The position numbers and the translations under genes were made by a program. Shown here in pieces: positions 1 through 64,000 of a stretch of 64,000 bases of DNA (positions are counted from its first letter, which is position 1; the number at the start of each line of letters is the position of its first letter). Under the pieces are notes generated by a model that did not search any database, was not told the origin of the DNA, and saw only the letters and a list, made by a program, of their open reading frames with translations. The stretch is taken from the NCBI GenBank assembly GCA_963678775.2, contig CAXXGR010000004.1, positions 136,747 to 200,746 of the forward strand. Direction: 5' to 3'. This stretch comes from Candidatus Kapaibacterium sp. (GTDB lineage Bacteria; Bacteroidota; Ignavibacteria; Kapaibacteriales; UBA2268).

Positions 1-654
1 TATTATTGTTGGAGCTTTATTCGCATTCTTATCTGCTTTAGTATAATTTCTCATATCTAGCATAACATACATCCAACCACTTCCTCCATCACGAACTTGA
101 ATCCATAATCCAATAGGTCTATTGTCAGGGTTTATTCTATTCAATTGTTCTGAACAAGTCTCTCCAATTCTTTTTAGTGTTGGTAAATTAGAAAATAAAG
201 TTTTTACTTCAGGATTATCACCTTTTTCATAAACTTGTCCTCTGCCATCAGATGTGGAGAGATAATTTTTATCCCACTCTTTGTCACCATCAGAAAATGT
301 TTTACTATCCTCATTTGTATGGTCAGCATGAGTATGTGCTACAGCAACAGGTGTCAAACCTGTTTCATCTTCAAAATTAGAATGCTTAGGATAAGAATAT
401 TCAGGAGCATTTGCAACAGGGACAGGATACTTGTATTTAATATTTCCATCAGAATCTTGAAACGAATAAATCTGTGTTGAAATTTCTCTCCCTAATATAT
501 AACTAAGTAACGAATAATTTTTAGCAAAATCGTGAAAAGCTTGAGCTTCGGATTTAAAAACATCACCAGGCAATAACCCATTCCAATCCGCCAAACTAAT
601 AGGATTATTCATACTATACTGGTACGGTGACCATGCATAATATTTCTCCCACAC
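1..654 (-). CDS. Orphan RHS C-terminal toxin module (RHS core end + JAB/MPN-like, DUF4329-type domain); runs off the window edge
   Basis: Not in the ORF track. Manual translation from GTG 654 is open to position 1: VWEKYYAWSPYQYSMNNPISLADWNG (RHS core terminal PxxxxDxxG motif), then GREIST...VAHTHADHTNEDSKTFSDGD (E..HxH..SxxD JAMM-like motif). Confidence 0.8.
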   Translation of the reverse strand, partial: MWEKYYAWSPYQYSMNNPISLADWNGLLPGDVFKSEAQAFHDFAKNYSLLSYILGREISTQIYSFQDSDGNIKYKYPVPVANAPEYSYPKHSNFEDETGLTPVAVAHTHADHTNEDSKTFSDGDKEWDKNYLSTSDGRGQVYEKGDNPEVKTLFSNLPTLKRIGETCSEQLNRINPDNRPIGLWIQVRDGGSGWMYVMLDMRNYTKADKNANKAPTII

Positions 655-728
655 TTCGACAGGCTCAGCACAGGCACTTCGACTCGCTATTTCCGCGGGT
701 ATCGAGCGTAGTCGAGATGCAGTGACCT
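652..728. repeat. REP-like palindromic cluster interrupting the RHS core
   Basis: CACTTCGAC occurs at 652-660 and 675-683; TCGACTCGCT (679-688) is imperfectly inverted with GAGCGTAGTCGA (704-715); locally GC-rich; resembles CTTCGACAGGCTCAG / GAGCGTAGTCGA dispersed repeats of Bacteroidota-like genomes. Confidence 0.6.
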
Positions 729-740
729 TGGAGTGTGCTG

Positions 741-809
741 AAGTTCGCCTAGTTCGCTTTCGGTGTATAGTTCTTTGCCGATGTAGGCGGTGCGCTGGTC
801 TGCGTCACC
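741..809 (-). pseudogene. RHS core fragment
   Basis: Translates GDADQRTAYIGKELYTESELGEL, resembling the YxGKExDxESxL RHS-core motif; in a different frame from the 654..1 ORF. Confidence 0.6.
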
Positions 810-829
810 TCGTGGCCGTATATTATATA

Positions 830-1945
830 TTACTTTGTTGTTTGTGCTTTTAACTCATCTAATATTATGTTTGCACATTCTTTTGCTGCAAAAGGTCTAC
901 CTAATGATCTGGCTCGGCTCGACATATTGGCAAGTTTTGTTTCATCAGTTATAAGCAGTTTTAACTCTGATAGCAGCTTATCTCTAATTTCTTTATCGCT
1001 TATCATTACTGCTGCATTATTATCCATCAGAGCCTTAGCGTTGTGTGCCTGCTCATTATTGGATGCAGTGGAAAGAGGAACTAATATGGACGGCTTGCCG
1101 ATGGCTGCTATTTCAGCAACAGTAGTGCCGCCGGATCTGCAAATCAGCAAATCAGCAGCGGAGTATGCGATATTCATATCATCAATAAACTCTACTACTT
1201 TTATATTATTAGGGAGTAGCTTCGGCACTTGGAAGTTTTTACCGGTTTGCCACAGAATACTAATATCCATATTCCCAAAATCGGATACATATTTGCTCAT
1301 CGCTTCGTTTATTGATTTTGCTCCCAAACTGCCACCAAAAACAAATATCATCTTCTTGCTACTATCGAAGCCTAATTGCTCTTTTGCTTTGGATTGCTCC
1401 GGCATTACTAATATGTTATCTCTGATTGGGTTGCCTGTATAAATTAGTTTGCCTTGTTGCTCGTAGGGAAAGTAGTTTTTACTTTCCTCGTAGGAAGTAA
1501 ATACATACTTAGCTTTGGCAGCAAGTGACTTTATAGTTTTTCCGGGATTCACATTTGCTTCTAATAGAAATAAAGGGGTGCGCGTTATGGATGAAGCTAT
1601 CCCCGGAGGGTAACTTATGTATGCTCCTGCTGCTATCACAGCATCAATTTTCTCTCTGCGGATTAATCTTTTTATCTTGCGGGTAGAACTCCATATTTTG
1701 AGCGGCAACAGTAAAGTAGATATTGACACCTTCTTTACTAAACCGGAAATATTCATAGGTATAAAAGTGTAACCAAGAGCAGGAATTTTTTCTGCTTCTA
1801 TCTTATCAGCTCTTCCAGTGAAAAATAACTTAACGGGCTTTTCAGATGTTTTTTCTATTTCTTTAGCTACTGCCAAGGCAGGGAATAAGTGCCCGCCGGT
1901 TCCCCCTGCGGCAACTAATATATTAATGCTGTCTTTTTCTTTCAT
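830..1945 (-). CDS. murG: Undecaprenyl-PP-MurNAc-pentapeptide GlcNAc transferase MurG
   Basis: GGTGGHLFP, GNPIR, FGGSLGA, RSGGTTVAE and NEQAHNA motifs. Confidence 0.96.
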   Translation of the reverse strand: MKEKDSINILVAAGGTGGHLFPALAVAKEIEKTSEKPVKLFFTGRADKIEAEKIPALGYTFIPMNISGLVKKVSISTLLLPLKIWSSTRKIKRLIRREKIDAVIAAGAYISYPPGIASSITRTPLFLLEANVNPGKTIKSLAAKAKYVFTSYEESKNYFPYEQQGKLIYTGNPIRDNILVMPEQSKAKEQLGFDSSKKMIFVFGGSLGAKSINEAMSKYVSDFGNMDISILWQTGKNFQVPKLLPNNIKVVEFIDDMNIAYSAADLLICRSGGTTVAEIAAIGKPSILVPLSTASNNEQAHNAKALMDNNAAVMISDKEIRDKLLSELKLLITDETKLANMSSRARSLGRPFAAKECANIILDELKAQTTK

Positions 1946-2004
1946 GCTGCTGTACGTTTCAAATGGTCATAAAAATGGAAAAAATCAATTAACACATTTA
2001 ATAT

Positions 2005-3378
2005 TTACTTTGCAAGCAATTTTTTCTGTAATTCCTCCAAATTCAAATTACCTGGCGAAACTATATTTCCTTCTTCATCTATTTCAAAATATATGGGCAA
2101 ATCACTTATCAATAGCTTATCAGCAAGCTCTGAGTACATACCATTGGGTTCGTAGAGATTGACTCCGCCAATGTCAAATCTTCGCATCATAGCTGACCAC
2201 AACTTCTGCGATTCGCTACCAAGAGAGATTGATATAGTCGCAATATCTTCCCTTTCTTCAAACAACTGATGAAATTGCTTAAGCTCTGCGAGGTCTTTAT
2301 CTAAAGCATCCCGGAACATAATCAGCACAGTCCTGCCACGAAATCTATATAGATTATATTGATATGTGTTTTCATCACTAAGCAAAAACTCTGGGAACTT
2401 CTTGCCGGGCTGAAACTTAAAATGTTTTTCCACTAACTTATTTAAGTAATTTCTATACGTATCTTCGTGCATCTCGGATGCGATTACTTTCTTTTTTCCA
2501 AGCAGATAAAGCTCATCAGAGTAGCTCCATTCCCTCGGAATGATTTTTTCCATTAAGCTTACTAGGCATATATCCCTAAATGTAAAATCTGTTTTGGTCA
2601 TTAGGCTATCAACGACTCTATCATATTGCTCAGTTCCGTTTCTGTTTGTATCTAAGCCTACATAGCCAATCAGATAATCCGTCATCAGATTTGCAAAATG
2701 GTAAAAAGCTTTATTATTTTTAAAAACACTGCTTTTCAGATTATATTTTTTGAGTAGCCTTTCAAAAGTAGAGTCAGCATGATAGGATTTGAGGCTACAA
2801 ATATCAAAGAGTAATTCAAAATGGCGCTGCAACTCTTCCTTCAGTTCTATATATCTGTCCTTATACTCGTAAAAATAATCATCTAGAAATAGGTCTATAG
2901 ACGGCTTAGATTCCAGTAAAATAGGGTTGCATTTCTTACTGTTACTTAGCATTTTTTGCTCAAATCGTCGGATAGATTTAGATATTTTATAAAGAGAATC
3001 TTTCAAAAATACTTTTTTATAACCTTCACCACCAATGGACTCTATTTTTTTATTAGCCAAATCAAGCAAAAGGAAAACAGAATCTCCTTTGGAAAGATAA
3101 ATTGGAAGCGTATAGTTATACTTCCTGAAATTTAGATTGGCGTATACATCTCTGTCCGATTCGGAGTAGAATTTAAAACTGCTGTCCGAAGCGATAAAAA
3201 CGGTATCTATTATCTTGGGTAGGGAATATTTAAAAAACTCATCCTGTGAGGTCAAAAATATCTTTTCCGTTGCAGAATTAGTAAGCTTACCCTGCACAAT
3301 GATATCAGGGCGGGGGAAAATAGTTTCACGGCAGGAAACCGCAATAGTTAATATCAATATTAAGCATAGTCTTTTCAT
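2005..3378 (-). CDS. TlpA/AhpC-like lipoprotein with C-terminal thioredoxin-like fold lacking CxxC
   Basis: Lipobox AVS-C; PGKKFPEFLL..FRGRTVLIMF, ISISL, LPIYFEIDEEGNIV pattern typical of TlpA, but the WCxxC position reads RDALDKD. Confidence 0.65.
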   Translation of the reverse strand: MKRLCLILILTIAVSCRETIFPRPDIIVQGKLTNSATEKIFLTSQDEFFKYSLPKIIDTVFIASDSSFKFYSESDRDVYANLNFRKYNYTLPIYLSKGDSVFLLLDLANKKIESIGGEGYKKVFLKDSLYKISKSIRRFEQKMLSNSKKCNPILLESKPSIDLFLDDYFYEYKDRYIELKEELQRHFELLFDICSLKSYHADSTFERLLKKYNLKSSVFKNNKAFYHFANLMTDYLIGYVGLDTNRNGTEQYDRVVDSLMTKTDFTFRDICLVSLMEKIIPREWSYSDELYLLGKKKVIASEMHEDTYRNYLNKLVEKHFKFQPGKKFPEFLLSDENTYQYNLYRFRGRTVLIMFRDALDKDLAELKQFHQLFEEREDIATISISLGSESQKLWSAMMRRFDIGGVNLYEPNGMYSELADKLLISDLPIYFEIDEEGNIVSPGNLNLEELQKKLLAK

Positions 3379-3423
3379 AGGCTAAATATCGGTAAAAATT
3401 GAGAAAAATGAAGCTTTTTCTCT

Positions 3424-5091
3424 CTAATAGTTACCTTCGTCAAACTCTTTTGACGCTATATGCTCAAGATACTTTTTATTCAACTCTATGGTAAATATAG
3501 AAGATGTTTTAGTTTTCTGGCACTGTATGTCGCCGGCAAAGTATTTGATAATCCGGGCAGCATCCAAAAAGTGCATTTCGTTATCATATTGGTTGCAGTT
3601 ATCAGTAAGCTCAAATTCTATACGAATTTTATAACTGTGACCTTCTTCGTAGGCATTGACCTTTTTGATTTGTTTTGGGATATTTAGTATTTTTTTAATG
3701 CTGTCGCGAAATAAATTAGATTTCAAATATATAGGCTTAGCTGTTGGAATATCATAACTGTCAATATTGTCGTACTCACTAATGATTTCTTCCAAAATCA
3801 GATTTGGAGAAGCTAAGGTAAAGTAAGACTCACTGCAGTTAACTTCACAAAGCGAAGAAATATCCTGCTTCATGTTTAGTAATAATTCCTTCAAATCATT
3901 GTCTAATTCTGTAGTTTCCAGTAAAGATTCTATTTTTTGGTAATTATGAGAAATTCGTTTGGAAACATGTTGCATATATTTTGATTCTGCTATCGACTTT
4001 TCAGATTCGTACATCTGAAAACCCTGTAATATTTTTTTCCGTAAATCTTTAAAAAAGCCAACTCGTCCTAAGACATCCTTCTTAGTTGTAAGCTCAAAAG
4101 CATCTAAAATTACAGGTATAGCGGTGCTGTTGTTATTGATTATTTGAGTCTCCAAATTTGCAGCAATAATGCCATCCTTGCCTGAATCCACTAAAAACTC
4201 CTGAGGAAGCATAGTTAGCAGTTTGTTAAGAGGTGGCTTTCTGGTAGAAGTCCAGCCTAATAGCTCTTTCGCAGCAGGATTCATTATTTTAGTTTTACCT
4301 TTTTTATCTATTGCGATTATTGCATCGGAGACGTGATGAATAAGAGAACTGTAGAAATCATGCACCGTACTTAGTTGCTCTTGGAGCTTATTTATTTCGG
4401 TGATATCCTGAGCTATTTCCATAACAAGATCTACTTGATCGCCTTTTTTGCTGATTGGTATAGTCTGGACTATGTAATTTGTCTTGTCGCCTGTGCTGGT
4501 TACTCCTATTTGAGTGGAAGTATTATCTGTGTTTTCATCGAAAGACAGAATCGCCGGGCAATTAGCACATTTATGTTTTTTCTTTTTATAAACTTCGTAG
4601 CAGTGAGTACCTATTTTATTTCCAAATGTTTCTCTAAACTTAGCATTAGAGCGAATTATTCTGAAGTCTTTATCTATAACTGTGATATAATTAGGCACTT
4701 TCTCGAAAAGCATATTATATTCTTTTAGCCAGTAGCTGCTCTCTGACAAGTCAGAAGACATTTCGAGAACAAATACTACTTCTCCCTCATCATCTTTTAT
4801 AGGAGTAAAGTGCACTATAGTGTGAGTAGAGTTACCTTGCTGAGTGATAGTGGCTTCGTCTGAGACACGACTTTGACCGGTTGCAAACACCTGCTGCATC
4901 TTGCATTTAGTACAAGGCAAATCGAGTTGCTTGCAAGTGTCATAGCATTTCTTACCTTCATATTGCCCAAAGGCATCTATGTAGATTTGATTGGCTGCTA
5001 CTACATTATAATTTTTGTCAATGATTGATAGCCTAAAAGGCACTAATTCAAATAATGGACTAGATATAATGTCGCTAATATATTTGCTCAT
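3424..5091 (-). CDS. Multi-PAS sensor protein with degenerate histidine-kinase-like C-terminus
   Basis: Three PAS-like repeats (IIDKNYNVVAAN, VIDKDFRIIRSN, AIDKKGKTKIMN); two carry C-x10-C-xx-C; the C-terminus has only a GDI..S.FTIEL remnant. Confidence 0.7.
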   Translation of the reverse strand: MSKYISDIISSPLFELVPFRLSIIDKNYNVVAANQIYIDAFGQYEGKKCYDTCKQLDLPCTKCKMQQVFATGQSRVSDEATITQQGNSTHTIVHFTPIKDDEGEVVFVLEMSSDLSESSYWLKEYNMLFEKVPNYITVIDKDFRIIRSNAKFRETFGNKIGTHCYEVYKKKKHKCANCPAILSFDENTDNTSTQIGVTSTGDKTNYIVQTIPISKKGDQVDLVMEIAQDITEINKLQEQLSTVHDFYSSLIHHVSDAIIAIDKKGKTKIMNPAAKELLGWTSTRKPPLNKLLTMLPQEFLVDSGKDGIIAANLETQIINNNSTAIPVILDAFELTTKKDVLGRVGFFKDLRKKILQGFQMYESEKSIAESKYMQHVSKRISHNYQKIESLLETTELDNDLKELLLNMKQDISSLCEVNCSESYFTLASPNLILEEIISEYDNIDSYDIPTAKPIYLKSNLFRDSIKKILNIPKQIKKVNAYEEGHSYKIRIEFELTDNCNQYDNEMHFLDAARIIKYFAGDIQCQKTKTSSIFTIELNKKYLEHIASKEFDEGNY

Positions 5092-5430
5092 ATTCCCACA
5101 CAGTAAAGTAAATTATAATGAGGATTATTTCCATAATACTATATTTTTCTTTTATATCAAAATGCAAACAATCTAAATCTGAAAATATTTGATTAAGTCA
5201 GGAAACACATTATGAATCTCAAAACCAAGTATTAGGCTACACTTTCCTATACTAACTATATCTCACACATATTTTAATTTTCCTCTGATAGCAAATTTCA
5301 ACTATCATACTAAATTATCTATTACTCTCATTTACTAGAAAAGAGTAACACTACAGTTCGCATCTGTTAAAGTCCTGACTTGTTTTAATAAAATAAACTG
5401 AGTTGTCTTAGATTCCTCGAATTAAGCTTT

Positions 5431-7557
5431 TTAGCCTTCTATGCTAAGTTGAGCTTGGATTTCTATTTCAGTATCCGCAGGGAGTTCGGTGTAACTGATA
5501 ACACTAACCATAGGGAATGGAGTGCGTACCATGCGGTAAAGGTATGGTCTTACCTGAGCAGAGCAGATTACAACAGGCAGATAGCCTGCCATTGTAATCT
5601 CGTCGATGGAGTCAGAGGTAGCCTGCTGTATGTTTTGGACATAGTTAGGAGGCAGACCTAAGGTAACGGAAGTGCTCGCCTGATTATCAGATTGAAGAGC
5701 CTTTGTCATTTGGTCTTCTATCTGCGGACTAACCGCTATAGCATGGATTACTCCATTTTGATCTTGATATAACTTTTTAATAGTTTCCGACATATTATGT
5801 CTTACATATTCAGTCAAAACATCTACATTTTGAGTTATCTTAACATATTCTAAAAGCGACTCTAAAATGATAGGCAAATCTCTGACAGGGATGTTTTCCA
5901 TCAGCAAATTTTGCAACACTTTCTGAAGTATAGAAATAGGAAGTACATCCGAAGAAGCTTCCTCTATTAGAGTAGGATAATCAGTTTTCAAATTATCAAG
6001 TAAATGCTTAGTGTCTTGCCTTGTGAGTAATTTATGTGAATTTCTCCTTAGCAACTCAGTTAAGTGCGTAGTCAGCACAGTAGCAGCTTCTACTACTGTA
6101 TAACCAAATACCTCTGCATCCTCGCGGTCGCCATGACCAATCCAAGTGGCAGGAAGTCCGAATACCGGCTCTGTAACCTGAATGCCTTTTAGATCTCCAT
6201 CGGCAGTGCCGGGGTTCATTGCAAGCACCATTTGCGGATGCAATACATTCCTTGCTATCTCATTGCCTCTTATTTTGATAACATATTCCTGAGGGTCTAA
6301 CTGCAGGTTATCTCTTACTCTGACCGGTGGCAATATAATGCCCAGTTCAGTGGCTAATTGCCTACGAACGTTAGTGATGCGTTTGAAGACATCACCGCCC
6401 TGGCTCTCGTCCACCAAGGAGATGAGGCTGTAACCTAATTCTATTTCAACCGGATCTACTCTCAATAAATCTTCGACAGGTGCCTCCTCAGGTTTCTTTG
6501 CTTTTTCTGAAGTGGATGCTTCCAAAGCGAGCTGAGTTTCTTCGTCTTTTTTAATCTGCTTAGTTCTGTAATAAGCTGTGTAACCTATAAGCCCAGCCAT
6601 TATCCAGAATGGAACCAACGGAAAGCCCGGCAAGAACGACACCACTATTAACGAAAATGAAGCTAAAGCAAGCGGCTTTGGCTTTCCGGCAAACTGTCTA
6701 CCCATTTCAACATCCAGATTGTCTGATGATGCTGAGCGAGTAACTACCAAACCGGCAGCAATTGAGATTAGAAGTGATGGAATCTGAGAAACAAGACCAT
6801 CACCTATAGTTAATATAGTATAAGTAGAAGCCGCATCTGCAAGTTCCATGTCTAATTGCATTATACCAATTATAAAACCACCCAGAATATTTATACCTGC
6901 TATTATCAAACCGGCGATAGCATCACCCTTGATAAACTTAGCCGCACCATCCATCGAACCAAAAAAGTCAGATTCGGCAGTCAGCTCCGAGCGACGTTTC
7001 CGAGCAGTTTGCTCGTCTATAAAGCCGGCGTTCAGGTCGGCATCAATGCTCATCTGCTTGCCCGGTAAAGCATCTAATGTAAATCTGGCTGTTACTTCGG
7101 CTATACGTGTAGAACCTTTGATAACAACTACAAAGTTTATAATCAATAGAATTAAGAATATGATAACACCGACAACATAATTTCCCTTGATGACAAACTC
7201 ACCAAAGGCATGAATGATATCTCCTGCGTTGGCTTCGCCCAATATAAGCCGGGTCGAGGCTACATTTAGCCCAAGCCGAAATATCGTGGATATCAGTAAG
7301 ACAGTCGGGAATGAAGAAAATTCAAGAGGTGACTTTAAGTAAATAGCTACTAACAAGATTAGAACGGAAAATGCAATATTGACAGCCAAAAACATGTCAA
7401 GCATCACCGGTGGAAGTGGAATAATAAGCAAAGACAAAATAAGGAGCACACCTAAAGCCACAGCCAAATCGGGATTTTTGGTTATATATGGCAATATGTT
7501 CTTCAAACCGGGCAGTATGCCGGGCTGAAATGCACTTCCTTGTTTACTTTTAGCCAT
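5431..7557 (-). CDS. flhA: Flagellar export apparatus protein FlhA
   Basis: AEVTARFTLDALPGKQMSIDADL, FFGSMDGAAKFIKGDAIAG, IGDGLVSQIP, ELGYSLI, VRVRDN; FlhA-type cytoplasmic domain. Confidence 0.93.
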   Translation of the reverse strand: MAKSKQGSAFQPGILPGLKNILPYITKNPDLAVALGVLLILSLLIIPLPPVMLDMFLAVNIAFSVLILLVAIYLKSPLEFSSFPTVLLISTIFRLGLNVASTRLILGEANAGDIIHAFGEFVIKGNYVVGVIIFLILLIINFVVVIKGSTRIAEVTARFTLDALPGKQMSIDADLNAGFIDEQTARKRRSELTAESDFFGSMDGAAKFIKGDAIAGLIIAGINILGGFIIGIMQLDMELADAASTYTILTIGDGLVSQIPSLLISIAAGLVVTRSASSDNLDVEMGRQFAGKPKPLALASFSLIVVSFLPGFPLVPFWIMAGLIGYTAYYRTKQIKKDEETQLALEASTSEKAKKPEEAPVEDLLRVDPVEIELGYSLISLVDESQGGDVFKRITNVRRQLATELGIILPPVRVRDNLQLDPQEYVIKIRGNEIARNVLHPQMVLAMNPGTADGDLKGIQVTEPVFGLPATWIGHGDREDAEVFGYTVVEAATVLTTHLTELLRRNSHKLLTRQDTKHLLDNLKTDYPTLIEEASSDVLPISILQKVLQNLLMENIPVRDLPIILESLLEYVKITQNVDVLTEYVRHNMSETIKKLYQDQNGVIHAIAVSPQIEDQMTKALQSDNQASTSVTLGLPPNYVQNIQQATSDSIDEITMAGYLPVVICSAQVRPYLYRMVRTPFPMVSVISYTELPADTEIEIQAQLSIEG

Positions 7558-7611
7558 TATCTATATATTTTACGGGTTTTAATACGAAAATTTGGTACTA
7601 AAACTGATAAG

Positions 7612-7628
7612 TGCAATTATTTTGCCAA
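7612..7628 (-). promoter_or_regulatory. Sigma-54 (-24/-12) promoter of flhA
   Basis: Minus strand reads TTGGCAAAATAATTGCA, an exact GG-N10-GC spacing, ~55 bp upstream of the flhA ATG. Confidence 0.7.
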
Positions 7629-7675
7629 ATATGTCAGAGGATGTGATTGTGTGTAAAATATAATCGAGGAGAGTA

Positions 7676-7704
7676 TCAGCTGTAGTATTACTCTCTACAG
7701 CTGA
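7676..7704. terminator. Hairpin downstream of the 7716 gene
   Basis: TCAGCTGTAG-N9-CTACAGCTGA perfect 10-bp stem; no clear U tract. Confidence 0.45.
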
Positions 7705-7715
7705 CAAGTCAAATT

Positions 7716-9140
7716 CTATTCAATTACTACTTTCTTAGCCGTTATAAACTCATCGTTTTTATATACGGAGAGTATATATACTCCGGAAGATAGAGAGCCT
7801 TTAATGTCTAAACTTATATTGTTCAGACCGCTTAGCAGTGTGTTTTTGTAATTAATATTGGTCTTTGTTCCGTCTATGGCATTTAGCTGAAATGAGTACA
7901 GACCGGCTTCTTTTGCTTCAAACTCTAACTGCAGCTTTTCACCCTTTTGTATAGGATTAGGATAAATGGCTAAGTCAGAAACATAAGCGTTAGACTCTGC
8001 AACTGAAGTTAAGGGCTCTAATGTGGCTATAAAAGGAAATCCCACTATCATTCCCTTTGAAACAGAAACTCTATCAATATCAGAAAGTCTTAAATTTTGA
8101 GTATCGCCAGGGTAAGTTCTTTTTTCAACTTCCCAGGTAAAACCATTATCAAATGAAATAAATGAAATAGCATATGAATATGCGCAAATCAGATTCCCAA
8201 TTTTGAATATATCTTTCACCATTGGTATCTCGTTTAATGGCGTGACATTCAATTCTGTTTTCATACCTGTAAATTTGTTTATTTCTACGAGCTTACGGTT
8301 AGACTTACAATCATAAACCGTATCAATATTTCCCTGAGAATTTTTTACAACTACTGGTTCAAAAGAATGATCTACTGATTGCAACCATAATGAAGTCTCA
8401 TCGATGCAATAATAATTATTTATATGATAATCATAAATTGTGAATAATTCATGCCAAGTATCACCCCTATTTGTACTATACATAAATTTATGGTCAGAAA
8501 AATATTGAAGAGTTGCCTTAAAAGGAACTTCCTCATAAAAATTAACCCAAGTATACAGAGTATCATTATAAATTTTGGGGGTTTCTACGACGATCAAATC
8601 ATATTTTTCTATTGAATCAATCTCATATTTAACTTCTTTTGTACACCAAGTTGTGCCCATGTCTGTGCTCTGAGCAAAATACTTATTTGATCTACCTCCA
8701 ATCATAACTAAACTATCCTTTGAAAATAGATTTTTGGAAATGACAGTTTCAGTAGTAAAACTTTGTTCTGACCATGTACTACCTGCATCTGAGGATTTGA
8801 GTATTTTATTGCTACCGTAAAGTGCAACAATATTATTCTTGTCAAGATATTTAATATCTTTAAATACAAAAAGCTGTGGATCACTATAACTATCATCCAT
8901 TATCGAATAGTACAGAGTATCCCATGTGTTTCCATAATCAGTTGTTTTTTCAATTAATCTACTATAAGGTGAATCCAAAATAGATTTTGTCTTTACATAG
9001 TTTATAGAATCTAAAGCAGATACGTGTTCAGTAGAGAGCTTGGTTTCAGTAGGAACGAATTTAAAATTCCATTGGTAAATATTATCTGCGTTCAAGAATA
9101 AAACGCTAGATAAATAAAAGAGGCAAACAAATGTTTTCAT
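7716..9140 (-). CDS. T9SS-secreted BNR/Asp-box beta-propeller protein
   Basis: Likely start MKTFVCLF at 9140 with signal peptide; repeated S/T-x-D-x-G-x-T-W Asp boxes; YPNP...SGVYILSV..KKVVIE T9SS C-terminal domain. Confidence 0.8.
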   Translation of the reverse strand: MKTFVCLFYLSSVLFLNADNIYQWNFKFVPTETKLSTEHVSALDSINYVKTKSILDSPYSRLIEKTTDYGNTWDTLYYSIMDDSYSDPQLFVFKDIKYLDKNNIVALYGSNKILKSSDAGSTWSEQSFTTETVISKNLFSKDSLVMIGGRSNKYFAQSTDMGTTWCTKEVKYEIDSIEKYDLIVVETPKIYNDTLYTWVNFYEEVPFKATLQYFSDHKFMYSTNRGDTWHELFTIYDYHINNYYCIDETSLWLQSVDHSFEPVVVKNSQGNIDTVYDCKSNRKLVEINKFTGMKTELNVTPLNEIPMVKDIFKIGNLICAYSYAISFISFDNGFTWEVEKRTYPGDTQNLRLSDIDRVSVSKGMIVGFPFIATLEPLTSVAESNAYVSDLAIYPNPIQKGEKLQLEFEAKEAGLYSFQLNAIDGTKTNINYKNTLLSGLNNISLDIKGSLSSGVYILSVYKNDEFITAKKVVIE

Positions 9141-9202
9141 AATCATTTCCAGGATATAAAATAAATATGCAGACCATTGGGCTACAACGATCTGCACTTA
9201 GA

Positions 9203-10039
9203 CTACTTAGCAACTATGATTTTTTGTTTAGATACAATTGTGTCTGTTGTTCTAACATGAACAAAGTATACACCATTAGAAAGTTGTTTGGACGCATCAA
9301 TGTAATTTATTTGAGAATCAAGATTGCCTTCTAGTATTTTATTCCCTGTAGAATCAAATATTTCAAAAGTATATTTCTCTTCATTGCGATTCATCATTGA
9401 TATTGTAAAATTACCATTATTAGGGATAAGTTACACTTTGACATTTGTAATATTTTCTGTTTGCGAAAGAACAGGCTCTCTTACTAAAATCTGTTCGTAT
9501 TTTTCAACTGAATCTATTTCATATTCAGGAGAAATCAACTTCCATGTATTCCCCGTATCTGTACTTTTGGCAAATTTGGTAGAAGTGCCTGCCACAAAAA
9601 CCAAGCTAGCTCTTGAACAAATTTTAGTATATGGAAAAACATCATCAAAATAACTGGTATCTACCCAAGTTTTACCTTGATCTGATGTTTTTAGCATTCT
9701 TTTATAGCCTGCAAGTGCTATTATATTGTTTTTATCTAAATATTTAACATCTGTAAATAAATAGTTATAAAAATCGGGATCCCATTTGTCAGTGAAATCT
9801 TCATAATAAATGGTATCCCATGTTTGACCATAGTCCTCTGTTATTTGAATCATCCGAAAATATGTTAAGCCTATCGCAGAAGTTGCAATAACAAAAGTTG
9901 ACGTATCTAAAGCAGAAATATATTTGCTCCAAAAAGGCGACTCATTCTCTGAAAAATCAGAGACCTTCCATTGATAGTCTTGGGCTTGGGAAATACTTGT
10001 TGCATAGACAAGCACTAATAAAAAGTAAAAAGTACGCAT
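9203..10039 (-). pseudogene. Internally deleted, nonsense-interrupted paralog of the 7716 BNR/T9SS gene
   Basis: 9431..10039 matches the neighbour's N-terminus (DYGQTWDTIYY, DVKYLDKNNIIAL, YEIDSVEKY); 9203..9397 is in frame and encodes a T9SS CTD; the join reads VKV*LIPNNGNF where YPNP is expected. Confidence 0.75.
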
Positions 10040-10364
10040 TTGTAAAATTCTTATATTAATATATTATTAAAGTTAGCAATCTCATAGAATACATCCATCT
10101 ATATTTATGCTGCAACTTGAAAAACTTCAACCTTGTTTTTTTTCTAATCTAACTCGTATTATTACAATCATGACTATAATATGTTCAATATCATTATATA
10201 TACATACCATGTTTATTAAATACTAACATCATATCCTTCATTCAAATTGTCTCAAGCTCTTTTAGGCTTAGACCACCTCTAATGCTTTTCAAATTCTATA
10301 CAAGATTTTTCTATATATTCGTAGTATGCTGAGTGCGAATTTATATCAATTTATAGTATAGAAT

Positions 10365-11759
10365 ATGTCATCAATCATAGAAAATATAAAATCACTTAAA
10401 TCCGGCTTTTGGGTACTCAATCTTATCCAGATGACCGAAAAGCTTGCTTACTGGATTATGCTTTTGCAGATTCCTATATATATTGCTCAAAAGGATGCTG
10501 TAGGTGGCTTGCAATGGGGACAGGACACAAAAGGGCAAATCTTCTTCTTTTGGGCAGTGTTGCAAAACTTAACTTCTGTTTTCTCAGGAGCATTTGTCGA
10601 TAAAATCGGCAGAAAGAAGGCAATGTTTGTCTCCTATTTGATGATGATTTTGGGGCTTTTCCTTATCGCTACCCAAAGAGAATTTTATCCTTTTCTTTTT
10701 GGAACTATTACATACGGTATCGGACTTGGGGTGTTTCGCCCTGCACTACAGGGAGCAGTAGCTGCTAATTTGAATCCAAAAAACTCCGCTATTGGCTGGG
10801 GCATTTATATCATGCTACTGAATTTCGCCGTCTTTTTCGGGCCTCCTATTACCATGATATTAAAAGACATCTCTTGGCAAGCAGTGTTTTTTGGTAGTGC
10901 TGCTATCATGAGTTTTAACTTTGCTCTTACTTTCCTTTATAAGTCTACTGATGACAAAGAGAAGAGCTATCCTGGAACTAAAGCTATCTTTGCTAATTTC
11001 AAGGCGAATATCTTAAATCCGCAGATATCAGTTTTTCTGCTGATTATGACCGGTTTTACTATAATTTATATGCAGTTTTATGAAACTCTCCCAAACTTTA
11101 TCTTCGATTGGGTAAACACTGGCAATGTTGCTAAGGACTTGCATCTGCCTGACTTCCTTTTAAGCGAATCGGGTGGGATTTCCTATGAGTGGTTGTATAA
11201 CATTAATTCCGGTTTGATTGTGCTATTTGTAGTATTCACATCTTGGCTGTTTTCGCGGGCTAAGGTGATAACCGGTTTGTGGGTAGGCGTGTTGCTGGCA
11301 ACTGTTGGATTTGTGCTAAGTGGTATATCTCAAAATGGCTATTATCTGATAGCCGGCTTTTGGGTTTACACGTTTGGTGAGATGATTGCCAATCCCCACT
11401 TTAATGAGTTTATGGGCAGGCGTGCAAAAATAGAGGACAAATCGATGTTCATGAGTTTTATGTATGCTTCGTGGACTGTCGGATTGGGAATAGGTGCACT
11501 TTCAGGCGGATGGATATATAAGGCTTTGGGTGAGAAGTCAGGATTTGCAATTCGCTACTTAGCTGATAACTTTAATCTTTCAGGAGTGGAGCACAGTGCG
11601 GCTCTGCAAGTGCTGGCAGAAAAGACGGGCATGAGTTCGCAAGAGACTACTACTTTGCTATGGAACACGTATAATCCACAGCTTTTGCTTTTGCCATTCA
11701 GTATTATAGGATTGCTGTCGGTAGTGGGCTTAGTATGGTATAGTAGGAAGTACAAATAA
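10365..11759 (+). CDS. MFS transporter (POT/peptide-transporter-like)
   Basis: ~12 hydrophobic segments; GAFVDKIGRKK motif A; EKLAYW resembles ExxERFxYY. Confidence 0.8.
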   Translation: MSSIIENIKSLKSGFWVLNLIQMTEKLAYWIMLLQIPIYIAQKDAVGGLQWGQDTKGQIFFFWAVLQNLTSVFSGAFVDKIGRKKAMFVSYLMMILGLFLIATQREFYPFLFGTITYGIGLGVFRPALQGAVAANLNPKNSAIGWGIYIMLLNFAVFFGPPITMILKDISWQAVFFGSAAIMSFNFALTFLYKSTDDKEKSYPGTKAIFANFKANILNPQISVFLLIMTGFTIIYMQFYETLPNFIFDWVNTGNVAKDLHLPDFLLSESGGISYEWLYNINSGLIVLFVVFTSWLFSRAKVITGLWVGVLLATVGFVLSGISQNGYYLIAGFWVYTFGEMIANPHFNEFMGRRAKIEDKSMFMSFMYASWTVGLGIGALSGGWIYKALGEKSGFAIRYLADNFNLSGVEHSAALQVLAEKTGMSSQETTTLLWNTYNPQLLLLPFSIIGLLSVVGLVWYSRKYK

Positions 11760-11822
11760 AACAATTCACGCGAATAAATCATTTACTTATATTTGTATAT
11801 GTTCCAAAATCGTAATATAGAA

Positions 11823-12818
11823 ATGTATAGAAATATTATACTTTTGTTCCTTGCTATGCTTCCTACGGTGTCATTAGCCGCCGAACCGGATAATTCCGCA
11901 CTGCTTGCAGACTCTTCTTACCAGCAGTATAAAATAGATGAGAACACAATTTTTCACTATAAAGAGCCTAAGTCATTTGAGTTTATTACAAACGTACCCG
12001 GTAACTTTATAGACTTCTATGATAGAGGATTTTCTACTGATTTATGGCCTGAATATGCTATTATTACGGGTTCTACTGTGCTCTTATGGTATTACGACCA
12101 AGACTTACTTGACAGGAGTCAGCAGTGGGGAAGAGATTTGGGGCTCGGGAATAGTGATAAAACAACTTCTTATATATCAATTGGTGACTTACCCATATTT
12201 AGAGGGCCTTCGGATTGGGGTTCAGCGATGTACTTTATTGGTGATGGTTGGACTCATATCGGATTTTCATTAGGATTCTATGCTTACGGGCTTATAGATA
12301 ATGATAACCGTGCCTTGCAGACAGCCTCTCAGTTAGCACAGGGAATGCTTACTACAGGCGTAGCTACTCAGGTATTAAAACATATCACAGGCAGGCAGAG
12401 TCCTTACGTTTCTACAGAAAAGCGAGGCAAATGGGATTTATTTCCCGATCAGGTGGAATACCACAAACATGTTTCTTCTCACGATGCCTTCCCTTCCGGG
12501 CACATCGCTACTGCAATGATGACTGTTACTGTTATTGCAGAAAACTATCCCGAATACACTTACATTCGCCCGGTAGGCTATACCTTGATGTCTCTTCTGA
12601 TGTATCAAATGATGAATAACGGAGTGCACTGGGCAAGCGATTATCCTCTTGGAATAGCCATAGGTTATTTAATGGGAAAAATAGCTGTAGATAATGGTAG
12701 AAAAATTGTTAAATTGAACGATGTTCAAAATCAAACATGGTATGATAAAATCCAGGTTACACCTTCAATAAATTTATTGGGTGGCATGAGCATCAATTTA
12801 ACTTACCCATTGTATTAG
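11823..12818 (+). CDS. PAP2-family phosphatase-like exported protein (divergent motifs)
   Basis: Signal peptide; KHITGRQSP, FPSGH, NGVHWASD. Confidence 0.7.
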   Translation: MYRNIILLFLAMLPTVSLAAEPDNSALLADSSYQQYKIDENTIFHYKEPKSFEFITNVPGNFIDFYDRGFSTDLWPEYAIITGSTVLLWYYDQDLLDRSQQWGRDLGLGNSDKTTSYISIGDLPIFRGPSDWGSAMYFIGDGWTHIGFSLGFYAYGLIDNDNRALQTASQLAQGMLTTGVATQVLKHITGRQSPYVSTEKRGKWDLFPDQVEYHKHVSSHDAFPSGHIATAMMTVTVIAENYPEYTYIRPVGYTLMSLLMYQMMNNGVHWASDYPLGIAIGYLMGKIAVDNGRKIVKLNDVQNQTWYDKIQVTPSINLLGGMSINLTYPLY

Positions 12819-12836
12819 TCAGTTATTATTTGAGTT

Positions 12837-13358
12837 ATGAAGTTAGTTATTATTATTATTGCCATACTGGTTATTTTCACTAATAAATGCTTATCTCAAC
12901 ATTCCATAGAAAAGTCCGGAGATATAATTCAAATAGGCTTGCCTGTGGGAGCTTTTGTTATAAGTTGCTTTGACGACTCGTACGAAAATTTTGTCTATAG
13001 CATGGTGGCAACTCAAATAGTAACTCATACCGTAAAACGAACTTTAAACAGACCAAGACCAAGCGGAGGAGATTTTTCTTTCCCTTCAGGTCACACATCT
13101 GCTGCCTTTCAAGCGGCATCTTTCCTTCATTTTAAATATGGTTGGAAAGTAGGGCTTCCTAGTTTTGCATTGGCTGCTTATGTAGGCTGGTCACGTTTTT
13201 ATGTAGATAAGCATTATATTAGCGATATCATTGCAGGAGCAGCTTTAGGAGTTTTTATGTCATATATCTGTTTAGAAAATGACGTAAGAATCTTCACCAG
13301 TTCCAAGAAAATAGAAGATCAGGATGCTTACGCCATCAATTTTCAAATATCATTTTAG
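12837..13358 (+). CDS. PAP2-family phosphatase (LpxE/PgpB-like)
   Basis: Intact KRTLNRPRP, SFPSGH, SRFYVDKHYISD motifs. Confidence 0.85.
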   Translation: MKLVIIIIAILVIFTNKCLSQHSIEKSGDIIQIGLPVGAFVISCFDDSYENFVYSMVATQIVTHTVKRTLNRPRPSGGDFSFPSGHTSAAFQAASFLHFKYGWKVGLPSFALAAYVGWSRFYVDKHYISDIIAGAALGVFMSYICLENDVRIFTSSKKIEDQDAYAINFQISF

Positions 13359-13369
13359 AAATAGAGTTT

Positions 13370-13996
13370 CTATAAAGTGCCGAAAATCCTGTCTCCTGCA
13401 TCTCCTAAACCCGGTAATATATATTTTTTATCATTGAGCTCTCTGTCGATACTTACAGTATAAATTTTATAGTTGGGGAACTCCGAGTTTATTCTTTCTA
13501 TTCCTTCCGGAGCGGCTAATACATTCAATATTCTAATTTCTTTATGTTTCTCTAATTCCAATTTTTTAAGAGACTCTACTAAAGATATACCGGTAGCAAG
13601 CATTACATCCAAAACAAAGAAAATACTGTTTTCCGTGCTTTCTGGTACAGAATATAGATATTGTAACCCTTCAAAAGTTTCTTCATCACGTTTCATACCT
13701 ACTAATGCAGTTCTGGCATAAGGTACTGCCTGCAAAAATCCATCTAACATCCCAAGCCCTGCTCTTAAAATAGGAGTAGCTATAATATCGCAAGCTACAG
13801 CATGCCCCTTTGTAGTCTCTAAGGGTGTAGTAATATACTGTGGTTTAAGAGGTAAGTCCTCAGTGGCTTTTATAGCAATAAGTGCAGATATCCTTTTCAA
13901 AATAGCCTTAAAATGCTCAAAGTGTAGGTTTTTATCACGAATTAGCGATAAATCGTGTAATGCCAATGGGTGAGTTATAAGCTCTATCTTACTCAT
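13370..13996 (-). CDS. upp: Uracil phosphoribosyltransferase
   Basis: PILRAGLGM, LDVMLATG, YILPGLGDAGDRIFGT. Confidence 0.93.
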   Translation of the reverse strand: MSKIELITHPLALHDLSLIRDKNLHFEHFKAILKRISALIAIKATEDLPLKPQYITTPLETTKGHAVACDIIATPILRAGLGMLDGFLQAVPYARTALVGMKRDEETFEGLQYLYSVPESTENSIFFVLDVMLATGISLVESLKKLELEKHKEIRILNVLAAPEGIERINSEFPNYKIYTVSIDRELNDKKYILPGLGDAGDRIFGTL

Positions 13997-14379
13997 TAAT
14001 ACAAACTTCCAAATTATAGATTTTCTACAAAACTACTAAATCCACAAAAATACCTTAATAGGAGTTCTTGTCCTATCAGATTTGTTGTTAGGTGTGTGTT
14101 ACAATCAACAATAAGCGTATTTACTAATAATATAGATTAGCAAATATATCTCAAAATACAAGCGAGATATTTGAACGCACATAAGCAATATTAACAAGAC
14201 AAACAGTGCCCTGAACTTTACTTACACTATACCTCCATTGAATGTAGGTGAAATATATTCTACATATAGCTATTAATCTACTAAATTTAGCTTATAAGTT
14301 CCTTTTTGAGGATATCTTATCTCCGAACCGTCAGAGAAACTCGTGAAAGAAATATTTTCAGGTCTTATTCCTTCAAATT

Positions 14380-16335
14380 CTATAGCAAGTTCCGGTACGC
14401 CTCTATCTTCAAATGAAAATAATTTATCTTTGACTCGCAACTGACTAACTCCAATCCCGTTTTAGTAATCTTAATTTCACAGGCATTGTCTATTTGCAAT
14501 TTCAGATAATCTTTTTCACTTAGTTCATTGCTCGGCTCTAATCTAAAGAATATCTTATTCCCATTATTACCCCAGTAAACTCTTTTAAGAAGCTCGCCAA
14601 TCTGGTGCATTGCAGACATAGCTCCCATAGCATTGAATACCCCTGCACCATCCCAACCGGTTTTTTCATCTCTAAAGCCGGAGATAATAGGCTCAACAGT
14701 AGTCGAAGGTGCCTGAAGGATTACGTTCTCGTCCTGAGAAATAGGATGAGAAAGGTATTCCGGTGTCTCTTTGCCTACTATCCTGTAGAACTCAGTAAGA
14801 TGCCAGCGAAACAGTTCATCAAAGTCGCTTTTGTTTTCTGCGTTATGCTCGGGGCCGTACCACCAGTACCAGTCAGAACCCTCCGCAATGTAAAGCTCAT
14901 TCATCGCTTTTTCAAATTGCTCTTTTGGCAAAGTATCCTTAAGAGTTTCAGCAAGCTCTCTTGCTTCGCCTAACATATTCCAAGCCTTACGGTCATCTTC
15001 GTCGCCAATCCATATTGAAAAGTTTGCATTAATCCAAGAGCCTGAAAAAATAGAATCTAATGGTGGTAGGAACTCATTTTCTCTTTTGGCAGCAGCTTCG
15101 CTCATAGTTACAGTAGTAATCTCATCCATATTGGAGAAACGAGCATAAAGTTCTCTTAGGAAAGGTCTGCCATTGTCAAAGTAGTATTCCCAGCAGTTTT
15201 CTCCGTCAAGGATAATTGGGACAACTGCATAATCCAAAGCATCTTCGCCGTATACTTTTATGATTTCATTTCTAATTTTTGTAATATTGTTGCAGAAATC
15301 ATCTGCTGCTTGCACAGCGTCCCAGTTTGAATAGACAAATCCAATCCTGTCCGAAAGAAAATGGTCGCGGAAAAAGACAGTGATGTCACCTTCTTTCGTA
15401 TTGAATTTGCGAGGGAAAAACTTATCTACCTCTTTGGCCATTCCGCCGGGAGTGCGCCTCAATATTTCCTCGTCAGTTGCTACCCAGCGAACTTGGTTCT
15501 TAGCAAATAACTCAAGAGCTTTATTGGAAACCGAGCCTTCCGAAGGCCACATACCCGCCGGTCGTTTGCTGAAGACATGTTCGGTATATTTAAGTGCATT
15601 TGATATGTGCCACTCGGCATCTTCCGGATATTTATACAGTGGATTAGGCATAGACACATTAGGCATAGCTTCCTTAGCAGACTCGGAGTCGCAAACTAAG
15701 GGAATTATAGGATGATACATCGGCGAGCAGCTAATCTCTATTTGATTCAAATCCTGTAGGGATTTCATCTGACCTGTAACACGTTTTAGTATTTCTATGT
15801 GTTTATCTAAGATAAAAAGTTTTTCAGTCTCAGTAAAATTGCCCCCTTTATCAAAGAAACGCTTGATAGCTAGATTTTCTTTGGAGTAAGGCCCAAACCA
15901 AGTCAGATTGTACCACACCTGAAGATCACGAAAGTCCTGTTCTGTAAAGTTTGCCAAAGCCGCATCATGATTTCTGCTCCTCTCGTATAAATCTCTGTAC
16001 CTACCATAAGGTAAAACCATATTATCAACATGGCAGAGGAAAAAGAGGTTTAGTATTTCAGATTTTTGCTTCATATTAAGAAGATTTGCAGGCAACTTGC
16101 TTAGTCTAAGGACTTTATCTTCCTTTTGAGCAAAAATATAATCCTCAATTTGCATCATCATAGAAGGAACAAGATTAAAGGTTTGCTTTACATTCGGGAA
16201 TTCGTGCAACACTTCCGGCAAATCAAAATAGTCTTTCACACCATGCAAACGAGTCCAAGGCATTAAAAATCCATCTTTATAACTATACAGCGGCTGGTGT
16301 TTATGCCACAAAATGGCAACTTTAACAGGTTTCAT
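14380..16335 (-). CDS. Glycoside hydrolase family 57 (amylopullulanase-like); C-terminus possibly frameshifted
   Basis: WHKHQP, YHPIIPL, WPSEG, ILDGENCWE, AEGSDWYWW. Confidence 0.9.
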   Translation of the reverse strand: MKPVKVAILWHKHQPLYSYKDGFLMPWTRLHGVKDYFDLPEVLHEFPNVKQTFNLVPSMMMQIEDYIFAQKEDKVLRLSKLPANLLNMKQKSEILNLFFLCHVDNMVLPYGRYRDLYERSRNHDAALANFTEQDFRDLQVWYNLTWFGPYSKENLAIKRFFDKGGNFTETEKLFILDKHIEILKRVTGQMKSLQDLNQIEISCSPMYHPIIPLVCDSESAKEAMPNVSMPNPLYKYPEDAEWHISNALKYTEHVFSKRPAGMWPSEGSVSNKALELFAKNQVRWVATDEEILRRTPGGMAKEVDKFFPRKFNTKEGDITVFFRDHFLSDRIGFVYSNWDAVQAADDFCNNITKIRNEIIKVYGEDALDYAVVPIILDGENCWEYYFDNGRPFLRELYARFSNMDEITTVTMSEAAAKRENEFLPPLDSIFSGSWINANFSIWIGDEDDRKAWNMLGEARELAETLKDTLPKEQFEKAMNELYIAEGSDWYWWYGPEHNAENKSDFDELFRWHLTEFYRIVGKETPEYLSHPISQDENVILQAPSTTVEPIISGFRDEKTGWDGAGVFNAMGAMSAMHQIGELLKRVYWGNNGNKIFFRLEPSNELSEKDYLKLQIDNACEIKITKTGLELVSCESKINYFHLKIEAYRNLL

Positions 16336-16544
16336 TGTATCTCATTTTATCTAATTAATATTAAGCATAATATATAGGAAGGCGAGAGAAGAAGCAAGAT
16401 ATTATATATTTATATCCGGTAAAGCCAGCAATACTATAATCGAAGTACTCGATCAAAGTATTAAAATTTATAAAATACCTTGTTGTTATTATAAATGTTT
16501 CATATTTTGACATATTAGTACTATAAATTTCTAAGAAGCTGCAG

Positions 16545-16964
16545 ATGTACAAAATCTTATTAATATCGATGATGCTGATGTTTAGTGTGACAGGATGTGT
16601 TGTTTTGCAGTTTGTGATGCCGTAAACAAATAAAATCTATTATTCTTCAAAATTTGCTCTTACAAAAGACGAGATTGGTGATAAAGATAGAATACAAGAC
16701 TCAGATACTTTTAAGATAATTGATTTAAGTAGAGAATATAATACTTTAAAAGATGTTGTGATTTTAAAAGAATCTGCATTTTATAAACTTTCTGAACTTT
16801 GGCTTGAAGGTAAGTGCACAATATGTTTATGCTATTTTGATAAAATTGGTTACCTCAGTATTTCAGATGATTTTTATTTTAGTTATCAATCGAAATTATA
16901 TAAAATTGAATTGATTAATCCAAGACAGTTAAAAATTGTATTAGAAAGTGTCGCAATGAGTTAA
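16545..16964 (+). pseudogene. Putative lipoprotein gene interrupted by one in-frame TAA
   Basis: ATG 16545 MYKILLISMMLMFSVTG-C lipobox; TAA at 16623-16625; the same frame then stays open to 16964 and includes ORF-track 16758..16964. Confidence 0.55.
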
Positions 16965-16989
16965 CAAACAAAAGAATTAAAATACAACA

Positions 16990-17883
16990 ATGAAATTCAG
17001 AGATAAAGTATTTATATCAGTAGCGGAAAATCTTAGCTTTTCTAAGGCGGCTGAGGTGATGTTCATCAGTCAGCCGGCGGTTACTAAGCATATTAAGGAG
17101 ATGGAATCCGCTCTTAATCTTACGCTCTTTGAGCGGAAGGGCAATCGTGTGTTCTTAACTAAAGCCGGGAAGCTGGCTTATGAACATCTTAAAAGCATTA
17201 GGCAGCTCTACCGCGAAATGGAGTTCGAACTTGAAAGACTTAATGATGCTTTCAAGGGTAGCCTTCGTATTGGTGCCAGCTCTACTATTTCTCAGTATGT
17301 TTTGCCAAAAATACTTGCTGCATTTCATAGACGTTACCCGGAAATAGAAATCTTCCTCTTTAATGGCAACTCATTTGAGATGGAGCAGAAGCTCTTGGCA
17401 AACGAAATCGACTTGGCTCTTGTTGAAAATATGACTTCGCACCAGGATTTAAAATATAGCAATTTTATGGAAGATGATATTATTGCTGTTGCCGCTAGTT
17501 CCGGTGTGTATGGGAAGATTAAATCAATATCGCTAACGGATATTTTCAATATCCCTATTATTCTGCGTGAACAAGGATCCGGCTCTTTGCAGGTAATCCT
17601 GAATGCTCTGGCGAAACATAGTATAGAATTACAAGAGCTAAATGTTGCTTTTCATCTAGGTAGCACCGAAGCTATTAAAAATTTCTTGCCGGAATTTGAT
17701 GGCATAGCTCTTATATCCGAAAAAGCACTCGCTAAAGAGTTTCGTCTGAGAGAGCTAGTCCCTATCGATATTAAGCAACTCTCTATTTGCAGAAAGTTCC
17801 GAATTGCTAGACGTAAAGGGCAAGTTAATTCGGCAGCTCAGATTTTGATTGATTTTCTTCTTAATCATAACTATAAGTTATAG
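16990..17883 (+). CDS. LysR-family regulator (YeiE/CysL-like)
   Basis: SFSKAAEVMFISQPAVTKHIKEME HTH; LRIGASSTI; LREQGSGS; GSTEAIK. Confidence 0.9.
   Translation: MKFRDKVFISVAENLSFSKAAEVMFISQPAVTKHIKEMESALNLTLFERKGNRVFLTKAGKLAYEHLKSIRQLYREMEFELERLNDAFKGSLRIGASSTISQYVLPKILAAFHRRYPEIEIFLFNGNSFEMEQKLLANEIDLALVENMTSHQDLKYSNFMEDDIIAVAASSGVYGKIKSISLTDIFNIPIILREQGSGSLQVILNALAKHSIELQELNVAFHLGSTEAIKNFLPEFDGIALISEKALAKEFRLRELVPIDIKQLSICRKFRIARRKGQVNSAAQILIDFLLNHNYKL
17867..17881. promoter_or_regulatory. Putative LysR operator for the yeiH-like gene
   Basis: Palindrome ATAAC-TATAA-GTTAT (T-N11-A) overlapping the regulator 3' end; further ATAAC/GTTAT half-sites extend to ~17917, just upstream of a TAnnTTTG box. 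Confidence 0.55.
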
Positions 17884-17959
17884 CATATAACATATATGTA
17901 TTTGTTATAATTATAACTATCGCGTATTTTTGCTCTATATAATAATTGGAGTTAAAGAC

Positions 17960-18892
17960 ATGCAGATAGGCCACAAACAAACAACGATACTGTACAGCAT
18001 TATTATTTTTTTATGCTTTACCCCTTTTCTATCTCCTGCCATTGCATTAATGATTGGTATTGCTCTATCTATTCTTGATCTGAAACACAGTCATATTAAG
18101 AAATATACTTCTCTGTCATTGCAGGCCTCTATTGTACTGATGGGCTTCGGTATGAATCTTACTCAAGTTATTGCAGCATCAAAAGTGGGATTTGTAGAAA
18201 CAGCTATCTCAGTAACATTTGTAATAGTTACTGGTTTGCTGTTGACTAAACTGCTGAAAGTAGAATCGAATATCGGCATGCTGATTTCTGCCGGCACCGC
18301 TATCTGTGGTGGGAGTGCCATTGCTGCGGTTGCTCCTATCATCAAAGCAAAAAACTACCAAATATCGTTTGCATTAGTTGTAATCTTCGTCTTAAATGCC
18401 ATCGCGCTGATGATTTTTCCTTCTATTGGACATTACTTAGGCCTAAGTCAGGAAACATTTGGTCACTGGGCTGCTATTGCAATTCATGATACCAGCTCTG
18501 TAGTTGGGGCAGGGGCTGAATATGGCCCAAGAGCATTAGAGATAGCAACAACAATCAAGCTTATCAGAGCATTATGGATTATTCCGGTTTCATTTGTAAT
18601 TGTACTTTTTACAAAAGACAAGTCGGGTGGCAAAGTAAAAATTCCGTGGTTCATTGGGCTTTTTGCTTTGGCGATAGTAATAGCATATCTATTTCCAAGT
18701 GAAGCCGCCACATATGCCCATTTTACTTGGCTTGGCAAGAGAGGCATGGTAGTAGCACTATTCCTAATCGGAGCAAATATTTCCTTCGCCGAAGTCAAAG
18801 AAGCCGGACTAAGAAGCTTCGCTTTAGGTATTCTTTTGTGGATAATAATTGGTGTAAGTTCATTAGTAACTATGTTAATAGGAATTTATTAG
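17960..18892 (+). CDS. YeiH/UPF0324 putative sulfate exporter
   Basis: GTAICGGSAIAAVAP, AIHDTSSVVGAG, KLIRALWI; GGAG RBS before ATG 17960. Confidence 0.9.
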   Translation: MQIGHKQTTILYSIIIFLCFTPFLSPAIALMIGIALSILDLKHSHIKKYTSLSLQASIVLMGFGMNLTQVIAASKVGFVETAISVTFVIVTGLLLTKLLKVESNIGMLISAGTAICGGSAIAAVAPIIKAKNYQISFALVVIFVLNAIALMIFPSIGHYLGLSQETFGHWAAIAIHDTSSVVGAGAEYGPRALEIATTIKLIRALWIIPVSFVIVLFTKDKSGGKVKIPWFIGLFALAIVIAYLFPSEAATYAHFTWLGKRGMVVALFLIGANISFAEVKEAGLRSFALGILLWIIIGVSSLVTMLIGIY

Positions 18893-18907
18893 AATACAAT
18901 GTTTTAT

Positions 18908-19085
18908 AATCCCAGATTTGTCATTAGATGCCGTAAAGTGCTGTAAAAGACCGTAGAATCAAGGAGTATGCTTACTTCCTTTGTAAGAAAAAATTACGAA
19001 ATTGCTGATTGAACAAGGGGTTTCAACCCCTTGCCATGCAATGACTTTAGAGCTTTTTCATTATTTCAAATGACATTTTTGGGAT
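18908..19085. mobile_element. MITE-like element copy 1 (~177 bp)
   Basis: Terminal inverted repeats AATCCCAGATTTGTCATT / AATGACATTTTTGGGAT; internal CAAGGGGTTTCAACCCCTTG hairpin; alignable with copy 2 at 24680-24859. Confidence 0.75.
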
Positions 19086-19187
19086 AATCATACACTTGAA
19101 CTTATCTTGAGCACTATTCCACTATCTTATAAGTCAGTTTTCTGTAAAAGGTTTATCTGTGCTTGCTAATTGGCTAAGGTACCTAAA

Positions 19188-19401
19188 TCCTCTAAATCTC
19201 TACTTCCCTTCGGGCTATGCTATGGATAAACTCTAGCTCAGCACATCGCTTTGCCCGGGGAGACTTATTTCTATAATATATTTTCCCCTGCATCTCCACC
19301 CTCCTGACAAGAAGGGTCGGGTTTTCGCCTGCGAAAACACGGGGAGTTTTAGCAGTGCTTTCTAATTGGAAAACGTGCCATATTCCTCTAAATCTCTACT
19401 T
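19188..19401. repeat. 18-bp direct repeat enclosing GC-rich REP-like palindromes
   Basis: TCCTCTAAATCTCTACTT at 19188-19205 and 19384-19401; GTTTTCGCCTGCGAAAAC and CCCTCCTGACAAGAAGGG hairpins lie between them. Confidence 0.55.
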
Positions 19402-19519
19402 TGAATAAAGAATCACAACTGGCAATACACACAAACATAAACAACATAAGTTAATCTTATATTAAAATATTACGATAGTATCATAAAATATAGCCAAAGA
19501 TTAGAATATGTGACGTGTG

Positions 19520-21481
19520 TTATTTAATTATTTCTACAGCGTGGGGTATTGTTAGAGTAAAAGTTGCACCTAAATCCTGATTATTATTGTATTTGATAGA
19601 ACTATTAAGCAGCGTCGCCATTTTCTGAGCTACAATCAGAGACATCCCCGTGCCTTTTTCACCCTTTGTACCTGGACGAGACTTTATTCTTTCAGGTGCT
19701 TCAATCTCCATTATATCATCACAGATTCCGACACCATTATCGATAAAGTGTACATATAAATTACCATTGATAACTTCATAGCCGATTTCTACGGTCTGAA
19801 ACGGATGAGAATATTTAATAGAATTGCTCAGAAGGGTTATTACTATGAATTCAACCAAATTCCTATCAGTATTACAGGAATAAAAGTTAGAAAGATGAAT
19901 TATCGAGATATTTTTTAATTTAGCTCTTTTTTGCAAGATGCGCACACATCTGTTTACTATTTCGCTAATATTAGTTTGTTCCGGATGAATCTCTATTTCA
20001 CCTTTATTAATATCATTATAAAGGATCATATAATCAAGAAATTTACGAAGCATTCCGGAAGTTTGATTTAATATTTTTATGGGAGCTTCGTAGTTTTTAG
20101 TAAAAGTGTTTTGTTTAATCTCACTTTCAAGCACATCACTAGAAAACATAATGCCTTGTATCTGGTCTCTGAATTCTCTATAGATGCACTGAAGTAATTT
20201 ATAATCATTTTCCACAACATTCTTTTTATCACTAAATAGAGTCTCTGCTTCTTTTAGTGTATCCTCTAATTTTTCTTTTTCTTCTTCCAAATAGCAAAGC
20301 TTCTTCTTGCGTCTAATGCTCAATACAAATGTAAAGGCAGCAACTGCCGAGATAGACAATGTCAATAGTTGCCAAAAGGACGAATAAAAGGTATAGTTTT
20401 CTGTTACTTCGGCAAGAGTAGAATCCTTGGCAAGCAGTAAAGAGCGTGCTTCATACACTTCAAATGTCTTGTGTGTCTCTTTCAAATCGCTCAGTTCTTC
20501 AAGCTCTCTTAGCTTTTTTAAGTAATAATATGCAGAATCCACCATCCCCTGTGTCTCAAAACATTGACTTAATACCTGGTAATTAGTCTGTAAAATACTC
20601 TTGTAGTTATTCTGTAATCCAATATTTATAGATTTCTTTATATAATAATAAGCTTTTTTATAGTTGCCCATCTTATCATAAATAGCACCTAAACTGGTAA
20701 AAGTGTTTGCAGTTACAAATAAATTATTAGTATCGTTAGACTCCAGCATCTGTTTACCATAAATAAGAGCACTATCCAGCATACCCTCTTTCAAATAGAT
20801 TTCGATAATATTGCTATAGAGCAACGGAAGACTCTCTTTCACATTACTCCTTTTATACCATTTTTCTGCTTTAAAAAACAAGCTTGAGGCAATTTGATTT
20901 TGATTATTATATAAGGCAACAGATCCTAAATTAGCAAGCATGTCATGGTAAAGTCGTGGATATTGAGTAGTGTCGAGTATACTTAATGCTTGTTTGAGGA
21001 CTAGCATTGCTTTAGCATAATCTCCTATCTCAAAATAAATACCTGACATAGAATTATGACACATAACTTGAAGAGAAGTATCATTGCAGTTTGTAGCAAC
21101 ATCTAAAGCTTTATATTGAAACTTCAAGGCTTCTGAATATAAGGAACTCATCTTGTAAACATATGAATACAGTAGCATTGAACGCCCGTATATGTTCCTA
21201 TTGCGCATAAGTCTGACATCGCTTAGATGACGTTCCAAAATGGAGTGAACACTATCCATTTGGCCTATTCGGTTATAGACTCTTGAATAACCAAAAATAA
21301 TATCAGCACTATACTCTTGATTATCTAAATTAGAATAGTAATAGGATAAAATAGGAAGAGATTCCATTGGATTTTGGTCTATATTCTGTATAGCAAAACT
21401 CAAGAGTGAGTCTGACTTTACCGATTCAGACAAATAACAATTTGCCTGTAGAGATTTGGATATTACCAGTAAAACCAGCAT
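19520..21481 (-). CDS. TPR-repeat membrane sensor histidine kinase-like protein (phospho-His absent)
   Basis: TPR helices, one TM segment, LLSNSIKYS / DNGVGI / GEKGTGMSL HATPase boxes; the H-box reads YREFRDQI. Confidence 0.8.
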   Translation of the reverse strand: MLVLLVISKSLQANCYLSESVKSDSLLSFAIQNIDQNPMESLPILSYYYSNLDNQEYSADIIFGYSRVYNRIGQMDSVHSILERHLSDVRLMRNRNIYGRSMLLYSYVYKMSSLYSEALKFQYKALDVATNCNDTSLQVMCHNSMSGIYFEIGDYAKAMLVLKQALSILDTTQYPRLYHDMLANLGSVALYNNQNQIASSLFFKAEKWYKRSNVKESLPLLYSNIIEIYLKEGMLDSALIYGKQMLESNDTNNLFVTANTFTSLGAIYDKMGNYKKAYYYIKKSINIGLQNNYKSILQTNYQVLSQCFETQGMVDSAYYYLKKLRELEELSDLKETHKTFEVYEARSLLLAKDSTLAEVTENYTFYSSFWQLLTLSISAVAAFTFVLSIRRKKKLCYLEEEKEKLEDTLKEAETLFSDKKNVVENDYKLLQCIYREFRDQIQGIMFSSDVLESEIKQNTFTKNYEAPIKILNQTSGMLRKFLDYMILYNDINKGEIEIHPEQTNISEIVNRCVRILQKRAKLKNISIIHLSNFYSCNTDRNLVEFIVITLLSNSIKYSHPFQTVEIGYEVINGNLYVHFIDNGVGICDDIMEIEAPERIKSRPGTKGEKGTGMSLIVAQKMATLLNSSIKYNNNQDLGATFTLTIPHAVEIIK

Positions 21482-22051
21482 TATTATAAAAGCTTTTCTA
21501 ATGACTAACTCCTAAATGCTTCTAAACTAAATTACTAAATAAAATATTTTTGACTACCCAATTCCATTATCATAAGATAAGAAAAAAACATAATATATAA
21601 TACTTATAATTTGGTATTATTTTATATATTCTTACCTATTAAACTTTAGCTATTTACACGTTACAATCTGTATTAATACTGATTTAGATAGATATTATAC
21701 TTAGATACATCACAATATTTCGGTAATTATTGGATAAATATTTCTATTTATGGTGAGTCAAATTTATTATACAATTAGAAACCGGCAAGTAATAAAATGA
21801 GATAGGAATATAAAATCAGCAATATTATTTATTTTTAAACCTCTTTGCTCCAAAGACGTATATGTTGATAAATTCAGTCGTTTTTTCTTAGTTCAAGCCT
21901 TATATTGCAGTCTGCAATAATGTTAAATAACTGAATCTTTAGCAATTTCCAAATATTCTATATTTGATACGTCCAAATTATTAAGGATGTTTACATTTAG
22001 GCAAAGCTAATAAAACGTATAAATAATTTAATAACAAAGGTTTCAGGAGCT

Positions 22052-24601
22052 ATGGAAGGAAATTTTTCTAATAGGGTAAACGAAGTAATCAAGTTAAGCC
22101 GAGAAGAAGCAATTCGATTGGGACATGATTACATTGGCACAGAACATCTGCTCCTTGGTATTATCAGGGAAGGCGAGGGAATTGCTTGCCAAATCCTTAA
22201 AAATCTTGGCTCGGATTTATACAAACTTAAAAAAAGTATAGAAGAAACTGTAAGACCTTCTACTTCCACTCTTACCATAGGTAATATCCCGCTTACAAAG
22301 CAAGCGGAAAAAGTTCTCAAAATTACTTATTTGGAAGCGAAGTTATATAAATCTGATATGATAGGCACTGAGCACTTGCTTTTGTCTCTCCTTAGAGATG
22401 ACGAAAATATCGCTGCTCAGATATTGTTCCAATTTACTATCAACTATGATTCTGTAAGGAAAGAACTGGATAATATTATCAGCGGGAACCCCTCTCCTCC
22501 TCCGCCTCAGCAGCATTCTACAAAATCTACTAAGCAAACTAAGGAAAGAGTAAAAACTCCTGTACTTGATAACTTTGGTAGAGATTTGACTAAGCTCGCT
22601 ATGGAGGACAAACTGGATCCGGTAATAGGTAGGCAAAAGGAAATCGAACGTGTCTCTCAGGTACTTTCTCGTCGCAAGAAAAACAACCCTGTCCTTATTG
22701 GAGAGCCGGGAGTTGGTAAAACTGCAATAGTAGAAGGCTTAGCTCTGAGAATCATTAAAAAACAAGTATCTCGTGTGCTTTTCGACAAGCGAATCGTTAC
22801 GCTTGACCTTGCTTCTCTTGTAGCAGGAACTAAGTACAGAGGTCAGTTCGAAGAAAGAATGAAAGCTGTCATCAATGAACTCGAAAAAGCAAAAGATGTA
22901 ATTCTATTTATTGATGAGATACATACCATTGTTGGCGCAGGCGGAGCCTCCGGCTCGCTCGATGCCTCAAATATGTTTAAACCGGCACTTGCTCGCGGTG
23001 ATATACAGTGTATCGGAGCTACTACTTTAGACGAATACAGACAAAATATTGAAAAAGATGGTGCTTTGGAGCGCCGTTTCCAAAAAATACTTGTGGAACA
23101 ACCTTCTATCGAAGAAACTAGAATTATCTTAGATAAAATCAAAGACAGATATGAAGAACACCACAACGTAGTATACTCTGAAGATGCATTGGACACTTGC
23201 GTAAGGCTCGCTGAAAGATATATATCTGACAGAATGTTCCCTGATAAAGCTATTGACGTATTAGACGAGGCAGGCGCAAGAGTGCATTTGTCCAATATCT
23301 CAGTGCCTGTGCATATTTTAGAATTTGAACAAAAAATAGAAGATATTAAACTTGAGAAGAACCAAGTTGTAAAACAGCAAAACTTCGAAGAAGCTGCCAG
23401 ACTTCGCGACTCCGAAAAACGCTTACAAGCGGAATTAGAAGAAGCAAAAGAAGCATGGGAAAAACAAGTTTCCGAAAAAGTCTATCCTGTGACTGAAGAT
23501 GATATCTCTGACATTGTTGCTATGATTACAGGTGTACCTGTAAACAAAGTCGCAGAAAGCGAATCTAAAAAACTTCTTCAACTTGCTGATGATCTTAAGA
23601 AAATGGTTGTAGGTCAGGACAATGCTATTCATGAACTTGCTAAAGCTATCAGAAGGGCTAGAGCCGGACTTAAAGATCCGTCTAGACCTATTGGCTCGTT
23701 TATGTTTTTAGGACCTACCGGTGTCGGTAAAACAGAACTTGCCAAAGCCTTAGCTCGTGTTATGTTTGACTCAGAGGACGCTCTTATCAGAGTGGACATG
23801 AGTGAATACATGGAGAAATATAGTGTATCCAGATTCGTAGGAGCCCCTCCGGGATATGTAGGCTATGAAGAAGGTGGCCAGCTTACCGAAAAAGTAAGAC
23901 GTAAACCTTATAGCATCATACTACTTGATGAGATAGAAAAAGCTCACCCGGATGTATTTAATGTGCTTCTTCAAGTGTTTGATGATGGACAGCTTACTGA
24001 CGGTAACGGTAGAAAAGTAGACTTCAAAAATACTATCATTATTATGACTTCTAACGTTGGTACGAAAGACGTTAAAGCAGGCGGTAAAATCGGTTTTTCC
24101 GAAAACACCCCTGATAGTGAGTACGATGCGATCAAAAATACAATCGAAGATTCTGTTAAAAATATATTCAATCCTGAATTTATTAATAGAATAGATGATT
24201 TGATTATATTTCGCAAACTTACTAAAGATAATATATACGGTATTATAAAAATTCAGCTTGACATGTTAAAAACTAGAATGAAAGTCAATAACATGACTTT
24301 GGAATTTGATCAGGCAGCTATGGATATGCTGGTAGACAAAGGTTTTGACGACAAATATGGCGCGAGACCTTTGAGAAGAGCTCTTCAGAAACACGTAGAA
24401 GATGAACTGGCTGAAGAAATGCTAAAAGGCAATCTGCTACCAGGAGCTCAGATAGTAGGAACTCTTAATAAAGAAACTAATAAAATCGAATATAATTTCA
24501 ACGGTGGCGAAAAGGTTATCGATGAACGGAATTTGGATACTCCAATTATAGAAGAAAAAGAAAACTTCGATATTAAACCAAGAGATATGAACGAAAATTA
24601 G
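22052..24601 (+). CDS. clpC: ATP-dependent Clp protease ATPase ClpC
   Basis: Double Clp-N repeat, [11 protein letters not shown] domain, [21 protein letters not shown]; AGGAG RBS. Confidence 0.95.
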
Positions 24602-24626
24602 AATATAAGATATTCCCGATTTTAAT

Positions 24627-24661
24627 GAGCCTCTGCTTTACAAAAGCAGGGGCTTTTTTTT
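24627..24661 (+). terminator. Rho-independent terminator of clpC
   Basis: GAGCCTCTGCTTT-ACA-AAAGCAGGGGCT followed by a T run. Confidence 0.85.
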
Positions 24662-24679
24662 ATCCACCATTGGAATATT

Positions 24680-24859
24680 AAACCCGGATTTATCATTAGA
24701 TGTCATTATAGTACAGTAAATGACCGTAGAACCAACAAGCATACTTACTTTCACTGTAAAAAAATATTACGTAATTACTTATTGAACAAGGGGTTTCAAC
24801 CACTTACCATTCAATAACTTTAAAGCTTTTATATCTTTTCTAATGACAAATCTCGAATT
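24680..24859. mobile_element. MITE-like element copy 2
   Basis: Right end TCTAATGACAAATCTCGAATT is the reverse complement of the copy 1 left end at 19/21; shared GACCGTAGAA and ATTGAACAAGGGGTTTCAACC blocks. Confidence 0.75.
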
Positions 24860-24887
24860 AAACTAGTTCCTATAGATAGAAATATAT

Positions 24888-24931
24888 AAAAAAAACTCGA
24901 CTACAAAGTTATATATAGCCGAGTTTTTTTT
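24888..24931. terminator. Bidirectional terminator
   Basis: A8-CTCGACTA...TAGCCGAG-T8. Confidence 0.7.
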
Positions 24932-24954
24932 ATATCAAATTTTCAATTATTTTA

Positions 24955-25539
24955 CTAAAATCCTATCCCCAAACCAACACCATATACAACATAAACTGTG
25001 CTTTCTATAATATCTGCACTAATGGTAGGTGTGATTGAAAATTGCTGATAATGAAAGTCATAGCCCGCACCAAATCTCACGAAAAAGTGTGAGTTAGATT
25101 CTACTACATTTTCCTCCAAATTACTTTCCCCACCGGCTAAAATCCTATCTTGAGGCATAAGCTTTTGAGCGGTCGGCGTCTCTCCTGTAGGTGTAGCATG
25201 ATCTACAGCGCTGGCAGTAATATAACCGGGAGCAAAATACACCTTCAAACCCTGCCAAGGATGTACAAATAGAGGCAATGCTGCTATATATTCAGTGTGC
25301 TCTGCCATTACTATTTCACCTATCACACCCACACCCACATTTGGAGTAGTATGGATAAAGCGGTATTCATAATCTATACCAAGTGTAAAGTTAAACTCAA
25401 AAGCAATATCTGTATCTGTAGTGCCGCCCAGAAATATTCCGGCATGATGAGGATGTACTTCTTGCTCATGGCTTTCCTGTGCCGAAAGATTTACAAATGA
25501 CGCAAATGTTACAAATATTCCCAGTATCAAATATTTCAT
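24955..25539 (-). CDS. Small outer-membrane beta-barrel protein with His-rich N-terminus
   Basis: Signal peptide, SHEQEVHPHH, amphipathic strands, C-terminal GVGLGIGF. Confidence 0.65.
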   Translation of the reverse strand: MKYLILGIFVTFASFVNLSAQESHEQEVHPHHAGIFLGGTTDTDIAFEFNFTLGIDYEYRFIHTTPNVGVGVIGEIVMAEHTEYIAALPLFVHPWQGLKVYFAPGYITASAVDHATPTGETPTAQKLMPQDRILAGGESNLEENVVESNSHFFVRFGAGYDFHYQQFSITPTISADIIESTVYVVYGVGLGIGF

Positions 25540-26508
25540 TTAAGCCCCCTTTTTGCGAATAAAAATAAAGATAATTCCACCTGCAATCAGCGAGACTAAC
25601 AGCATAAAACTGCCCATATAAATCATACCCGGTGTAGATAAGAAATCTTTTTCTATAACAGGGACTTCAAATTTATTCATATCAGTAGGACCGGCTTTTT
25701 TATCTTTACCGGATTTCAGTAGTTCTGCCTGATGCGGATGCTGCCCCAGCCATCTTACCTTACCTGTTTCTATGTCGTAAATAGCACCAATAACTGCAAG
25801 TTTACCTTTAGCAACAAGCTCTCTGGCATCTTTCGAAAAGTAGAATAAGTCACTTACAGATTGCCAAACATTCTCTTCTATTGCATAAGGTATCAAATCC
25901 TCCCCTTTGTAGAAATTATATTTAGCTTCTGCTTTTTTTACTGCTGGTACTATATTATCTACAAGAGCAGGGATATTTCCATGTACTTTATCATTCATTG
26001 TGACAGCCGTTACCGCACCGCAATGAGTGTGACCCAACACTACCATTACGGGAGTGCTTAGGTGAGCTATACCATACTCTATGGAGCCTATTTCATCAAC
26101 ATCGCTGACATTACCTGCCACTTTTATAACAAACAAATCTCCAATGCCCTGGTCAAAAAGAATTTCAACAGGAACTCTGGAATCCGAGCATGCCATAACA
26201 GTCGCAAATGGTTTTTGGCCTTCAGTTCCGGTATTATATCGAACTCCTTCGTCCAATCGAGGGTGCACTGATCTGCCTTCTAAAAATCGCAAATTACCTG
26301 CTTTTAGCTTCTCTATTGCCATTTTTACTTCACCACTATACTCTTCCGCGGCATGTTCTTCAGCAGGCTGTTCTCCATTAGCTTCAGATTCTGATTCAGT
26401 TGCATGTTCAGTGTTATCAGTATGCGTATCATGACTTTCGGATTCCGAAGTAGCAAGTATAACACAGGGTACAAACAAAAGTAAAAAAACAAGATTAGCG
26501 AGTTTCAT
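25540..26508 (-). CDS. Exported beta-class carbonic anhydrase with C-terminal membrane anchor
   Basis: LKAGNLRF, CSDSR and GHTHCGAV Zn ligands; signal peptide; acidic/His linker; C-terminal TM helix followed by RKK. Confidence 0.88.
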   Translation of the reverse strand: MKLANLVFLLLFVPCVILATSESESHDTHTDNTEHATESESEANGEQPAEEHAAEEYSGEVKMAIEKLKAGNLRFLEGRSVHPRLDEGVRYNTGTEGQKPFATVMACSDSRVPVEILFDQGIGDLFVIKVAGNVSDVDEIGSIEYGIAHLSTPVMVVLGHTHCGAVTAVTMNDKVHGNIPALVDNIVPAVKKAEAKYNFYKGEDLIPYAIEENVWQSVSDLFYFSKDARELVAKGKLAVIGAIYDIETGKVRWLGQHPHQAELLKSGKDKKAGPTDMNKFEVPVIEKDFLSTPGMIYMGSFMLLVSLIAGGIIFIFIRKKGA

Positions 26509-26859
26509 ATATTCTCCATTTTAAGTTATTATCTAATATAGCGTACTTATTCTTAAAATATTTTGGCAATTGCAATTTCACAATCATGCTATATAAATAT
26601 AATTTTCAAACAAATACCAATTACTATTGAGATATCTTTATAAAAGTATATTCAAACAGACTAAGTTCATCCAATATCGGCATATAAAATATATATCATA
26701 ATAATTATAACATAAAATTAATTAGGTAAATGACAAATTGAAGTTAACTTTGTATACAACTGTGAAATATTGTCAACCTATCAATTTTAGATTCTTTATT
26801 TCCACTAATTAGATAACAATCATTTTTCTTGCCAATTTATATTATGTTTGGGAGATAGT

Positions 26860-28347
26860 ATGGAAAAATTTAAAAATTACATCAACGGACAGTGGGTCGA
26901 AGCCATGTCCGGTAAAACATTTCAGAACATTAACCCCGCCAATAAAGAAGACATCATTGGCGAATTTGCTCTTTCTGATCAAGCTGACGTAGATAACGCA
27001 GTTAAAGCTGCTAAAGAAGCATATAAAACTTGGAAAAAAATCCCTGCACCAAAACGTGGCGATTTGCTCAAAAAAGCAGGTGACATATTTGTTAGACGCA
27101 AAAAAGAACTTGCTGAAATAATGACTCGCGAAATGGGTAAACCTACTTTCGAAACCGAAGGTGACGTACAGGAAGCTATAGATACTGCTTTCTATGCAGC
27201 CAGTGAAACTCGTCGTCTTTTTGGTTTCACCGCTCCATCTGAAATGGATAACAAGATGAACATGTCTTTCAGAGTTCCTTTAGGTGTTTGCGGTATTATT
27301 ACTGCTTGGAACTTCCCGGTAGCTGTTCCTTCTTGGAAAATCCTTCCGGCATTGGCTGCAGGTAACACTGTTGTCTATAAACCTTCTAAAGAATCACCTC
27401 ACTCAGGTGTAATCTTTGCAGAAATATTAGAAGAAGCAGGCTTCCCTAAGGGCGTATTTAATTTATTGACAGGTAAAGGCTCCATGGGTAACCTAATGGT
27501 AGAACACCCTGATATCGATCTTATCGGTTTCACTGGTTCTACTAATATTGGTTTCCAAATTGGTGAAATTTGCGGTAGAACTAATAAAAAATGCTCTCTT
27601 GAAATGGGCGGTAAAAATGCTCAAATCGTGATGGCAGACGCAAATATGGAAATAGCTATCGAAGGTGCATTATGGGGTGCTTTTGGTACTACCGGTCAAA
27701 GATGTACTGCTACTTCTCGCTGCATCGTGCACAAAGATGTATACGATGAATTCTTAGAAAAGATGAAAGCAAGAGCAGAAAAATTAAAATTGGGATATGG
27801 TCTTCTTAAAGAAACAGAAGTTGGCCCGGTTATCCACGAAGGCTCATTGCAAAACTGCTTAAACTATGTAGACATAGCTGTAAAAGACGGCGGTAGATTA
27901 GTTACAGGCGGTAAAAGAGCTACTGAAGGCGAATTAGCAAAAGGTTATTTCATGCAGCCTACTATCATCGCTGATGTGACTAAAGACCACACTATCTTCA
28001 ACGAAGAAATTTTCGGCCCTGTGCTTGCTGTAACTAAATGTGACTCGTTAGATGATGCTATCGAATTGCAAAATCATTGCGAATTTGGTCTTTCCTCTGC
28101 TATCTTTACTCGTGACGTAAACGCTGCATTTAAAGCTATCAGAGACATCGAAGCCGGCATTACTTATATCAATGCTCCTACTATCGGCGCTGAAGCTCAC
28201 ATGCCTTTTGGCGGAGTCAAAGGCACTGGTAACGGCCACAGAGAAGGTGGATGGACTGTATTTGATATCTTCACAGAATGGAAAACTGTTTACGTGGACT
28301 ACTCTGACAAGCTTCAAAGAGCTCAAATAGATAACTATGACGACTAA
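26860..28347 (+). CDS. Aldehyde dehydrogenase
   Basis: WNFP, FTGST, LEMGGKN, GQRCTA, EEIFGP, PFGGVKGTGNG. Confidence 0.95.
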   Translation: MEKFKNYINGQWVEAMSGKTFQNINPANKEDIIGEFALSDQADVDNAVKAAKEAYKTWKKIPAPKRGDLLKKAGDIFVRRKKELAEIMTREMGKPTFETEGDVQEAIDTAFYAASETRRLFGFTAPSEMDNKMNMSFRVPLGVCGIITAWNFPVAVPSWKILPALAAGNTVVYKPSKESPHSGVIFAEILEEAGFPKGVFNLLTGKGSMGNLMVEHPDIDLIGFTGSTNIGFQIGEICGRTNKKCSLEMGGKNAQIVMADANMEIAIEGALWGAFGTTGQRCTATSRCIVHKDVYDEFLEKMKARAEKLKLGYGLLKETEVGPVIHEGSLQNCLNYVDIAVKDGGRLVTGGKRATEGELAKGYFMQPTIIADVTKDHTIFNEEIFGPVLAVTKCDSLDDAIELQNHCEFGLSSAIFTRDVNAAFKAIRDIEAGITYINAPTIGAEAHMPFGGVKGTGNGHREGGWTVFDIFTEWKTVYVDYSDKLQRAQIDNYDD

Positions 28348-28377
28348 ATTTTAATCTGATATATTATAAAGCATATA

Positions 28378-28409
28378 AGACCGTAGGCGAAATGCCTGCG
28401 GTTTTTTTT
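28378..28409 (+). terminator. Rho-independent terminator
   Basis: ACCGTAGGC-GAAAT-GCCTGCGGT followed by a T run. Confidence 0.85.
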
Positions 28410-28564
28410 GTATTAGTCAATTTTAGAAATTATTGGCTCAAATATTTTCTGCTATAAAAAATCCTCAAACCTCTTCTTGCATAGAAAATTATTATTCCCA
28501 ATTTTCTAAACATATTTTGTTATATTTCACATCTGTATTTACTAATATTATCTTAACTATAGCC

Positions 28565-29116
28565 ATGAAAACTATGCATATCATATTACTTATTCTGATA
28601 ACATTCCATACTACTTTAGTGGCTGACGAACTTGTGATTGGTCTGGAAAGTGCAATGCAAAAAGACGCAGATCATGTTACTCAGCTCTGCCTCGGAGGGA
28701 GCTCTCTGTCAGATTTGCCTGATTTTTTATGTGAACTTACTAAGTTGACTTATCTAAATATAGCTCAAAATAAATTAACAGCTTTACCTCCTTGTTTTTT
28801 GAATTTTGATAAACTAGAAGAACTCAACCTATCAGCAAACTATCTGCAGGATATTTCAGCTTTAAAACAAATGAAATCACTCAAAATTTTAGATTTGTCT
28901 CTAAACGATTCTTTAGATATAAATGACCTTGATATTTTAAGTGATTTGGAGCAACTCAGGCACTTAGATTTAAGTTATCTAAATTTAAATCACTTACCGC
29001 AATCTATCTATTTGCTAAAAAATCTAAAAGAGCTTATATTGACAGGAAACACGATTACAAAAAAAGATTTAGAAATTTTGAAACAAAACAACCGAAACAT
29101 ACATATTATTATATAA
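28565..29116 (+). CDS. Exported leucine-rich repeat protein
   Basis: Signal peptide from ATG 28565; repeated LxxLxLxxNxL. Confidence 0.8.
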   Translation: MKTMHIILLILITFHTTLVADELVIGLESAMQKDADHVTQLCLGGSSLSDLPDFLCELTKLTYLNIAQNKLTALPPCFLNFDKLEELNLSANYLQDISALKQMKSLKILDLSLNDSLDINDLDILSDLEQLRHLDLSYLNLNHLPQSIYLLKNLKELILTGNTITKKDLEILKQNNRNIHIII

Positions 29117-29124
29117 GGACCAAT

Positions 29125-29853
29125 ATGAAAAAGATAATTTTAGCATTTATTGCTCTCACTTTCGTGACAGCTTGTCAGCAAAATACTCAAACAGCAAAAG
29201 ACACTTTAAGTGATTATAAACCAAAAACAGAATCTGAAAGACTCAGCTATTCAATGGGCAACCAATTTGGCAAAGAGCTCGCTAACGACCAAAGAGCTTA
29301 TGACATGGACGCCATGCTTGCAGGCATAAAAGCTGCTTGGTCTAAATCAGAAACCTCCTTAACTGAAGAGGAGATGACTATGATTATCAAAGAGCAAATG
29401 AAAAAAGAAAGAGAAGAAAAAGTCAAAGCACGCGATGAACGATGGGAAGCCAGAAACAAATTGGGTGAATTTTACCAACTGCATTCTAAACAGTATCTTG
29501 AAAATCACGCCAAAGAAGAGGGTGTGAAAATAACTGACTCAGGCTTGCATTATAAACATATAGTTGTGGGCCAAGGTAAATCTCCTAAAATGGGCGATCA
29601 GGTAGAAATACAGATCAAAGGCAATTTTATAGATGGCAAAGAATTTGAAAATACTTATACCAGACAACCCGTACATGTAAAAATCGGAGCTAACTCCAAA
29701 GGGCTCGACGAAGCTCTAATGATGATGAAAGCAGGAGGCAAATCAGAATTTGTAATCCCTGAAGAATTGGGTTATGGTGCAGAAGGTGCCGGATTGACAA
29801 TACCGCCACATGCGATATTAATTTACGAAATTGAACTTTTAAAAGTACTTTAG
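29125..29853 (+). CDS. FKBP-type peptidyl-prolyl isomerase lipoprotein (FkpA/Mip-like)
   Basis: Lipobox VTA-C; LSYSMG, TDSGLHY, IPEELGYG, IPPHAILIYEIELL. Confidence 0.9.
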   Translation: MKKIILAFIALTFVTACQQNTQTAKDTLSDYKPKTESERLSYSMGNQFGKELANDQRAYDMDAMLAGIKAAWSKSETSLTEEEMTMIIKEQMKKEREEKVKARDERWEARNKLGEFYQLHSKQYLENHAKEEGVKITDSGLHYKHIVVGQGKSPKMGDQVEIQIKGNFIDGKEFENTYTRQPVHVKIGANSKGLDEALMMMKAGGKSEFVIPEELGYGAEGAGLTIPPHAILIYEIELLKVL

Positions 29854-29932
29854 CATTTTTGAGTTTGTTTTTTATAACTTTTAGTCTTAACTTTTAAAAA
29901 ATATGAGTTTAATCCTATATATGGAAAGTGCT

Positions 29933-30580
29933 ATGAAATCTTTATTTTTTGCGATGGTAATAGTTGCCCTTTTGCTCCCTTTAACAACTATTGAGTCTAA
30001 CGCTCAATTCTGGGAAGGCTCTACTGAGCAAGAAGAAAAAACTGAGAAAACTGAAACTACTGAAGAAAACCCGGACGGAACTACCGGTTGGGGCGATGAG
30101 TGGAAAGGTAATAAAATCTCTAAAGAAGATTACCCTTACTATAGAGAATCTTTTGATACTACTTTCACTGACGTAGATTTTGCTACTGTTTGGAATTCAA
30201 TTATCGAAGTTTGTGATGCTGAAAAAATATTCTTTATTACAAAACGAACTAAACAAGATGATGAAGGTCTTTACAAAGGCATTATCAAATCTGACTACTT
30301 CATTTTTGTAGATGGTGCTGATGACACGTATGACATATTAAAAAAATACAGCTTTAAGGATCTACCTTTTATTCGTGGTGGCATTTGGCAAAACGGTCGC
30401 GTGCAGTATAAAATGATTCTAAAGGAAGAATCTGACGGTACCGTAAACTTAGTGATTAAATGCGAAATAAGCGGTTACGAGTCACTTGTGACTGAAGAAG
30501 TATCATTTTGGAGCTCCAACGGATACTTCGAAACACAGATTTTAGACAAAATTGGTAAACAGGTTACTGCTAATAAATAG
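29933..30580 (+). CDS. Exported hypothetical protein
   Basis: Signal peptide, acidic N-terminal linker, host-like codon usage. Confidence 0.7.
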   Translation: MKSLFFAMVIVALLLPLTTIESNAQFWEGSTEQEEKTEKTETTEENPDGTTGWGDEWKGNKISKEDYPYYRESFDTTFTDVDFATVWNSIIEVCDAEKIFFITKRTKQDDEGLYKGIIKSDYFIFVDGADDTYDILKKYSFKDLPFIRGGIWQNGRVQYKMILKEESDGTVNLVIKCEISGYESLVTEEVSFWSSNGYFETQILDKIGKQVTANK

Positions 30581-30596
30581 TTCCGAATATTTACCT

Positions 30597-30635
30597 AAAA
30601 AAGCGATACTCCTGAAAAGAAGTATCGCTTTTTTT
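30597..30635. terminator. Bidirectional terminator
   Basis: AAAAAAGCGATACT...AGTATCGCTTTTTTT between convergent genes. Confidence 0.85.
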
Positions 30636-30684
30636 GTAAGAAAATGTATCTGATATATTTCTATGGTTTCATATCAAACCAAGC

Positions 30685-32037
30685 TTAAGGAATAATTCTA
30701 TGAATCATGCGTGGCATAGGAATAACCTCTCTGATGTGCTTAGCTCCTGTTATCCATTTTACTACGCGCTCCAATCCAAGACCAAAACCTGAGTGAGGAA
30801 CAGAACCATATCTACGCAAATCCAAATACCATTTGTACTCTTCTTCTGACAGTTCATGATGTTTGATTCTTTCTAAAAGTAAATCCACACTATCTTCTCT
30901 CTGGCTTCCGCCAATTATTTCACCGGCTTTCTCAGGAGCAAGCATATCCATTGCTAATACTACTTTATCATTTGCAGGGTCACGCTTCATGTAAAACGCT
31001 TTAACATCCGATGGGTACCTATGAATGATACATGGCTTGTCAAACTGCTCCATAATTGCTTCTTCCTGTGGAGTACCTAAATCTTCACCCCAAGGGAATT
31101 TTTCTTCCACATCCTGTCCGTCTATTTTACGTATAATTGGAATATCATTTTGCTGCAACCAGTCTACCGCATCATCATAGCTCATGCGGTTAAATGGACG
31201 AACAACTTTTTCCAATTTTGTAATATCTCTTTCTAAATCTATAAGCTCACGTTGACAAGTTTTTACAGCATATCGAACGATATATTCAACTAAATCTTCA
31301 GCCAAATCCATGTCATCATTCAAATCAAAGAATGCCATTTCCGGTTCGACCATCCAAAATTCAGTAAGGTGTTTTCTTGTTTTAGATTGCTCTGCACGGA
31401 AGGTCGGGCCAAAAGTATATATTTTGCCAAGCGCCATAGCAGATGCTTCTGCATAAAGCTGACCTGACTGAGAAAGATACGCATTACCCAAATCAAAGTA
31501 TTTTGTTTCAAATAAAGTAGAAGTACCTTCACATGCGTTAGGAGTCAAAATAGGAGAATCCATCAGCTTGAAACCATTACCATCAAAGAAGTCGCGAATT
31601 GCTTTCACTACAGCAGCTCTCACTCTCATGATAGCGTGCTGGCGTTTAGAACGCAACCATAAATGGCGGTGCTCTATCAAGAACGAATCTCCGTGCTCCT
31701 TAGGGGTAATTGGGTACTCTTCCGCAATCTGAAATACTTTCAAATCTTCCACATCCACTTCAAAACCGCCAGGTGCTTTTTCATTAGCTACAACTTTACC
31801 TGTCACCTCGAAAGAAGACTCTTGAGTTAAAGCTTTAGCATCAGCAAACTTTTCCTCGCCCAGATTTGGTTTAAAAGCAACGCACTGAGCAATGCCTGTA
31901 CCATCACGCATTAATAAAAACTGTAATTTCCCTTTGCCTGTTTTGTTATATAGCCAGCCTCGCAAAGTTACTACTTCACCTTCGTACTTATAAAGGTCTT
32001 CTATATACTTAAACGATTTATATCTTGAATCAGCCAT
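30685..32037 (-). CDS. asnS: Asparagine--tRNA ligase
   Basis: OB-fold anticodon domain, RHLWLRS, YLSQSGQLY, FRAEQSKTRKHLTEFWMVEPE, GEIIGGSQRE, GFGLGLER. Confidence 0.95.
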   Translation of the reverse strand: MADSRYKSFKYIEDLYKYEGEVVTLRGWLYNKTGKGKLQFLLMRDGTGIAQCVAFKPNLGEEKFADAKALTQESSFEVTGKVVANEKAPGGFEVDVEDLKVFQIAEEYPITPKEHGDSFLIEHRHLWLRSKRQHAIMRVRAAVVKAIRDFFDGNGFKLMDSPILTPNACEGTSTLFETKYFDLGNAYLSQSGQLYAEASAMALGKIYTFGPTFRAEQSKTRKHLTEFWMVEPEMAFFDLNDDMDLAEDLVEYIVRYAVKTCQRELIDLERDITKLEKVVRPFNRMSYDDAVDWLQQNDIPIIRKIDGQDVEEKFPWGEDLGTPQEEAIMEQFDKPCIIHRYPSDVKAFYMKRDPANDKVVLAMDMLAPEKAGEIIGGSQREDSVDLLLERIKHHELSEEEYKWYLDLRRYGSVPHSGFGLGLERVVKWITGAKHIREVIPMPRMIHRIIP

Positions 32038-32242
32038 GATAAAACCTGTATATTTATAAATTATAAATAGCAATATCCTAATTAGCAAAGATACAACATT
32101 TTAGTTAGAAATGATAATGTGGAATTGTTTATACTTTACTAATATAATCAAGCACCACTATCTGAGCTATCAATAGTTACTTCATACTTTAAAATGCAAA
32201 ATACATTTGTGAGGTATCATTCCCACATCTCACACTTTACGC

Positions 32243-32275
32243 AAAAAAAAAGCCCGGCACTTTCATGCCGAGCTT
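32243..32275 (-). terminator. Terminator of giant secreted gene A
   Basis: A9-GCCCGGCA-CTTTCA-TGCCGAGC. Confidence 0.8.
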
Positions 32276-32298
32276 GATGTAAATCTATTTTAGATAGA

Positions 32299-35200
32299 TT
32301 ATTTTACTACGCGTACGTTACGTGTGATTACCACACCGTCTTGCTCGATTACCAATGTGTAGCTTCCGCTTGTCAAGTTTGATGCATCGATTACGATTTC
32401 GTTGCCCTCAAAGCTGCCATTTGCATATTCTACTACTTTGCGTCCGCTCATGTCGCTTAAGTATATGTTTGCTGTTACTGCACCATTTACTTTTACTTTA
32501 GATGTTGAGCTTACAGGATTTGGTAATACTTCGCTTACTGTTAGACCATTTGGTGAGTCGATTTCAACTTCTTCGATTTGGCTATATTCGAATTTACCGT
32601 CGCGATCAATCATTTTTAGTCTGTATGCATATTTTTTACCAAATTCTACGCCATAATCGGCTGTGTTGTAGTTACGTGTTGAGTGACTTGTGCCACTTGC
32701 GGCTACTTCACTTATTTTGCTAAACAAGTCTGCATAGCCATCTGTTACTTCTGTTCTTTCTACGTCAAATCTGTCACTTGAGATTTCTGACAATGTTGAC
32801 CAGTTTAAGTCTACACGGTTGCCTACTGCTGATGCATCAAATGTTGCCAATTCGATTGGAATTATGATGCCGCCATTGGCTTCTGCGAAGTCAAATACAC
32901 TTCTTAACATTGTTTCGATATCTGCTATATGGCGCCAGTCTGCACCTAAGTAACATACGTTTGTTCCGATTGTTGATGTTGCTACGCCCATTACTTTATC
33001 TTCCGGAAGCAATGTACCTGTGCCACTTAGTTCATTTGTGTAGTAGTAAGCTAATTTTGCATTACCTTCGCCACCGTCCCAAATGTCTACTAATGCTGGA
33101 TTTGGTGCTGCATCACCCATAAAGCCGGTTGGTGCAATTGTGTTTGTCAAGTTACGACCTACTGCACTTCCTGTTACTTTTGTATAATCTATCACTTCTG
33201 GATCTGCTTTAATATGGTCTGTTGCACGGAACAAGTCTCTTGCTATCATACCATTATTGCGAATCATTTCCTGTGATGCTAGTATCATGTTTTTCTTATC
33301 TGTTGACATGCCGTTTGCGAAGTAATTTTCGATATCCAATTCTTCGTAACGTGACAATTTAACGTCTGCATCGTCCATTTGATCATGTGCATCTGACCAT
33401 ACTACTGTGCGATAATGTCCGTAATCTACGGCTCTTGCTTCCCAGTTGTTTCTGTCAAATACGTCATAATCTATCGTATCGTTTACTATAGTTGTTGCAT
33501 TCGGATTGATTGCTACATGCCAGCCTACAAAACCTAAACCTTCTACTACGCGGTCATGATTTAATTTACCTGCGATTTCGGTTTCTGTTGGGTTGTTGCT
33601 CAAATCTGCATTTACATATTCACTGCTGATTAGCATATCCATCCATGAACGGCGAACAAAGAATCTTACGATTTTTGATGTTTCGTTGTTTGTATTGTCT
33701 TCGTCATTTTCTGTGATTACTACGATTTTGTAGCGTGGTGTTACGTTTGCTGTCATTTCTGAATATACTTCAGGTACTGACATTGCATACATTGGATTTA
33801 ATCTCAAGTCTGCATATGTTTCAGGTTCAAATTCTAAACCTTTACCGTCGGCTAACATAAAGTTTACGTCTACATATTCGTCTGATGTTGCATCTACTTT
33901 TACCATTTGTTCGTAATCCGGTGCTGCACCGAATGTACCTGTTGGTAATTCGCGGTAGATTTCTACTCTTACTTCTGTACCTGTTTGGAACAAGCTACCA
34001 TTGTTACGCAATCTTGCTTTTACTTCTACAGGAGCTTCTGTCATTATATGTTCTGCATCTGCAAACGTACCTTCTGTTGAGCGGTATGATGCTGGTGCTG
34101 TAATTGTTGTAGATTCCATGTCACTTACGTATACGCGTCCGCCAAATTCTAAGGCACCGATGTCATATCTTTGACCTGCTGAGCCTCTTACTTTACCTGT
34201 GATATCACTTGTTGTTTCGTCCATGATATCGCCACGGTTATTCAAGACTGAATTTAATGGCATTGGGTTTGATTTTACGCGTAAGTTTTGTGGGTTTGTT
34301 CCTACAAATTCATAATCTGACATGAATTTAGAGTATACTGAATATTTATCTGTTTTACTCCACACTTGCCATTGTGGCAATGTTTTGTATTCATTGATTG
34401 CTGCCTCTGACAATTTATTGCCGTTTGCATCTGTTTCTATCCAGCGGTATACTGATGATTCTGAATTTTCTGTCCAGTATACGTTTCTGTCTGATGTAAT
34501 GCCTGCTTCCATCATTGATGGACCTTCGTAGAATACACATGCTGAAACAGGGCATGTTTCTGCATATTCGTTATCCATTGTTGCGATTGCATTGTTTTTA
34601 AGGATAGTTCCGGTTACGTTTTGAAGACCTACGCCCATTACTGCGCGTGTGTTCATTACGCCATCATCGCCGTTTACAATGATTGTATTATTAGCAATTA
34701 CGTCATTTCTTGAGCTATACTCACTTATAAAAGGTACATCAAAGCTGCTTCTTTGTGTAAACACATAGATACCTGCTCTTGCTGTATTTGCATCATTCGG
34801 CAACAATTCCCATACGATGTTACCTGCGATAACCATTGATTCAGGATTTATTGGGAATGTTGTTAAGATTGAACCTTCTACTAATTGTTGTGGTGATTGC
34901 TCTACACGAATACCACTTACCATTCCACTGCCGCTTATGCTGCTGATTTCGTTGTTCATGATGTTTACCATGCGGTTGTTATAACCGAAGTAACCACGTG
35001 CTGACTGACCACCGGCCATTATACCTGCTGCGTCAAGACCTAAACATCCGCCTTCGATATCATAAATTCTATTGCCGGCTATGTTTGAGTTTGCTTCATG
35101 TCCTACAAATACACCTGCACGGCCTACATTGTGGATTACGTTATTTTTAATTTCATTATCTGTATTGTAAAATTCTTCATTATGACCAGTACCTTGTACT

Positions 35201-37896
35201 AATAACTGGCCAATACCCATTGATGCTACACCATAAGCAAAACCACTGATTTCATTATTCATGATTACGTTGTTTGCATTTACTAATGTATCCAACTGAT
35301 CTGTGTTTGCTTGGAATTTTGCATTAATAGGAACTGTTGAACGCATTACTACGCCGGCAGTATAAGTCAATGTATTTGAACGTTTGTTTGCTTCATATTT
35401 AAATCCACCTTGAGCAGATGAATAAACTGTCAATGGCAATGAACATTTGTAAGATCCTGCATCTGTTCCTTCAATAATACAATTTTTGATTGTATTGTTT
35501 GAAGCACCATTACCTAAGTAGAATACACTTTTGAAAGGCTCGTCAGTATCCAAGTTAAACTTGAATGATTTCTGAGATCCACCATCAAAAATCAAGTACC
35601 CTCTAGAGTTTGAGTAAAAACGTTTAGCATCGTCACGGTTAGGATCATTACTCATTAGATGAACCACTGCATTTGGCTGAGATGGTTCAACGTTTTGAGC
35701 TATATAGATACCAATACCGTTACCACTACGCAAGTTGATATTCACAGAACCTTTGGTAACTGCTTTACTTTGAGAAGGTTTAAAGGTAATAGTATTTTCA
35801 GCACTTGCGCCGATAATAGTAGATGATAAATCTAAAGAAGGTAAATCTGAATTAGACTTGCTTCCTATGTTGTAAACTTGATCTGTAAGTTCAAATTCTA
35901 CCGGGCCACTAACACCTTTTGTATATAAGTCATTTACTGCATCTTCGAAAGTAGAATAATTTCTTGTTCCAGATACAGTGTTACCTATAGTATAAGTACC
36001 AGACATTGCATCAATAGCAGTAAAATATGAAACCATGCTATTGTTAGAGAGGTCTTTATCACCGGTATGAGTACATAATACTGTTATTTTATATTGACCC
36101 GGCTCTGTTATAGTTAGCGATTCAGGGAATGGGAATGAATTAGTATTATATTTACCGAACTGAAGTTCAGGTACTAAAGTTGAAGATTGATAAACAATGT
36201 TTGTACTTGGCATTGGCCCAGTAATTGTCATCGATGCGTTAACATTAGTTAAATCTAATACACCGTTATTAATAAATGTAGCTCTGGTTTTAACAGGTCT
36301 ATCTACATAAATACTACCAACCGGAGCATTAATTGAATAAACTGCAGGTTCATTATTATAAGCTACTTCAAACACCAAATCACTTTGGCTGGTATTTGGC
36401 ACAATATTGTTGCTTGGTTCATCATCAATGATATTTTTTTGAACCACAGAATATTCAACTCTATAATCACCAACTTGTACTAAAGGTCTTTGAGTTCTAA
36501 ATGGTGAAAAGTCTACACTATAATAATCGCCTGTACTCATCGGATTATTAGGATTTGACCAGCTGAATTGATCTTCGTATACTAAAGTACCTGTATCATT
36601 TCTGTATACTTTAACTGTAGCATCAAAAGAACTAACATCATTCAAACCAATATTTGTTACTCTTATATCTAAAGGTACTACATTATCAATCAAATATTTG
36701 ATTCTTGTTTTTGGTTTAGGATTACCAACTGTAGTTATAGATAAATCGTTTTCTAGAGCAATGATAAATTTCTGCTGTATCGTTTCTTCATAATTATCTT
36801 CGTCAGGAACAATCAACTTAGCTATTGCAATATATTCTCCACCTGGGATATTAGCAGCATTAGTAAGTAAGTCAAACTCACCTGTGTTATCCGCATCATC
36901 TGGGCTTGCAGGATTCATCTTTGCTGCAACACCTGAAGCGTGAGTAAATGTATAAACCACATCCTCTCCCTCAGGTTGAGGATTAGGATTAATAGTTGTA
37001 GTGTTAATATCACCTTCTTTAGAAGCTATATAGATTGGCACTTGTGTTTTCAAGTCTATAATTTGATATTCTAATCTAATAGAAGGTTGAGTTGCTTCTC
37101 TTGATAGAGTTACACTAGGAGCAGGAAATACTGAGCCACGTGCAAATATATGACCTGCAAGAGGAGTTATTGAAGTAAGTGATGGCAAAGGTTTTTTCAT
37201 TGAATAAGTTTTGCCACTTGGTAAGAACGGTGCAACTGTAGTAGTTAATAAACGACCGGTATTGGGAGTGACATTACTATAATAAAATGTACTTGGACTT
37301 CCCGGTTCTATATTTATATAATTCGCAGTAGTAGCACCTGTCATAAAGGCAATAGAATTGTTACTTCCAACTGCAACGTTATTCATTCCACTTCCATAAA
37401 CAAAAGATACTTCTCCATCTTCATTTATTTTAACCTGGAAGTTCATATTTGGAGTAGCATTTCCAAAATAAACCATACCTTTCCACTGTACAGTAATGAT
37501 ACGATTTGGAGCAGTACCTTCTACTGTCCAGCTTACATTACCAGCATTTGTAGCGTTATTTGACATTAAGTCTTCGTTACATGCTGTAACTACCATTGCG
37601 GAAGAAGTAGGCGTCATGCTTAAACTTCCCAAAGTCGTATTGTTGAAAGCCAACCATCCATTGTCAGATGCACGCAGCGTTGTTACTGCTACATCATCAA
37701 ACAGAAAAGTAAAGGGAGAATTGAAATTATATTCGTTATCATCCCCTGAGCCTAATACTGTACCACTTATAGGCACATAAGAACCATTACTTTCGTTGAT
37801 CACTTTAGTTAATAAAGGATCAGCTTTGAGACTTTCTACGCTCCCTATAATTACAAACAATGCAATCATAGAAACAAGAAATTTTTTGAGTGACAT
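32299..37896 (-). CDS. Giant T9SS-secreted surface protein A (Ig/CARDB-like domains, beta-helix repeats, choice-of-anchor-like DIGALEF, PIEL/FN3-like, T9SS CTD)
   Basis: Signal peptide; NDLSI...D.NN Ig-like repeats; N.I.NN.I repeats; RGSAGQRYDIGALEF; IPIELATF..NWST.SE; PNPV...SGSYTL CTD. Confidence 0.8.
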   Translation of the reverse strand: MSLKKFLVSMIALFVIIGSVESLKADPLLTKVINESNGSYVPISGTVLGSGDDNEYNFNSPFTFLFDDVAVTTLRASDNGWLAFNNTTLGSLSMTPTSSAMVVTACNEDLMSNNATNAGNVSWTVEGTAPNRIITVQWKGMVYFGNATPNMNFQVKINEDGEVSFVYGSGMNNVAVGSNNSIAFMTGATTANYINIEPGSPSTFYYSNVTPNTGRLLTTTVAPFLPSGKTYSMKKPLPSLTSITPLAGHIFARGSVFPAPSVTLSREATQPSIRLEYQIIDLKTQVPIYIASKEGDINTTTINPNPQPEGEDVVYTFTHASGVAAKMNPASPDDADNTGEFDLLTNAANIPGGEYIAIAKLIVPDEDNYEETIQQKFIIALENDLSITTVGNPKPKTRIKYLIDNVVPLDIRVTNIGLNDVSSFDATVKVYRNDTGTLVYEDQFSWSNPNNPMSTGDYYSVDFSPFRTQRPLVQVGDYRVEYSVVQKNIIDDEPSNNIVPNTSQSDLVFEVAYNNEPAVYSINAPVGSIYVDRPVKTRATFINNGVLDLTNVNASMTITGPMPSTNIVYQSSTLVPELQFGKYNTNSFPFPESLTITEPGQYKITVLCTHTGDKDLSNNSMVSYFTAIDAMSGTYTIGNTVSGTRNYSTFEDAVNDLYTKGVSGPVEFELTDQVYNIGSKSNSDLPSLDLSSTIIGASAENTITFKPSQSKAVTKGSVNINLRSGNGIGIYIAQNVEPSQPNAVVHLMSNDPNRDDAKRFYSNSRGYLIFDGGSQKSFKFNLDTDEPFKSVFYLGNGASNNTIKNCIIEGTDAGSYKCSLPLTVYSSAQGGFKYEANKRSNTLTYTAGVVMRSTVPINAKFQANTDQLDTLVNANNVIMNNEISGFAYGVASMGIGQLLVQGTGHNEEFYNTDNEIKNNVIHNVGRAGVFVGHEANSNIAGNRIYDIEGGCLGLDAAGIMAGGQSARGYFGYNNRMVNIMNNEISSISGSGMVSGIRVEQSPQQLVEGSILTTFPINPESMVIAGNIVWELLPNDANTARAGIYVFTQRSSFDVPFISEYSSRNDVIANNTIIVNGDDGVMNTRAVMGVGLQNVTGTILKNNAIATMDNEYAETCPVSACVFYEGPSMMEAGITSDRNVYWTENSESSVYRWIETDANGNKLSEAAINEYKTLPQWQVWSKTDKYSVYSKFMSDYEFVGTNPQNLRVKSNPMPLNSVLNNRGDIMDETTSDITGKVRGSAGQRYDIGALEFGGRVYVSDMESTTITAPASYRSTEGTFADAEHIMTEAPVEVKARLRNNGSLFQTGTEVRVEIYRELPTGTFGAAPDYEQMVKVDATSDEYVDVNFMLADGKGLEFEPETYADLRLNPMYAMSVPEVYSEMTANVTPRYKIVVITENDEDNTNNETSKIVRFFVRRSWMDMLISSEYVNADLSNNPTETEIAGKLNHDRVVEGLGFVGWHVAINPNATTIVNDTIDYDVFDRNNWEARAVDYGHYRTVVWSDAHDQMDDADVKLSRYEELDIENYFANGMSTDKKNMILASQEMIRNNGMIARDLFRATDHIKADPEVIDYTKVTGSAVGRNLTNTIAPTGFMGDAAPNPALVDIWDGGEGNAKLAYYYTNELSGTGTLLPEDKVMGVATSTIGTNVCYLGADWRHIADIETMLRSVFDFAEANGGIIIPIELATFDASAVGNRVDLNWSTLSEISSDRFDVERTEVTDGYADLFSKISEVAASGTSHSTRNYNTADYGVEFGKKYAYRLKMIDRDGKFEYSQIEEVEIDSPNGLTVSEVLPNPVSSTSKVKVNGAVTANIYLSDMSGRKVVEYANGSFEGNEIVIDASNLTSGSYTLVIEQDGVVITRNVRVVK

Positions 37897-38503
37897 ACTA
37901 TTGTCCCCGCATATATTTTAAAAAATTGTTATTAAATAGCATATTGAAATTGATAATTTATCTTTAGAAGCTCATTGGTCTTATTTAGTTCAATATTTTT
38001 TGAGTATTAACCTGTTATTTTTATCTATTTTAGCCTCTGACTATGTAAGTTTTATTTATATATGGCATTACACTGCATTTTATTATACTTATCTTAAATA
38101 TTAATACTTTTAATTACTCAATATAACATTTACGACTGTATAGAGAACAATATTTTTTGCAAAATGTTACATTTAATGTCAATATTATTTTATTTAGACT
38201 CTGCCCAACTTACCTTATATTCCCTTATATATCAATGATATAACTATAGTTTTACTACTTTATTATTTTTATTTTATCTTTGCCGTTGGTTTATTTTTCA
38301 CTATTCTCTATTTTCTGAATCCATTCTGCTTTGATTTTATATTTGACGATTTTATAGATTGTAGTAAGCTTTAAAGTTATTCTTTTGGGCAATGATTATC
38401 CTATAATCACTATGCAAATCTATTTTTTTTTAGCCACTTCAGACTCTTTAATCATTTTTTTGAAGTTTGATCGTAGTGATTCGATTATACTTGATTTTAA
38501 TAC

Positions 38504-38539
38504 AAAAAGCCCTATAACTTTTGAGAAGTTATAGGGCTT
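38504..38539 (-). terminator. Terminator of giant secreted gene B
   Basis: AAAAAGCCCTATAACTT-TTGAG-AAGTTATAGGGCTT. Confidence 0.8.
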
Positions 38540-38565
38540 GATTTATGTACTATTGTTCAAATATA

Positions 38566-41500
38566 TTATTTTACAATTTTGACTGTAATTGTTCTTACAA
38601 TATTGTTTGAATTTAGAACTAACGTGTAGTTACCGGACGCAATGTCTGCAGCATTCAACTTGATGATATGACTGCCGGCACTTAAGTTACCTGTAAATAC
38701 ATTAGCTACTACTTTGCCACTCATGTCAACTAAATACATTTCTACATTAGCGGACTCATAGACAGATACTGATACATTTGCATCTGTAACTACAGGATTT
38801 GGAGTAACTCCTTTGATTGTCAAAGAGTTTGCTCCTTCCAATATTACATATTCAGTATTGCTATATTCGAATTTACCATCGCGATCTATCATTTTCAATC
38901 TATATGCGTAAGTATTTCCGAATGATACATTGTAGTCAACTGCGTTATAATCAAGTACTTTACCTGATTTACCTGCTGCATTTACTGATTCTATTCTTCC
39001 GAATAAACCATCGAAGCCATTATTTGCAGTAGTTCTTTCGATTTCAAATCTGTCACTGTTCAATTCACTTGCAGTTGCCCAGTTTAAGACTACTTTGTTA
39101 TCTACTACATTCGCATCAAAGTTCACTAATTCTACCGGAATTATTGTTCCACCATTAGATTCAGCAAAGTCAAACAATGAACGCAATACTTTTTCAATAT
39201 CTGCAAAATGTCTCCAATCACTACCAAGTAGGATTCTGTTTGCTTTTGGAGATACTGTACCAACAGTGTGGATTTTTTCTGATTCAGGCAAATTAGCATT
39301 TCCTGATGTCACATTTGTGTAGTAGAAACCTAACTTAGCAACACCTTCTATATCCTGAGTCATAGTCATTAACGCAGGTTGTGGTGCAGCATCACCTGTA
39401 AAGTTAGTTGCAGTAATAAAGTGTACTAAGTTACGACCTATACTCATGCCTGATACATTAGAGTAATCTATGATGTCAGGAGTTGCTACCGGTCTGTTAT
39501 ATGCAGCAAATACTTTTTGTGAAAAGCCTGTTTCTTCATTTCTCAATAACTCTTGAGATGCAAAGATTAGATTTTTCTTAACACTGATTGTACCTGCAGC
39601 GATATAATCATTCAAATCCATTTCCTGGAATCTGGTTAAAGTGTTTGCCACTTCACTTCCTTCTACTGTTTTAGTATCATTTGCGTCTGACCAGATTACT
39701 GAATTATATGGAGAATATTCAATAGCTCTTGGTTCCCAGCTGTTTCTATCTAAAACATCATAATCAAATCTGTCATTTTCAATATCTGTAGCTGTAGGAT
39801 CTATTTCAACATCCCAGCCTAACAAATTCAAACCTTCGATAAGTTTGCTATGATTTAAAGCAGAAGCAATAACATCTTGAGTTGGATTATTATTTAAATC
39901 AGCATTTACATTTTCTGATGTCACCAACAATCTCAACCAAGAACGGCGGATGAAATAACGAACGTTTTTAGAAACGATATTGTTATAGTTGTCTTCGTCA
40001 TTTTCCACAGATACTTCTATTTTGTATCTTGGTGTCACATTTGCTGTCATATTTACAAATTTGCTTGGAACAGATGCTGCATAGCTTGAATTTAATCTTA
40101 AATCGCTGTATGTTTTTGGCTCAAATTTACCATTTAAATCAAACACTACATCTGTACTTTCATTTGTTGTTACATCAAATGATACTGTTTCTACATACTC
40201 TGGAGCTACTGCAAAGTCACCATTTGGCAACTCTCTGTAGATTGATAAATTTGCTTTTGTACCTTGTTGCATCAATGAACCATTATTGCGAACTCTTACT
40301 TTCACAGACAAAGGAAGAGATGTCATTATATATTCAGCATCCCCAAATTCAGTTCCATCATTAGCTTTAAAAGCAGCAGGCTCTAAAATTGTTGTGCTTT
40401 CTACATCACTTACATAAGATCTGCCATTAAATTCTAAAGCACCGATGTCATATCTTTGGCCGGCTTCACCACGTGCATTGCCAAGCAAGTCAGTAGTGTT
40501 TAACTCAACTCTATCACCTCTGTTATTCAATACCGAATTAAGTGGTAATGGATTTGATTTTACTCTTAATGATTGAGGAGCTGCACCTACAAATTCGTAA
40601 GCAGTCATAAAGTTTGATTCAACAGAGTTCATATCCTGTCCGGACCACACCATCCAATTGTTAAGTGTGTTATATTCTGTAGTATGTCCCATATTTAAGA
40701 TAGCATTAGCTTCATCTGTTTCAACCATTCTTGCAATAGTTGAAGCTGAATTATTAGTCCAAAATACGTTTCTGTCAGAAACAACATTCTGGTTTTTAAC
40801 ATCTCCATTTTGCAAGTACAGAGCTGCAGAAGCTAAACAACTTTCTGAAAATTCATTATCCATCACAGCAATAGCATTATTTTTGATTACTGCATTTCTG
40901 TTATCCTGCAAAGCCAAACCAATTACAGAACCTGAATTTACAACGCCATCATCGCCATTTACTACGATTGTATTGTTTACTACATTAGTATTTCTAACAA
41001 CATAGTCAGGTTGGAAAGCTTGCATAGATGAAGTTTGGAAGTTACCCTTTGTAGCTCTTTGTGAGAACACAGCAACACCAACTCTAGTTGTGTAAGTTTC
41101 CTGAGCATTTAACTGCCAGATACTGTTATTTGCAATTAAAACATTATCGTCTGCTTTAGGATATAAAGAAAAGGCATTATTTTCAATTACAATTGAAGGA
41201 GATTGGTCAACTTTAATACCATAGATTTCATTAGCATTAGTCAAATTGCTAATTTCATTACCTAAGATTTTGAGACCAACTGTGTTATAACCAAACATAT
41301 CTCTGTCAGCTTCACCGCCGGCAACGATACCGCAAGCTGATGCTACTAAAGTGCCCTGCACGTCGTAAATTCTATTATGACGAATTTCAGAACCTTCTTC
41401 AAAGCCAACAAATACACCTGCATGCCCAACATTGCTGATTGAGTTAGATTCGTATACGTTATTTGCGTTATAGAACATTGTATTTTTATTTACTCTGCCT

Positions 41501-44187
41501 GCTTCAAATAACAAGCCTGTACCCATAGAAGCAATACCATAACCAAAACCACTAATTTCATTATTAGCAATAACGTTATTGTCTGCTGTCAATGTATCCA
41601 AGTTAAAGAAGTTTGAGTTTGTTTTGTCATACAAAGGAGCTACTGATCTCAATACAACTGCTGCGGTGTAGTATGCAGTGTTGCTTCTTTGGTCTGCTTC
41701 TTGAGTAAATGCTCCCAAACCTGCATTATATACAGTTAAAGGCAGAGAAGAAGACAAGTTAGGGGTATCATCAGTAATGATACAGTTTTTGATTTGGCAA
41801 TTAGAAGCACCAGAACCTAAATAAAATACTGAGGCAAATTTATCATTTTTGGTCTCTAAGTTAAATTTGAAAGATTTTTGGCTACCACCATCAAAAATAA
41901 TATAACCACCAGAATTTGCAAATCTGTTTTTCTTGCTGTCTGTAACCACATGTACGGCAGCATTTGTATTACGTGGAGAGAAGTTCTGAGCAATATAGAT
42001 ACCAATACCATTAGCTGATTTCAAATTGAAATTGATACTAGCTTTAGATGTAGAAAGAGCATCAGAAGGTTTGAAAGTAATCGTGTTTGCATCGCTAACA
42101 CCAATAATTCTTGAAGACATATCCAATGCAGGACCTTCTAAGTTCACACTGCCAATTTCGTAACTTGGATCTAATAATTCAAAAGTTACCGGTCCATCTA
42201 CACCTTTTAAATATAGCATGTCCAAAGCAGATTTAATTGATGTAAAGTTTCTTGTTCCGGTGCCATTTGCACTAATTGTATAAGTACCGGACATCAATGT
42301 TTCTACATTAAAAGTAGATTCTACTGTATTATTTGTCAGGTCTTTATCGTTAGGACTATTAATACTAACAACGCATTTATAAGTACCCGGCAATTCAGGA
42401 ATAAATTCACTAATAAATGGAACTGAAGTCACATTATAATTACCTGCCTGTAAATCCTGTATATTCATTTCGTCTTGGTACACTACATTTGTAGACGGCA
42501 ATGGACCAACGATAGTAAATACTGCAGGTATGTTAGACAAATCTACGATACCATTATTAATAAATTTAGCTCTTGGGATTAAAGGTCTTCCTACAAATAC
42601 GTTTGCATTTGGTGCTTCCACAGATACGGCACCCGGTTCTACATCATATACAATATCAAAATAATGTCTGCCGGAAGCAGCTGTACCAATATTATTATTG
42701 ATAGGCATATCATCATCATCACTAAGCAATTCTGAAGTATACACAACGTAGTATTGCCCCACATGAGCTGCCGGAGTCATAGTTCTGAAGCTAGGAAAAT
42801 CAACTGAAACAAAATCACCTGTGTGAAGTGGTCTTGCTGCATTCTGCCAATCGTAAACTTCAGGGCCATAAACTATATTATCATTGTTAGCATCATATAT
42901 AGTAGCTGTTACACTAAAACTAGAGATATCTGCAGTACCATAGTTTCTCATTCTTACTTGAAGAGGAACAATATTATTGATCAAATATCTGCCATCTTTT
43001 CTAGGATATTTTACATCGCTTACAGCAAGGTCGTTTTCCAATGCGATTTGAACATTTTTAGTGATCACCTGAGCCGGTTTATCACTTCCTACTGTAATAA
43101 GCTTACATATTAATTCATATCTACCGGGTACGATAGTTGCACCATCTGTAATCAAATCAAAACTACCATCATTGATATCCGAATCAGGATTAGCTCTATC
43201 ATAAGCAGCAGCTTTGCCAATTGCATGAGTGATTGCAAGAGTTTCTTTTATGCCTACCGGTTGAGGATTAGGAGTGAAAGTCCCTGTAGTTGCATCGCCT
43301 TCATTAGTAGCAGTATAAATTACTTCACCTGTTTGAGTATTGGTTAATGTGTACTCAATAGTAAAATCAGGCATATCAGCTAAACGCAAAACTTCTATAG
43401 AAGGAGCAGGATACGTTTCACCTATTTTCCAAAGCACATCATTTTCTGTAGATTCAGAAAGTAGTATAGGTGTTGTCAATCCAAATTCAATTGTTTTACC
43501 TATTGGAAAAAGAGAAGCATCATCTTGAGTCAAGAATTTAGTAGTTACATCTCTTCGGGCAATAAATTCAGATGCAGTAGGTTCCAAATTTATGTATCTC
43601 AATTTATCATTACCAGTGATAAAGCAAATTGAATTATTAGAACCACCCTCATCGAGAGCTGTCATATTACCATATACAAATTTTATTACATTGCTTCCTT
43701 CTTCAAGGTGTAACTGAAAAGATAAACTATTTGTCCATCCATCCGAATTCCCCCAATATCTAACAGTCTTCCATTCTGCTACGAATGTTCGATTTGGTGA
43801 AGTACCAATAACATCCCAACGAACATCACCGGTTCCCTCATCAGAATCAAAATCTTCACACATTGGAGCCAGCGTGTTACTATAGTTGATAGTATACGAA
43901 TACCCTGTCAATGTAGCAGCTTCAGTTGCTGAAAACAGCTGAGTATTGCCATTTGAAGTAATTCTGATTTTATCGAACACAGAACCATCATGTTCAAAAG
44001 AAAATGGTAAATCTACATCCCATTTTTCTGAATCACCAGGTCCTAATACAGTACCTGCAATCGGAGTATAATCTCCATTATAAGTAGTTATCTGCAAGTC
44101 GTTCAAATCCACCGCCATTGCTTTGGGTGAACTTAAAAGGACAACGAGTAACACTAACAATGCACTTAACACATTGAACTTTTTCAT
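38566..44187 (-). CDS. Giant T9SS-secreted surface protein B, paralog of A
   Basis: Collinear with A over almost the full length (IFDGGSQKSFKFNL, RVKSNP.PLNSVLNNRG, AGQRYDIGALEF, MTANVTPRYKI, YAYRLKMIDRDGKFEYS). Confidence 0.8.
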   Translation of the reverse strand: MKKFNVLSALLVLLVVLLSSPKAMAVDLNDLQITTYNGDYTPIAGTVLGPGDSEKWDVDLPFSFEHDGSVFDKIRITSNGNTQLFSATEAATLTGYSYTINYSNTLAPMCEDFDSDEGTGDVRWDVIGTSPNRTFVAEWKTVRYWGNSDGWTNSLSFQLHLEEGSNVIKFVYGNMTALDEGGSNNSICFITGNDKLRYINLEPTASEFIARRDVTTKFLTQDDASLFPIGKTIEFGLTTPILLSESTENDVLWKIGETYPAPSIEVLRLADMPDFTIEYTLTNTQTGEVIYTATNEGDATTGTFTPNPQPVGIKETLAITHAIGKAAAYDRANPDSDINDGSFDLITDGATIVPGRYELICKLITVGSDKPAQVITKNVQIALENDLAVSDVKYPRKDGRYLINNIVPLQVRMRNYGTADISSFSVTATIYDANNDNIVYGPEVYDWQNAARPLHTGDFVSVDFPSFRTMTPAAHVGQYYVVYTSELLSDDDDMPINNNIGTAASGRHYFDIVYDVEPGAVSVEAPNANVFVGRPLIPRAKFINNGIVDLSNIPAVFTIVGPLPSTNVVYQDEMNIQDLQAGNYNVTSVPFISEFIPELPGTYKCVVSINSPNDKDLTNNTVESTFNVETLMSGTYTISANGTGTRNFTSIKSALDMLYLKGVDGPVTFELLDPSYEIGSVNLEGPALDMSSRIIGVSDANTITFKPSDALSTSKASINFNLKSANGIGIYIAQNFSPRNTNAAVHVVTDSKKNRFANSGGYIIFDGGSQKSFKFNLETKNDKFASVFYLGSGASNCQIKNCIITDDTPNLSSSLPLTVYNAGLGAFTQEADQRSNTAYYTAAVVLRSVAPLYDKTNSNFFNLDTLTADNNVIANNEISGFGYGIASMGTGLLFEAGRVNKNTMFYNANNVYESNSISNVGHAGVFVGFEEGSEIRHNRIYDVQGTLVASACGIVAGGEADRDMFGYNTVGLKILGNEISNLTNANEIYGIKVDQSPSIVIENNAFSLYPKADDNVLIANNSIWQLNAQETYTTRVGVAVFSQRATKGNFQTSSMQAFQPDYVVRNTNVVNNTIVVNGDDGVVNSGSVIGLALQDNRNAVIKNNAIAVMDNEFSESCLASAALYLQNGDVKNQNVVSDRNVFWTNNSASTIARMVETDEANAILNMGHTTEYNTLNNWMVWSGQDMNSVESNFMTAYEFVGAAPQSLRVKSNPLPLNSVLNNRGDRVELNTTDLLGNARGEAGQRYDIGALEFNGRSYVSDVESTTILEPAAFKANDGTEFGDAEYIMTSLPLSVKVRVRNNGSLMQQGTKANLSIYRELPNGDFAVAPEYVETVSFDVTTNESTDVVFDLNGKFEPKTYSDLRLNSSYAASVPSKFVNMTANVTPRYKIEVSVENDEDNYNNIVSKNVRYFIRRSWLRLLVTSENVNADLNNNPTQDVIASALNHSKLIEGLNLLGWDVEIDPTATDIENDRFDYDVLDRNSWEPRAIEYSPYNSVIWSDANDTKTVEGSEVANTLTRFQEMDLNDYIAAGTISVKKNLIFASQELLRNEETGFSQKVFAAYNRPVATPDIIDYSNVSGMSIGRNLVHFITATNFTGDAAPQPALMTMTQDIEGVAKLGFYYTNVTSGNANLPESEKIHTVGTVSPKANRILLGSDWRHFADIEKVLRSLFDFAESNGGTIIPVELVNFDANVVDNKVVLNWATASELNSDRFEIERTTANNGFDGLFGRIESVNAAGKSGKVLDYNAVDYNVSFGNTYAYRLKMIDRDGKFEYSNTEYVILEGANSLTIKGVTPNPVVTDANVSVSVYESANVEMYLVDMSGKVVANVFTGNLSAGSHIIKLNAADIASGNYTLVLNSNNIVRTITVKIVK

Positions 44188-44723
44188 GTAGCCTCAAATT
44201 TAAATATTAAACAACAATATATATTACAAATCTTATATACAGGCTATTTATAGATAGTCCCATAGTAAAATTAGCTATTTTTTCTAATTTATAGCATTAA
44301 ATTTTCTATATTTAATCTACTTTTTTAATTTATTATATTAGTTGTATTTATAGTTTCTACAAAATATTTACTAAATCTTGAACATGCTTAATCACTCCTA
44401 TTTCTTCTATTTTCAGGCTTTTCTCACTTCGACACTATCTGTATGTTGTGACTTTAGTCACTCCAATAACATATTTTTTTTAGATTTGTATCACCTCTAT
44501 ATTTATTTTTTATGTTTTTACATCATTACTATTCTATTTTACATTGTCGCATTTTATATCTATATCATATCATATATTTTTATGTTTTTAGATAATTAAT
44601 TACATTCTTGGTCATTGTTATATGTTCGGATAACGGTACTATTTCAAAATATATTCTTTCCTTTGATTATTCCTCCTAACTAACTATCTTTATATTTTTA
44701 GTACCGGACTTTAGCGTAACCAA

Positions 44724-45758
44724 ATGGAAAATATTAATAGATCGGATTTCACAAATCCTCACAAGCTTTCTGAAGAAGAATTAGACAGATCACTCAGGCC
44801 GCAGACTTTCTCTGATTTCACCGGCCAAAAGAAAATAGTAGATAATCTTTCTGTGTTTATTGCTGCGGCTCTGCAGCGTGGCGAATCCTTAGACCATGTT
44901 TTACTTACAGGTCCTCCCGGCTTAGGTAAAACAACGCTTAGCCATATAATAGCAAAAGAAATGAAATGCAATATTAAAACTACTTCCGGCCCGGTATTAG
45001 AAAAGCCCGGGGATTTGGCGGGACTATTGACTAATCTGGAAGAAGGTGATGTCCTGTTTATTGATGAAATACACAGACTCTCCCCTATTGTCGAAGAATT
45101 TCTATACTCAGCTATGGAAGACTTCAGATTAGATATTATGATTGATTCCGGCCCCTCAGCCCGCACTATCCAGTTATCCATTCCTAACTTTACTCTAATT
45201 GGCGCTACCACAAGAGCAGGGCTTCTTACAGCTCCTCTACGTTCCCGCTTTGGTATAATTAATAGATTGGATTACTATTCTAATCAAGAACTTATGCTGG
45301 TGGTACTTAGGTCTGCGCAGCTACTAGGTGTTTCTATCAATGAGGAAGGGGCTTTGGAACTTGCGTCCAGATCTCGTGGTACTCCTCGTATCGCAAATAG
45401 GCTTTTACGAAGAACCAGAGATTTTGCCCAAATAAAAGGTGATGGAACAATCTCAAAAGAAATTTCGCAAATCTCGCTGGCAGCCTTGGATGTAGATGAA
45501 TATGGTCTCGACGATATGGATAAACGAATTCTGCTTTCCATTATTCAAAAGTATGATGGTGGTCCGGTTGGTGTAAGTACTATTGCAGTTGCTGTAGGAG
45601 AAGAGGCTGGAACTATTGAGGAAGTTTACGAGCCATTTTTAATCCAGCAGGGTTTTCTGAAACGTACCCAGCGTGGACGAGTTGCCACTGAGCAAGCATA
45701 TAAACATTTTAATATAGAATACAATACAAAAGAGAATAATCAGAACTCTCTATTTTAA
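44724..45758 (+). CDS. ruvB: Holliday junction branch-migration helicase RuvB
   Basis: [45 protein letters not shown]. Confidence 0.97.
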
Positions 45759-45767
45759 GGTCAACCT

Positions 45768-46088
45768 ATGATTAAAAACATATTCGACTCAATCCCCAAA
45801 AACTCAAAAACAGAAGTCTTTGAGGAGATACTCAATCATAAAAACGTAAAAATAGAACGTATTGTATCGTCGGGACAAACTACGCCCGAAAATGAGGCTT
45901 ATTTGCAGAATCAAGCAGAGTGGGTTATTGTTTTAGAAGGCAAAGCAGACATTCTATTTTGCGATGATAACATCACACATAATTTAAAAAAAGGAGATTT
46001 CCTCTTTATACCTGAGCAATGCAAGCATAGAGTTATTTATACAGATACTTCATGCGAAACTGTATGGCTCGCAATTCATATAAGTTAG
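45768..46088 (+). CDS. Cupin-domain protein
   Basis: IERIVSSGQ, EWVIVLEG, GDFLFIP..KHRV. Confidence 0.85.
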   Translation: MIKNIFDSIPKNSKTEVFEEILNHKNVKIERIVSSGQTTPENEAYLQNQAEWVIVLEGKADILFCDDNITHNLKKGDFLFIPEQCKHRVIYTDTSCETVWLAIHIS

Positions 46089-46096
46089 GGCTAACG

Positions 46097-47326
46097 CTAC
46101 TTATATTTAATAGCTTGCAATGGGGTGATTTTCAGAGCAATAGCTGCAGGAATTAGAGTTGAAATCAGACCAAGAAGCATAGAAATCACAAAAACTACCA
46201 AATAATATTCAGGAATAACTACTACCGGCATAGCGTCGATAAAATATATTTCTCCGTCTAACTTAATCAAAGAATAGTTTTGCTGTAAAAGTGAAAACAC
46301 AAAAGAAATAAATAAACCTAAACTCGTCCCAATAAAGCTAACTTTGACTCCTTGCAGTATGAATATACCTAATATCTTCTTCGCAGGCATACCCAAAGCT
46401 CTTAATATGCCGATATTTTTTGTCTTTTCTACAACTGTAATAAGAAGCATAGTAATAATATTAAGGACTGCCACTATAGAAATCAAGCCTAATACCAAAG
46501 GAATAGGTTCCTTTTGCAAATCAATCCATGCAAATAGCGAACGGTGAATTTGCTGAACTGACAAACAATAAAAAGGATAGCCCATTTGTTTCTCTAAAAT
46601 TAGAGCTTTAATTGGAGCCTGCTTCACATCTTTAATAGCAACATCAAACCCAGTACATTCTCCAGTAGCAAATCCGGAAAGTTTTTGTAGCATTTGAAAA
46701 GGCACGTATACCATATTCCTGTCATACTGGGTCATACCTGTCTGATAGATACCGCTTACTGTCATCTTCCGAATCTTAGAGTCAGGCATGGATTTATTGC
46801 TTTTGGTCAGTATCACATACATGACTATTTTATCGCCTATCTCCACACCCAATACATCGGCTAAGTCTTTACCGATTATTACTTCATTAGCCGAATTGGA
46901 AGAGAATTTCGCATCACCATCACTTATAAACTCTTTAAAATCTGTTATATCCTGCGAAAAATCGAACCCATTAATTACTATACCTTCCAGATTTTTGCCT
47001 GCTCTGACAAGTCCCTCTTTTTGCAAAGTAGGTTTCGCTTTCAGCACAAAATCAAAGTCATTTTTCAATCTTGTGACTATTTCATTTTTATTACTATAAG
47101 GCTCGTCAGAAAAAGATTTGATATGAATATGCGAAGTAAAGCGGTAAGCACTATCCCTTAGCTTTAAGTCAAAACCCTCTAAAATAGAAAGTGAAATAAT
47201 TAAAGCAATGCACCCAATCATTACACTCATTAGAGCTACCATTCTGGTAAACCCAAAGAAAAACTTACGTTTCTCAGGTTTGGAAAATCTATCAGAGAGA
47301 AAATTTATATAATTTTTATCTTTCAC
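46097..47326 (-). CDS. LolC/E-family ABC permease
   Basis: MacB/FtsX architecture; EKTKNIGILRALG; IYFIDAMPV. Confidence 0.85.
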   Translation of the reverse strand: MKDKNYINFLSDRFSKPEKRKFFFGFTRMVALMSVMIGCIALIISLSILEGFDLKLRDSAYRFTSHIHIKSFSDEPYSNKNEIVTRLKNDFDFVLKAKPTLQKEGLVRAGKNLEGIVINGFDFSQDITDFKEFISDGDAKFSSNSANEVIIGKDLADVLGVEIGDKIVMYVILTKSNKSMPDSKIRKMTVSGIYQTGMTQYDRNMVYVPFQMLQKLSGFATGECTGFDVAIKDVKQAPIKALILEKQMGYPFYCLSVQQIHRSLFAWIDLQKEPIPLVLGLISIVAVLNIITMLLITVVEKTKNIGILRALGMPAKKILGIFILQGVKVSFIGTSLGLFISFVFSLLQQNYSLIKLDGEIYFIDAMPVVVIPEYYLVVFVISMLLGLISTLIPAAIALKITPLQAIKYK

Positions 47327-47359
47327 AACATCTCAAGTTATTTTGTCTCCAAAAATAAC

Positions 47360-47396
47360 AAAAAAAAGAGGATATATTTATATAAACATACCCTCT
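47360..47396 (-). terminator. Probable terminator of the hybrid kinase gene
   Basis: A8-GAGGATAT...ATACCCTC imperfect stem. Confidence 0.5.
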
Positions 47397-47419
47397 GTAC
47401 AAATTTATAGCACGTCTTA

Positions 47420-48538
47420 TTATTCTTCTGAAGCTTGACACGGAATAGTCAAAGATATTTTAGTCCACTTACCTTCTTCACTGGTAATAGTAAAATCACC
47501 ACCATGGACTTCAACTAACTTTTTGGCAATAACAAGACCAAGACCAACGCCTTGCTGCTCATATATTTTTCTTTCAAATTGCCTATAGGCAGCAATATTA
47601 TCAATCTCTTCTTTTTTCATGCCCCGACCGTTATCAATTATTTCAAAATTGATATAGTCTTCCTCAAGAAAAGCATTTAATGACACCTTAGTTCCGTAAT
47701 TCGAAAACTTAAACGCATTATCTATTAGCTCATCAAGTATCTTATGAAAACTTTCTGATGCAATTTTGCCTTGCACTCCGCTTGCATTTGCATTTAGAAC
47801 TAAATCATCTTTCCTTTTATATCTGTTAGCAACATAATCAGCTATGTCAAAAGCAACAGCTACGGGTTCGTCTAATCTTTCATTTAAAAGAGATTTTTTT
47901 CTTGATGGATTATTTACAATCACACCCACTTTTACATAAATCAAAAAGTTTTCTGTTATCCGATTTAGTCTTTCAGATGATTTTATAATATCATCAGTAA
48001 ACTCCATAAGCTCTTCTAATTTGATAGAGCCCTTTTGAGATTCTTCCTTTATAAATCTAGCAGTACCAATTACTTGATTTAACACAGTTCTAAATTCATG
48101 AGGCAAAGAATATGTAATACTTTCTTCTACTTTCGTAATCTCTTCGTCTATTTTATCACGCAATTTGTCGTGTTTTTTCCATTGCGCATCTATAGCAGCA
48201 ATTAGCTCATCTCTCGTGTAAGGCTTAACCAAAAAATCGTCAGCCCCTTTTTCCATACCAATTCGCATATTAGGCTTTTCAGTAAAAGCTGTTAGGAAAA
48301 TAAATGGAGTAGTTACAGTTAAGGAATCTGCTCGAATTGTATCAAGCACTCCATAACCATCCAAACCAGGCATAGAGATATCGCATAATATCAAATCTGG
48401 CTTACATTCTTTAGCTTTTTCGACACCTTCGATTCCATCTGAAGCTGTATATACATCATACCCTTCGAAGTTTAATAAAGTAGATGTACTTTCCAGAATA
48501 AAATCTGCATCATCAATTACAAGGATTTTCTTTGACAT
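47420..48538 (-). CDS. Response regulator receiver-histidine kinase hybrid
   Basis: ILVIDD, CDISMP, KP receiver motifs; PHEFRT H-box; NAFKFS, DNGRGM, GVGLGL. Confidence 0.9.
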   Translation of the reverse strand: MSKKILVIDDADFILESTSTLLNFEGYDVYTASDGIEGVEKAKECKPDLILCDISMPGLDGYGVLDTIRADSLTVTTPFIFLTAFTEKPNMRIGMEKGADDFLVKPYTRDELIAAIDAQWKKHDKLRDKIDEEITKVEESITYSLPHEFRTVLNQVIGTARFIKEESQKGSIKLEELMEFTDDIIKSSERLNRITENFLIYVKVGVIVNNPSRKKSLLNERLDEPVAVAFDIADYVANRYKRKDDLVLNANASGVQGKIASESFHKILDELIDNAFKFSNYGTKVSLNAFLEEDYINFEIIDNGRGMKKEEIDNIAAYRQFERKIYEQQGVGLGLVIAKKLVEVHGGDFTITSEEGKWTKISLTIPCQASEE

Positions 48539-48830
48539 TTCGATTTCTTACATGATTTTGTTAAGTATAAAACACGAGGCTACATAATATAATATATTTA
48601 TATGACTATTGTGCATTTCTATATTATTCAGAGACTATTTGACTAAGAGATAAGTGTATATTATCTCTAATTTAATAAATCAATCAAATTTTGTTCCAAT
48701 TTTGAATTATCCTCTATTCCTATGGACAACTCGTCAAATAATCCACAATATATTAACACATCAAATAATATATTGTTTTAAGTCCTAATTTTTGTTTTCT
48801 TGCATCCCATAATAATGCAAAGGTAAAAAA

Positions 48831-50270
48831 ATGCAAATAGATACTTACAATAAACCTACTGTCCGTAATCAAAATTATACTCCAATCGAAGGCAGAGTGC
48901 CGCCTAATGCTATCGAAGCCGAAAAGGCTTTGATTGGTGGTCTGATGCTCGACAGGCAAGCCATAGCAAAAGCTATGGAAGTTGTGGACGAAGATAGCTT
49001 TTACCAGGAAAAGCACAGACTTATCTTTGCTACAATTATTGATATGTTTGACAAAGCTATAACGGTAGATATTGTTACTTTATCTGATGAACTCAGAGCA
49101 AGAAAAGTTTTAGAAAAAATTGGAGGTCCTGCTTATCTTGCCGAGCTAAATAATTCCGTGCCTACTGCTGCAAACGTAGAGTTTCATGCCCGTATAGTTC
49201 AGGAAAAATATCTAAAACGATTTCTTATTAAAACTCTTGGAGAGCTTGAGACCCAGGTTTATGATGAATCTATAGACGCATTTGACTGTATTGATTTGGC
49301 TGAAGCGGCTATTTTTCGTATCGGCGAAAAACGTGTAAATAATTCTTTTTTTTCCATGAAGCAAATGGCTAAAGAAGCTTATGATGTCATTTCACACCTT
49401 AGAGAGAGAGATAAAAGCTCTTTGCCGGGCGTTCCCTCCGGTATTGATTTGCTTGACAGAATGCTGGGTGGTTTCCAAAATTCAGATTTAATTATTCTAG
49501 CCGGCAGACCTTCTATGGGCAAAACCGCTTTTGCCTTGTCAGTAGTTAGAAATATGGCAGTTGATTACAAAAAGCCTGTCGCTTTTTTCTCTATAGAGAT
49601 GGCAAACATTCAACTTGTTATGCGTTTGCTATCATCTGAGTCGGGAATAGATCAATCAAAAATTAGAAACGGATATATAAACGAAGAGCAAAATCAGAAA
49701 ATAATCAAAGGATTAGGTACACTCGCTGACGCTCCTCTATTTATAGATGATAGCCCTATGGTTACTATCACTGAACTCAAAGCAAAATGTCGCAGATTAA
49801 AAGCTGAGCACAATATCTCTATGGTGGTTGTCGATTACCTTCAGCTAGTACACGCTCCTAAATCAGAATCAAGGGAACGTGAAATTTCAATAATCTCCTC
49901 TTCTCTTAAGCAAATTGCAAAAGAATTGAATATTCCGGTAATGGCTCTTGCACAGCTTAACCGTTCAGTCGAATCCAGAACAGATAAAAAACCAATGCTT
50001 TCGGATTTGAGGGAATCGGGTTCTATCGAGCAAGATGCTGACGTAGTGATGTTTGTGAACAGACCTGAAAGATATGGGCAACTAACTTACGAAGACGGCA
50101 CTCCAACTGAGAACACAGGCGAAATAATCATCGCAAAACACAGGAATGGTGAAGTTGGAACAGTAAGAACTGCCTTCATTAAAGAATACGCTCGCTTTGC
50201 GAATTTAGCTCTCGAATATGAAGAACGCTTTATCCCGCAAGACCAACAAAATGATGACCCCGGTTTTTAA
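48831..50270 (+). CDS. dnaB: Replicative DNA helicase DnaB (no intein)
   Basis: PPNAIEAE, AGRPSMGKT, VDYLQL, LAQLNR, LRESGSIEQDAD. Confidence 0.97.
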   Translation: MQIDTYNKPTVRNQNYTPIEGRVPPNAIEAEKALIGGLMLDRQAIAKAMEVVDEDSFYQEKHRLIFATIIDMFDKAITVDIVTLSDELRARKVLEKIGGPAYLAELNNSVPTAANVEFHARIVQEKYLKRFLIKTLGELETQVYDESIDAFDCIDLAEAAIFRIGEKRVNNSFFSMKQMAKEAYDVISHLRERDKSSLPGVPSGIDLLDRMLGGFQNSDLIILAGRPSMGKTAFALSVVRNMAVDYKKPVAFFSIEMANIQLVMRLLSSESGIDQSKIRNGYINEEQNQKIIKGLGTLADAPLFIDDSPMVTITELKAKCRRLKAEHNISMVVVDYLQLVHAPKSESREREISIISSSLKQIAKELNIPVMALAQLNRSVESRTDKKPMLSDLRESGSIEQDADVVMFVNRPERYGQLTYEDGTPTENTGEIIIAKHRNGEVGTVRTAFIKEYARFANLALEYEERFIPQDQQNDDPGF

Positions 50271-50291
50271 AAATAGTGATAATGTTGTGTA

Positions 50292-50326
50292 TTTGAGTTT
50301 GTAGATTTATTTTCTGCAAACTCAAA
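50292..50326. terminator. Hairpin between convergent dnaB and TPR genes
   Basis: TTTGAGTTTGTAGA...TCTGCAAACTCAAA. Confidence 0.65.
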
Positions 50327-50339
50327 ACTCCATTCTTAT

Positions 50340-50939
50340 CTACTCCACTACATTACAATCTGCCAATTTCAAATATATCGAATTTGGATATTCCTTTTTG
50401 AGACGAGAAAACATTTCCTCTGCTTTATCTTTGGAATCAGTTATGCAATAAACCTGACCAAGTCGGACTAAGATTTTCTCATAGATGGCGTCAGGTGTTT
50501 TACTGTCTTCTAAAAGCATTTCAAGTATGTTTTTTGCTGAGCCGAGTTCATTATTCAAAATATTGCATTCACTTTTGTAAAACATTGTTTCAAAATAGAG
50601 CGAATCGTTTTTACGTAACATCCCTGAAAATGCGTCGAATTTGCTACAAGCTGTCTTGTAGTTTTCTTTATCAAAATCACGAACTGCATCACTAAAAAAA
50701 TCATTTAAGCTACGACTTTGAGTACCGTTTTGTGCTATAGGCATAATGACCACAGCAGTGTCCAAAAATCGTGTATCTGCAAAGTTACTTTCTGTCTCGA
50801 TATTATCTTCCTGACGAGATAATGTTTCTTTTTCTGCTTTTTTCTGCGTATCATCATAATAATGTCTGGAACGTACCGGTGAGCAAGAAGCAAAAAAGCC
50901 AAATAGTAATATGATAGAAAATATATATATTGCTCTCAT
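50340..50939 (-). CDS. TPR lipoprotein (CpoB/YbgF-like C-terminus)
   Basis: Likely start MRAIYIF; lipobox FAS-C; LVRLGQVY...LKKEYPNS. Confidence 0.7.
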   Translation of the reverse strand: MRAIYIFSIILLFGFFASCSPVRSRHYYDDTQKKAEKETLSRQEDNIETESNFADTRFLDTAVVIMPIAQNGTQSRSLNDFFSDAVRDFDKENYKTACSKFDAFSGMLRKNDSLYFETMFYKSECNILNNELGSAKNILEMLLEDSKTPDAIYEKILVRLGQVYCITDSKDKAEEMFSRLKKEYPNSIYLKLADCNVVE

Positions 50940-51015
50940 TAGCGTACCCATAATAAATATTCGTATCTCGATATACGAGATCAAGCAATTTTGAAGCCAA
51001 ATTGGAGATTTTAAC

Positions 51016-52116
51016 ATGAAATTCTCTTTACAATCAATCGACACTCCGGCTCTTCTTATAGATTCGGTAAAAATGCATGAAAATTTAGACTTTGTACAAG
51101 AATTAGCTAAAAATAAAATTGTCAATCTACGACCTCACTTCAAAACTCATAAATCAATAGAGTTTGCGAAACTTCAAATTAGCAAAGGAGCTGTGGGCAT
51201 TGCCTGTGCAAAAACAGAGGAAGCGCTTTGCTTAGCTCAAGCTGGCATTAAAGATATTCAAATAGCTAACGTTATCACCGGCAAGCAAAAATACCAACGC
51301 ATCGTCGAAATCCATAAACTTGTGGACAAACTAACCTTCGGGGTAGACTCTTTAGAGCATATAGAAGAAGCAGATGCTGTTGCTAAAGCTAACGACATAT
51401 TCTTGGATGTACTTATAGAAGTTGACACGGGACTACACAGAAATGGTATTGCTACCAAAGAGCAAATCATTTTACTTGCTAAAGCAATATTAGATACTAA
51501 CAATTTGAATCTAGAAGGTATCTACACTCACGCCGGTAGCGTTTATGCTGCTCATAATACAGACGAAATTGTGGATATAAGCAAAGAATCTGTCAGGCTA
51601 ATGAGCCATTTAGTTAAATCACTCAAAGCGGAAGGTTTTAAATGCCCAACTGCTAGCATAGGTTCAACTCCTGAACTTCGCCACTTTCGCAAAACAGAGC
51701 ATATGTCTGAGCTTCGCCCCGGAAATTATATTTTCTATGACAATATGCAAGTAAGCTTGGGTTCTTGCACAGAGGACGAACCTGCACTCTACGTTGTAGC
51801 ATCAGTAATCGGCGTGCATAAAGACAGAGTAGTCTTAGATGCAGGCTCAAAAGCACTGGGCTTAGACAAAGGAGCTCACGGAAACAACAATATCCAAGGC
51901 TATGGTAAAATAATCGGCAAAGAGTCTCAAATTTCAAGAGTGTCCGAAGAGCATGGCATAATTGACGAACCTGCGGATGAATTCGCTATCGGAGATAAAT
52001 TATTGATTATTCCAAATCATGCCTGTGCAGTAGTAAATCTATTTGACTATTATTTGCTTTTGGAAGATGAAGAAGTAAGAGAAGTAAAAATAGATGCCAG
52101 AGGAAAAAGCAAGTGA
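51016..52116 (+). CDS. Fold-type III PLP enzyme (D-threonine aldolase/D-serine dehydratase, DSD1 family)
   Basis: DTPALLID, RPHFKTHK, ELRPGNY, DAGSKAL, SEEHG, IPNHAC. Confidence 0.9.
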   Translation: MKFSLQSIDTPALLIDSVKMHENLDFVQELAKNKIVNLRPHFKTHKSIEFAKLQISKGAVGIACAKTEEALCLAQAGIKDIQIANVITGKQKYQRIVEIHKLVDKLTFGVDSLEHIEEADAVAKANDIFLDVLIEVDTGLHRNGIATKEQIILLAKAILDTNNLNLEGIYTHAGSVYAAHNTDEIVDISKESVRLMSHLVKSLKAEGFKCPTASIGSTPELRHFRKTEHMSELRPGNYIFYDNMQVSLGSCTEDEPALYVVASVIGVHKDRVVLDAGSKALGLDKGAHGNNNIQGYGKIIGKESQISRVSEEHGIIDEPADEFAIGDKLLIIPNHACAVVNLFDYYLLLEDEEVREVKIDARGKSK

Positions 52117-52239
52117 GCTAAAGATTTTAAAATGATATACTCTATCAGAAATCAAAGATGCAAGCGTTAGACATCAATATTTCTTTTCTGATTACTATAA
52201 TTCCCAGAACAATATAGATTCTTTTATTTGATACATTGC

Positions 52240-52284
52240 AAAAAAAGTGGGCAGTAAAAACAATTACCTGCCCACATTTTTTTT
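52240..52284. terminator. Hairpin formed with the left direct repeat; likely the original mltG terminator
   Basis: AAAAAAAGTGGGCAGTAA pairs with TTACCTGCCCACATTTTTTTT. Confidence 0.6.
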
Positions 52285-52376
52285 AAATATTCGTATATTT
52301 TTAGAGTGTCCGGCCAAATCTTCCGAGAAGTTATGCTTACCACTTCCGTCTCCTAATGCCACCATATAATACCATT
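52264..52376. repeat. 113-bp direct repeat, left copy (duplicate of the mltG 3' end)
   Basis: Identical by eye to 54579-54691; begins exactly at the mltG stop codon (TTA). Confidence 0.95.
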
Positions 52377-52436
52377 GAGAGTATAATGCACATTTCATTC
52401 CTAAAACCGGCTATTAACTTATTAACAGTCAAATAT

Positions 52437-52468
52437 GCTAACTATAGTATGTAGATTTAGATAAGATA
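52437..52468 (+). promoter_or_regulatory. Putative C-box of the controller protein
   Basis: ACTATAGTATGTAGATTTAGAT resembles the GACT-TAT-AGTC-GT-GACT architecture of C.AhdI/C.Esp1396I operators; lies upstream of the AGGAGG RBS. Confidence 0.4.
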
Positions 52469-52495
52469 TTCAGCTATATTTATTAGGAGGAAATT

Positions 52496-52729
52496 ATGGG
52501 AACAGATATGCTAAAGTCATTCGGATCCGAAATAAGAAATTTACGGATGTCAAAGAATCTATCGCAAGAAAGATTAGCAGAAATAGCTGGTGTGCATAGA
52601 ACTTATATAGGCATGATAGAAAGAGGAGAAAAGAATATTTCACTTGCAAATATTGCAAAAATAGCGAAAAGTTTAAATATACATATTTATGAAATATTTC
52701 AGAGAATAGAATGCCAGGAAATGAACTAG
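52496..52729 (+). CDS. R-M controller (C) protein, XRE HTH
   Basis: LSQERLAEIAGVHRTYIGMIERGEKNISLANIAKIAKSL. Confidence 0.85.
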   Translation: MGTDMLKSFGSEIRNLRMSKNLSQERLAEIAGVHRTYIGMIERGEKNISLANIAKIAKSLNIHIYEIFQRIECQEMN

Positions 52730-53475
52730 AGATAGTAAAATTTTTACTTTCAAGAAAAGGCAAAATTGTATTACCCCATGTTGGTAAAGTTGACAAAATC
52801 TCTACACCCATCAAAAATAATTTGATTAGTGAAATAATCTACCCTGAAGATATTTCTTTAGTTACATCAGATAATTCATCAAAAAAAGCAGATATTTTAC
52901 TTAATGACATTGGTATCTCACTCAAACAAACAGGTGCTAGTTTTGCTTTTAATAGAATTCAAAGGGAGAGTGTAGTTTCATTGTTCAAGTTATTGAAGAT
53001 TAAATCCCCAAGAAAAATATTAGATAAACTTGATCTGGAAGTTGATAATTTTCATAACGGTATCAATAGCTCTAGGTCTAGACCATGGAGAAATATTTTT
53101 ACTTTACAAGATTTTACTATAATTTTGCAATATTTGATGATGAAAGGAAGTCCTAACTTGAGAGAATCTTCCTTTCCTGCACAATATATTATAGAAGGAA
53201 AACCTAAATTAAATGTAAATAGTGATTTAAAACTATTTACATTTGAAGAATATTTAGAAACTTATCAAGACAACTTATTTGTTGCTATCCGAAGATGTTG
53301 GTATGGACAATCTAGTAAATCAGAACATAATAGGGCAATGTCATTGATGAAGAAAAGTGGGAATACTAAGTGGATTTACGATAACGTCAGTGGAACTCCT
53401 AAAGGTGAATGGAGAGATAATATTGCTGAATCAGACAGGAAAACAGTGTACTATATTTCTATAGAGAAGAAATGA
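52711..53475 (+). CDS. Putative type II restriction endonuclease (PD-(D/E)xK-like)
   Basis: Lies between and overlaps the C and M genes; [14 protein letters not shown] resembles a nuclease catalytic motif. Confidence 0.6.
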
Positions 53476-54563
53476 AAAATAATAATTATAAAATCGCATC
53501 TTTCTTTTCTGGAGCTGGCGGATTAGATTTGGGATTTAGTTTGGCTGGTTTTGATATTTCTTGGGCAAATGAATATGACAAAACAATATGGGATACTTTT
53601 GAATATAATCATAGACATACTTTTTTAGACAGAAGAAGTATTACTGATATTAAATCAGAAGAAATTCCTGAAGTTGATGGAATAATTGGTGGTCCTCCTT
53701 GTCAAAGTTGGAGTGAAGCAGGTGCTTTAAGAGGTATAAATGATAAGAGAGGAGAATTATTTTACGATTTTATACGAATTATTTCAGAAAAACAACCTCG
53801 ATTTTTTTTGGCAGAAAATGTTTCAGGTATGTTATTGCCTTCGAATAAAACTGCTTTGGAAAACATAAAGAAGTTATTTATTGCTAGTGGTTATAAACTT
53901 TACTTTAAATTACTAAATGCATCTGACTATGGAATTCCACAAGACAGAAAAAGAGTTTTTTTTATAGGTTTTAGATCTGATTTGGATATAAATTTCAATT
54001 TTCCGATTCCAACATTTAAGAATAAAACCTTTTTAAAAGATGCAATTTTTGATTTAAAAGAATGCGCTATACCTGCTGCTGAAAAAAATAAGGCAAATAC
54101 TAAATGTATCGTTCCAAATCATGAATATATGACTGGTGGATTTTCGTCCATATTTATGTCTAGAAATAGAGTTCGTTCATGGGATGAACCATCTTTTACT
54201 ATTCAGGCAGGAGGAAGACATGCACCATTACATCCACAAGCTCCAAAAATGCCTTTAGTAAAAGAAAATGTTCGCATCTTTGTGAAAGGCAAAGAAAATC
54301 TATATAGAAGATTAACTGTTAGAGAATGTGCAAGAATACAAACTTTTCCTGATGATTTTATATTTCTTTATGATAATATCGCCAATGGTTATAAGATGGT
54401 GGGAAATGCCGTACCTGTTAATTTAGCTTATATTTTAGCAAAAGAAATTATAGCTCATTTGCACAGTACAAATACTAAACATAGTATTCCTCCAAAATGG
54501 GAAGAAGTTAAACAACTAATTAATCAGAATCATTCAGAACCAGTACCTTTAACCTTGTTTTAA
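53472..54563 (+). CDS. C5-cytosine DNA methyltransferase, HaeIII/NgoPII-like (predicted GGCC)
   Basis: [39 protein letters not shown]; [34 protein letters not shown] recalls M.HaeIII. Confidence 0.9.
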
Positions 54564-54578
54564 ATACAGCAGAAAAAT

Positions 54579-54691
54579 TTACCTGCCCACATTTTTTTTA
54601 AATATTCGTATATTTTTAGAGTGTCCGGCCAAATCTTCCGAGAAGTTATGCTTACCACTTCCGTCTCCTAATGCCACCATATAATACCATT
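54579..54691. repeat. 113-bp direct repeat, right copy (current mltG 3' end)
   Basis: Identical by eye to 52264-52376. Confidence 0.95.
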
Positions 54692-55604
54692 TATGTTTTT
54701 CCGGATTCAAAACTGCTTCCAATGACTTTCTACCGGGGTTATTGATTGGCCCCGGTGGCAATCCGCCATATTTATAAGTGTTATATGGATTGTCAATTTC
54801 TAAATCTTTATATAAAACTCTTCTTTTTTCGCCAATAGCATACTGGACCGTTGGATCTGCCTGCAGTAACCAACCATGCTCCAAGCGGTTTAAATATAAA
54901 CCGGCAACTCTTGCTCTTTCAGATTCTACAGGAGTTTCTGCTTCTACAATAGAGGCTAAGGTATGCACTTCATGAACTGGTAGATTCAAATCTTTAGCTT
55001 TTGTTAAGTTTTCCGATGTCCAAAACTTTTTAAATTCGCTTAAAAGCTTTGCTACTATGTCAGCTTCTTTGTCATCCATAAAAAAAGTATAAGTGTTAGG
55101 CATCAAGTATCCGAGAGCACTTTCTTGATTGATACCATAGCTTTCCAGTACACCTTTATCTTTACATATATTTACAAACTTAGAAGAATCAAGATTCATT
55201 TCCTGACTAATCTCAGATGCATACTTATTGATTCCAAATCCTTCGGGAAAGGTTACGGTTGCAGTGTAAAGATTATCACCTGTAAATATGGATTCTATTA
55301 GCTCTTGGTTGCTAGTGCCTTTGTCAAACTTATAATAGCCTGCCTGTAGGCTATTTTTTTTCTTGCCTGACAGATATCTAACATACAAATCAAAAAACCA
55401 TTCAGGCTTAAGCGTTCCCTGTTCCTGAAGCAAATCTACTGCTTTATAGACAGATGTCCCATAAGGAATGCGCAAAACAACATCATTATCTGCCGCAGGC
55501 TTTGCTAAGGTATCTTTTAACCATAGATAAGAGCCTGAAGCAGAAAACAAAACAAGCAAAGTTATAGAAATGAATACGATTTTTAAGAACCTCATTTCTA
55601 CCAT
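54579..55604 (-). CDS. mltG: Endolytic transglycosylase MltG (YceG)
   Basis: VTFPEG, LASIVEAET, LQADPTVQY, YNTYKYGGLPPGPINNPG. Confidence 0.93.
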   Translation of the reverse strand: MVEMRFLKIVFISITLLVLFSASGSYLWLKDTLAKPAADNDVVLRIPYGTSVYKAVDLLQEQGTLKPEWFFDLYVRYLSGKKKNSLQAGYYKFDKGTSNQELIESIFTGDNLYTATVTFPEGFGINKYASEISQEMNLDSSKFVNICKDKGVLESYGINQESALGYLMPNTYTFFMDDKEADIVAKLLSEFKKFWTSENLTKAKDLNLPVHEVHTLASIVEAETPVESERARVAGLYLNRLEHGWLLQADPTVQYAIGEKRRVLYKDLEIDNPYNTYKYGGLPPGPINNPGRKSLEAVLNPEKHKWYYMVALGDGSGKHNFSEDLAGHSKNIRIFKKNVGR

Positions 55605-56137
55605 TTATCCCAGTGAATTTTTTCTTTTACGAATTTATCTTTTGGTAATTCATTGCCAAAAGGTATGCCCACTGGTATTACACTTAGAGGAAGTATCCCT
55701 TTAGGAAGAGCTAGAATATCTTTGACAGTGTTTACTCTGTCACTAGCAGGATAAACAGCGGTCCAAACTGCTCCGTACCCTAAGGCTTCTGCTGCCAATA
55801 ATATATTTAGTGTAGCTGCAGAGCAATCCTGCACCCATAAGCTTCCTTCCGGTTCGTTGAAGGCTTCACCGGGCTTGCCGCAAACGACTATGCCTGCAGC
55901 TGCATCTTTTAACATCTTAGCATAAGGCAATCTTTCGCTTAGGAAATCCTTGATATATTTATCAGTAACAATTATAAATTCCCAAGGCTGATGGTTGTTT
56001 GCAGAAGGGGCTGCCATGCCGGCTCTTACCATTTCTTCCAAGTGATCTTGTGGAATAGCTTCATGTTTAAATTCTCTTATGCTTTTTCTAGTATGTATAG
56101 TGTGAAGTGCGGTATTTTTATCGTACTTTTTAAGCAT
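55598..56137 (-). CDS. Nitroreductase family protein
   Basis: RKSIREF, APSANNHQPWEF, QDCSAATLNILLAAEALGYGAVW. Confidence 0.9.
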   Translation of the reverse strand: MLKKYDKNTALHTIHTRKSIREFKHEAIPQDHLEEMVRAGMAAPSANNHQPWEFIIVTDKYIKDFLSERLPYAKMLKDAAAGIVVCGKPGEAFNEPEGSLWVQDCSAATLNILLAAEALGYGAVWTAVYPASDRVNTVKDILALPKGILPLSVIPVGIPFGNELPKDKFVKEKIHWDKW

Positions 56138-56287
56138 TTTTCCAATCCCTCTATGTACAAGTTGCATTTTAACAAATATACGTCCAAAAAAAATATTATT
56201 TCAATACAATATTACTTTTCTTCAAACTTCTACATTGCTAAACAGCAATATAGTATTTTAAATTTCTATTTTTAAGGAGACTCAGCA

Positions 56288-56698
56288 ATGGGCATGAAGA
56301 TAACTTTCCCGGGAAACAAGAAGGTAAATGCGGAATTTAACGGATGGGTAGTAGCAACTGATCAACCTGTAAATGGTGGTGGCGATGGAACAGCTCCTGC
56401 TCCTTTTGAATTATTTTTAGCATCATTAGGCACTTGTGCAGGCATATATGTAGCAGGTTTTTGCCAATCGCGTGGCATAGACATGGAAGGGATAGAAATT
56501 GATCAGGACTTGAAATGGGACCCTGTCAAACAAAAAATTGGTAAAATTGAACTGAACATAAAAGTACCGAAAGATTTCCCTGAAAAATACTACGACGCAC
56601 TTGTTAAATCTGCTTCTATGTGTGCAGTTAAAAAAACAATTCAAGATCCGCCGGAGTTTGAAATCAAAACAGTAGTTAATGACGCAGTAAACGCATAA
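56288..56698 (+). CDS. OsmC-family protein
   Basis: DQP..GGDGTAPAPFELFLASLGTC ... CAVKK; AGGAG RBS. Confidence 0.88.
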   Translation: MGMKITFPGNKKVNAEFNGWVVATDQPVNGGGDGTAPAPFELFLASLGTCAGIYVAGFCQSRGIDMEGIEIDQDLKWDPVKQKIGKIELNIKVPKDFPEKYYDALVKSASMCAVKKTIQDPPEFEIKTVVNDAVNA

Positions 56699-56725
56699 AT
56701 AAAATTTTCACTATGACAAAGCACG

Positions 56726-56765
56726 AAAAGGGGACCTGATTTATAATTGGGTTCCCTTTTTTTTT
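56726..56765 (+). terminator. Terminator of the osmC-like gene; intron target site 1
   Basis: AAAAGGGGACCTGAT...ATTGGGTTCCCTTTTTTTTT. Confidence 0.85.
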
Positions 56766-56985
56766 GTTCGCCCAGCTTGTGTATCAACTATAGGGAGTAA
56801 GTCCCGAACGGCATAGATAGTAGGAATCGTTAGCTTAAGACAAAGTGTGATATATGGAATAGACCAATGAATTGCTGTACTAACGGTAACCAGATGTTTA
56901 GTGAACCCGCCCAGTACACCCTAAGCTGTACGTACTGAAGTATGAGAGGTCGGAGCATGAAATAATCATGCTCCTCCTACTCGAT
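56766..56985 (+). mobile_element. ORF-less group IIC intron remnant 1 (220 nt)
   Basis: 5' GTTCGCCCAGC..AGTCCC..GTAGGAATCGTTAGC (IIC domain I start); 3' AACCCGCCCAGTACACC..GTACGTAC..TGAGAGGTCGGAGCATGA..TCATGCTCCTCCTACTCGAT (DV/DVI); starts directly after the terminator T run. Confidence 0.8.
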
Positions 56986-57101
56986 TATTTTATACTGCAA
57001 TAATTGTGATAAATAATTTTTTTAATATTATAAAGTATACTATATTGAACATATATATATAATTTAGCCAGCTTATTTGAAAAAGTACAGAGGAACACAC
57101 T

Positions 57102-59468
57102 ATGAAATTTATATTTTTAATTTTTATTATATCATTGTATTCACTTAACCTTCTATCCCAAACCTCATCCATAATTCCGAATCATGGGCAATGGCAGGAG
57201 GAAGTTAAATTTATGGCTCAGTCAGGCAATCAAACTATTTGGGGGACAGATAAAGGTCTTGTTTATAAGATTTTTAAAGATAGCCAAGATAGTGTGGGCA
57301 CTTATGTGACTTGCAATTATGTAGGTGCAAATTCTTTTGATATAAGTTACCGGGAAACAGATACTTATTATAATTATATGCTTGGCAATGATCCTGCTAA
57401 ATGGAGAAAAAAAGTGCCGCTTTGCACTGCTGCCGAAGCCAATAATGTGTTTGAAAATGTTGATATTAAATACTTCTTTCAAAATAATAACTTAAGATAT
57501 GACTTTTATCTGCATAAAAATGCTAAGCCTGAAACCATCAAGTTAAGATTTTCCGGCCATGAAAAATTATATGTCGACAAAAAAGGTGAGTTAGTAATAC
57601 AAACAAAATCCGGCGATATTAAACATGGCAACTTAAAATCATATAAAAGTGATGAGATTTTAGCATCTAATCATATTAAAAGTTCATTTGAAGTCTTGGA
57701 TAATAGCACAGTTTCATTTCAGGTGGCTGAAACGGAAGATCCTAATATGATTATAGATCCGGTAGTTTTTGGAACATATTACGGAACATGGGTTGGGGAC
57801 TTTTCATGGGACACTAAGATAATGGATGATGGAAGAGTTTTCGTTGTTGGTGAGACTGGTCACAATTCATTACCTTTAACAGAAGGAGCAATAGATACTA
57901 CTTATGGAGATAAATTACAATTCTCTCAAGGCTTTATATCAGTATTTGACATTAACAGTAAAAAACTTTTATATGCTACATTGTGGGGAACTAGAGATGG
58001 GAATGATGTAAAGTTAATTGATGTAGATAAAGAGGGTAACGTTTATGTTATTTGTAAAGATGACCCAGCTACATTTTATAAAACTGACGATGCTTTTATT
58101 AAAGAATCCGAACATACAACCTATCTGATGCAGGGATGCCTAACAGTTTTTAATCCTGAGATTAGTGAAGTAATATATTCTTCCCCTTTAGGCTCACATA
58201 ATGAATTAACTACTATTATTGATATGGAAGTAGTAGATGGTATAATATATTTTATTGGTGCACACAGAAGAGAAACAGAGGATTATATAATACATGCCAG
58301 CCAGAATGCCTATAAAACCGAATATATTGAAGGAGATATGGCAAATGCAATCGTAGGAGCTTTTGACTATAAAACATCTTCTTTTAAATATCTGACTTAT
58401 CTTGGAACTAATACTGTTTATAATTTATCTATGGCAGTAACAGAAGAAAAAGATATTTGTGTCTTAGGTATTTACCAAGACTATGGAATACAAGGAACAG
58501 AAGGTTCATTCTCTAATATTCAATCTGAAGAAGGAACATTTGTAGCAAAATTTGACAGCAGCCTTCAGCATGCAAAATATATATCTATTTTGCATGACAG
58601 AGGTTATTGGAATGGCAATACTTTTAATATTGAAGCCTACCCTAACGGTGATTTGGTAATTGTTACTTCGTCCTTGCCACCCATTTTTGAGAAAGATGCT
58701 TATACTTATTATTTTAAAGATAAAACTGGTTGGTGCCCGGAAGGTCTCGGACTTTCAATAATGAGATTAAGTAATGATGGGAGTCAAATTGTATCTTCAG
58801 CATTTATTGAAATGGACATATATCTTGGTACAGAAGACATTGTAGTTGATTTGGATAAAGATGAGAATATTTACGTATACTCACAGGTAACAAATGACTC
58901 CATGCCTGTTACCAAAGGTTATTTCTGTAATGAAATAATAGGAAATAATCATAGAGAAACCGGATATTTTCAAGTATTTAATCCAAATTTAGATTCTTTG
59001 TTGTATGCTACTTATCTGTGTGCAGATTGGGATGTTTTTGTGAAGGATATTGATATTGATTCAGCAGGTAATGTTGCTTTATTATCATTAGTAGGTCCCG
59101 GTGATTTATTACCCGTAACAGAAGGCGAATTCCAACAGCATTTCGGGGATTTGGATGTATATTTACTTGTAATCAAGCCTGACATAGGCACCGGAGTAGA
59201 AGAAGATGTAATCTTCGACAGCTTTCCCAAAGCTTACCCGAATCCTATCGCAAACGGCACACTCAGCATTGACTTAGATCAAGCTGAAGAAATAACAAAC
59301 GTACAAATGTTTAACTATATGGGCGAGCTTGTAGCAAGTTTCCCTGAACTAGAAAATACTTACACAAAAAATCTACAGCTCCAAATAGGCAACTATCCAG
59401 CAGGCGCTTATGTAATCCGTATCAGTTGCAAAGAAAAAGTTATTTCGAAGAATATTATAGTAGAGTAG
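57102..59468 (+). CDS. T9SS-secreted SBBP-repeat beta-propeller protein
   Basis: Signal peptide; PNHGQW, YNYMLGNDPAKW, IIDPVVFGTYYG; repeated D..GNVYV / LLYATYL; YPNP...AGAYVIRI CTD. Confidence 0.8.
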   Translation: MKFIFLIFIISLYSLNLLSQTSSIIPNHGQWQEEVKFMAQSGNQTIWGTDKGLVYKIFKDSQDSVGTYVTCNYVGANSFDISYRETDTYYNYMLGNDPAKWRKKVPLCTAAEANNVFENVDIKYFFQNNNLRYDFYLHKNAKPETIKLRFSGHEKLYVDKKGELVIQTKSGDIKHGNLKSYKSDEILASNHIKSSFEVLDNSTVSFQVAETEDPNMIIDPVVFGTYYGTWVGDFSWDTKIMDDGRVFVVGETGHNSLPLTEGAIDTTYGDKLQFSQGFISVFDINSKKLLYATLWGTRDGNDVKLIDVDKEGNVYVICKDDPATFYKTDDAFIKESEHTTYLMQGCLTVFNPEISEVIYSSPLGSHNELTTIIDMEVVDGIIYFIGAHRRETEDYIIHASQNAYKTEYIEGDMANAIVGAFDYKTSSFKYLTYLGTNTVYNLSMAVTEEKDICVLGIYQDYGIQGTEGSFSNIQSEEGTFVAKFDSSLQHAKYISILHDRGYWNGNTFNIEAYPNGDLVIVTSSLPPIFEKDAYTYYFKDKTGWCPEGLGLSIMRLSNDGSQIVSSAFIEMDIYLGTEDIVVDLDKDENIYVYSQVTNDSMPVTKGYFCNEIIGNNHRETGYFQVFNPNLDSLLYATYLCADWDVFVKDIDIDSAGNVALLSLVGPGDLLPVTEGEFQQHFGDLDVYLLVIKPDIGTGVEEDVIFDSFPKAYPNPIANGTLSIDLDQAEEITNVQMFNYMGELVASFPELENTYTKNLQLQIGNYPAGAYVIRISCKEKVISKNIIVE

Positions 59469-59477
59469 AAAATGTAT

Positions 59478-59513
59478 AAAAAGCAGAGGCAATCAACTTA
59501 CCTCTGCTTTTTT
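59478..59513. terminator. Terminator of the SBBP gene; intron target site 2
   Basis: AAAAAGCAGAGG...CCTCTGCTTTTTT. Confidence 0.85.
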
Positions 59514-59516
59514 ATA

Positions 59517-59597
59517 GTTCGCCCAGTATACCCCAAGCGGTACGTACTGAGGTATGAGAGGTCGGAGCATGAAATAATCATGCTCCTCCTACTCGAT
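59517..59597 (+). mobile_element. Minimal group IIC intron remnant 2 (81 nt; 5' end fused to DV/DVI)
   Basis: GTTCGCCCAG followed directly by TATACCCCAAGCGGTACGTAC...CCTACTCGAT; 59520-59612 matches 56908-57000 at 89/93. Confidence 0.8.
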
Positions 59598-59625
59598 TAT
59601 TTTATACTGCAAAACAAGATAAATA

Positions 59626-60855
59626 TTATTCTGCAGATTTTACTTCACCAAAAGTAGTAGTTTCTTTAGCTACTAATTTATGCTCTGCTTGACGACCTTG
59701 GAATTCACCTTCGTAGCCACCTTTATATGTTTCAACTACTTTCTTAGTTTTGTCATAGCTCACGATTTTATTTTCATTATAAGAGTAAGCTTTTGCACCA
59801 TAGCAGTAGTGCTCTGCAACTTTAGCATTTTCAGTAAATAAGAATTTCTGTTTGCCTGTCACAAAGTCAACTTCTTGGAAGTTAAATTTTTGACCATCAT
59901 GGAATCTGTCAAATTCTTTAGTTTCAGGATTATATCTATTTTCTTCGATTGAAGCAAGTTTACCATTCGCATCATAGCTGTAGCTGTGCTTCATGTTTTT
60001 CTCAGTAAGTGTTTCCATTGCAGGATCGCTGTATCCAATAACTCCAATAACCCTTCCTTGATCATCTTTTTCGATTTTGTACCACTCTTCAGTTGCATGG
60101 TGTTCGCAATCTGCTTCGCCAGCCAACATGTGAGTAGGTATGCCTTCTTCGTTGAAGTCAGTTTTACTTACCCAATACAGATCTCCAATTTTAAATTCTT
60201 TTTCCGGCTTTTGTTCTGCTTCTTCCATTCTTTGTTGATCATCTTTAGTGAAATAAGCTTTCACAACATCAACGAAAAATGCTGCATCCTGTGGGCCTTC
60301 ATGTCTGTATTCTACAGCAGGGAAGTATTTATAACTACTAACCATAACTACGTTATCGCCGTCTGCATTTTTAAATTCAGGATCATTACTGAATTTTTTA
60401 TATTCTTCGGAAATAAGATATCCTTGCTCGAAGTTATATTTCAAGTGGTATGATTTATTTTCAGGAGCCATTTCTCCATCATAAACAGTTTTTTCCAAAA
60501 GGAAATAGCTATGTGGGCAGTATTTTGTTTCTACTGTTTCAGTGATAGTTTCCAACTCTTCAGTTAATTCTTTGACAGGCATTCCGTCCTTGTCGAACTC
60601 TCTTTTGACTACTTTATTGATAGAGCCGTCTTCAGCTTTGTATTCAGCTTTAGTCCAAAAGAAATCATTAGGGCTAGCATAAGTATACTCAATGATTTCC
60701 ATTTCTGTTCCGTCTTCTTTGTAAGTTTCTACTGTTTTAGTAATAGGACGGATGTAAGTTTGCACTTCTAAATCTGGTGTCTCAGCGTCTTTATTTCCAC
60801 AAGCTGAAATAAAGAGTACGGCTGCAAATAGTGCAAGTGATAACAACTTTTGCAT
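59626..60855 (-). CDS. Hypothetical lipoprotein, beta-strand-rich with YD-like repeats
   Basis: Lipobox ISA-C; FDKDGMP, DDQGRV, YSYDANGKL. Confidence 0.7.
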   Translation of the reverse strand: MQKLLSLALFAAVLFISACGNKDAETPDLEVQTYIRPITKTVETYKEDGTEMEIIEYTYASPNDFFWTKAEYKAEDGSINKVVKREFDKDGMPVKELTEELETITETVETKYCPHSYFLLEKTVYDGEMAPENKSYHLKYNFEQGYLISEEYKKFSNDPEFKNADGDNVVMVSSYKYFPAVEYRHEGPQDAAFFVDVVKAYFTKDDQQRMEEAEQKPEKEFKIGDLYWVSKTDFNEEGIPTHMLAGEADCEHHATEEWYKIEKDDQGRVIGVIGYSDPAMETLTEKNMKHSYSYDANGKLASIEENRYNPETKEFDRFHDGQKFNFQEVDFVTGKQKFLFTENAKVAEHYCYGAKAYSYNENKIVSYDKTKKVVETYKGGYEGEFQGRQAEHKLVAKETTTFGEVKSAE

Positions 60856-60928
60856 AATATCCCCTTTTTTGAAAAGTATTATTGATAATATTGAAATTTA
60901 CACATTAGAATTATAAGAAACAAAGAAT

Positions 60929-62284
60929 ATGATTGAAAAAAGAATTTTTAGATATAATAATATTGAAATCAAGCCCGGCACTGTGATTTATAAGATGAGC
61001 AGAGATCAGAGGGTGCAGTATAATCATGCTCTTAGTTATGCCGTCGATGTGGCTTACGCAACTAAGTCAGATGTGCTTGTATGTTTTAGTCTGGTCAATA
61101 ATTTTTTAGATGCACCAGAAAGACACTTTGAATTTATGCTAAAAGGCTTAGAAGAAACTGCTGCCGAGCTTGAGAACTTAAATATACCTTTTGTACTGCT
61201 TTTTGGCAGTCCGGGAGTTACAATCCCAAAGCTGATTGGAGATACCAATGCAGGTCTACTTATTTCTGATTTTGACCCTCTAAAAATCAAATTGAAGTGG
61301 AACAGTGAAATAATTTCAAATATAAACATTGCCTTCCATGAGGTAGACACTCATAATATTATTCCTGCAAGATTTATCAGTCCAAAGGAAGAATTTGCAG
61401 CATATACATTAAGACCTAAAGTACGAAAGTTAGAAGCTGAATTCATAAAAAGTATGCCTCAGTTCGAACGTATAGTTTATGAAAGGAAAAATCAAATAGA
61501 TAATAGAACTCAATTTGAAGCAATTGACTATTCAATTTTCGACAAGTCTGTGAGTGCAGTCTCTAACGTAAAAGCAGGAAGAAAAATCGCACTTGACACT
61601 TTAGACGTTTTTCTCAAATATAGATTGGAGAAGTATAGCACGCTGAGAAATGAACCCGGGGCAGACTTCCAGTCCGAGCTTTCACCATACCTGCATTTTG
61701 GTCAGATATCATCTTTAGAGGCTGTTTTACAAGTGATTGAATCTGATGCACCACAAGAAGCGAAAGATGCTTTTATTGAAGAAATCTTTGTCCGAAAGGA
61801 GCTCGCAGATAATTACTGCCTTTATAATAGAAATTATGACTCGATGGAAGGTTTCAGGGATTGGGCAAAAAAAACATTAATAGAGCATATACATGATAAA
61901 AGGGAATATCTGTATACGATCGAACAGTTTGATAATGCTGATACTCACGACGTATATTGGAATGCAGCCCAAAAGGAATTGGTAAACAATGGGAAAATGC
62001 ACGGGTATATGCGGATGTACTGGGCAAAGAAAATATTAGAATGGACTGAAACACCTGAGCAGTCTATGACAATCGCAATTTACTTAAACGACAAATACAG
62101 CTTAGACGGTCGCGACCCTAACGGATATGCCGGCATAGCATGGAGTATCGGAGGAATTCATGACAGAGCTTGGGGAGAAAGAAATGTTTTTGGGAAAATA
62201 AGATACATGAATGATAAAGGACTTAAGCGTAAGTTTGACATGGATGCCTACTTACGCAAAGTCAACTCAATAAAACTTATATGA
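60929..62284 (+). CDS. phrB: Class II CPD photolyase
   Basis: MSRDQRV..N.AL, SELSPYLHFGQIS, GYMRMYWAKKILEW, DGRDPNGYAG. Confidence 0.92.
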   Translation: MIEKRIFRYNNIEIKPGTVIYKMSRDQRVQYNHALSYAVDVAYATKSDVLVCFSLVNNFLDAPERHFEFMLKGLEETAAELENLNIPFVLLFGSPGVTIPKLIGDTNAGLLISDFDPLKIKLKWNSEIISNINIAFHEVDTHNIIPARFISPKEEFAAYTLRPKVRKLEAEFIKSMPQFERIVYERKNQIDNRTQFEAIDYSIFDKSVSAVSNVKAGRKIALDTLDVFLKYRLEKYSTLRNEPGADFQSELSPYLHFGQISSLEAVLQVIESDAPQEAKDAFIEEIFVRKELADNYCLYNRNYDSMEGFRDWAKKTLIEHIHDKREYLYTIEQFDNADTHDVYWNAAQKELVNNGKMHGYMRMYWAKKILEWTETPEQSMTIAIYLNDKYSLDGRDPNGYAGIAWSIGGIHDRAWGERNVFGKIRYMNDKGLKRKFDMDAYLRKVNSIKLI

Positions 62285-62929
62285 CCAATTAATTCCGAAG
62301 ATGCTGACGGTTTTGTCCGACAATAGCATATCTTCGAACATATAGCATAGTTCTAAATCAGAATAGCGAGTCAGCTCTACTTTTGAGCCAATAGAGTATC
62401 TTACTTTATAGAATTCACCTTGATCTTCGCCAAGCGAGCTATAGAAGACATCTGCAGAAATAAATGGGTCTAAATTTCTATCATATTTATATGATATTTC
62501 AAATTTATTACGATATTGCTCCGGTGAGTCTGTAAGCTCAGAGTATTTGCGGTGATACCTAAGCCTATACGAAAATTCAAAATCACCTAAATCAAAACCA
62601 GAGCTTAAATTACCATATAATTCGTGTCTGGCATAAGAACTATAAGAACGATATCTATAGGCAGTAGTCACTGATAGGTATTTAAAGATATCATAAGATA
62701 AAGCAAAGTCTGTTACGCTCTGACCAAATGAACTAATATTTTCGTCAAAGCGTAGCTCCTGACCCAAAGAGAACTCCAAATCATTAGTAATGACATAAGT
62801 GAGCTCCACTCCTGACCACATTTCTGTATCCGTGTTAGCTTTCTCCATTGGCTGAGCATTTGAAATACTAAAACAGCAAAGCAACACAAACAGAAGACTA
62901 ATTATATCTGTTAGCTTTTTCATCTTCAA
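62267..62929 (-). CDS. DUF2490-like outer-membrane beta-barrel
   Basis: Signal peptide, amphipathic strands, C-terminal aromatic residue; typical context after DUF4956. Confidence 0.7.
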   Translation of the reverse strand: MKMKKLTDIISLLFVLLCCFSISNAQPMEKANTDTEMWSGVELTYVITNDLEFSLGQELRFDENISSFGQSVTDFALSYDIFKYLSVTTAYRYRSYSSYARHELYGNLSSGFDLGDFEFSYRLRYHRKYSELTDSPEQYRNKFEISYKYDRNLDPFISADVFYSSLGEDQGEFYKVRYSIGSKVELTRYSDLELCYMFEDMLLSDKTVSIFGINWSYKFY

Positions 62930-63527
62930 AGTAAAATATCTTTATTCGTGCAACATCTCGAAGGAAATCAATCTTGCCTACTTCAGCTCTATGAATTTTA
63001 AGACCTGTTCTCTCTCTTAGATCATCAAGCAAATCGTCATATCTGTCAGGCTTAATAAGATCTATTTTTTCGTAGAGCACTTCTCTTTTATATTCGTTTT
63101 TAACCCAAGTTTTTTCTAAAACTAATGCAAACGAAATAAGCATAATATTAGGGAATAATAGCTCTATAAAGCTGATACTCCCTGTAGTAAGGGAGTTTAT
63201 AATTGCAACACTAAGAGAGATAAACATATAAGTCATCTCTTTTATAGGCACCGTGGTAGTTCGATATCTCAAAATAGAAAATATCGCAAACACACCAAAT
63301 GCAAAACCTATTGAAATCTTAGCACTGCTAAGCAGAAAACAAACAAAAAATACGACTAAATTGAAAATAAAAAGTGTAAATAAGTAGTCTCTGTTTTGTC
63401 TTAATTTGTAGTAAATAAGTCTGGCAATGACGTAAATCACTATCAGATTGAAAAAGAATCTAAAAGCTAATTCTCTGAAACCATCTGCATTAAAAAAGTC
63501 CAGTCCGATGAAGTCACTAATATTCAT
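62898..63527 (-). CDS. DUF4956-family membrane protein
   Basis: IGFAFGVFAIFSILRYRT..IKEMTY; DLRERTGL. Confidence 0.8.
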   Translation of the reverse strand: MNISDFIGLDFFNADGFRELAFRFFFNLIVIYVIARLIYYKLRQNRDYLFTLFIFNLVVFFVCFLLSSAKISIGFAFGVFAIFSILRYRTTTVPIKEMTYMFISLSVAIINSLTTGSISFIELLFPNIMLISFALVLEKTWVKNEYKREVLYEKIDLIKPDRYDDLLDDLRERTGLKIHRAEVGKIDFLRDVARIKIFYFEDEKANRYN

Positions 63528-64000
63528 ATCCTAAGTCACAAATTTGGTTAATACGTAGTAGTTTTTCTTTAAATCTGTTATATTTAATGCCCGGAGTAGT
63601 TAAAATAATACCTAGGCAGTATTTGCTTATTTTCATTGGCCTAATGCCCTGCTCTTTGAGCAACTGAGTAAAAGCAGTATGGGGCTTGAGCCTATCAACT
63701 TTTATTTCGATAATCGCAAGATCTTCTAAATATTTAGAATTTTTATAATTGTCGAAGTTCAACCCAAAATCAAGAGTAATTTTCTCCTTTGATAGAGAAT
63801 TTACTATGGTGATGCGGTTGTATGTGATATTTAATGCTTTTTGCAGCATATCCGGATTAATGCCTAGACTATCCTTAATTAGCTTATCTGCACCACCATT
63901 GATATGTGTTTCAAATCCAAACTTCTGCATTCGTGTTTTTTCAGTTTTGCTTTTATTGGTTTTAAATTTAAGCTCAAAAAAGAATTTATCTACATCCACA
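63517..64000 (-). CDS. VTC/polyphosphate polymerase domain protein (5' part outside the window)
   Basis: FFELK, TEKTR, YNRIT, ITLD, IIEIK, ISKYCLG CYTH/VTC motifs. Confidence 0.8.
   Translation of the reverse strand, partial: VDVDKFFFELKFKTNKSKTEKTRMQKFGFETHINGGADKLIKDSLGINPDMLQKALNITYNRITIVNSLSKEKITLDFGLNFDNYKNSKYLEDLAIIEIKVDRLKPHTAFTQLLKEQGIRPMKISKYCLGIILTTPGIKYNRFKEKLLRINQICDLGYEY

Follow-up and report, generated by a model that had tools for sequence, protein, structure and literature searches.

The window analysed here is a stretch of 64,000 nucleotides from the genome of a Candidatus Kapaibacterium species (G000). The locus of interest lies on contig C4 of this genome, where a gene for a secreted protein stands between an osmC-like gene and a gene called 'lipoprotein' in the original prediction. 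The gene with its terminator is bracketed by two intron relics in the same orientation, which share a direct repeat. All coordinates of the locus are positions in the window, and its features are as follows.

56288..56698, + strand: osmC-like gene, 136 amino acids (Pfam OsmC, E 3.9e-19); the protein is 100% identical in G003.
56725..56761, + strand: terminator 1, a hairpin followed by a T-run to 56765 (terminator scan; -21.3 kcal/mol, z -5.6).
56766..56985, + strand: relic 1, 220 nt (homology to the full-length intron of G000 and alignment with the 670-nt mini-intron of G002).
56908..57000, + strand: direct repeat copy 1, comprising domain V, domain VI and a 15-nt tail (repeat search).
56986..57000, + strand: tail copy 1, the 15 nt past the intron end (read from the sequence).
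57001..57101, + strand: AT-rich spacer 5′ of the cargo gene.
57102..59468, + strand: cargo gene, 788 amino acids, with DUF7948, a possible beta-propeller region and a T9SS C-terminal sorting domain (Pfam).
59478..59512, no strand assigned: terminator 2, a hairpin with an A-run and a T-run (-16.7 kcal/mol, z -4.9).
59517..59597, + strand: relic 2, 81 nt, in which a CGCCCAG heptamer fuses the first 10 intron nucleotides directly to domains V and VI.
59520..59612, + strand: direct repeat copy 2 (repeat search).
59598..59612, + strand: tail copy 2, running on into the lipoprotein gene's native 3′ flank.
59626..60855, - strand: the 409-amino-acid 'lipoprotein' gene, with orthologues of 74-98% identity in G001-G004.

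Both relics start with GTTCGCCCAG and end with ...CCTACTCGAT, and each is followed by the same 15 nucleotides, TATTTTATACTGCAA. The two copies of the 93-nt repeat (56908-57000 and 59520-59612) are 96% identical, with 4 mismatches at repeat positions 10, 15, 20 and 32. Beyond the tail the repeat does not extend, only chance words of 8-13 nt being found there; tail copy 1 meets the spacer at 57000/57001, where the tail is followed by TAATTG. The original prediction had placed one relic behind each of two terminators and had described a 93-bp repeat with four mismatches that reaches 15 nt beyond the intron end. This is confirmed, with the relics read from the sequence at 56766-56985 and 59517-59597 and the repeat recovered by the repeat search.

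Each relic starts 5 nt past the stem of its terminator. Both hairpins bear T-runs and behave as terminators in the terminator scan and on folding. Terminator 2 was called on the - strand only, because its 11-nt loop exceeds the limit of the scan on the + strand; as it has both an A-run and a T-run, it should be able to act both ways. Judged by eye, insertion next to a terminator is also seen for the full-length intron copy in G000, for other 5′ fragments and for three mini-introns in G002.

The identity of the relics was established by comparison with a full-length relative in the same genome, a 1,901-nt intron at G000:C2:191819-193719. This intron matches the Rfam families RF02001 (158 bits), RF01998 (70) and RF00029 (46), all above their cut-offs. 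Its open reading frame of 418 amino acids carries RVT_1 and GIIM, with no other domain in Pfam, and the closest solved structure is the GsI-IIC reverse transcriptase (6ar1; E 2e-131, residues 1-416). A full-length group IIC intron with a reverse transcriptase, which the original prediction had proposed to look for, is thus present. Relic 1 is 89% identical to it over 76 nt at the 5′ end and 84% over 95 nt at the 3′ end, and relic 2 is 89% identical over 76 nt; overall, identities between relics and intron ends range from 84 to 90%.

Rfam, by comparison, gave no group II family above cut-off in the relics, so that the proposed check against its models came out negative. The whole window contains no match at the gathering cut-off. 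At E<=10, the region 56600-59750 gave 4 matches, none of them to group II; the weak matches SpF25, ceN110, mir-627 and ctRNA were set aside as terminator or AT-rich noise. Relic 1 searched alone matched only RF02003 (14.4 bits against a cut-off of 49), and RF00029 matched neither relic even at E<=10. The assignment is nevertheless secure, because the same genome carries a full-length relative with a GsI-IIC-like reverse transcriptase. Homology to that copy identifies relics 1 and 2 as decayed pieces of group IIC introns, and it is on this homology, not on Rfam, that the earlier description of them as remnants, devoid of an ORF, of a group IIC intron that targets terminators is borne out.

Targeting of intrinsic terminators by group IIC introns is described in PMC4424553. 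The window relics resemble GsI-IIC in lying directly behind intrinsic terminators, and the C2 intron resembles it in a reverse transcriptase without an endonuclease domain and in a short domain V with a CGC triad, as read from the Rfam match. Unlike GsI-IIC, the relics have no ORF and no domains I-III, and their damaged domain V fails the Rfam model.

Alignment to the 670-nt mini-intron of G002 showed that domains I-III are gone from the relics. Relic 1 retains about 78 nt of the intron 5′ end, a 3′ piece of domain IV, the damaged domain V and domain VI; its deletion, made at a GACAA microhomology close to 56843, took out most of domain I and on through domain III. Relic 2 corresponds to relic 1 minus everything between two CGCCCAG heptamers. 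Read by eye, domain V of the relics has a triad changed from CGC to CCC and an enlarged loop. The derived domain V changes are common to relic 1, relic 2 and the copy in G003, and 7 intact copies are uniform. Among 130 genomes of the family this variant was confined to the present locus in two, G000 and G003; one more match, in G118, was rejected as unrelated coding-like sequence.

The elements were filed as relics and not as introns because they lack domains I-III and their domain V fails RF00029. Neither is able to act as a ribozyme today. The domain V variant may already have been inactive when it was copied, to judge from the reading of the triad and the absence of other copies. Six further fragments of the intron are carried by G000. 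Relic 1, relic 2 and a relic at G003:C14:53573-53844 each have a different internal deletion between short repeats; decay is routine in this intron group. G002 carries three identical 670-nt ORF-less copies of the intron family.

To place the intron end relative to the tail, we used eight other 3′ ends: that of the C2 intron and those of 7 of the 8 copies from the genome-contig scan, the eighth copy being the orthologous G003 locus. The full-length intron and the 7 copies, which come from two sister genomes, end in ...CTACTC[G/A]AT and then diverge, which confirms the canonical 3′ end, and the tail follows none of the eight. The argument that independent retrohoming events would not share a 3′ flank is sound. 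Copies bearing the tail are confined to one locus, with two in G000 and one in G003, and a scan of metagenome contigs for further copies gave no matches. In G004 the 8-mer TTTATACT stands about equally far from the stop codon of the lipoprotein gene, right behind a terminator and with no intron. The tail thus looks like native flank of the lipoprotein gene, the likeness to G004 consisting of one 8-mer in AT-rich DNA. Taken together, these comparisons place the tail outside the intron and confine it to this locus.

The sister species G003 carries the same neighbourhood without the cargo gene. Its contig C14 is collinear with G000:C4 over 24.8 kb to the left (94%) and 8.8 kb to the right (93%), and the sole break in this collinearity is a unit of 2,612 bp. 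In its place G003 has a single relic, with a left part like relic 1 and a right part like relic 2, so that the predicted empty osmC-lipoprotein site with one remnant does exist. Since G003 is collinear on both sides and carries a lone relic where the gene is missing, we read the 2,612-bp unit as a presence/absence polymorphism whose bounds are set exactly by the repeat. A 6,266-nt contig from run X1 joins 56907 straight to 59520; this contig may stem from the sample of the G003 organism itself. G003 also has a third relic, which lies at another synteny break.

Compared with the G003 relic, the 5′ part of relic 1 differs at 2 of 142 positions, the repeat of relic 1 at 7 of 93 and the repeat of relic 2 at 3 of 93; the contrast between 2/142 and 7/93 has a Fisher p of 0.03. 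All 4 differences between the repeat copies sit on relic 1, and G003 is relic-2-like at 4 of 4. With the 93-nt repeats of today, it would be odd for the crossover to have fallen within the leftmost 9 nt; this would be unremarkable only if relic 2 is assumed to have been longer at the time.

In the outgroups G001, G002 and G004, osmC is not beside the lipoprotein gene, the two being 150-200 kb apart or on other contigs, and no cargo gene was found beside either locus. The outgroups therefore cannot separate loss in G003 from gain in G000. In G004 and G002 the lipoprotein gene is preceded by a 253-aa gene, whose orthologue in G000 lies at C2:939608-940369; directly behind the terminator of this orthologue comes a convergent gene, with no intron. 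A simple reciprocal exchange between introns is therefore not supported.

The cargo gene matches DUF7948 (E 9e-41) and, in its tail, the T9SS sorting domain (E 1.5e-9). The earlier label 'SBBP/T9SS' accordingly holds for T9SS and is weak for SBBP, PF06739 scoring 17.1 bits, below the cut-off of 20.5. Its nearest relatives are two G002 genes with 53-61% amino-acid identity. No homologue at E<=1e-20 was found in G003 or G001, and what G004 shares with the cargo protein is limited to the C-terminal sorting domain; we class the cargo gene as accessory. No close homologue was found in the same context among the relatives, and G000 has no second copy of the cargo unit. Nor did scans of genome contigs and metagenome contigs, from which the window's own genome records were possibly left out, show any relatives that could give a donor context. 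The spacer has no homology to the lipoprotein flank, and 57001-57160 gave only chance-level matches in G001-G004 (E 0.002 to 1). Removal of relic 1 and its tail leaves the order terminator, 101-nt spacer, gene. The 409-aa gene matches no Pfam family at E<=0.001.

The unit might have been misplaced by the assembler between collapsed repeats, the chromosome being G003-like and the unit lying elsewhere or in circular form. Logan contigs break at the repeat, so the two copies could not be phased from them; the short-word contigs of three runs break exactly there, and the unit is itself a 2,611-nt contig, one period of the repeat. Against this, the depth of the 2,611-nt unit in three runs of one sample was near that of its two flanks (5.1 against 7.6 and 5.4; 10.8 against 12.3 and 7.6; 6.7 against 7.7 and 10.0), and the 4 mismatches assign either repeat copy to the flank on its left. 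With 10 contigs for 3.7 Mb, the assembly is highly contiguous, and the joint between 56907 and 59520 is in no contig of the three runs that hold the unit. A 2.6-kb circle without a replication gene is no stable replicon. In runs X2, X3 and X5, no contig has a deletion joint or a circle junction, which speaks neither for nor against such forms, since rare variants are lost from contigs and the repeat interrupts them. On balance we consider an artefact highly improbable.

The explanation that we favour, and regard as somewhat better than an even bet when taken as a whole, is that group IIC relics decayed, that 93 nt were copied between them as DNA and that host recombination removed the unit. 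Two introns of one sub-lineage, with the 5′ end GTT and not GTG, would have inserted behind two neighbouring terminators, that of osmC and that of the accessory DUF7948/T9SS gene abutting the lipoprotein gene. Deletions at microhomologies, GACAA in relic 1 and CGCCCAG in relic 2, would then have decayed both. The repeat would consist of domains V and VI, taken from a relic that was damaged by then, together with 15 nt of native lipoprotein-gene flank, and these 93 nt would have been copied as DNA onto the other relic. The copying could have occurred by gene conversion or break repair between the relics, overrunning the intron end by 15 nt, or by a template switch at the CGCCCAG microhomology. 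Thereafter the direct repeats would serve as passive homology, at which host recombination could loop out the 2,612-bp unit of gene and terminator. The state of G003 would be the product, with the left part of relic 1 joined to a relic-2-type right part and the gene gone. The lack of domains I-III, together with a damaged domain V found only at this locus, argues for copying as DNA and against retrohoming; from this we infer both the DNA-level copying and the order of events. Loss of the gene in G003 is the most likely direction of change, about twice as probable as gain in G000.

Gain in G000 is nonetheless the alternative to be taken most seriously, unlikely as we judge it. It would start from a G003-like ancestor with osmC, one relic, the tail and the lipoprotein gene, into which came DNA carrying the cargo gene with its terminator and, behind the latter, the stub of an intron that had homed there. 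The right join would be anchored by homology or by the CGCCCAG microhomology and the left join would be illegitimate, and the 93 nt would thereby be duplicated. The accessory nature of the gene fits such an origin, and on its right the unit is bounded by precisely the CGCCCAG heptamer that it has in common with the resident relic. The left repeat copy is the diverged one (7 of 93 against G003), as foreign DNA would be. Sliding identity between G000 and G003 is a mosaic of 88-100% blocks, which indicates that DNA exchange occurs. The donor, however, must already have had the intron 3′ part and the same tail before its gene, which merely shifts the problem. The searches described above gave neither a second copy nor a donor context, and two joins are required where a deletion between direct repeats needs one.

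The copying might instead have been RNA-mediated, which we consider improbable. An intron behind terminator 2 would have carried 15 nt of its 3′ exon to the osmC terminator, either because a cryptic 3′ splice site was used or because the reverse transcriptase read into the exon, and would have retrohomed with the enzyme of the full-length intron acting in trans. Such 3′ transduction is known from LINE-1 elements. Both 5′ junctions lie directly behind terminators, excision of relic 1 and its tail gives a natural gene order, and the native home of the tail is the right-hand copy, so that source and target are clear. The genome encodes a reverse transcriptase, and the three G002 mini-introns indicate that ORF-less copies can multiply. 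These points are opposed by the derived domain V changes of both copies, with the triad G lost by eye and RF00029 not matched, by the restriction of this variant to one locus in the family and by the absence of a shared flank from all eight other copies. If true, this would be a bacterial counterpart of LINE-1 3′ transduction, and a gene bracketed by direct repeats could be gained or lost without a transposase or integrase. The identical 15 nt behind both window copies could also belong to a dispersed non-autonomous element whose true 3′ end lies 15 nt past the canonical one. In the B.c.I4 family (PMC3261151), a 3′ extension of 53-70 nt beyond domain VI travels with the intron and is conserved among copies at different sites. 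The likeness to that family is limited to the presence of sequence past domain VI, as here it is 15 nt long, found at one locus and homologous to host flank. The confinement of the tail, its absence from metagenome contigs and its match to native flank in G004 leave this reading, which the original prediction had offered, with almost no probability.

Under the preferred explanation of DNA-level copying and passive recombination, the 93 nt common to the two sites do not form a mobile unit. The suggestion that the cargo gene was captured or moved as an intron-bounded unit stands only in the weak sense that the repeat marks exactly where the unit is there or missing; no movement elsewhere was found, and no intron biochemistry is indicated. 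The unit was seen in no other context in G000, its relatives or the collection scans, and so does not qualify as a mobile gene cassette. As the relics lack domains I-III and have a damaged domain V seen only at this locus, a transposase- and integrase-free route for shuffling genes is not established, and the domain V damage points to host DNA recombination.

Comparable roles of intron copies have been reported. RmInt1-related FRE652 in Sinorhizobium is described in PMC4181065 as old, fragmented and immobile intron pieces near genes, linked to rearrangements and strain differences. The window relics are likewise old immobile fragments beside genes and are tied to a difference between species. 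Unlike FRE652 as described there, two relics in the same orientation share a copied flank and bound one gene, and the sister species has a recombinant single relic. Intron copies act as portable homology joining unrelated flanks in the chimeric relaxase genes of PMC7947834, which also cites Leclercq et al. 2011 for rearrangements between group II intron copies in Wolbachia. The introns in those cases are intact and near-identical, whereas the substrates here are dead relics of 81-220 nt, and what results is a whole gene that is there or missing, together with synteny breaks. The IIC-attC hypothesis for the formation of integron cassettes (Leon and Roy 2009), as cited in PMC3001079, holds that terminator-adjacent IIC introns can recruit genes and join them to other sequences; the window relics, by comparison, are inactive.

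The locus is in line with these accounts of rearrangement mediated by introns and brings in no new mechanism. The co-copied 15-nt flank is its one oddity, and would matter only if the copying was RNA-mediated. What the locus offers is a clean, dated example of the fate of dead group II intron pieces after the retroelement has stopped. Such relics persist behind terminators as short portable homologies that mark changes in gene content and order, and the pair described here bounds a gene for a secreted protein that one of two sister species has and the other lacks.

The locus lies between osmC and a convergent lipoprotein gene, and its parts were located as follows.

56288–56698, osmC
56725–56761, terminator 1, strong
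56766–56985, relic 1, a 220-nt element
directly 3′ of relic 1, tail copy 1, 15 nt (TATTTTATACTGCAA)
between tail copy 1 and the cargo gene, a 101-nt spacer
57102–59468, cargo gene, 788 aa, with DUF7948 and a T9SS sorting tail
59478–59512, terminator 2, a hairpin
between terminator 2 and relic 2, three bases
59517–59597, relic 2, an 81-nt element
directly 3′ of relic 2, tail copy 2, 15 nt, the same as copy 1
3′ of tail copy 2, the stop codon of the convergent 409-aa lipoprotein gene

Both relics start with GTTCGCCCAG, and relic 2 corresponds in form to relic 1 minus everything between two CGCCCAG heptamers. The two remnants and their common direct repeat, as described in the original prediction, are real, and the coordinates and lengths reported for them were correct. 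The repeat is 93 nt long (56908–57000 and 59520–59612, 96% identity) and has no counterpart in this part of the window. A 125-nt direct repeat (52252–52376 and 54567–54691, 97% identity), its copies 2.3 kb apart, lies shortly upstream of the locus, and a separate 142-nt repeat is found at 18934–19075 and 24707–24848 (81%). Repeat families at 33000–37100 and 39300–43400 have a spacing of about 6,285 nt and 70–84% identity, a series that points to a tandem pair of large paralogous genes. The region is contained in contigs from three runs of one sample (share 0.99), which break at the 93-nt repeat. The depth of the 2,611-nt unit is about that of its flanks, which fits a single chromosomal copy, and the contigs leave the repeat copies unphased.

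Rfam, named in the original prediction as a check on the introns, gave no group II match at gathering in the whole window. At E≤10 over 56600–59750 none of four matches was to a group II family, and relic 1 searched alone matched only RF02003, with 14.4 bits against a cut-off of 49. The question that Rfam alone answers negatively is settled by a full-length element in the same genome, G000 (contig C2, 191819–193719; 1,901 nt), whose ends match the relics at 84–90% identity. This element scores over the cut-offs for RF02001 (157.9 bits), RF01998 (69.8 bits) and RF00029 (46.0 bits), and its site is just 3′ of a hairpin and T-run. It encodes a 418-aa protein with RVT_1 and GIIM domains, whose best solved relative is the GsI-IIC RT (E 2e-131, whole length). 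The element is a class C intron, and the relics are pieces of a close relative; the predicted intron identity was right.

Three ORF-less 670-nt copies of the intron, group IIC with intact domains, were found in G002, a species of the same genus (L028 557–1226 on C5, L029 449–1118 on C31 and L030 482–1151 on C16). They are mutually 100% identical (all 3 pairwise comparisons gave 0 differences), and each lies 3′ of a different hairpin with a different 3′ flank. PMC4424553 describes IIC introns as targeting terminators and ORF-less bacterial introns as rare. A search of the G002 assembly (98% complete) for the G000 intron reverse transcriptase found no homologue at E≤1e-30. GIIM domain scores stayed below cut-off (best 22.2 bits), and the mobilising protein of these mini-introns is missing or unassembled.

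Relative to the G002 mini-intron, relic 1 has lost about 475 nt in one deletion between two GACAA words, and with them the greater part of domain I as well as domains II and III. Relic 2 carries the CGCCCAG deletion, and a further relic in the sister species G003 (C14:53573–53844, minus strand, L027) has a deletion that differs from that of relic 1. Besides the relics and the full-length copy, G000 contains six more fragments of the family (C2:849700–849777, C2:168444–168479, C8:83558–83601, C9:13492–13522, C9:6592–6810 and C10:533053–533085). These fragments and the different short-repeat deletions therefore indicate that decay by short-repeat deletion is the norm here; fragmentation as the end state of bacterial group II introns is already published (PMC4181065). 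A T-run precedes each of the four 5′ fragments in G000, one of which, at C2:849700, has the same unusual GTT 5′ end as the relics in the window.

Contig C14 of G003 is collinear with the locus contig, C4, left of the locus over 24.8 kb at 94% identity and right of it over 8.8 kb at 93%. Its order is osmC, terminator 1, one relic, tail and lipoprotein gene, the empty site with a single remnant that had been predicted. The cargo gene is absent, and no homologue was found at E≤1e-20 anywhere in the G003 assembly (98% complete).

Differences between G000 and G003 at the locus
Relic 1, 5′ part, against the G003 relic: 2/142
Relic 1, repeat, against the G003 relic: 7/93
Relic 2, repeat, against the G003 relic: 3/93
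300 nt left of the relic: 1/300
300 nt right of the tail: 11/300

These counts therefore indicate that the G003 relic is the left part of relic 1 joined to the right part of relic 2, which, from its sequence, is the product that a crossover between the two relics would be expected to give. A contig from X1, a sequencing run of another study, likewise joins 56907 to 59520. It agrees with G003 in its variants, so it may come from the same organism and does not count as independent support. Between 47000 and 66000, identity to the G003 contig is a mosaic in which blocks of 99–100% (e.g. 51500–54250) alternate with 88–93%, suggesting recent recombination between the two lineages. The L027 relic lies exactly where collinearity with G000 C4 stops (near 222305) and that with G000 C2 starts (near 842503), and its site in G000 C2 has the same terminator hairpin, empty and without an intron. 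Intron relics mark this second synteny break between the two genomes.

The 15-nt tail was followed separately. It is not the sequence 3′ of the full-length G000 intron. When 185,579 species genomes were scanned for the terminal 34 nt of the intron, with two positions left free, 8 copies were found, confined to G002 and G003. Seven of these have seven different 3′ flanks, and the remaining one is the orthologue of this locus in G003. A metagenome scan for the intron end plus tail found none. The tail was therefore rejected as part of the element, and with it the proposal of a non-autonomous repeat with a 3′ extension. The B.c.I4 family, as described in PMC3261151, has a travelling 3′ extension conserved across sites, whereas this tail occurs at one locus only. 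In the outgroups G004 and G002 a 253-aa gene and bidirectional terminator precede the lipoprotein gene, without an intron. In G004 a T-run is followed by TTTATACT, 15 nt before a TTATTCTGCAG motif that G000 also has at the stop codon. The same 8-mer occurs in G000 within the tail, 17 nt before this motif, and MAFFT places both 8-mers in the same columns. The match, an 8-mer in AT-rich DNA and no proof, is suggestive of a tail that is native lipoprotein-gene flank and of a right-hand copy that is the original.

Domain V bears on how the tail was copied. It is uniform in seven intact copies (two with reverse transcriptase, five mini), whereas relic 1, relic 2 and the G003 copy have a common and different one. 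Read by eye, the CGC triad has lost its central G, the wobble partner of that base is also altered, and the terminal loop has gone from 4 to 6 nt. The central G of this triad is generally regarded as essential. The variant still folds as a hairpin but is not detected by RF00029. Among 130 genomes of the family, with 2 mismatches allowed, it was found only in G000 (both relics) and G003 (one); a single further match, in G118, was unrelated sequence. A domain V of a mobile lineage would be expected in other copies. The best explanation for a variant confined to one locus and common to both repeat copies is damage in situ with subsequent copying at the DNA level.

Three readings of the tail duplication fit the anatomy. 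DNA repair or gene conversion could have copied domain V, domain VI and the 15-nt flank of relic 2 onto relic 1, followed by illegitimate rejoining at 57000/57001; alternatively, replication could have switched template at CGCCCAG. One or other of these DNA-level routes is probably correct, counting both directions of change. The third reading is 3′ transduction at the RNA level, with the right-hand intron as source and the osmC terminator as target. It gains from the natural order of terminator, spacer and gene that is left when relic 1 and its tail are taken out, but it needs the locus-specific domain V to have once been active, and we consider it improbable.

As to direction, we lean towards loss of the cargo gene in G003 rather than gain, because deletion between direct repeats is one ordinary event and gain requires a donor in which the intron end and tail already stood before the gene. 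The G003 relic is relic-2-like at 4/4 diagnostic sites, which with today's 93-nt repeats places the crossover within the first 9 nt, a position unremarkable only on the assumption that relic 2 then still had its 5′ part. The outgroup comparison fits loss and gain alike: osmC and lipoprotein loci are 150–200 kb apart in G001 and G004 and on different contigs in G002, where cargo-gene relatives have only 53–61% identity. The osmC and lipoprotein–photolyase loci (L021, L023 and L025 compared with L022, L024 and L026) are adjacent in G000 and G003 only, which makes the relic-holding junction a point of lineage-specific rearrangement in its own right.

PMC7947834 discusses how recombination between copies of an intron reshuffles their flanks, and PMC3001079 cites the IIC-attC cassette idea. 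A keyword literature search found no gene bounded by two intron relics with a common copied flank, although a published case is still possible. Mobility of the gene as a cassette, as originally proposed, is unsupported. Apart from one small unexplained step, what remains is a repeat-bounded gene polymorphism, put down to host recombination acting on dead relics.
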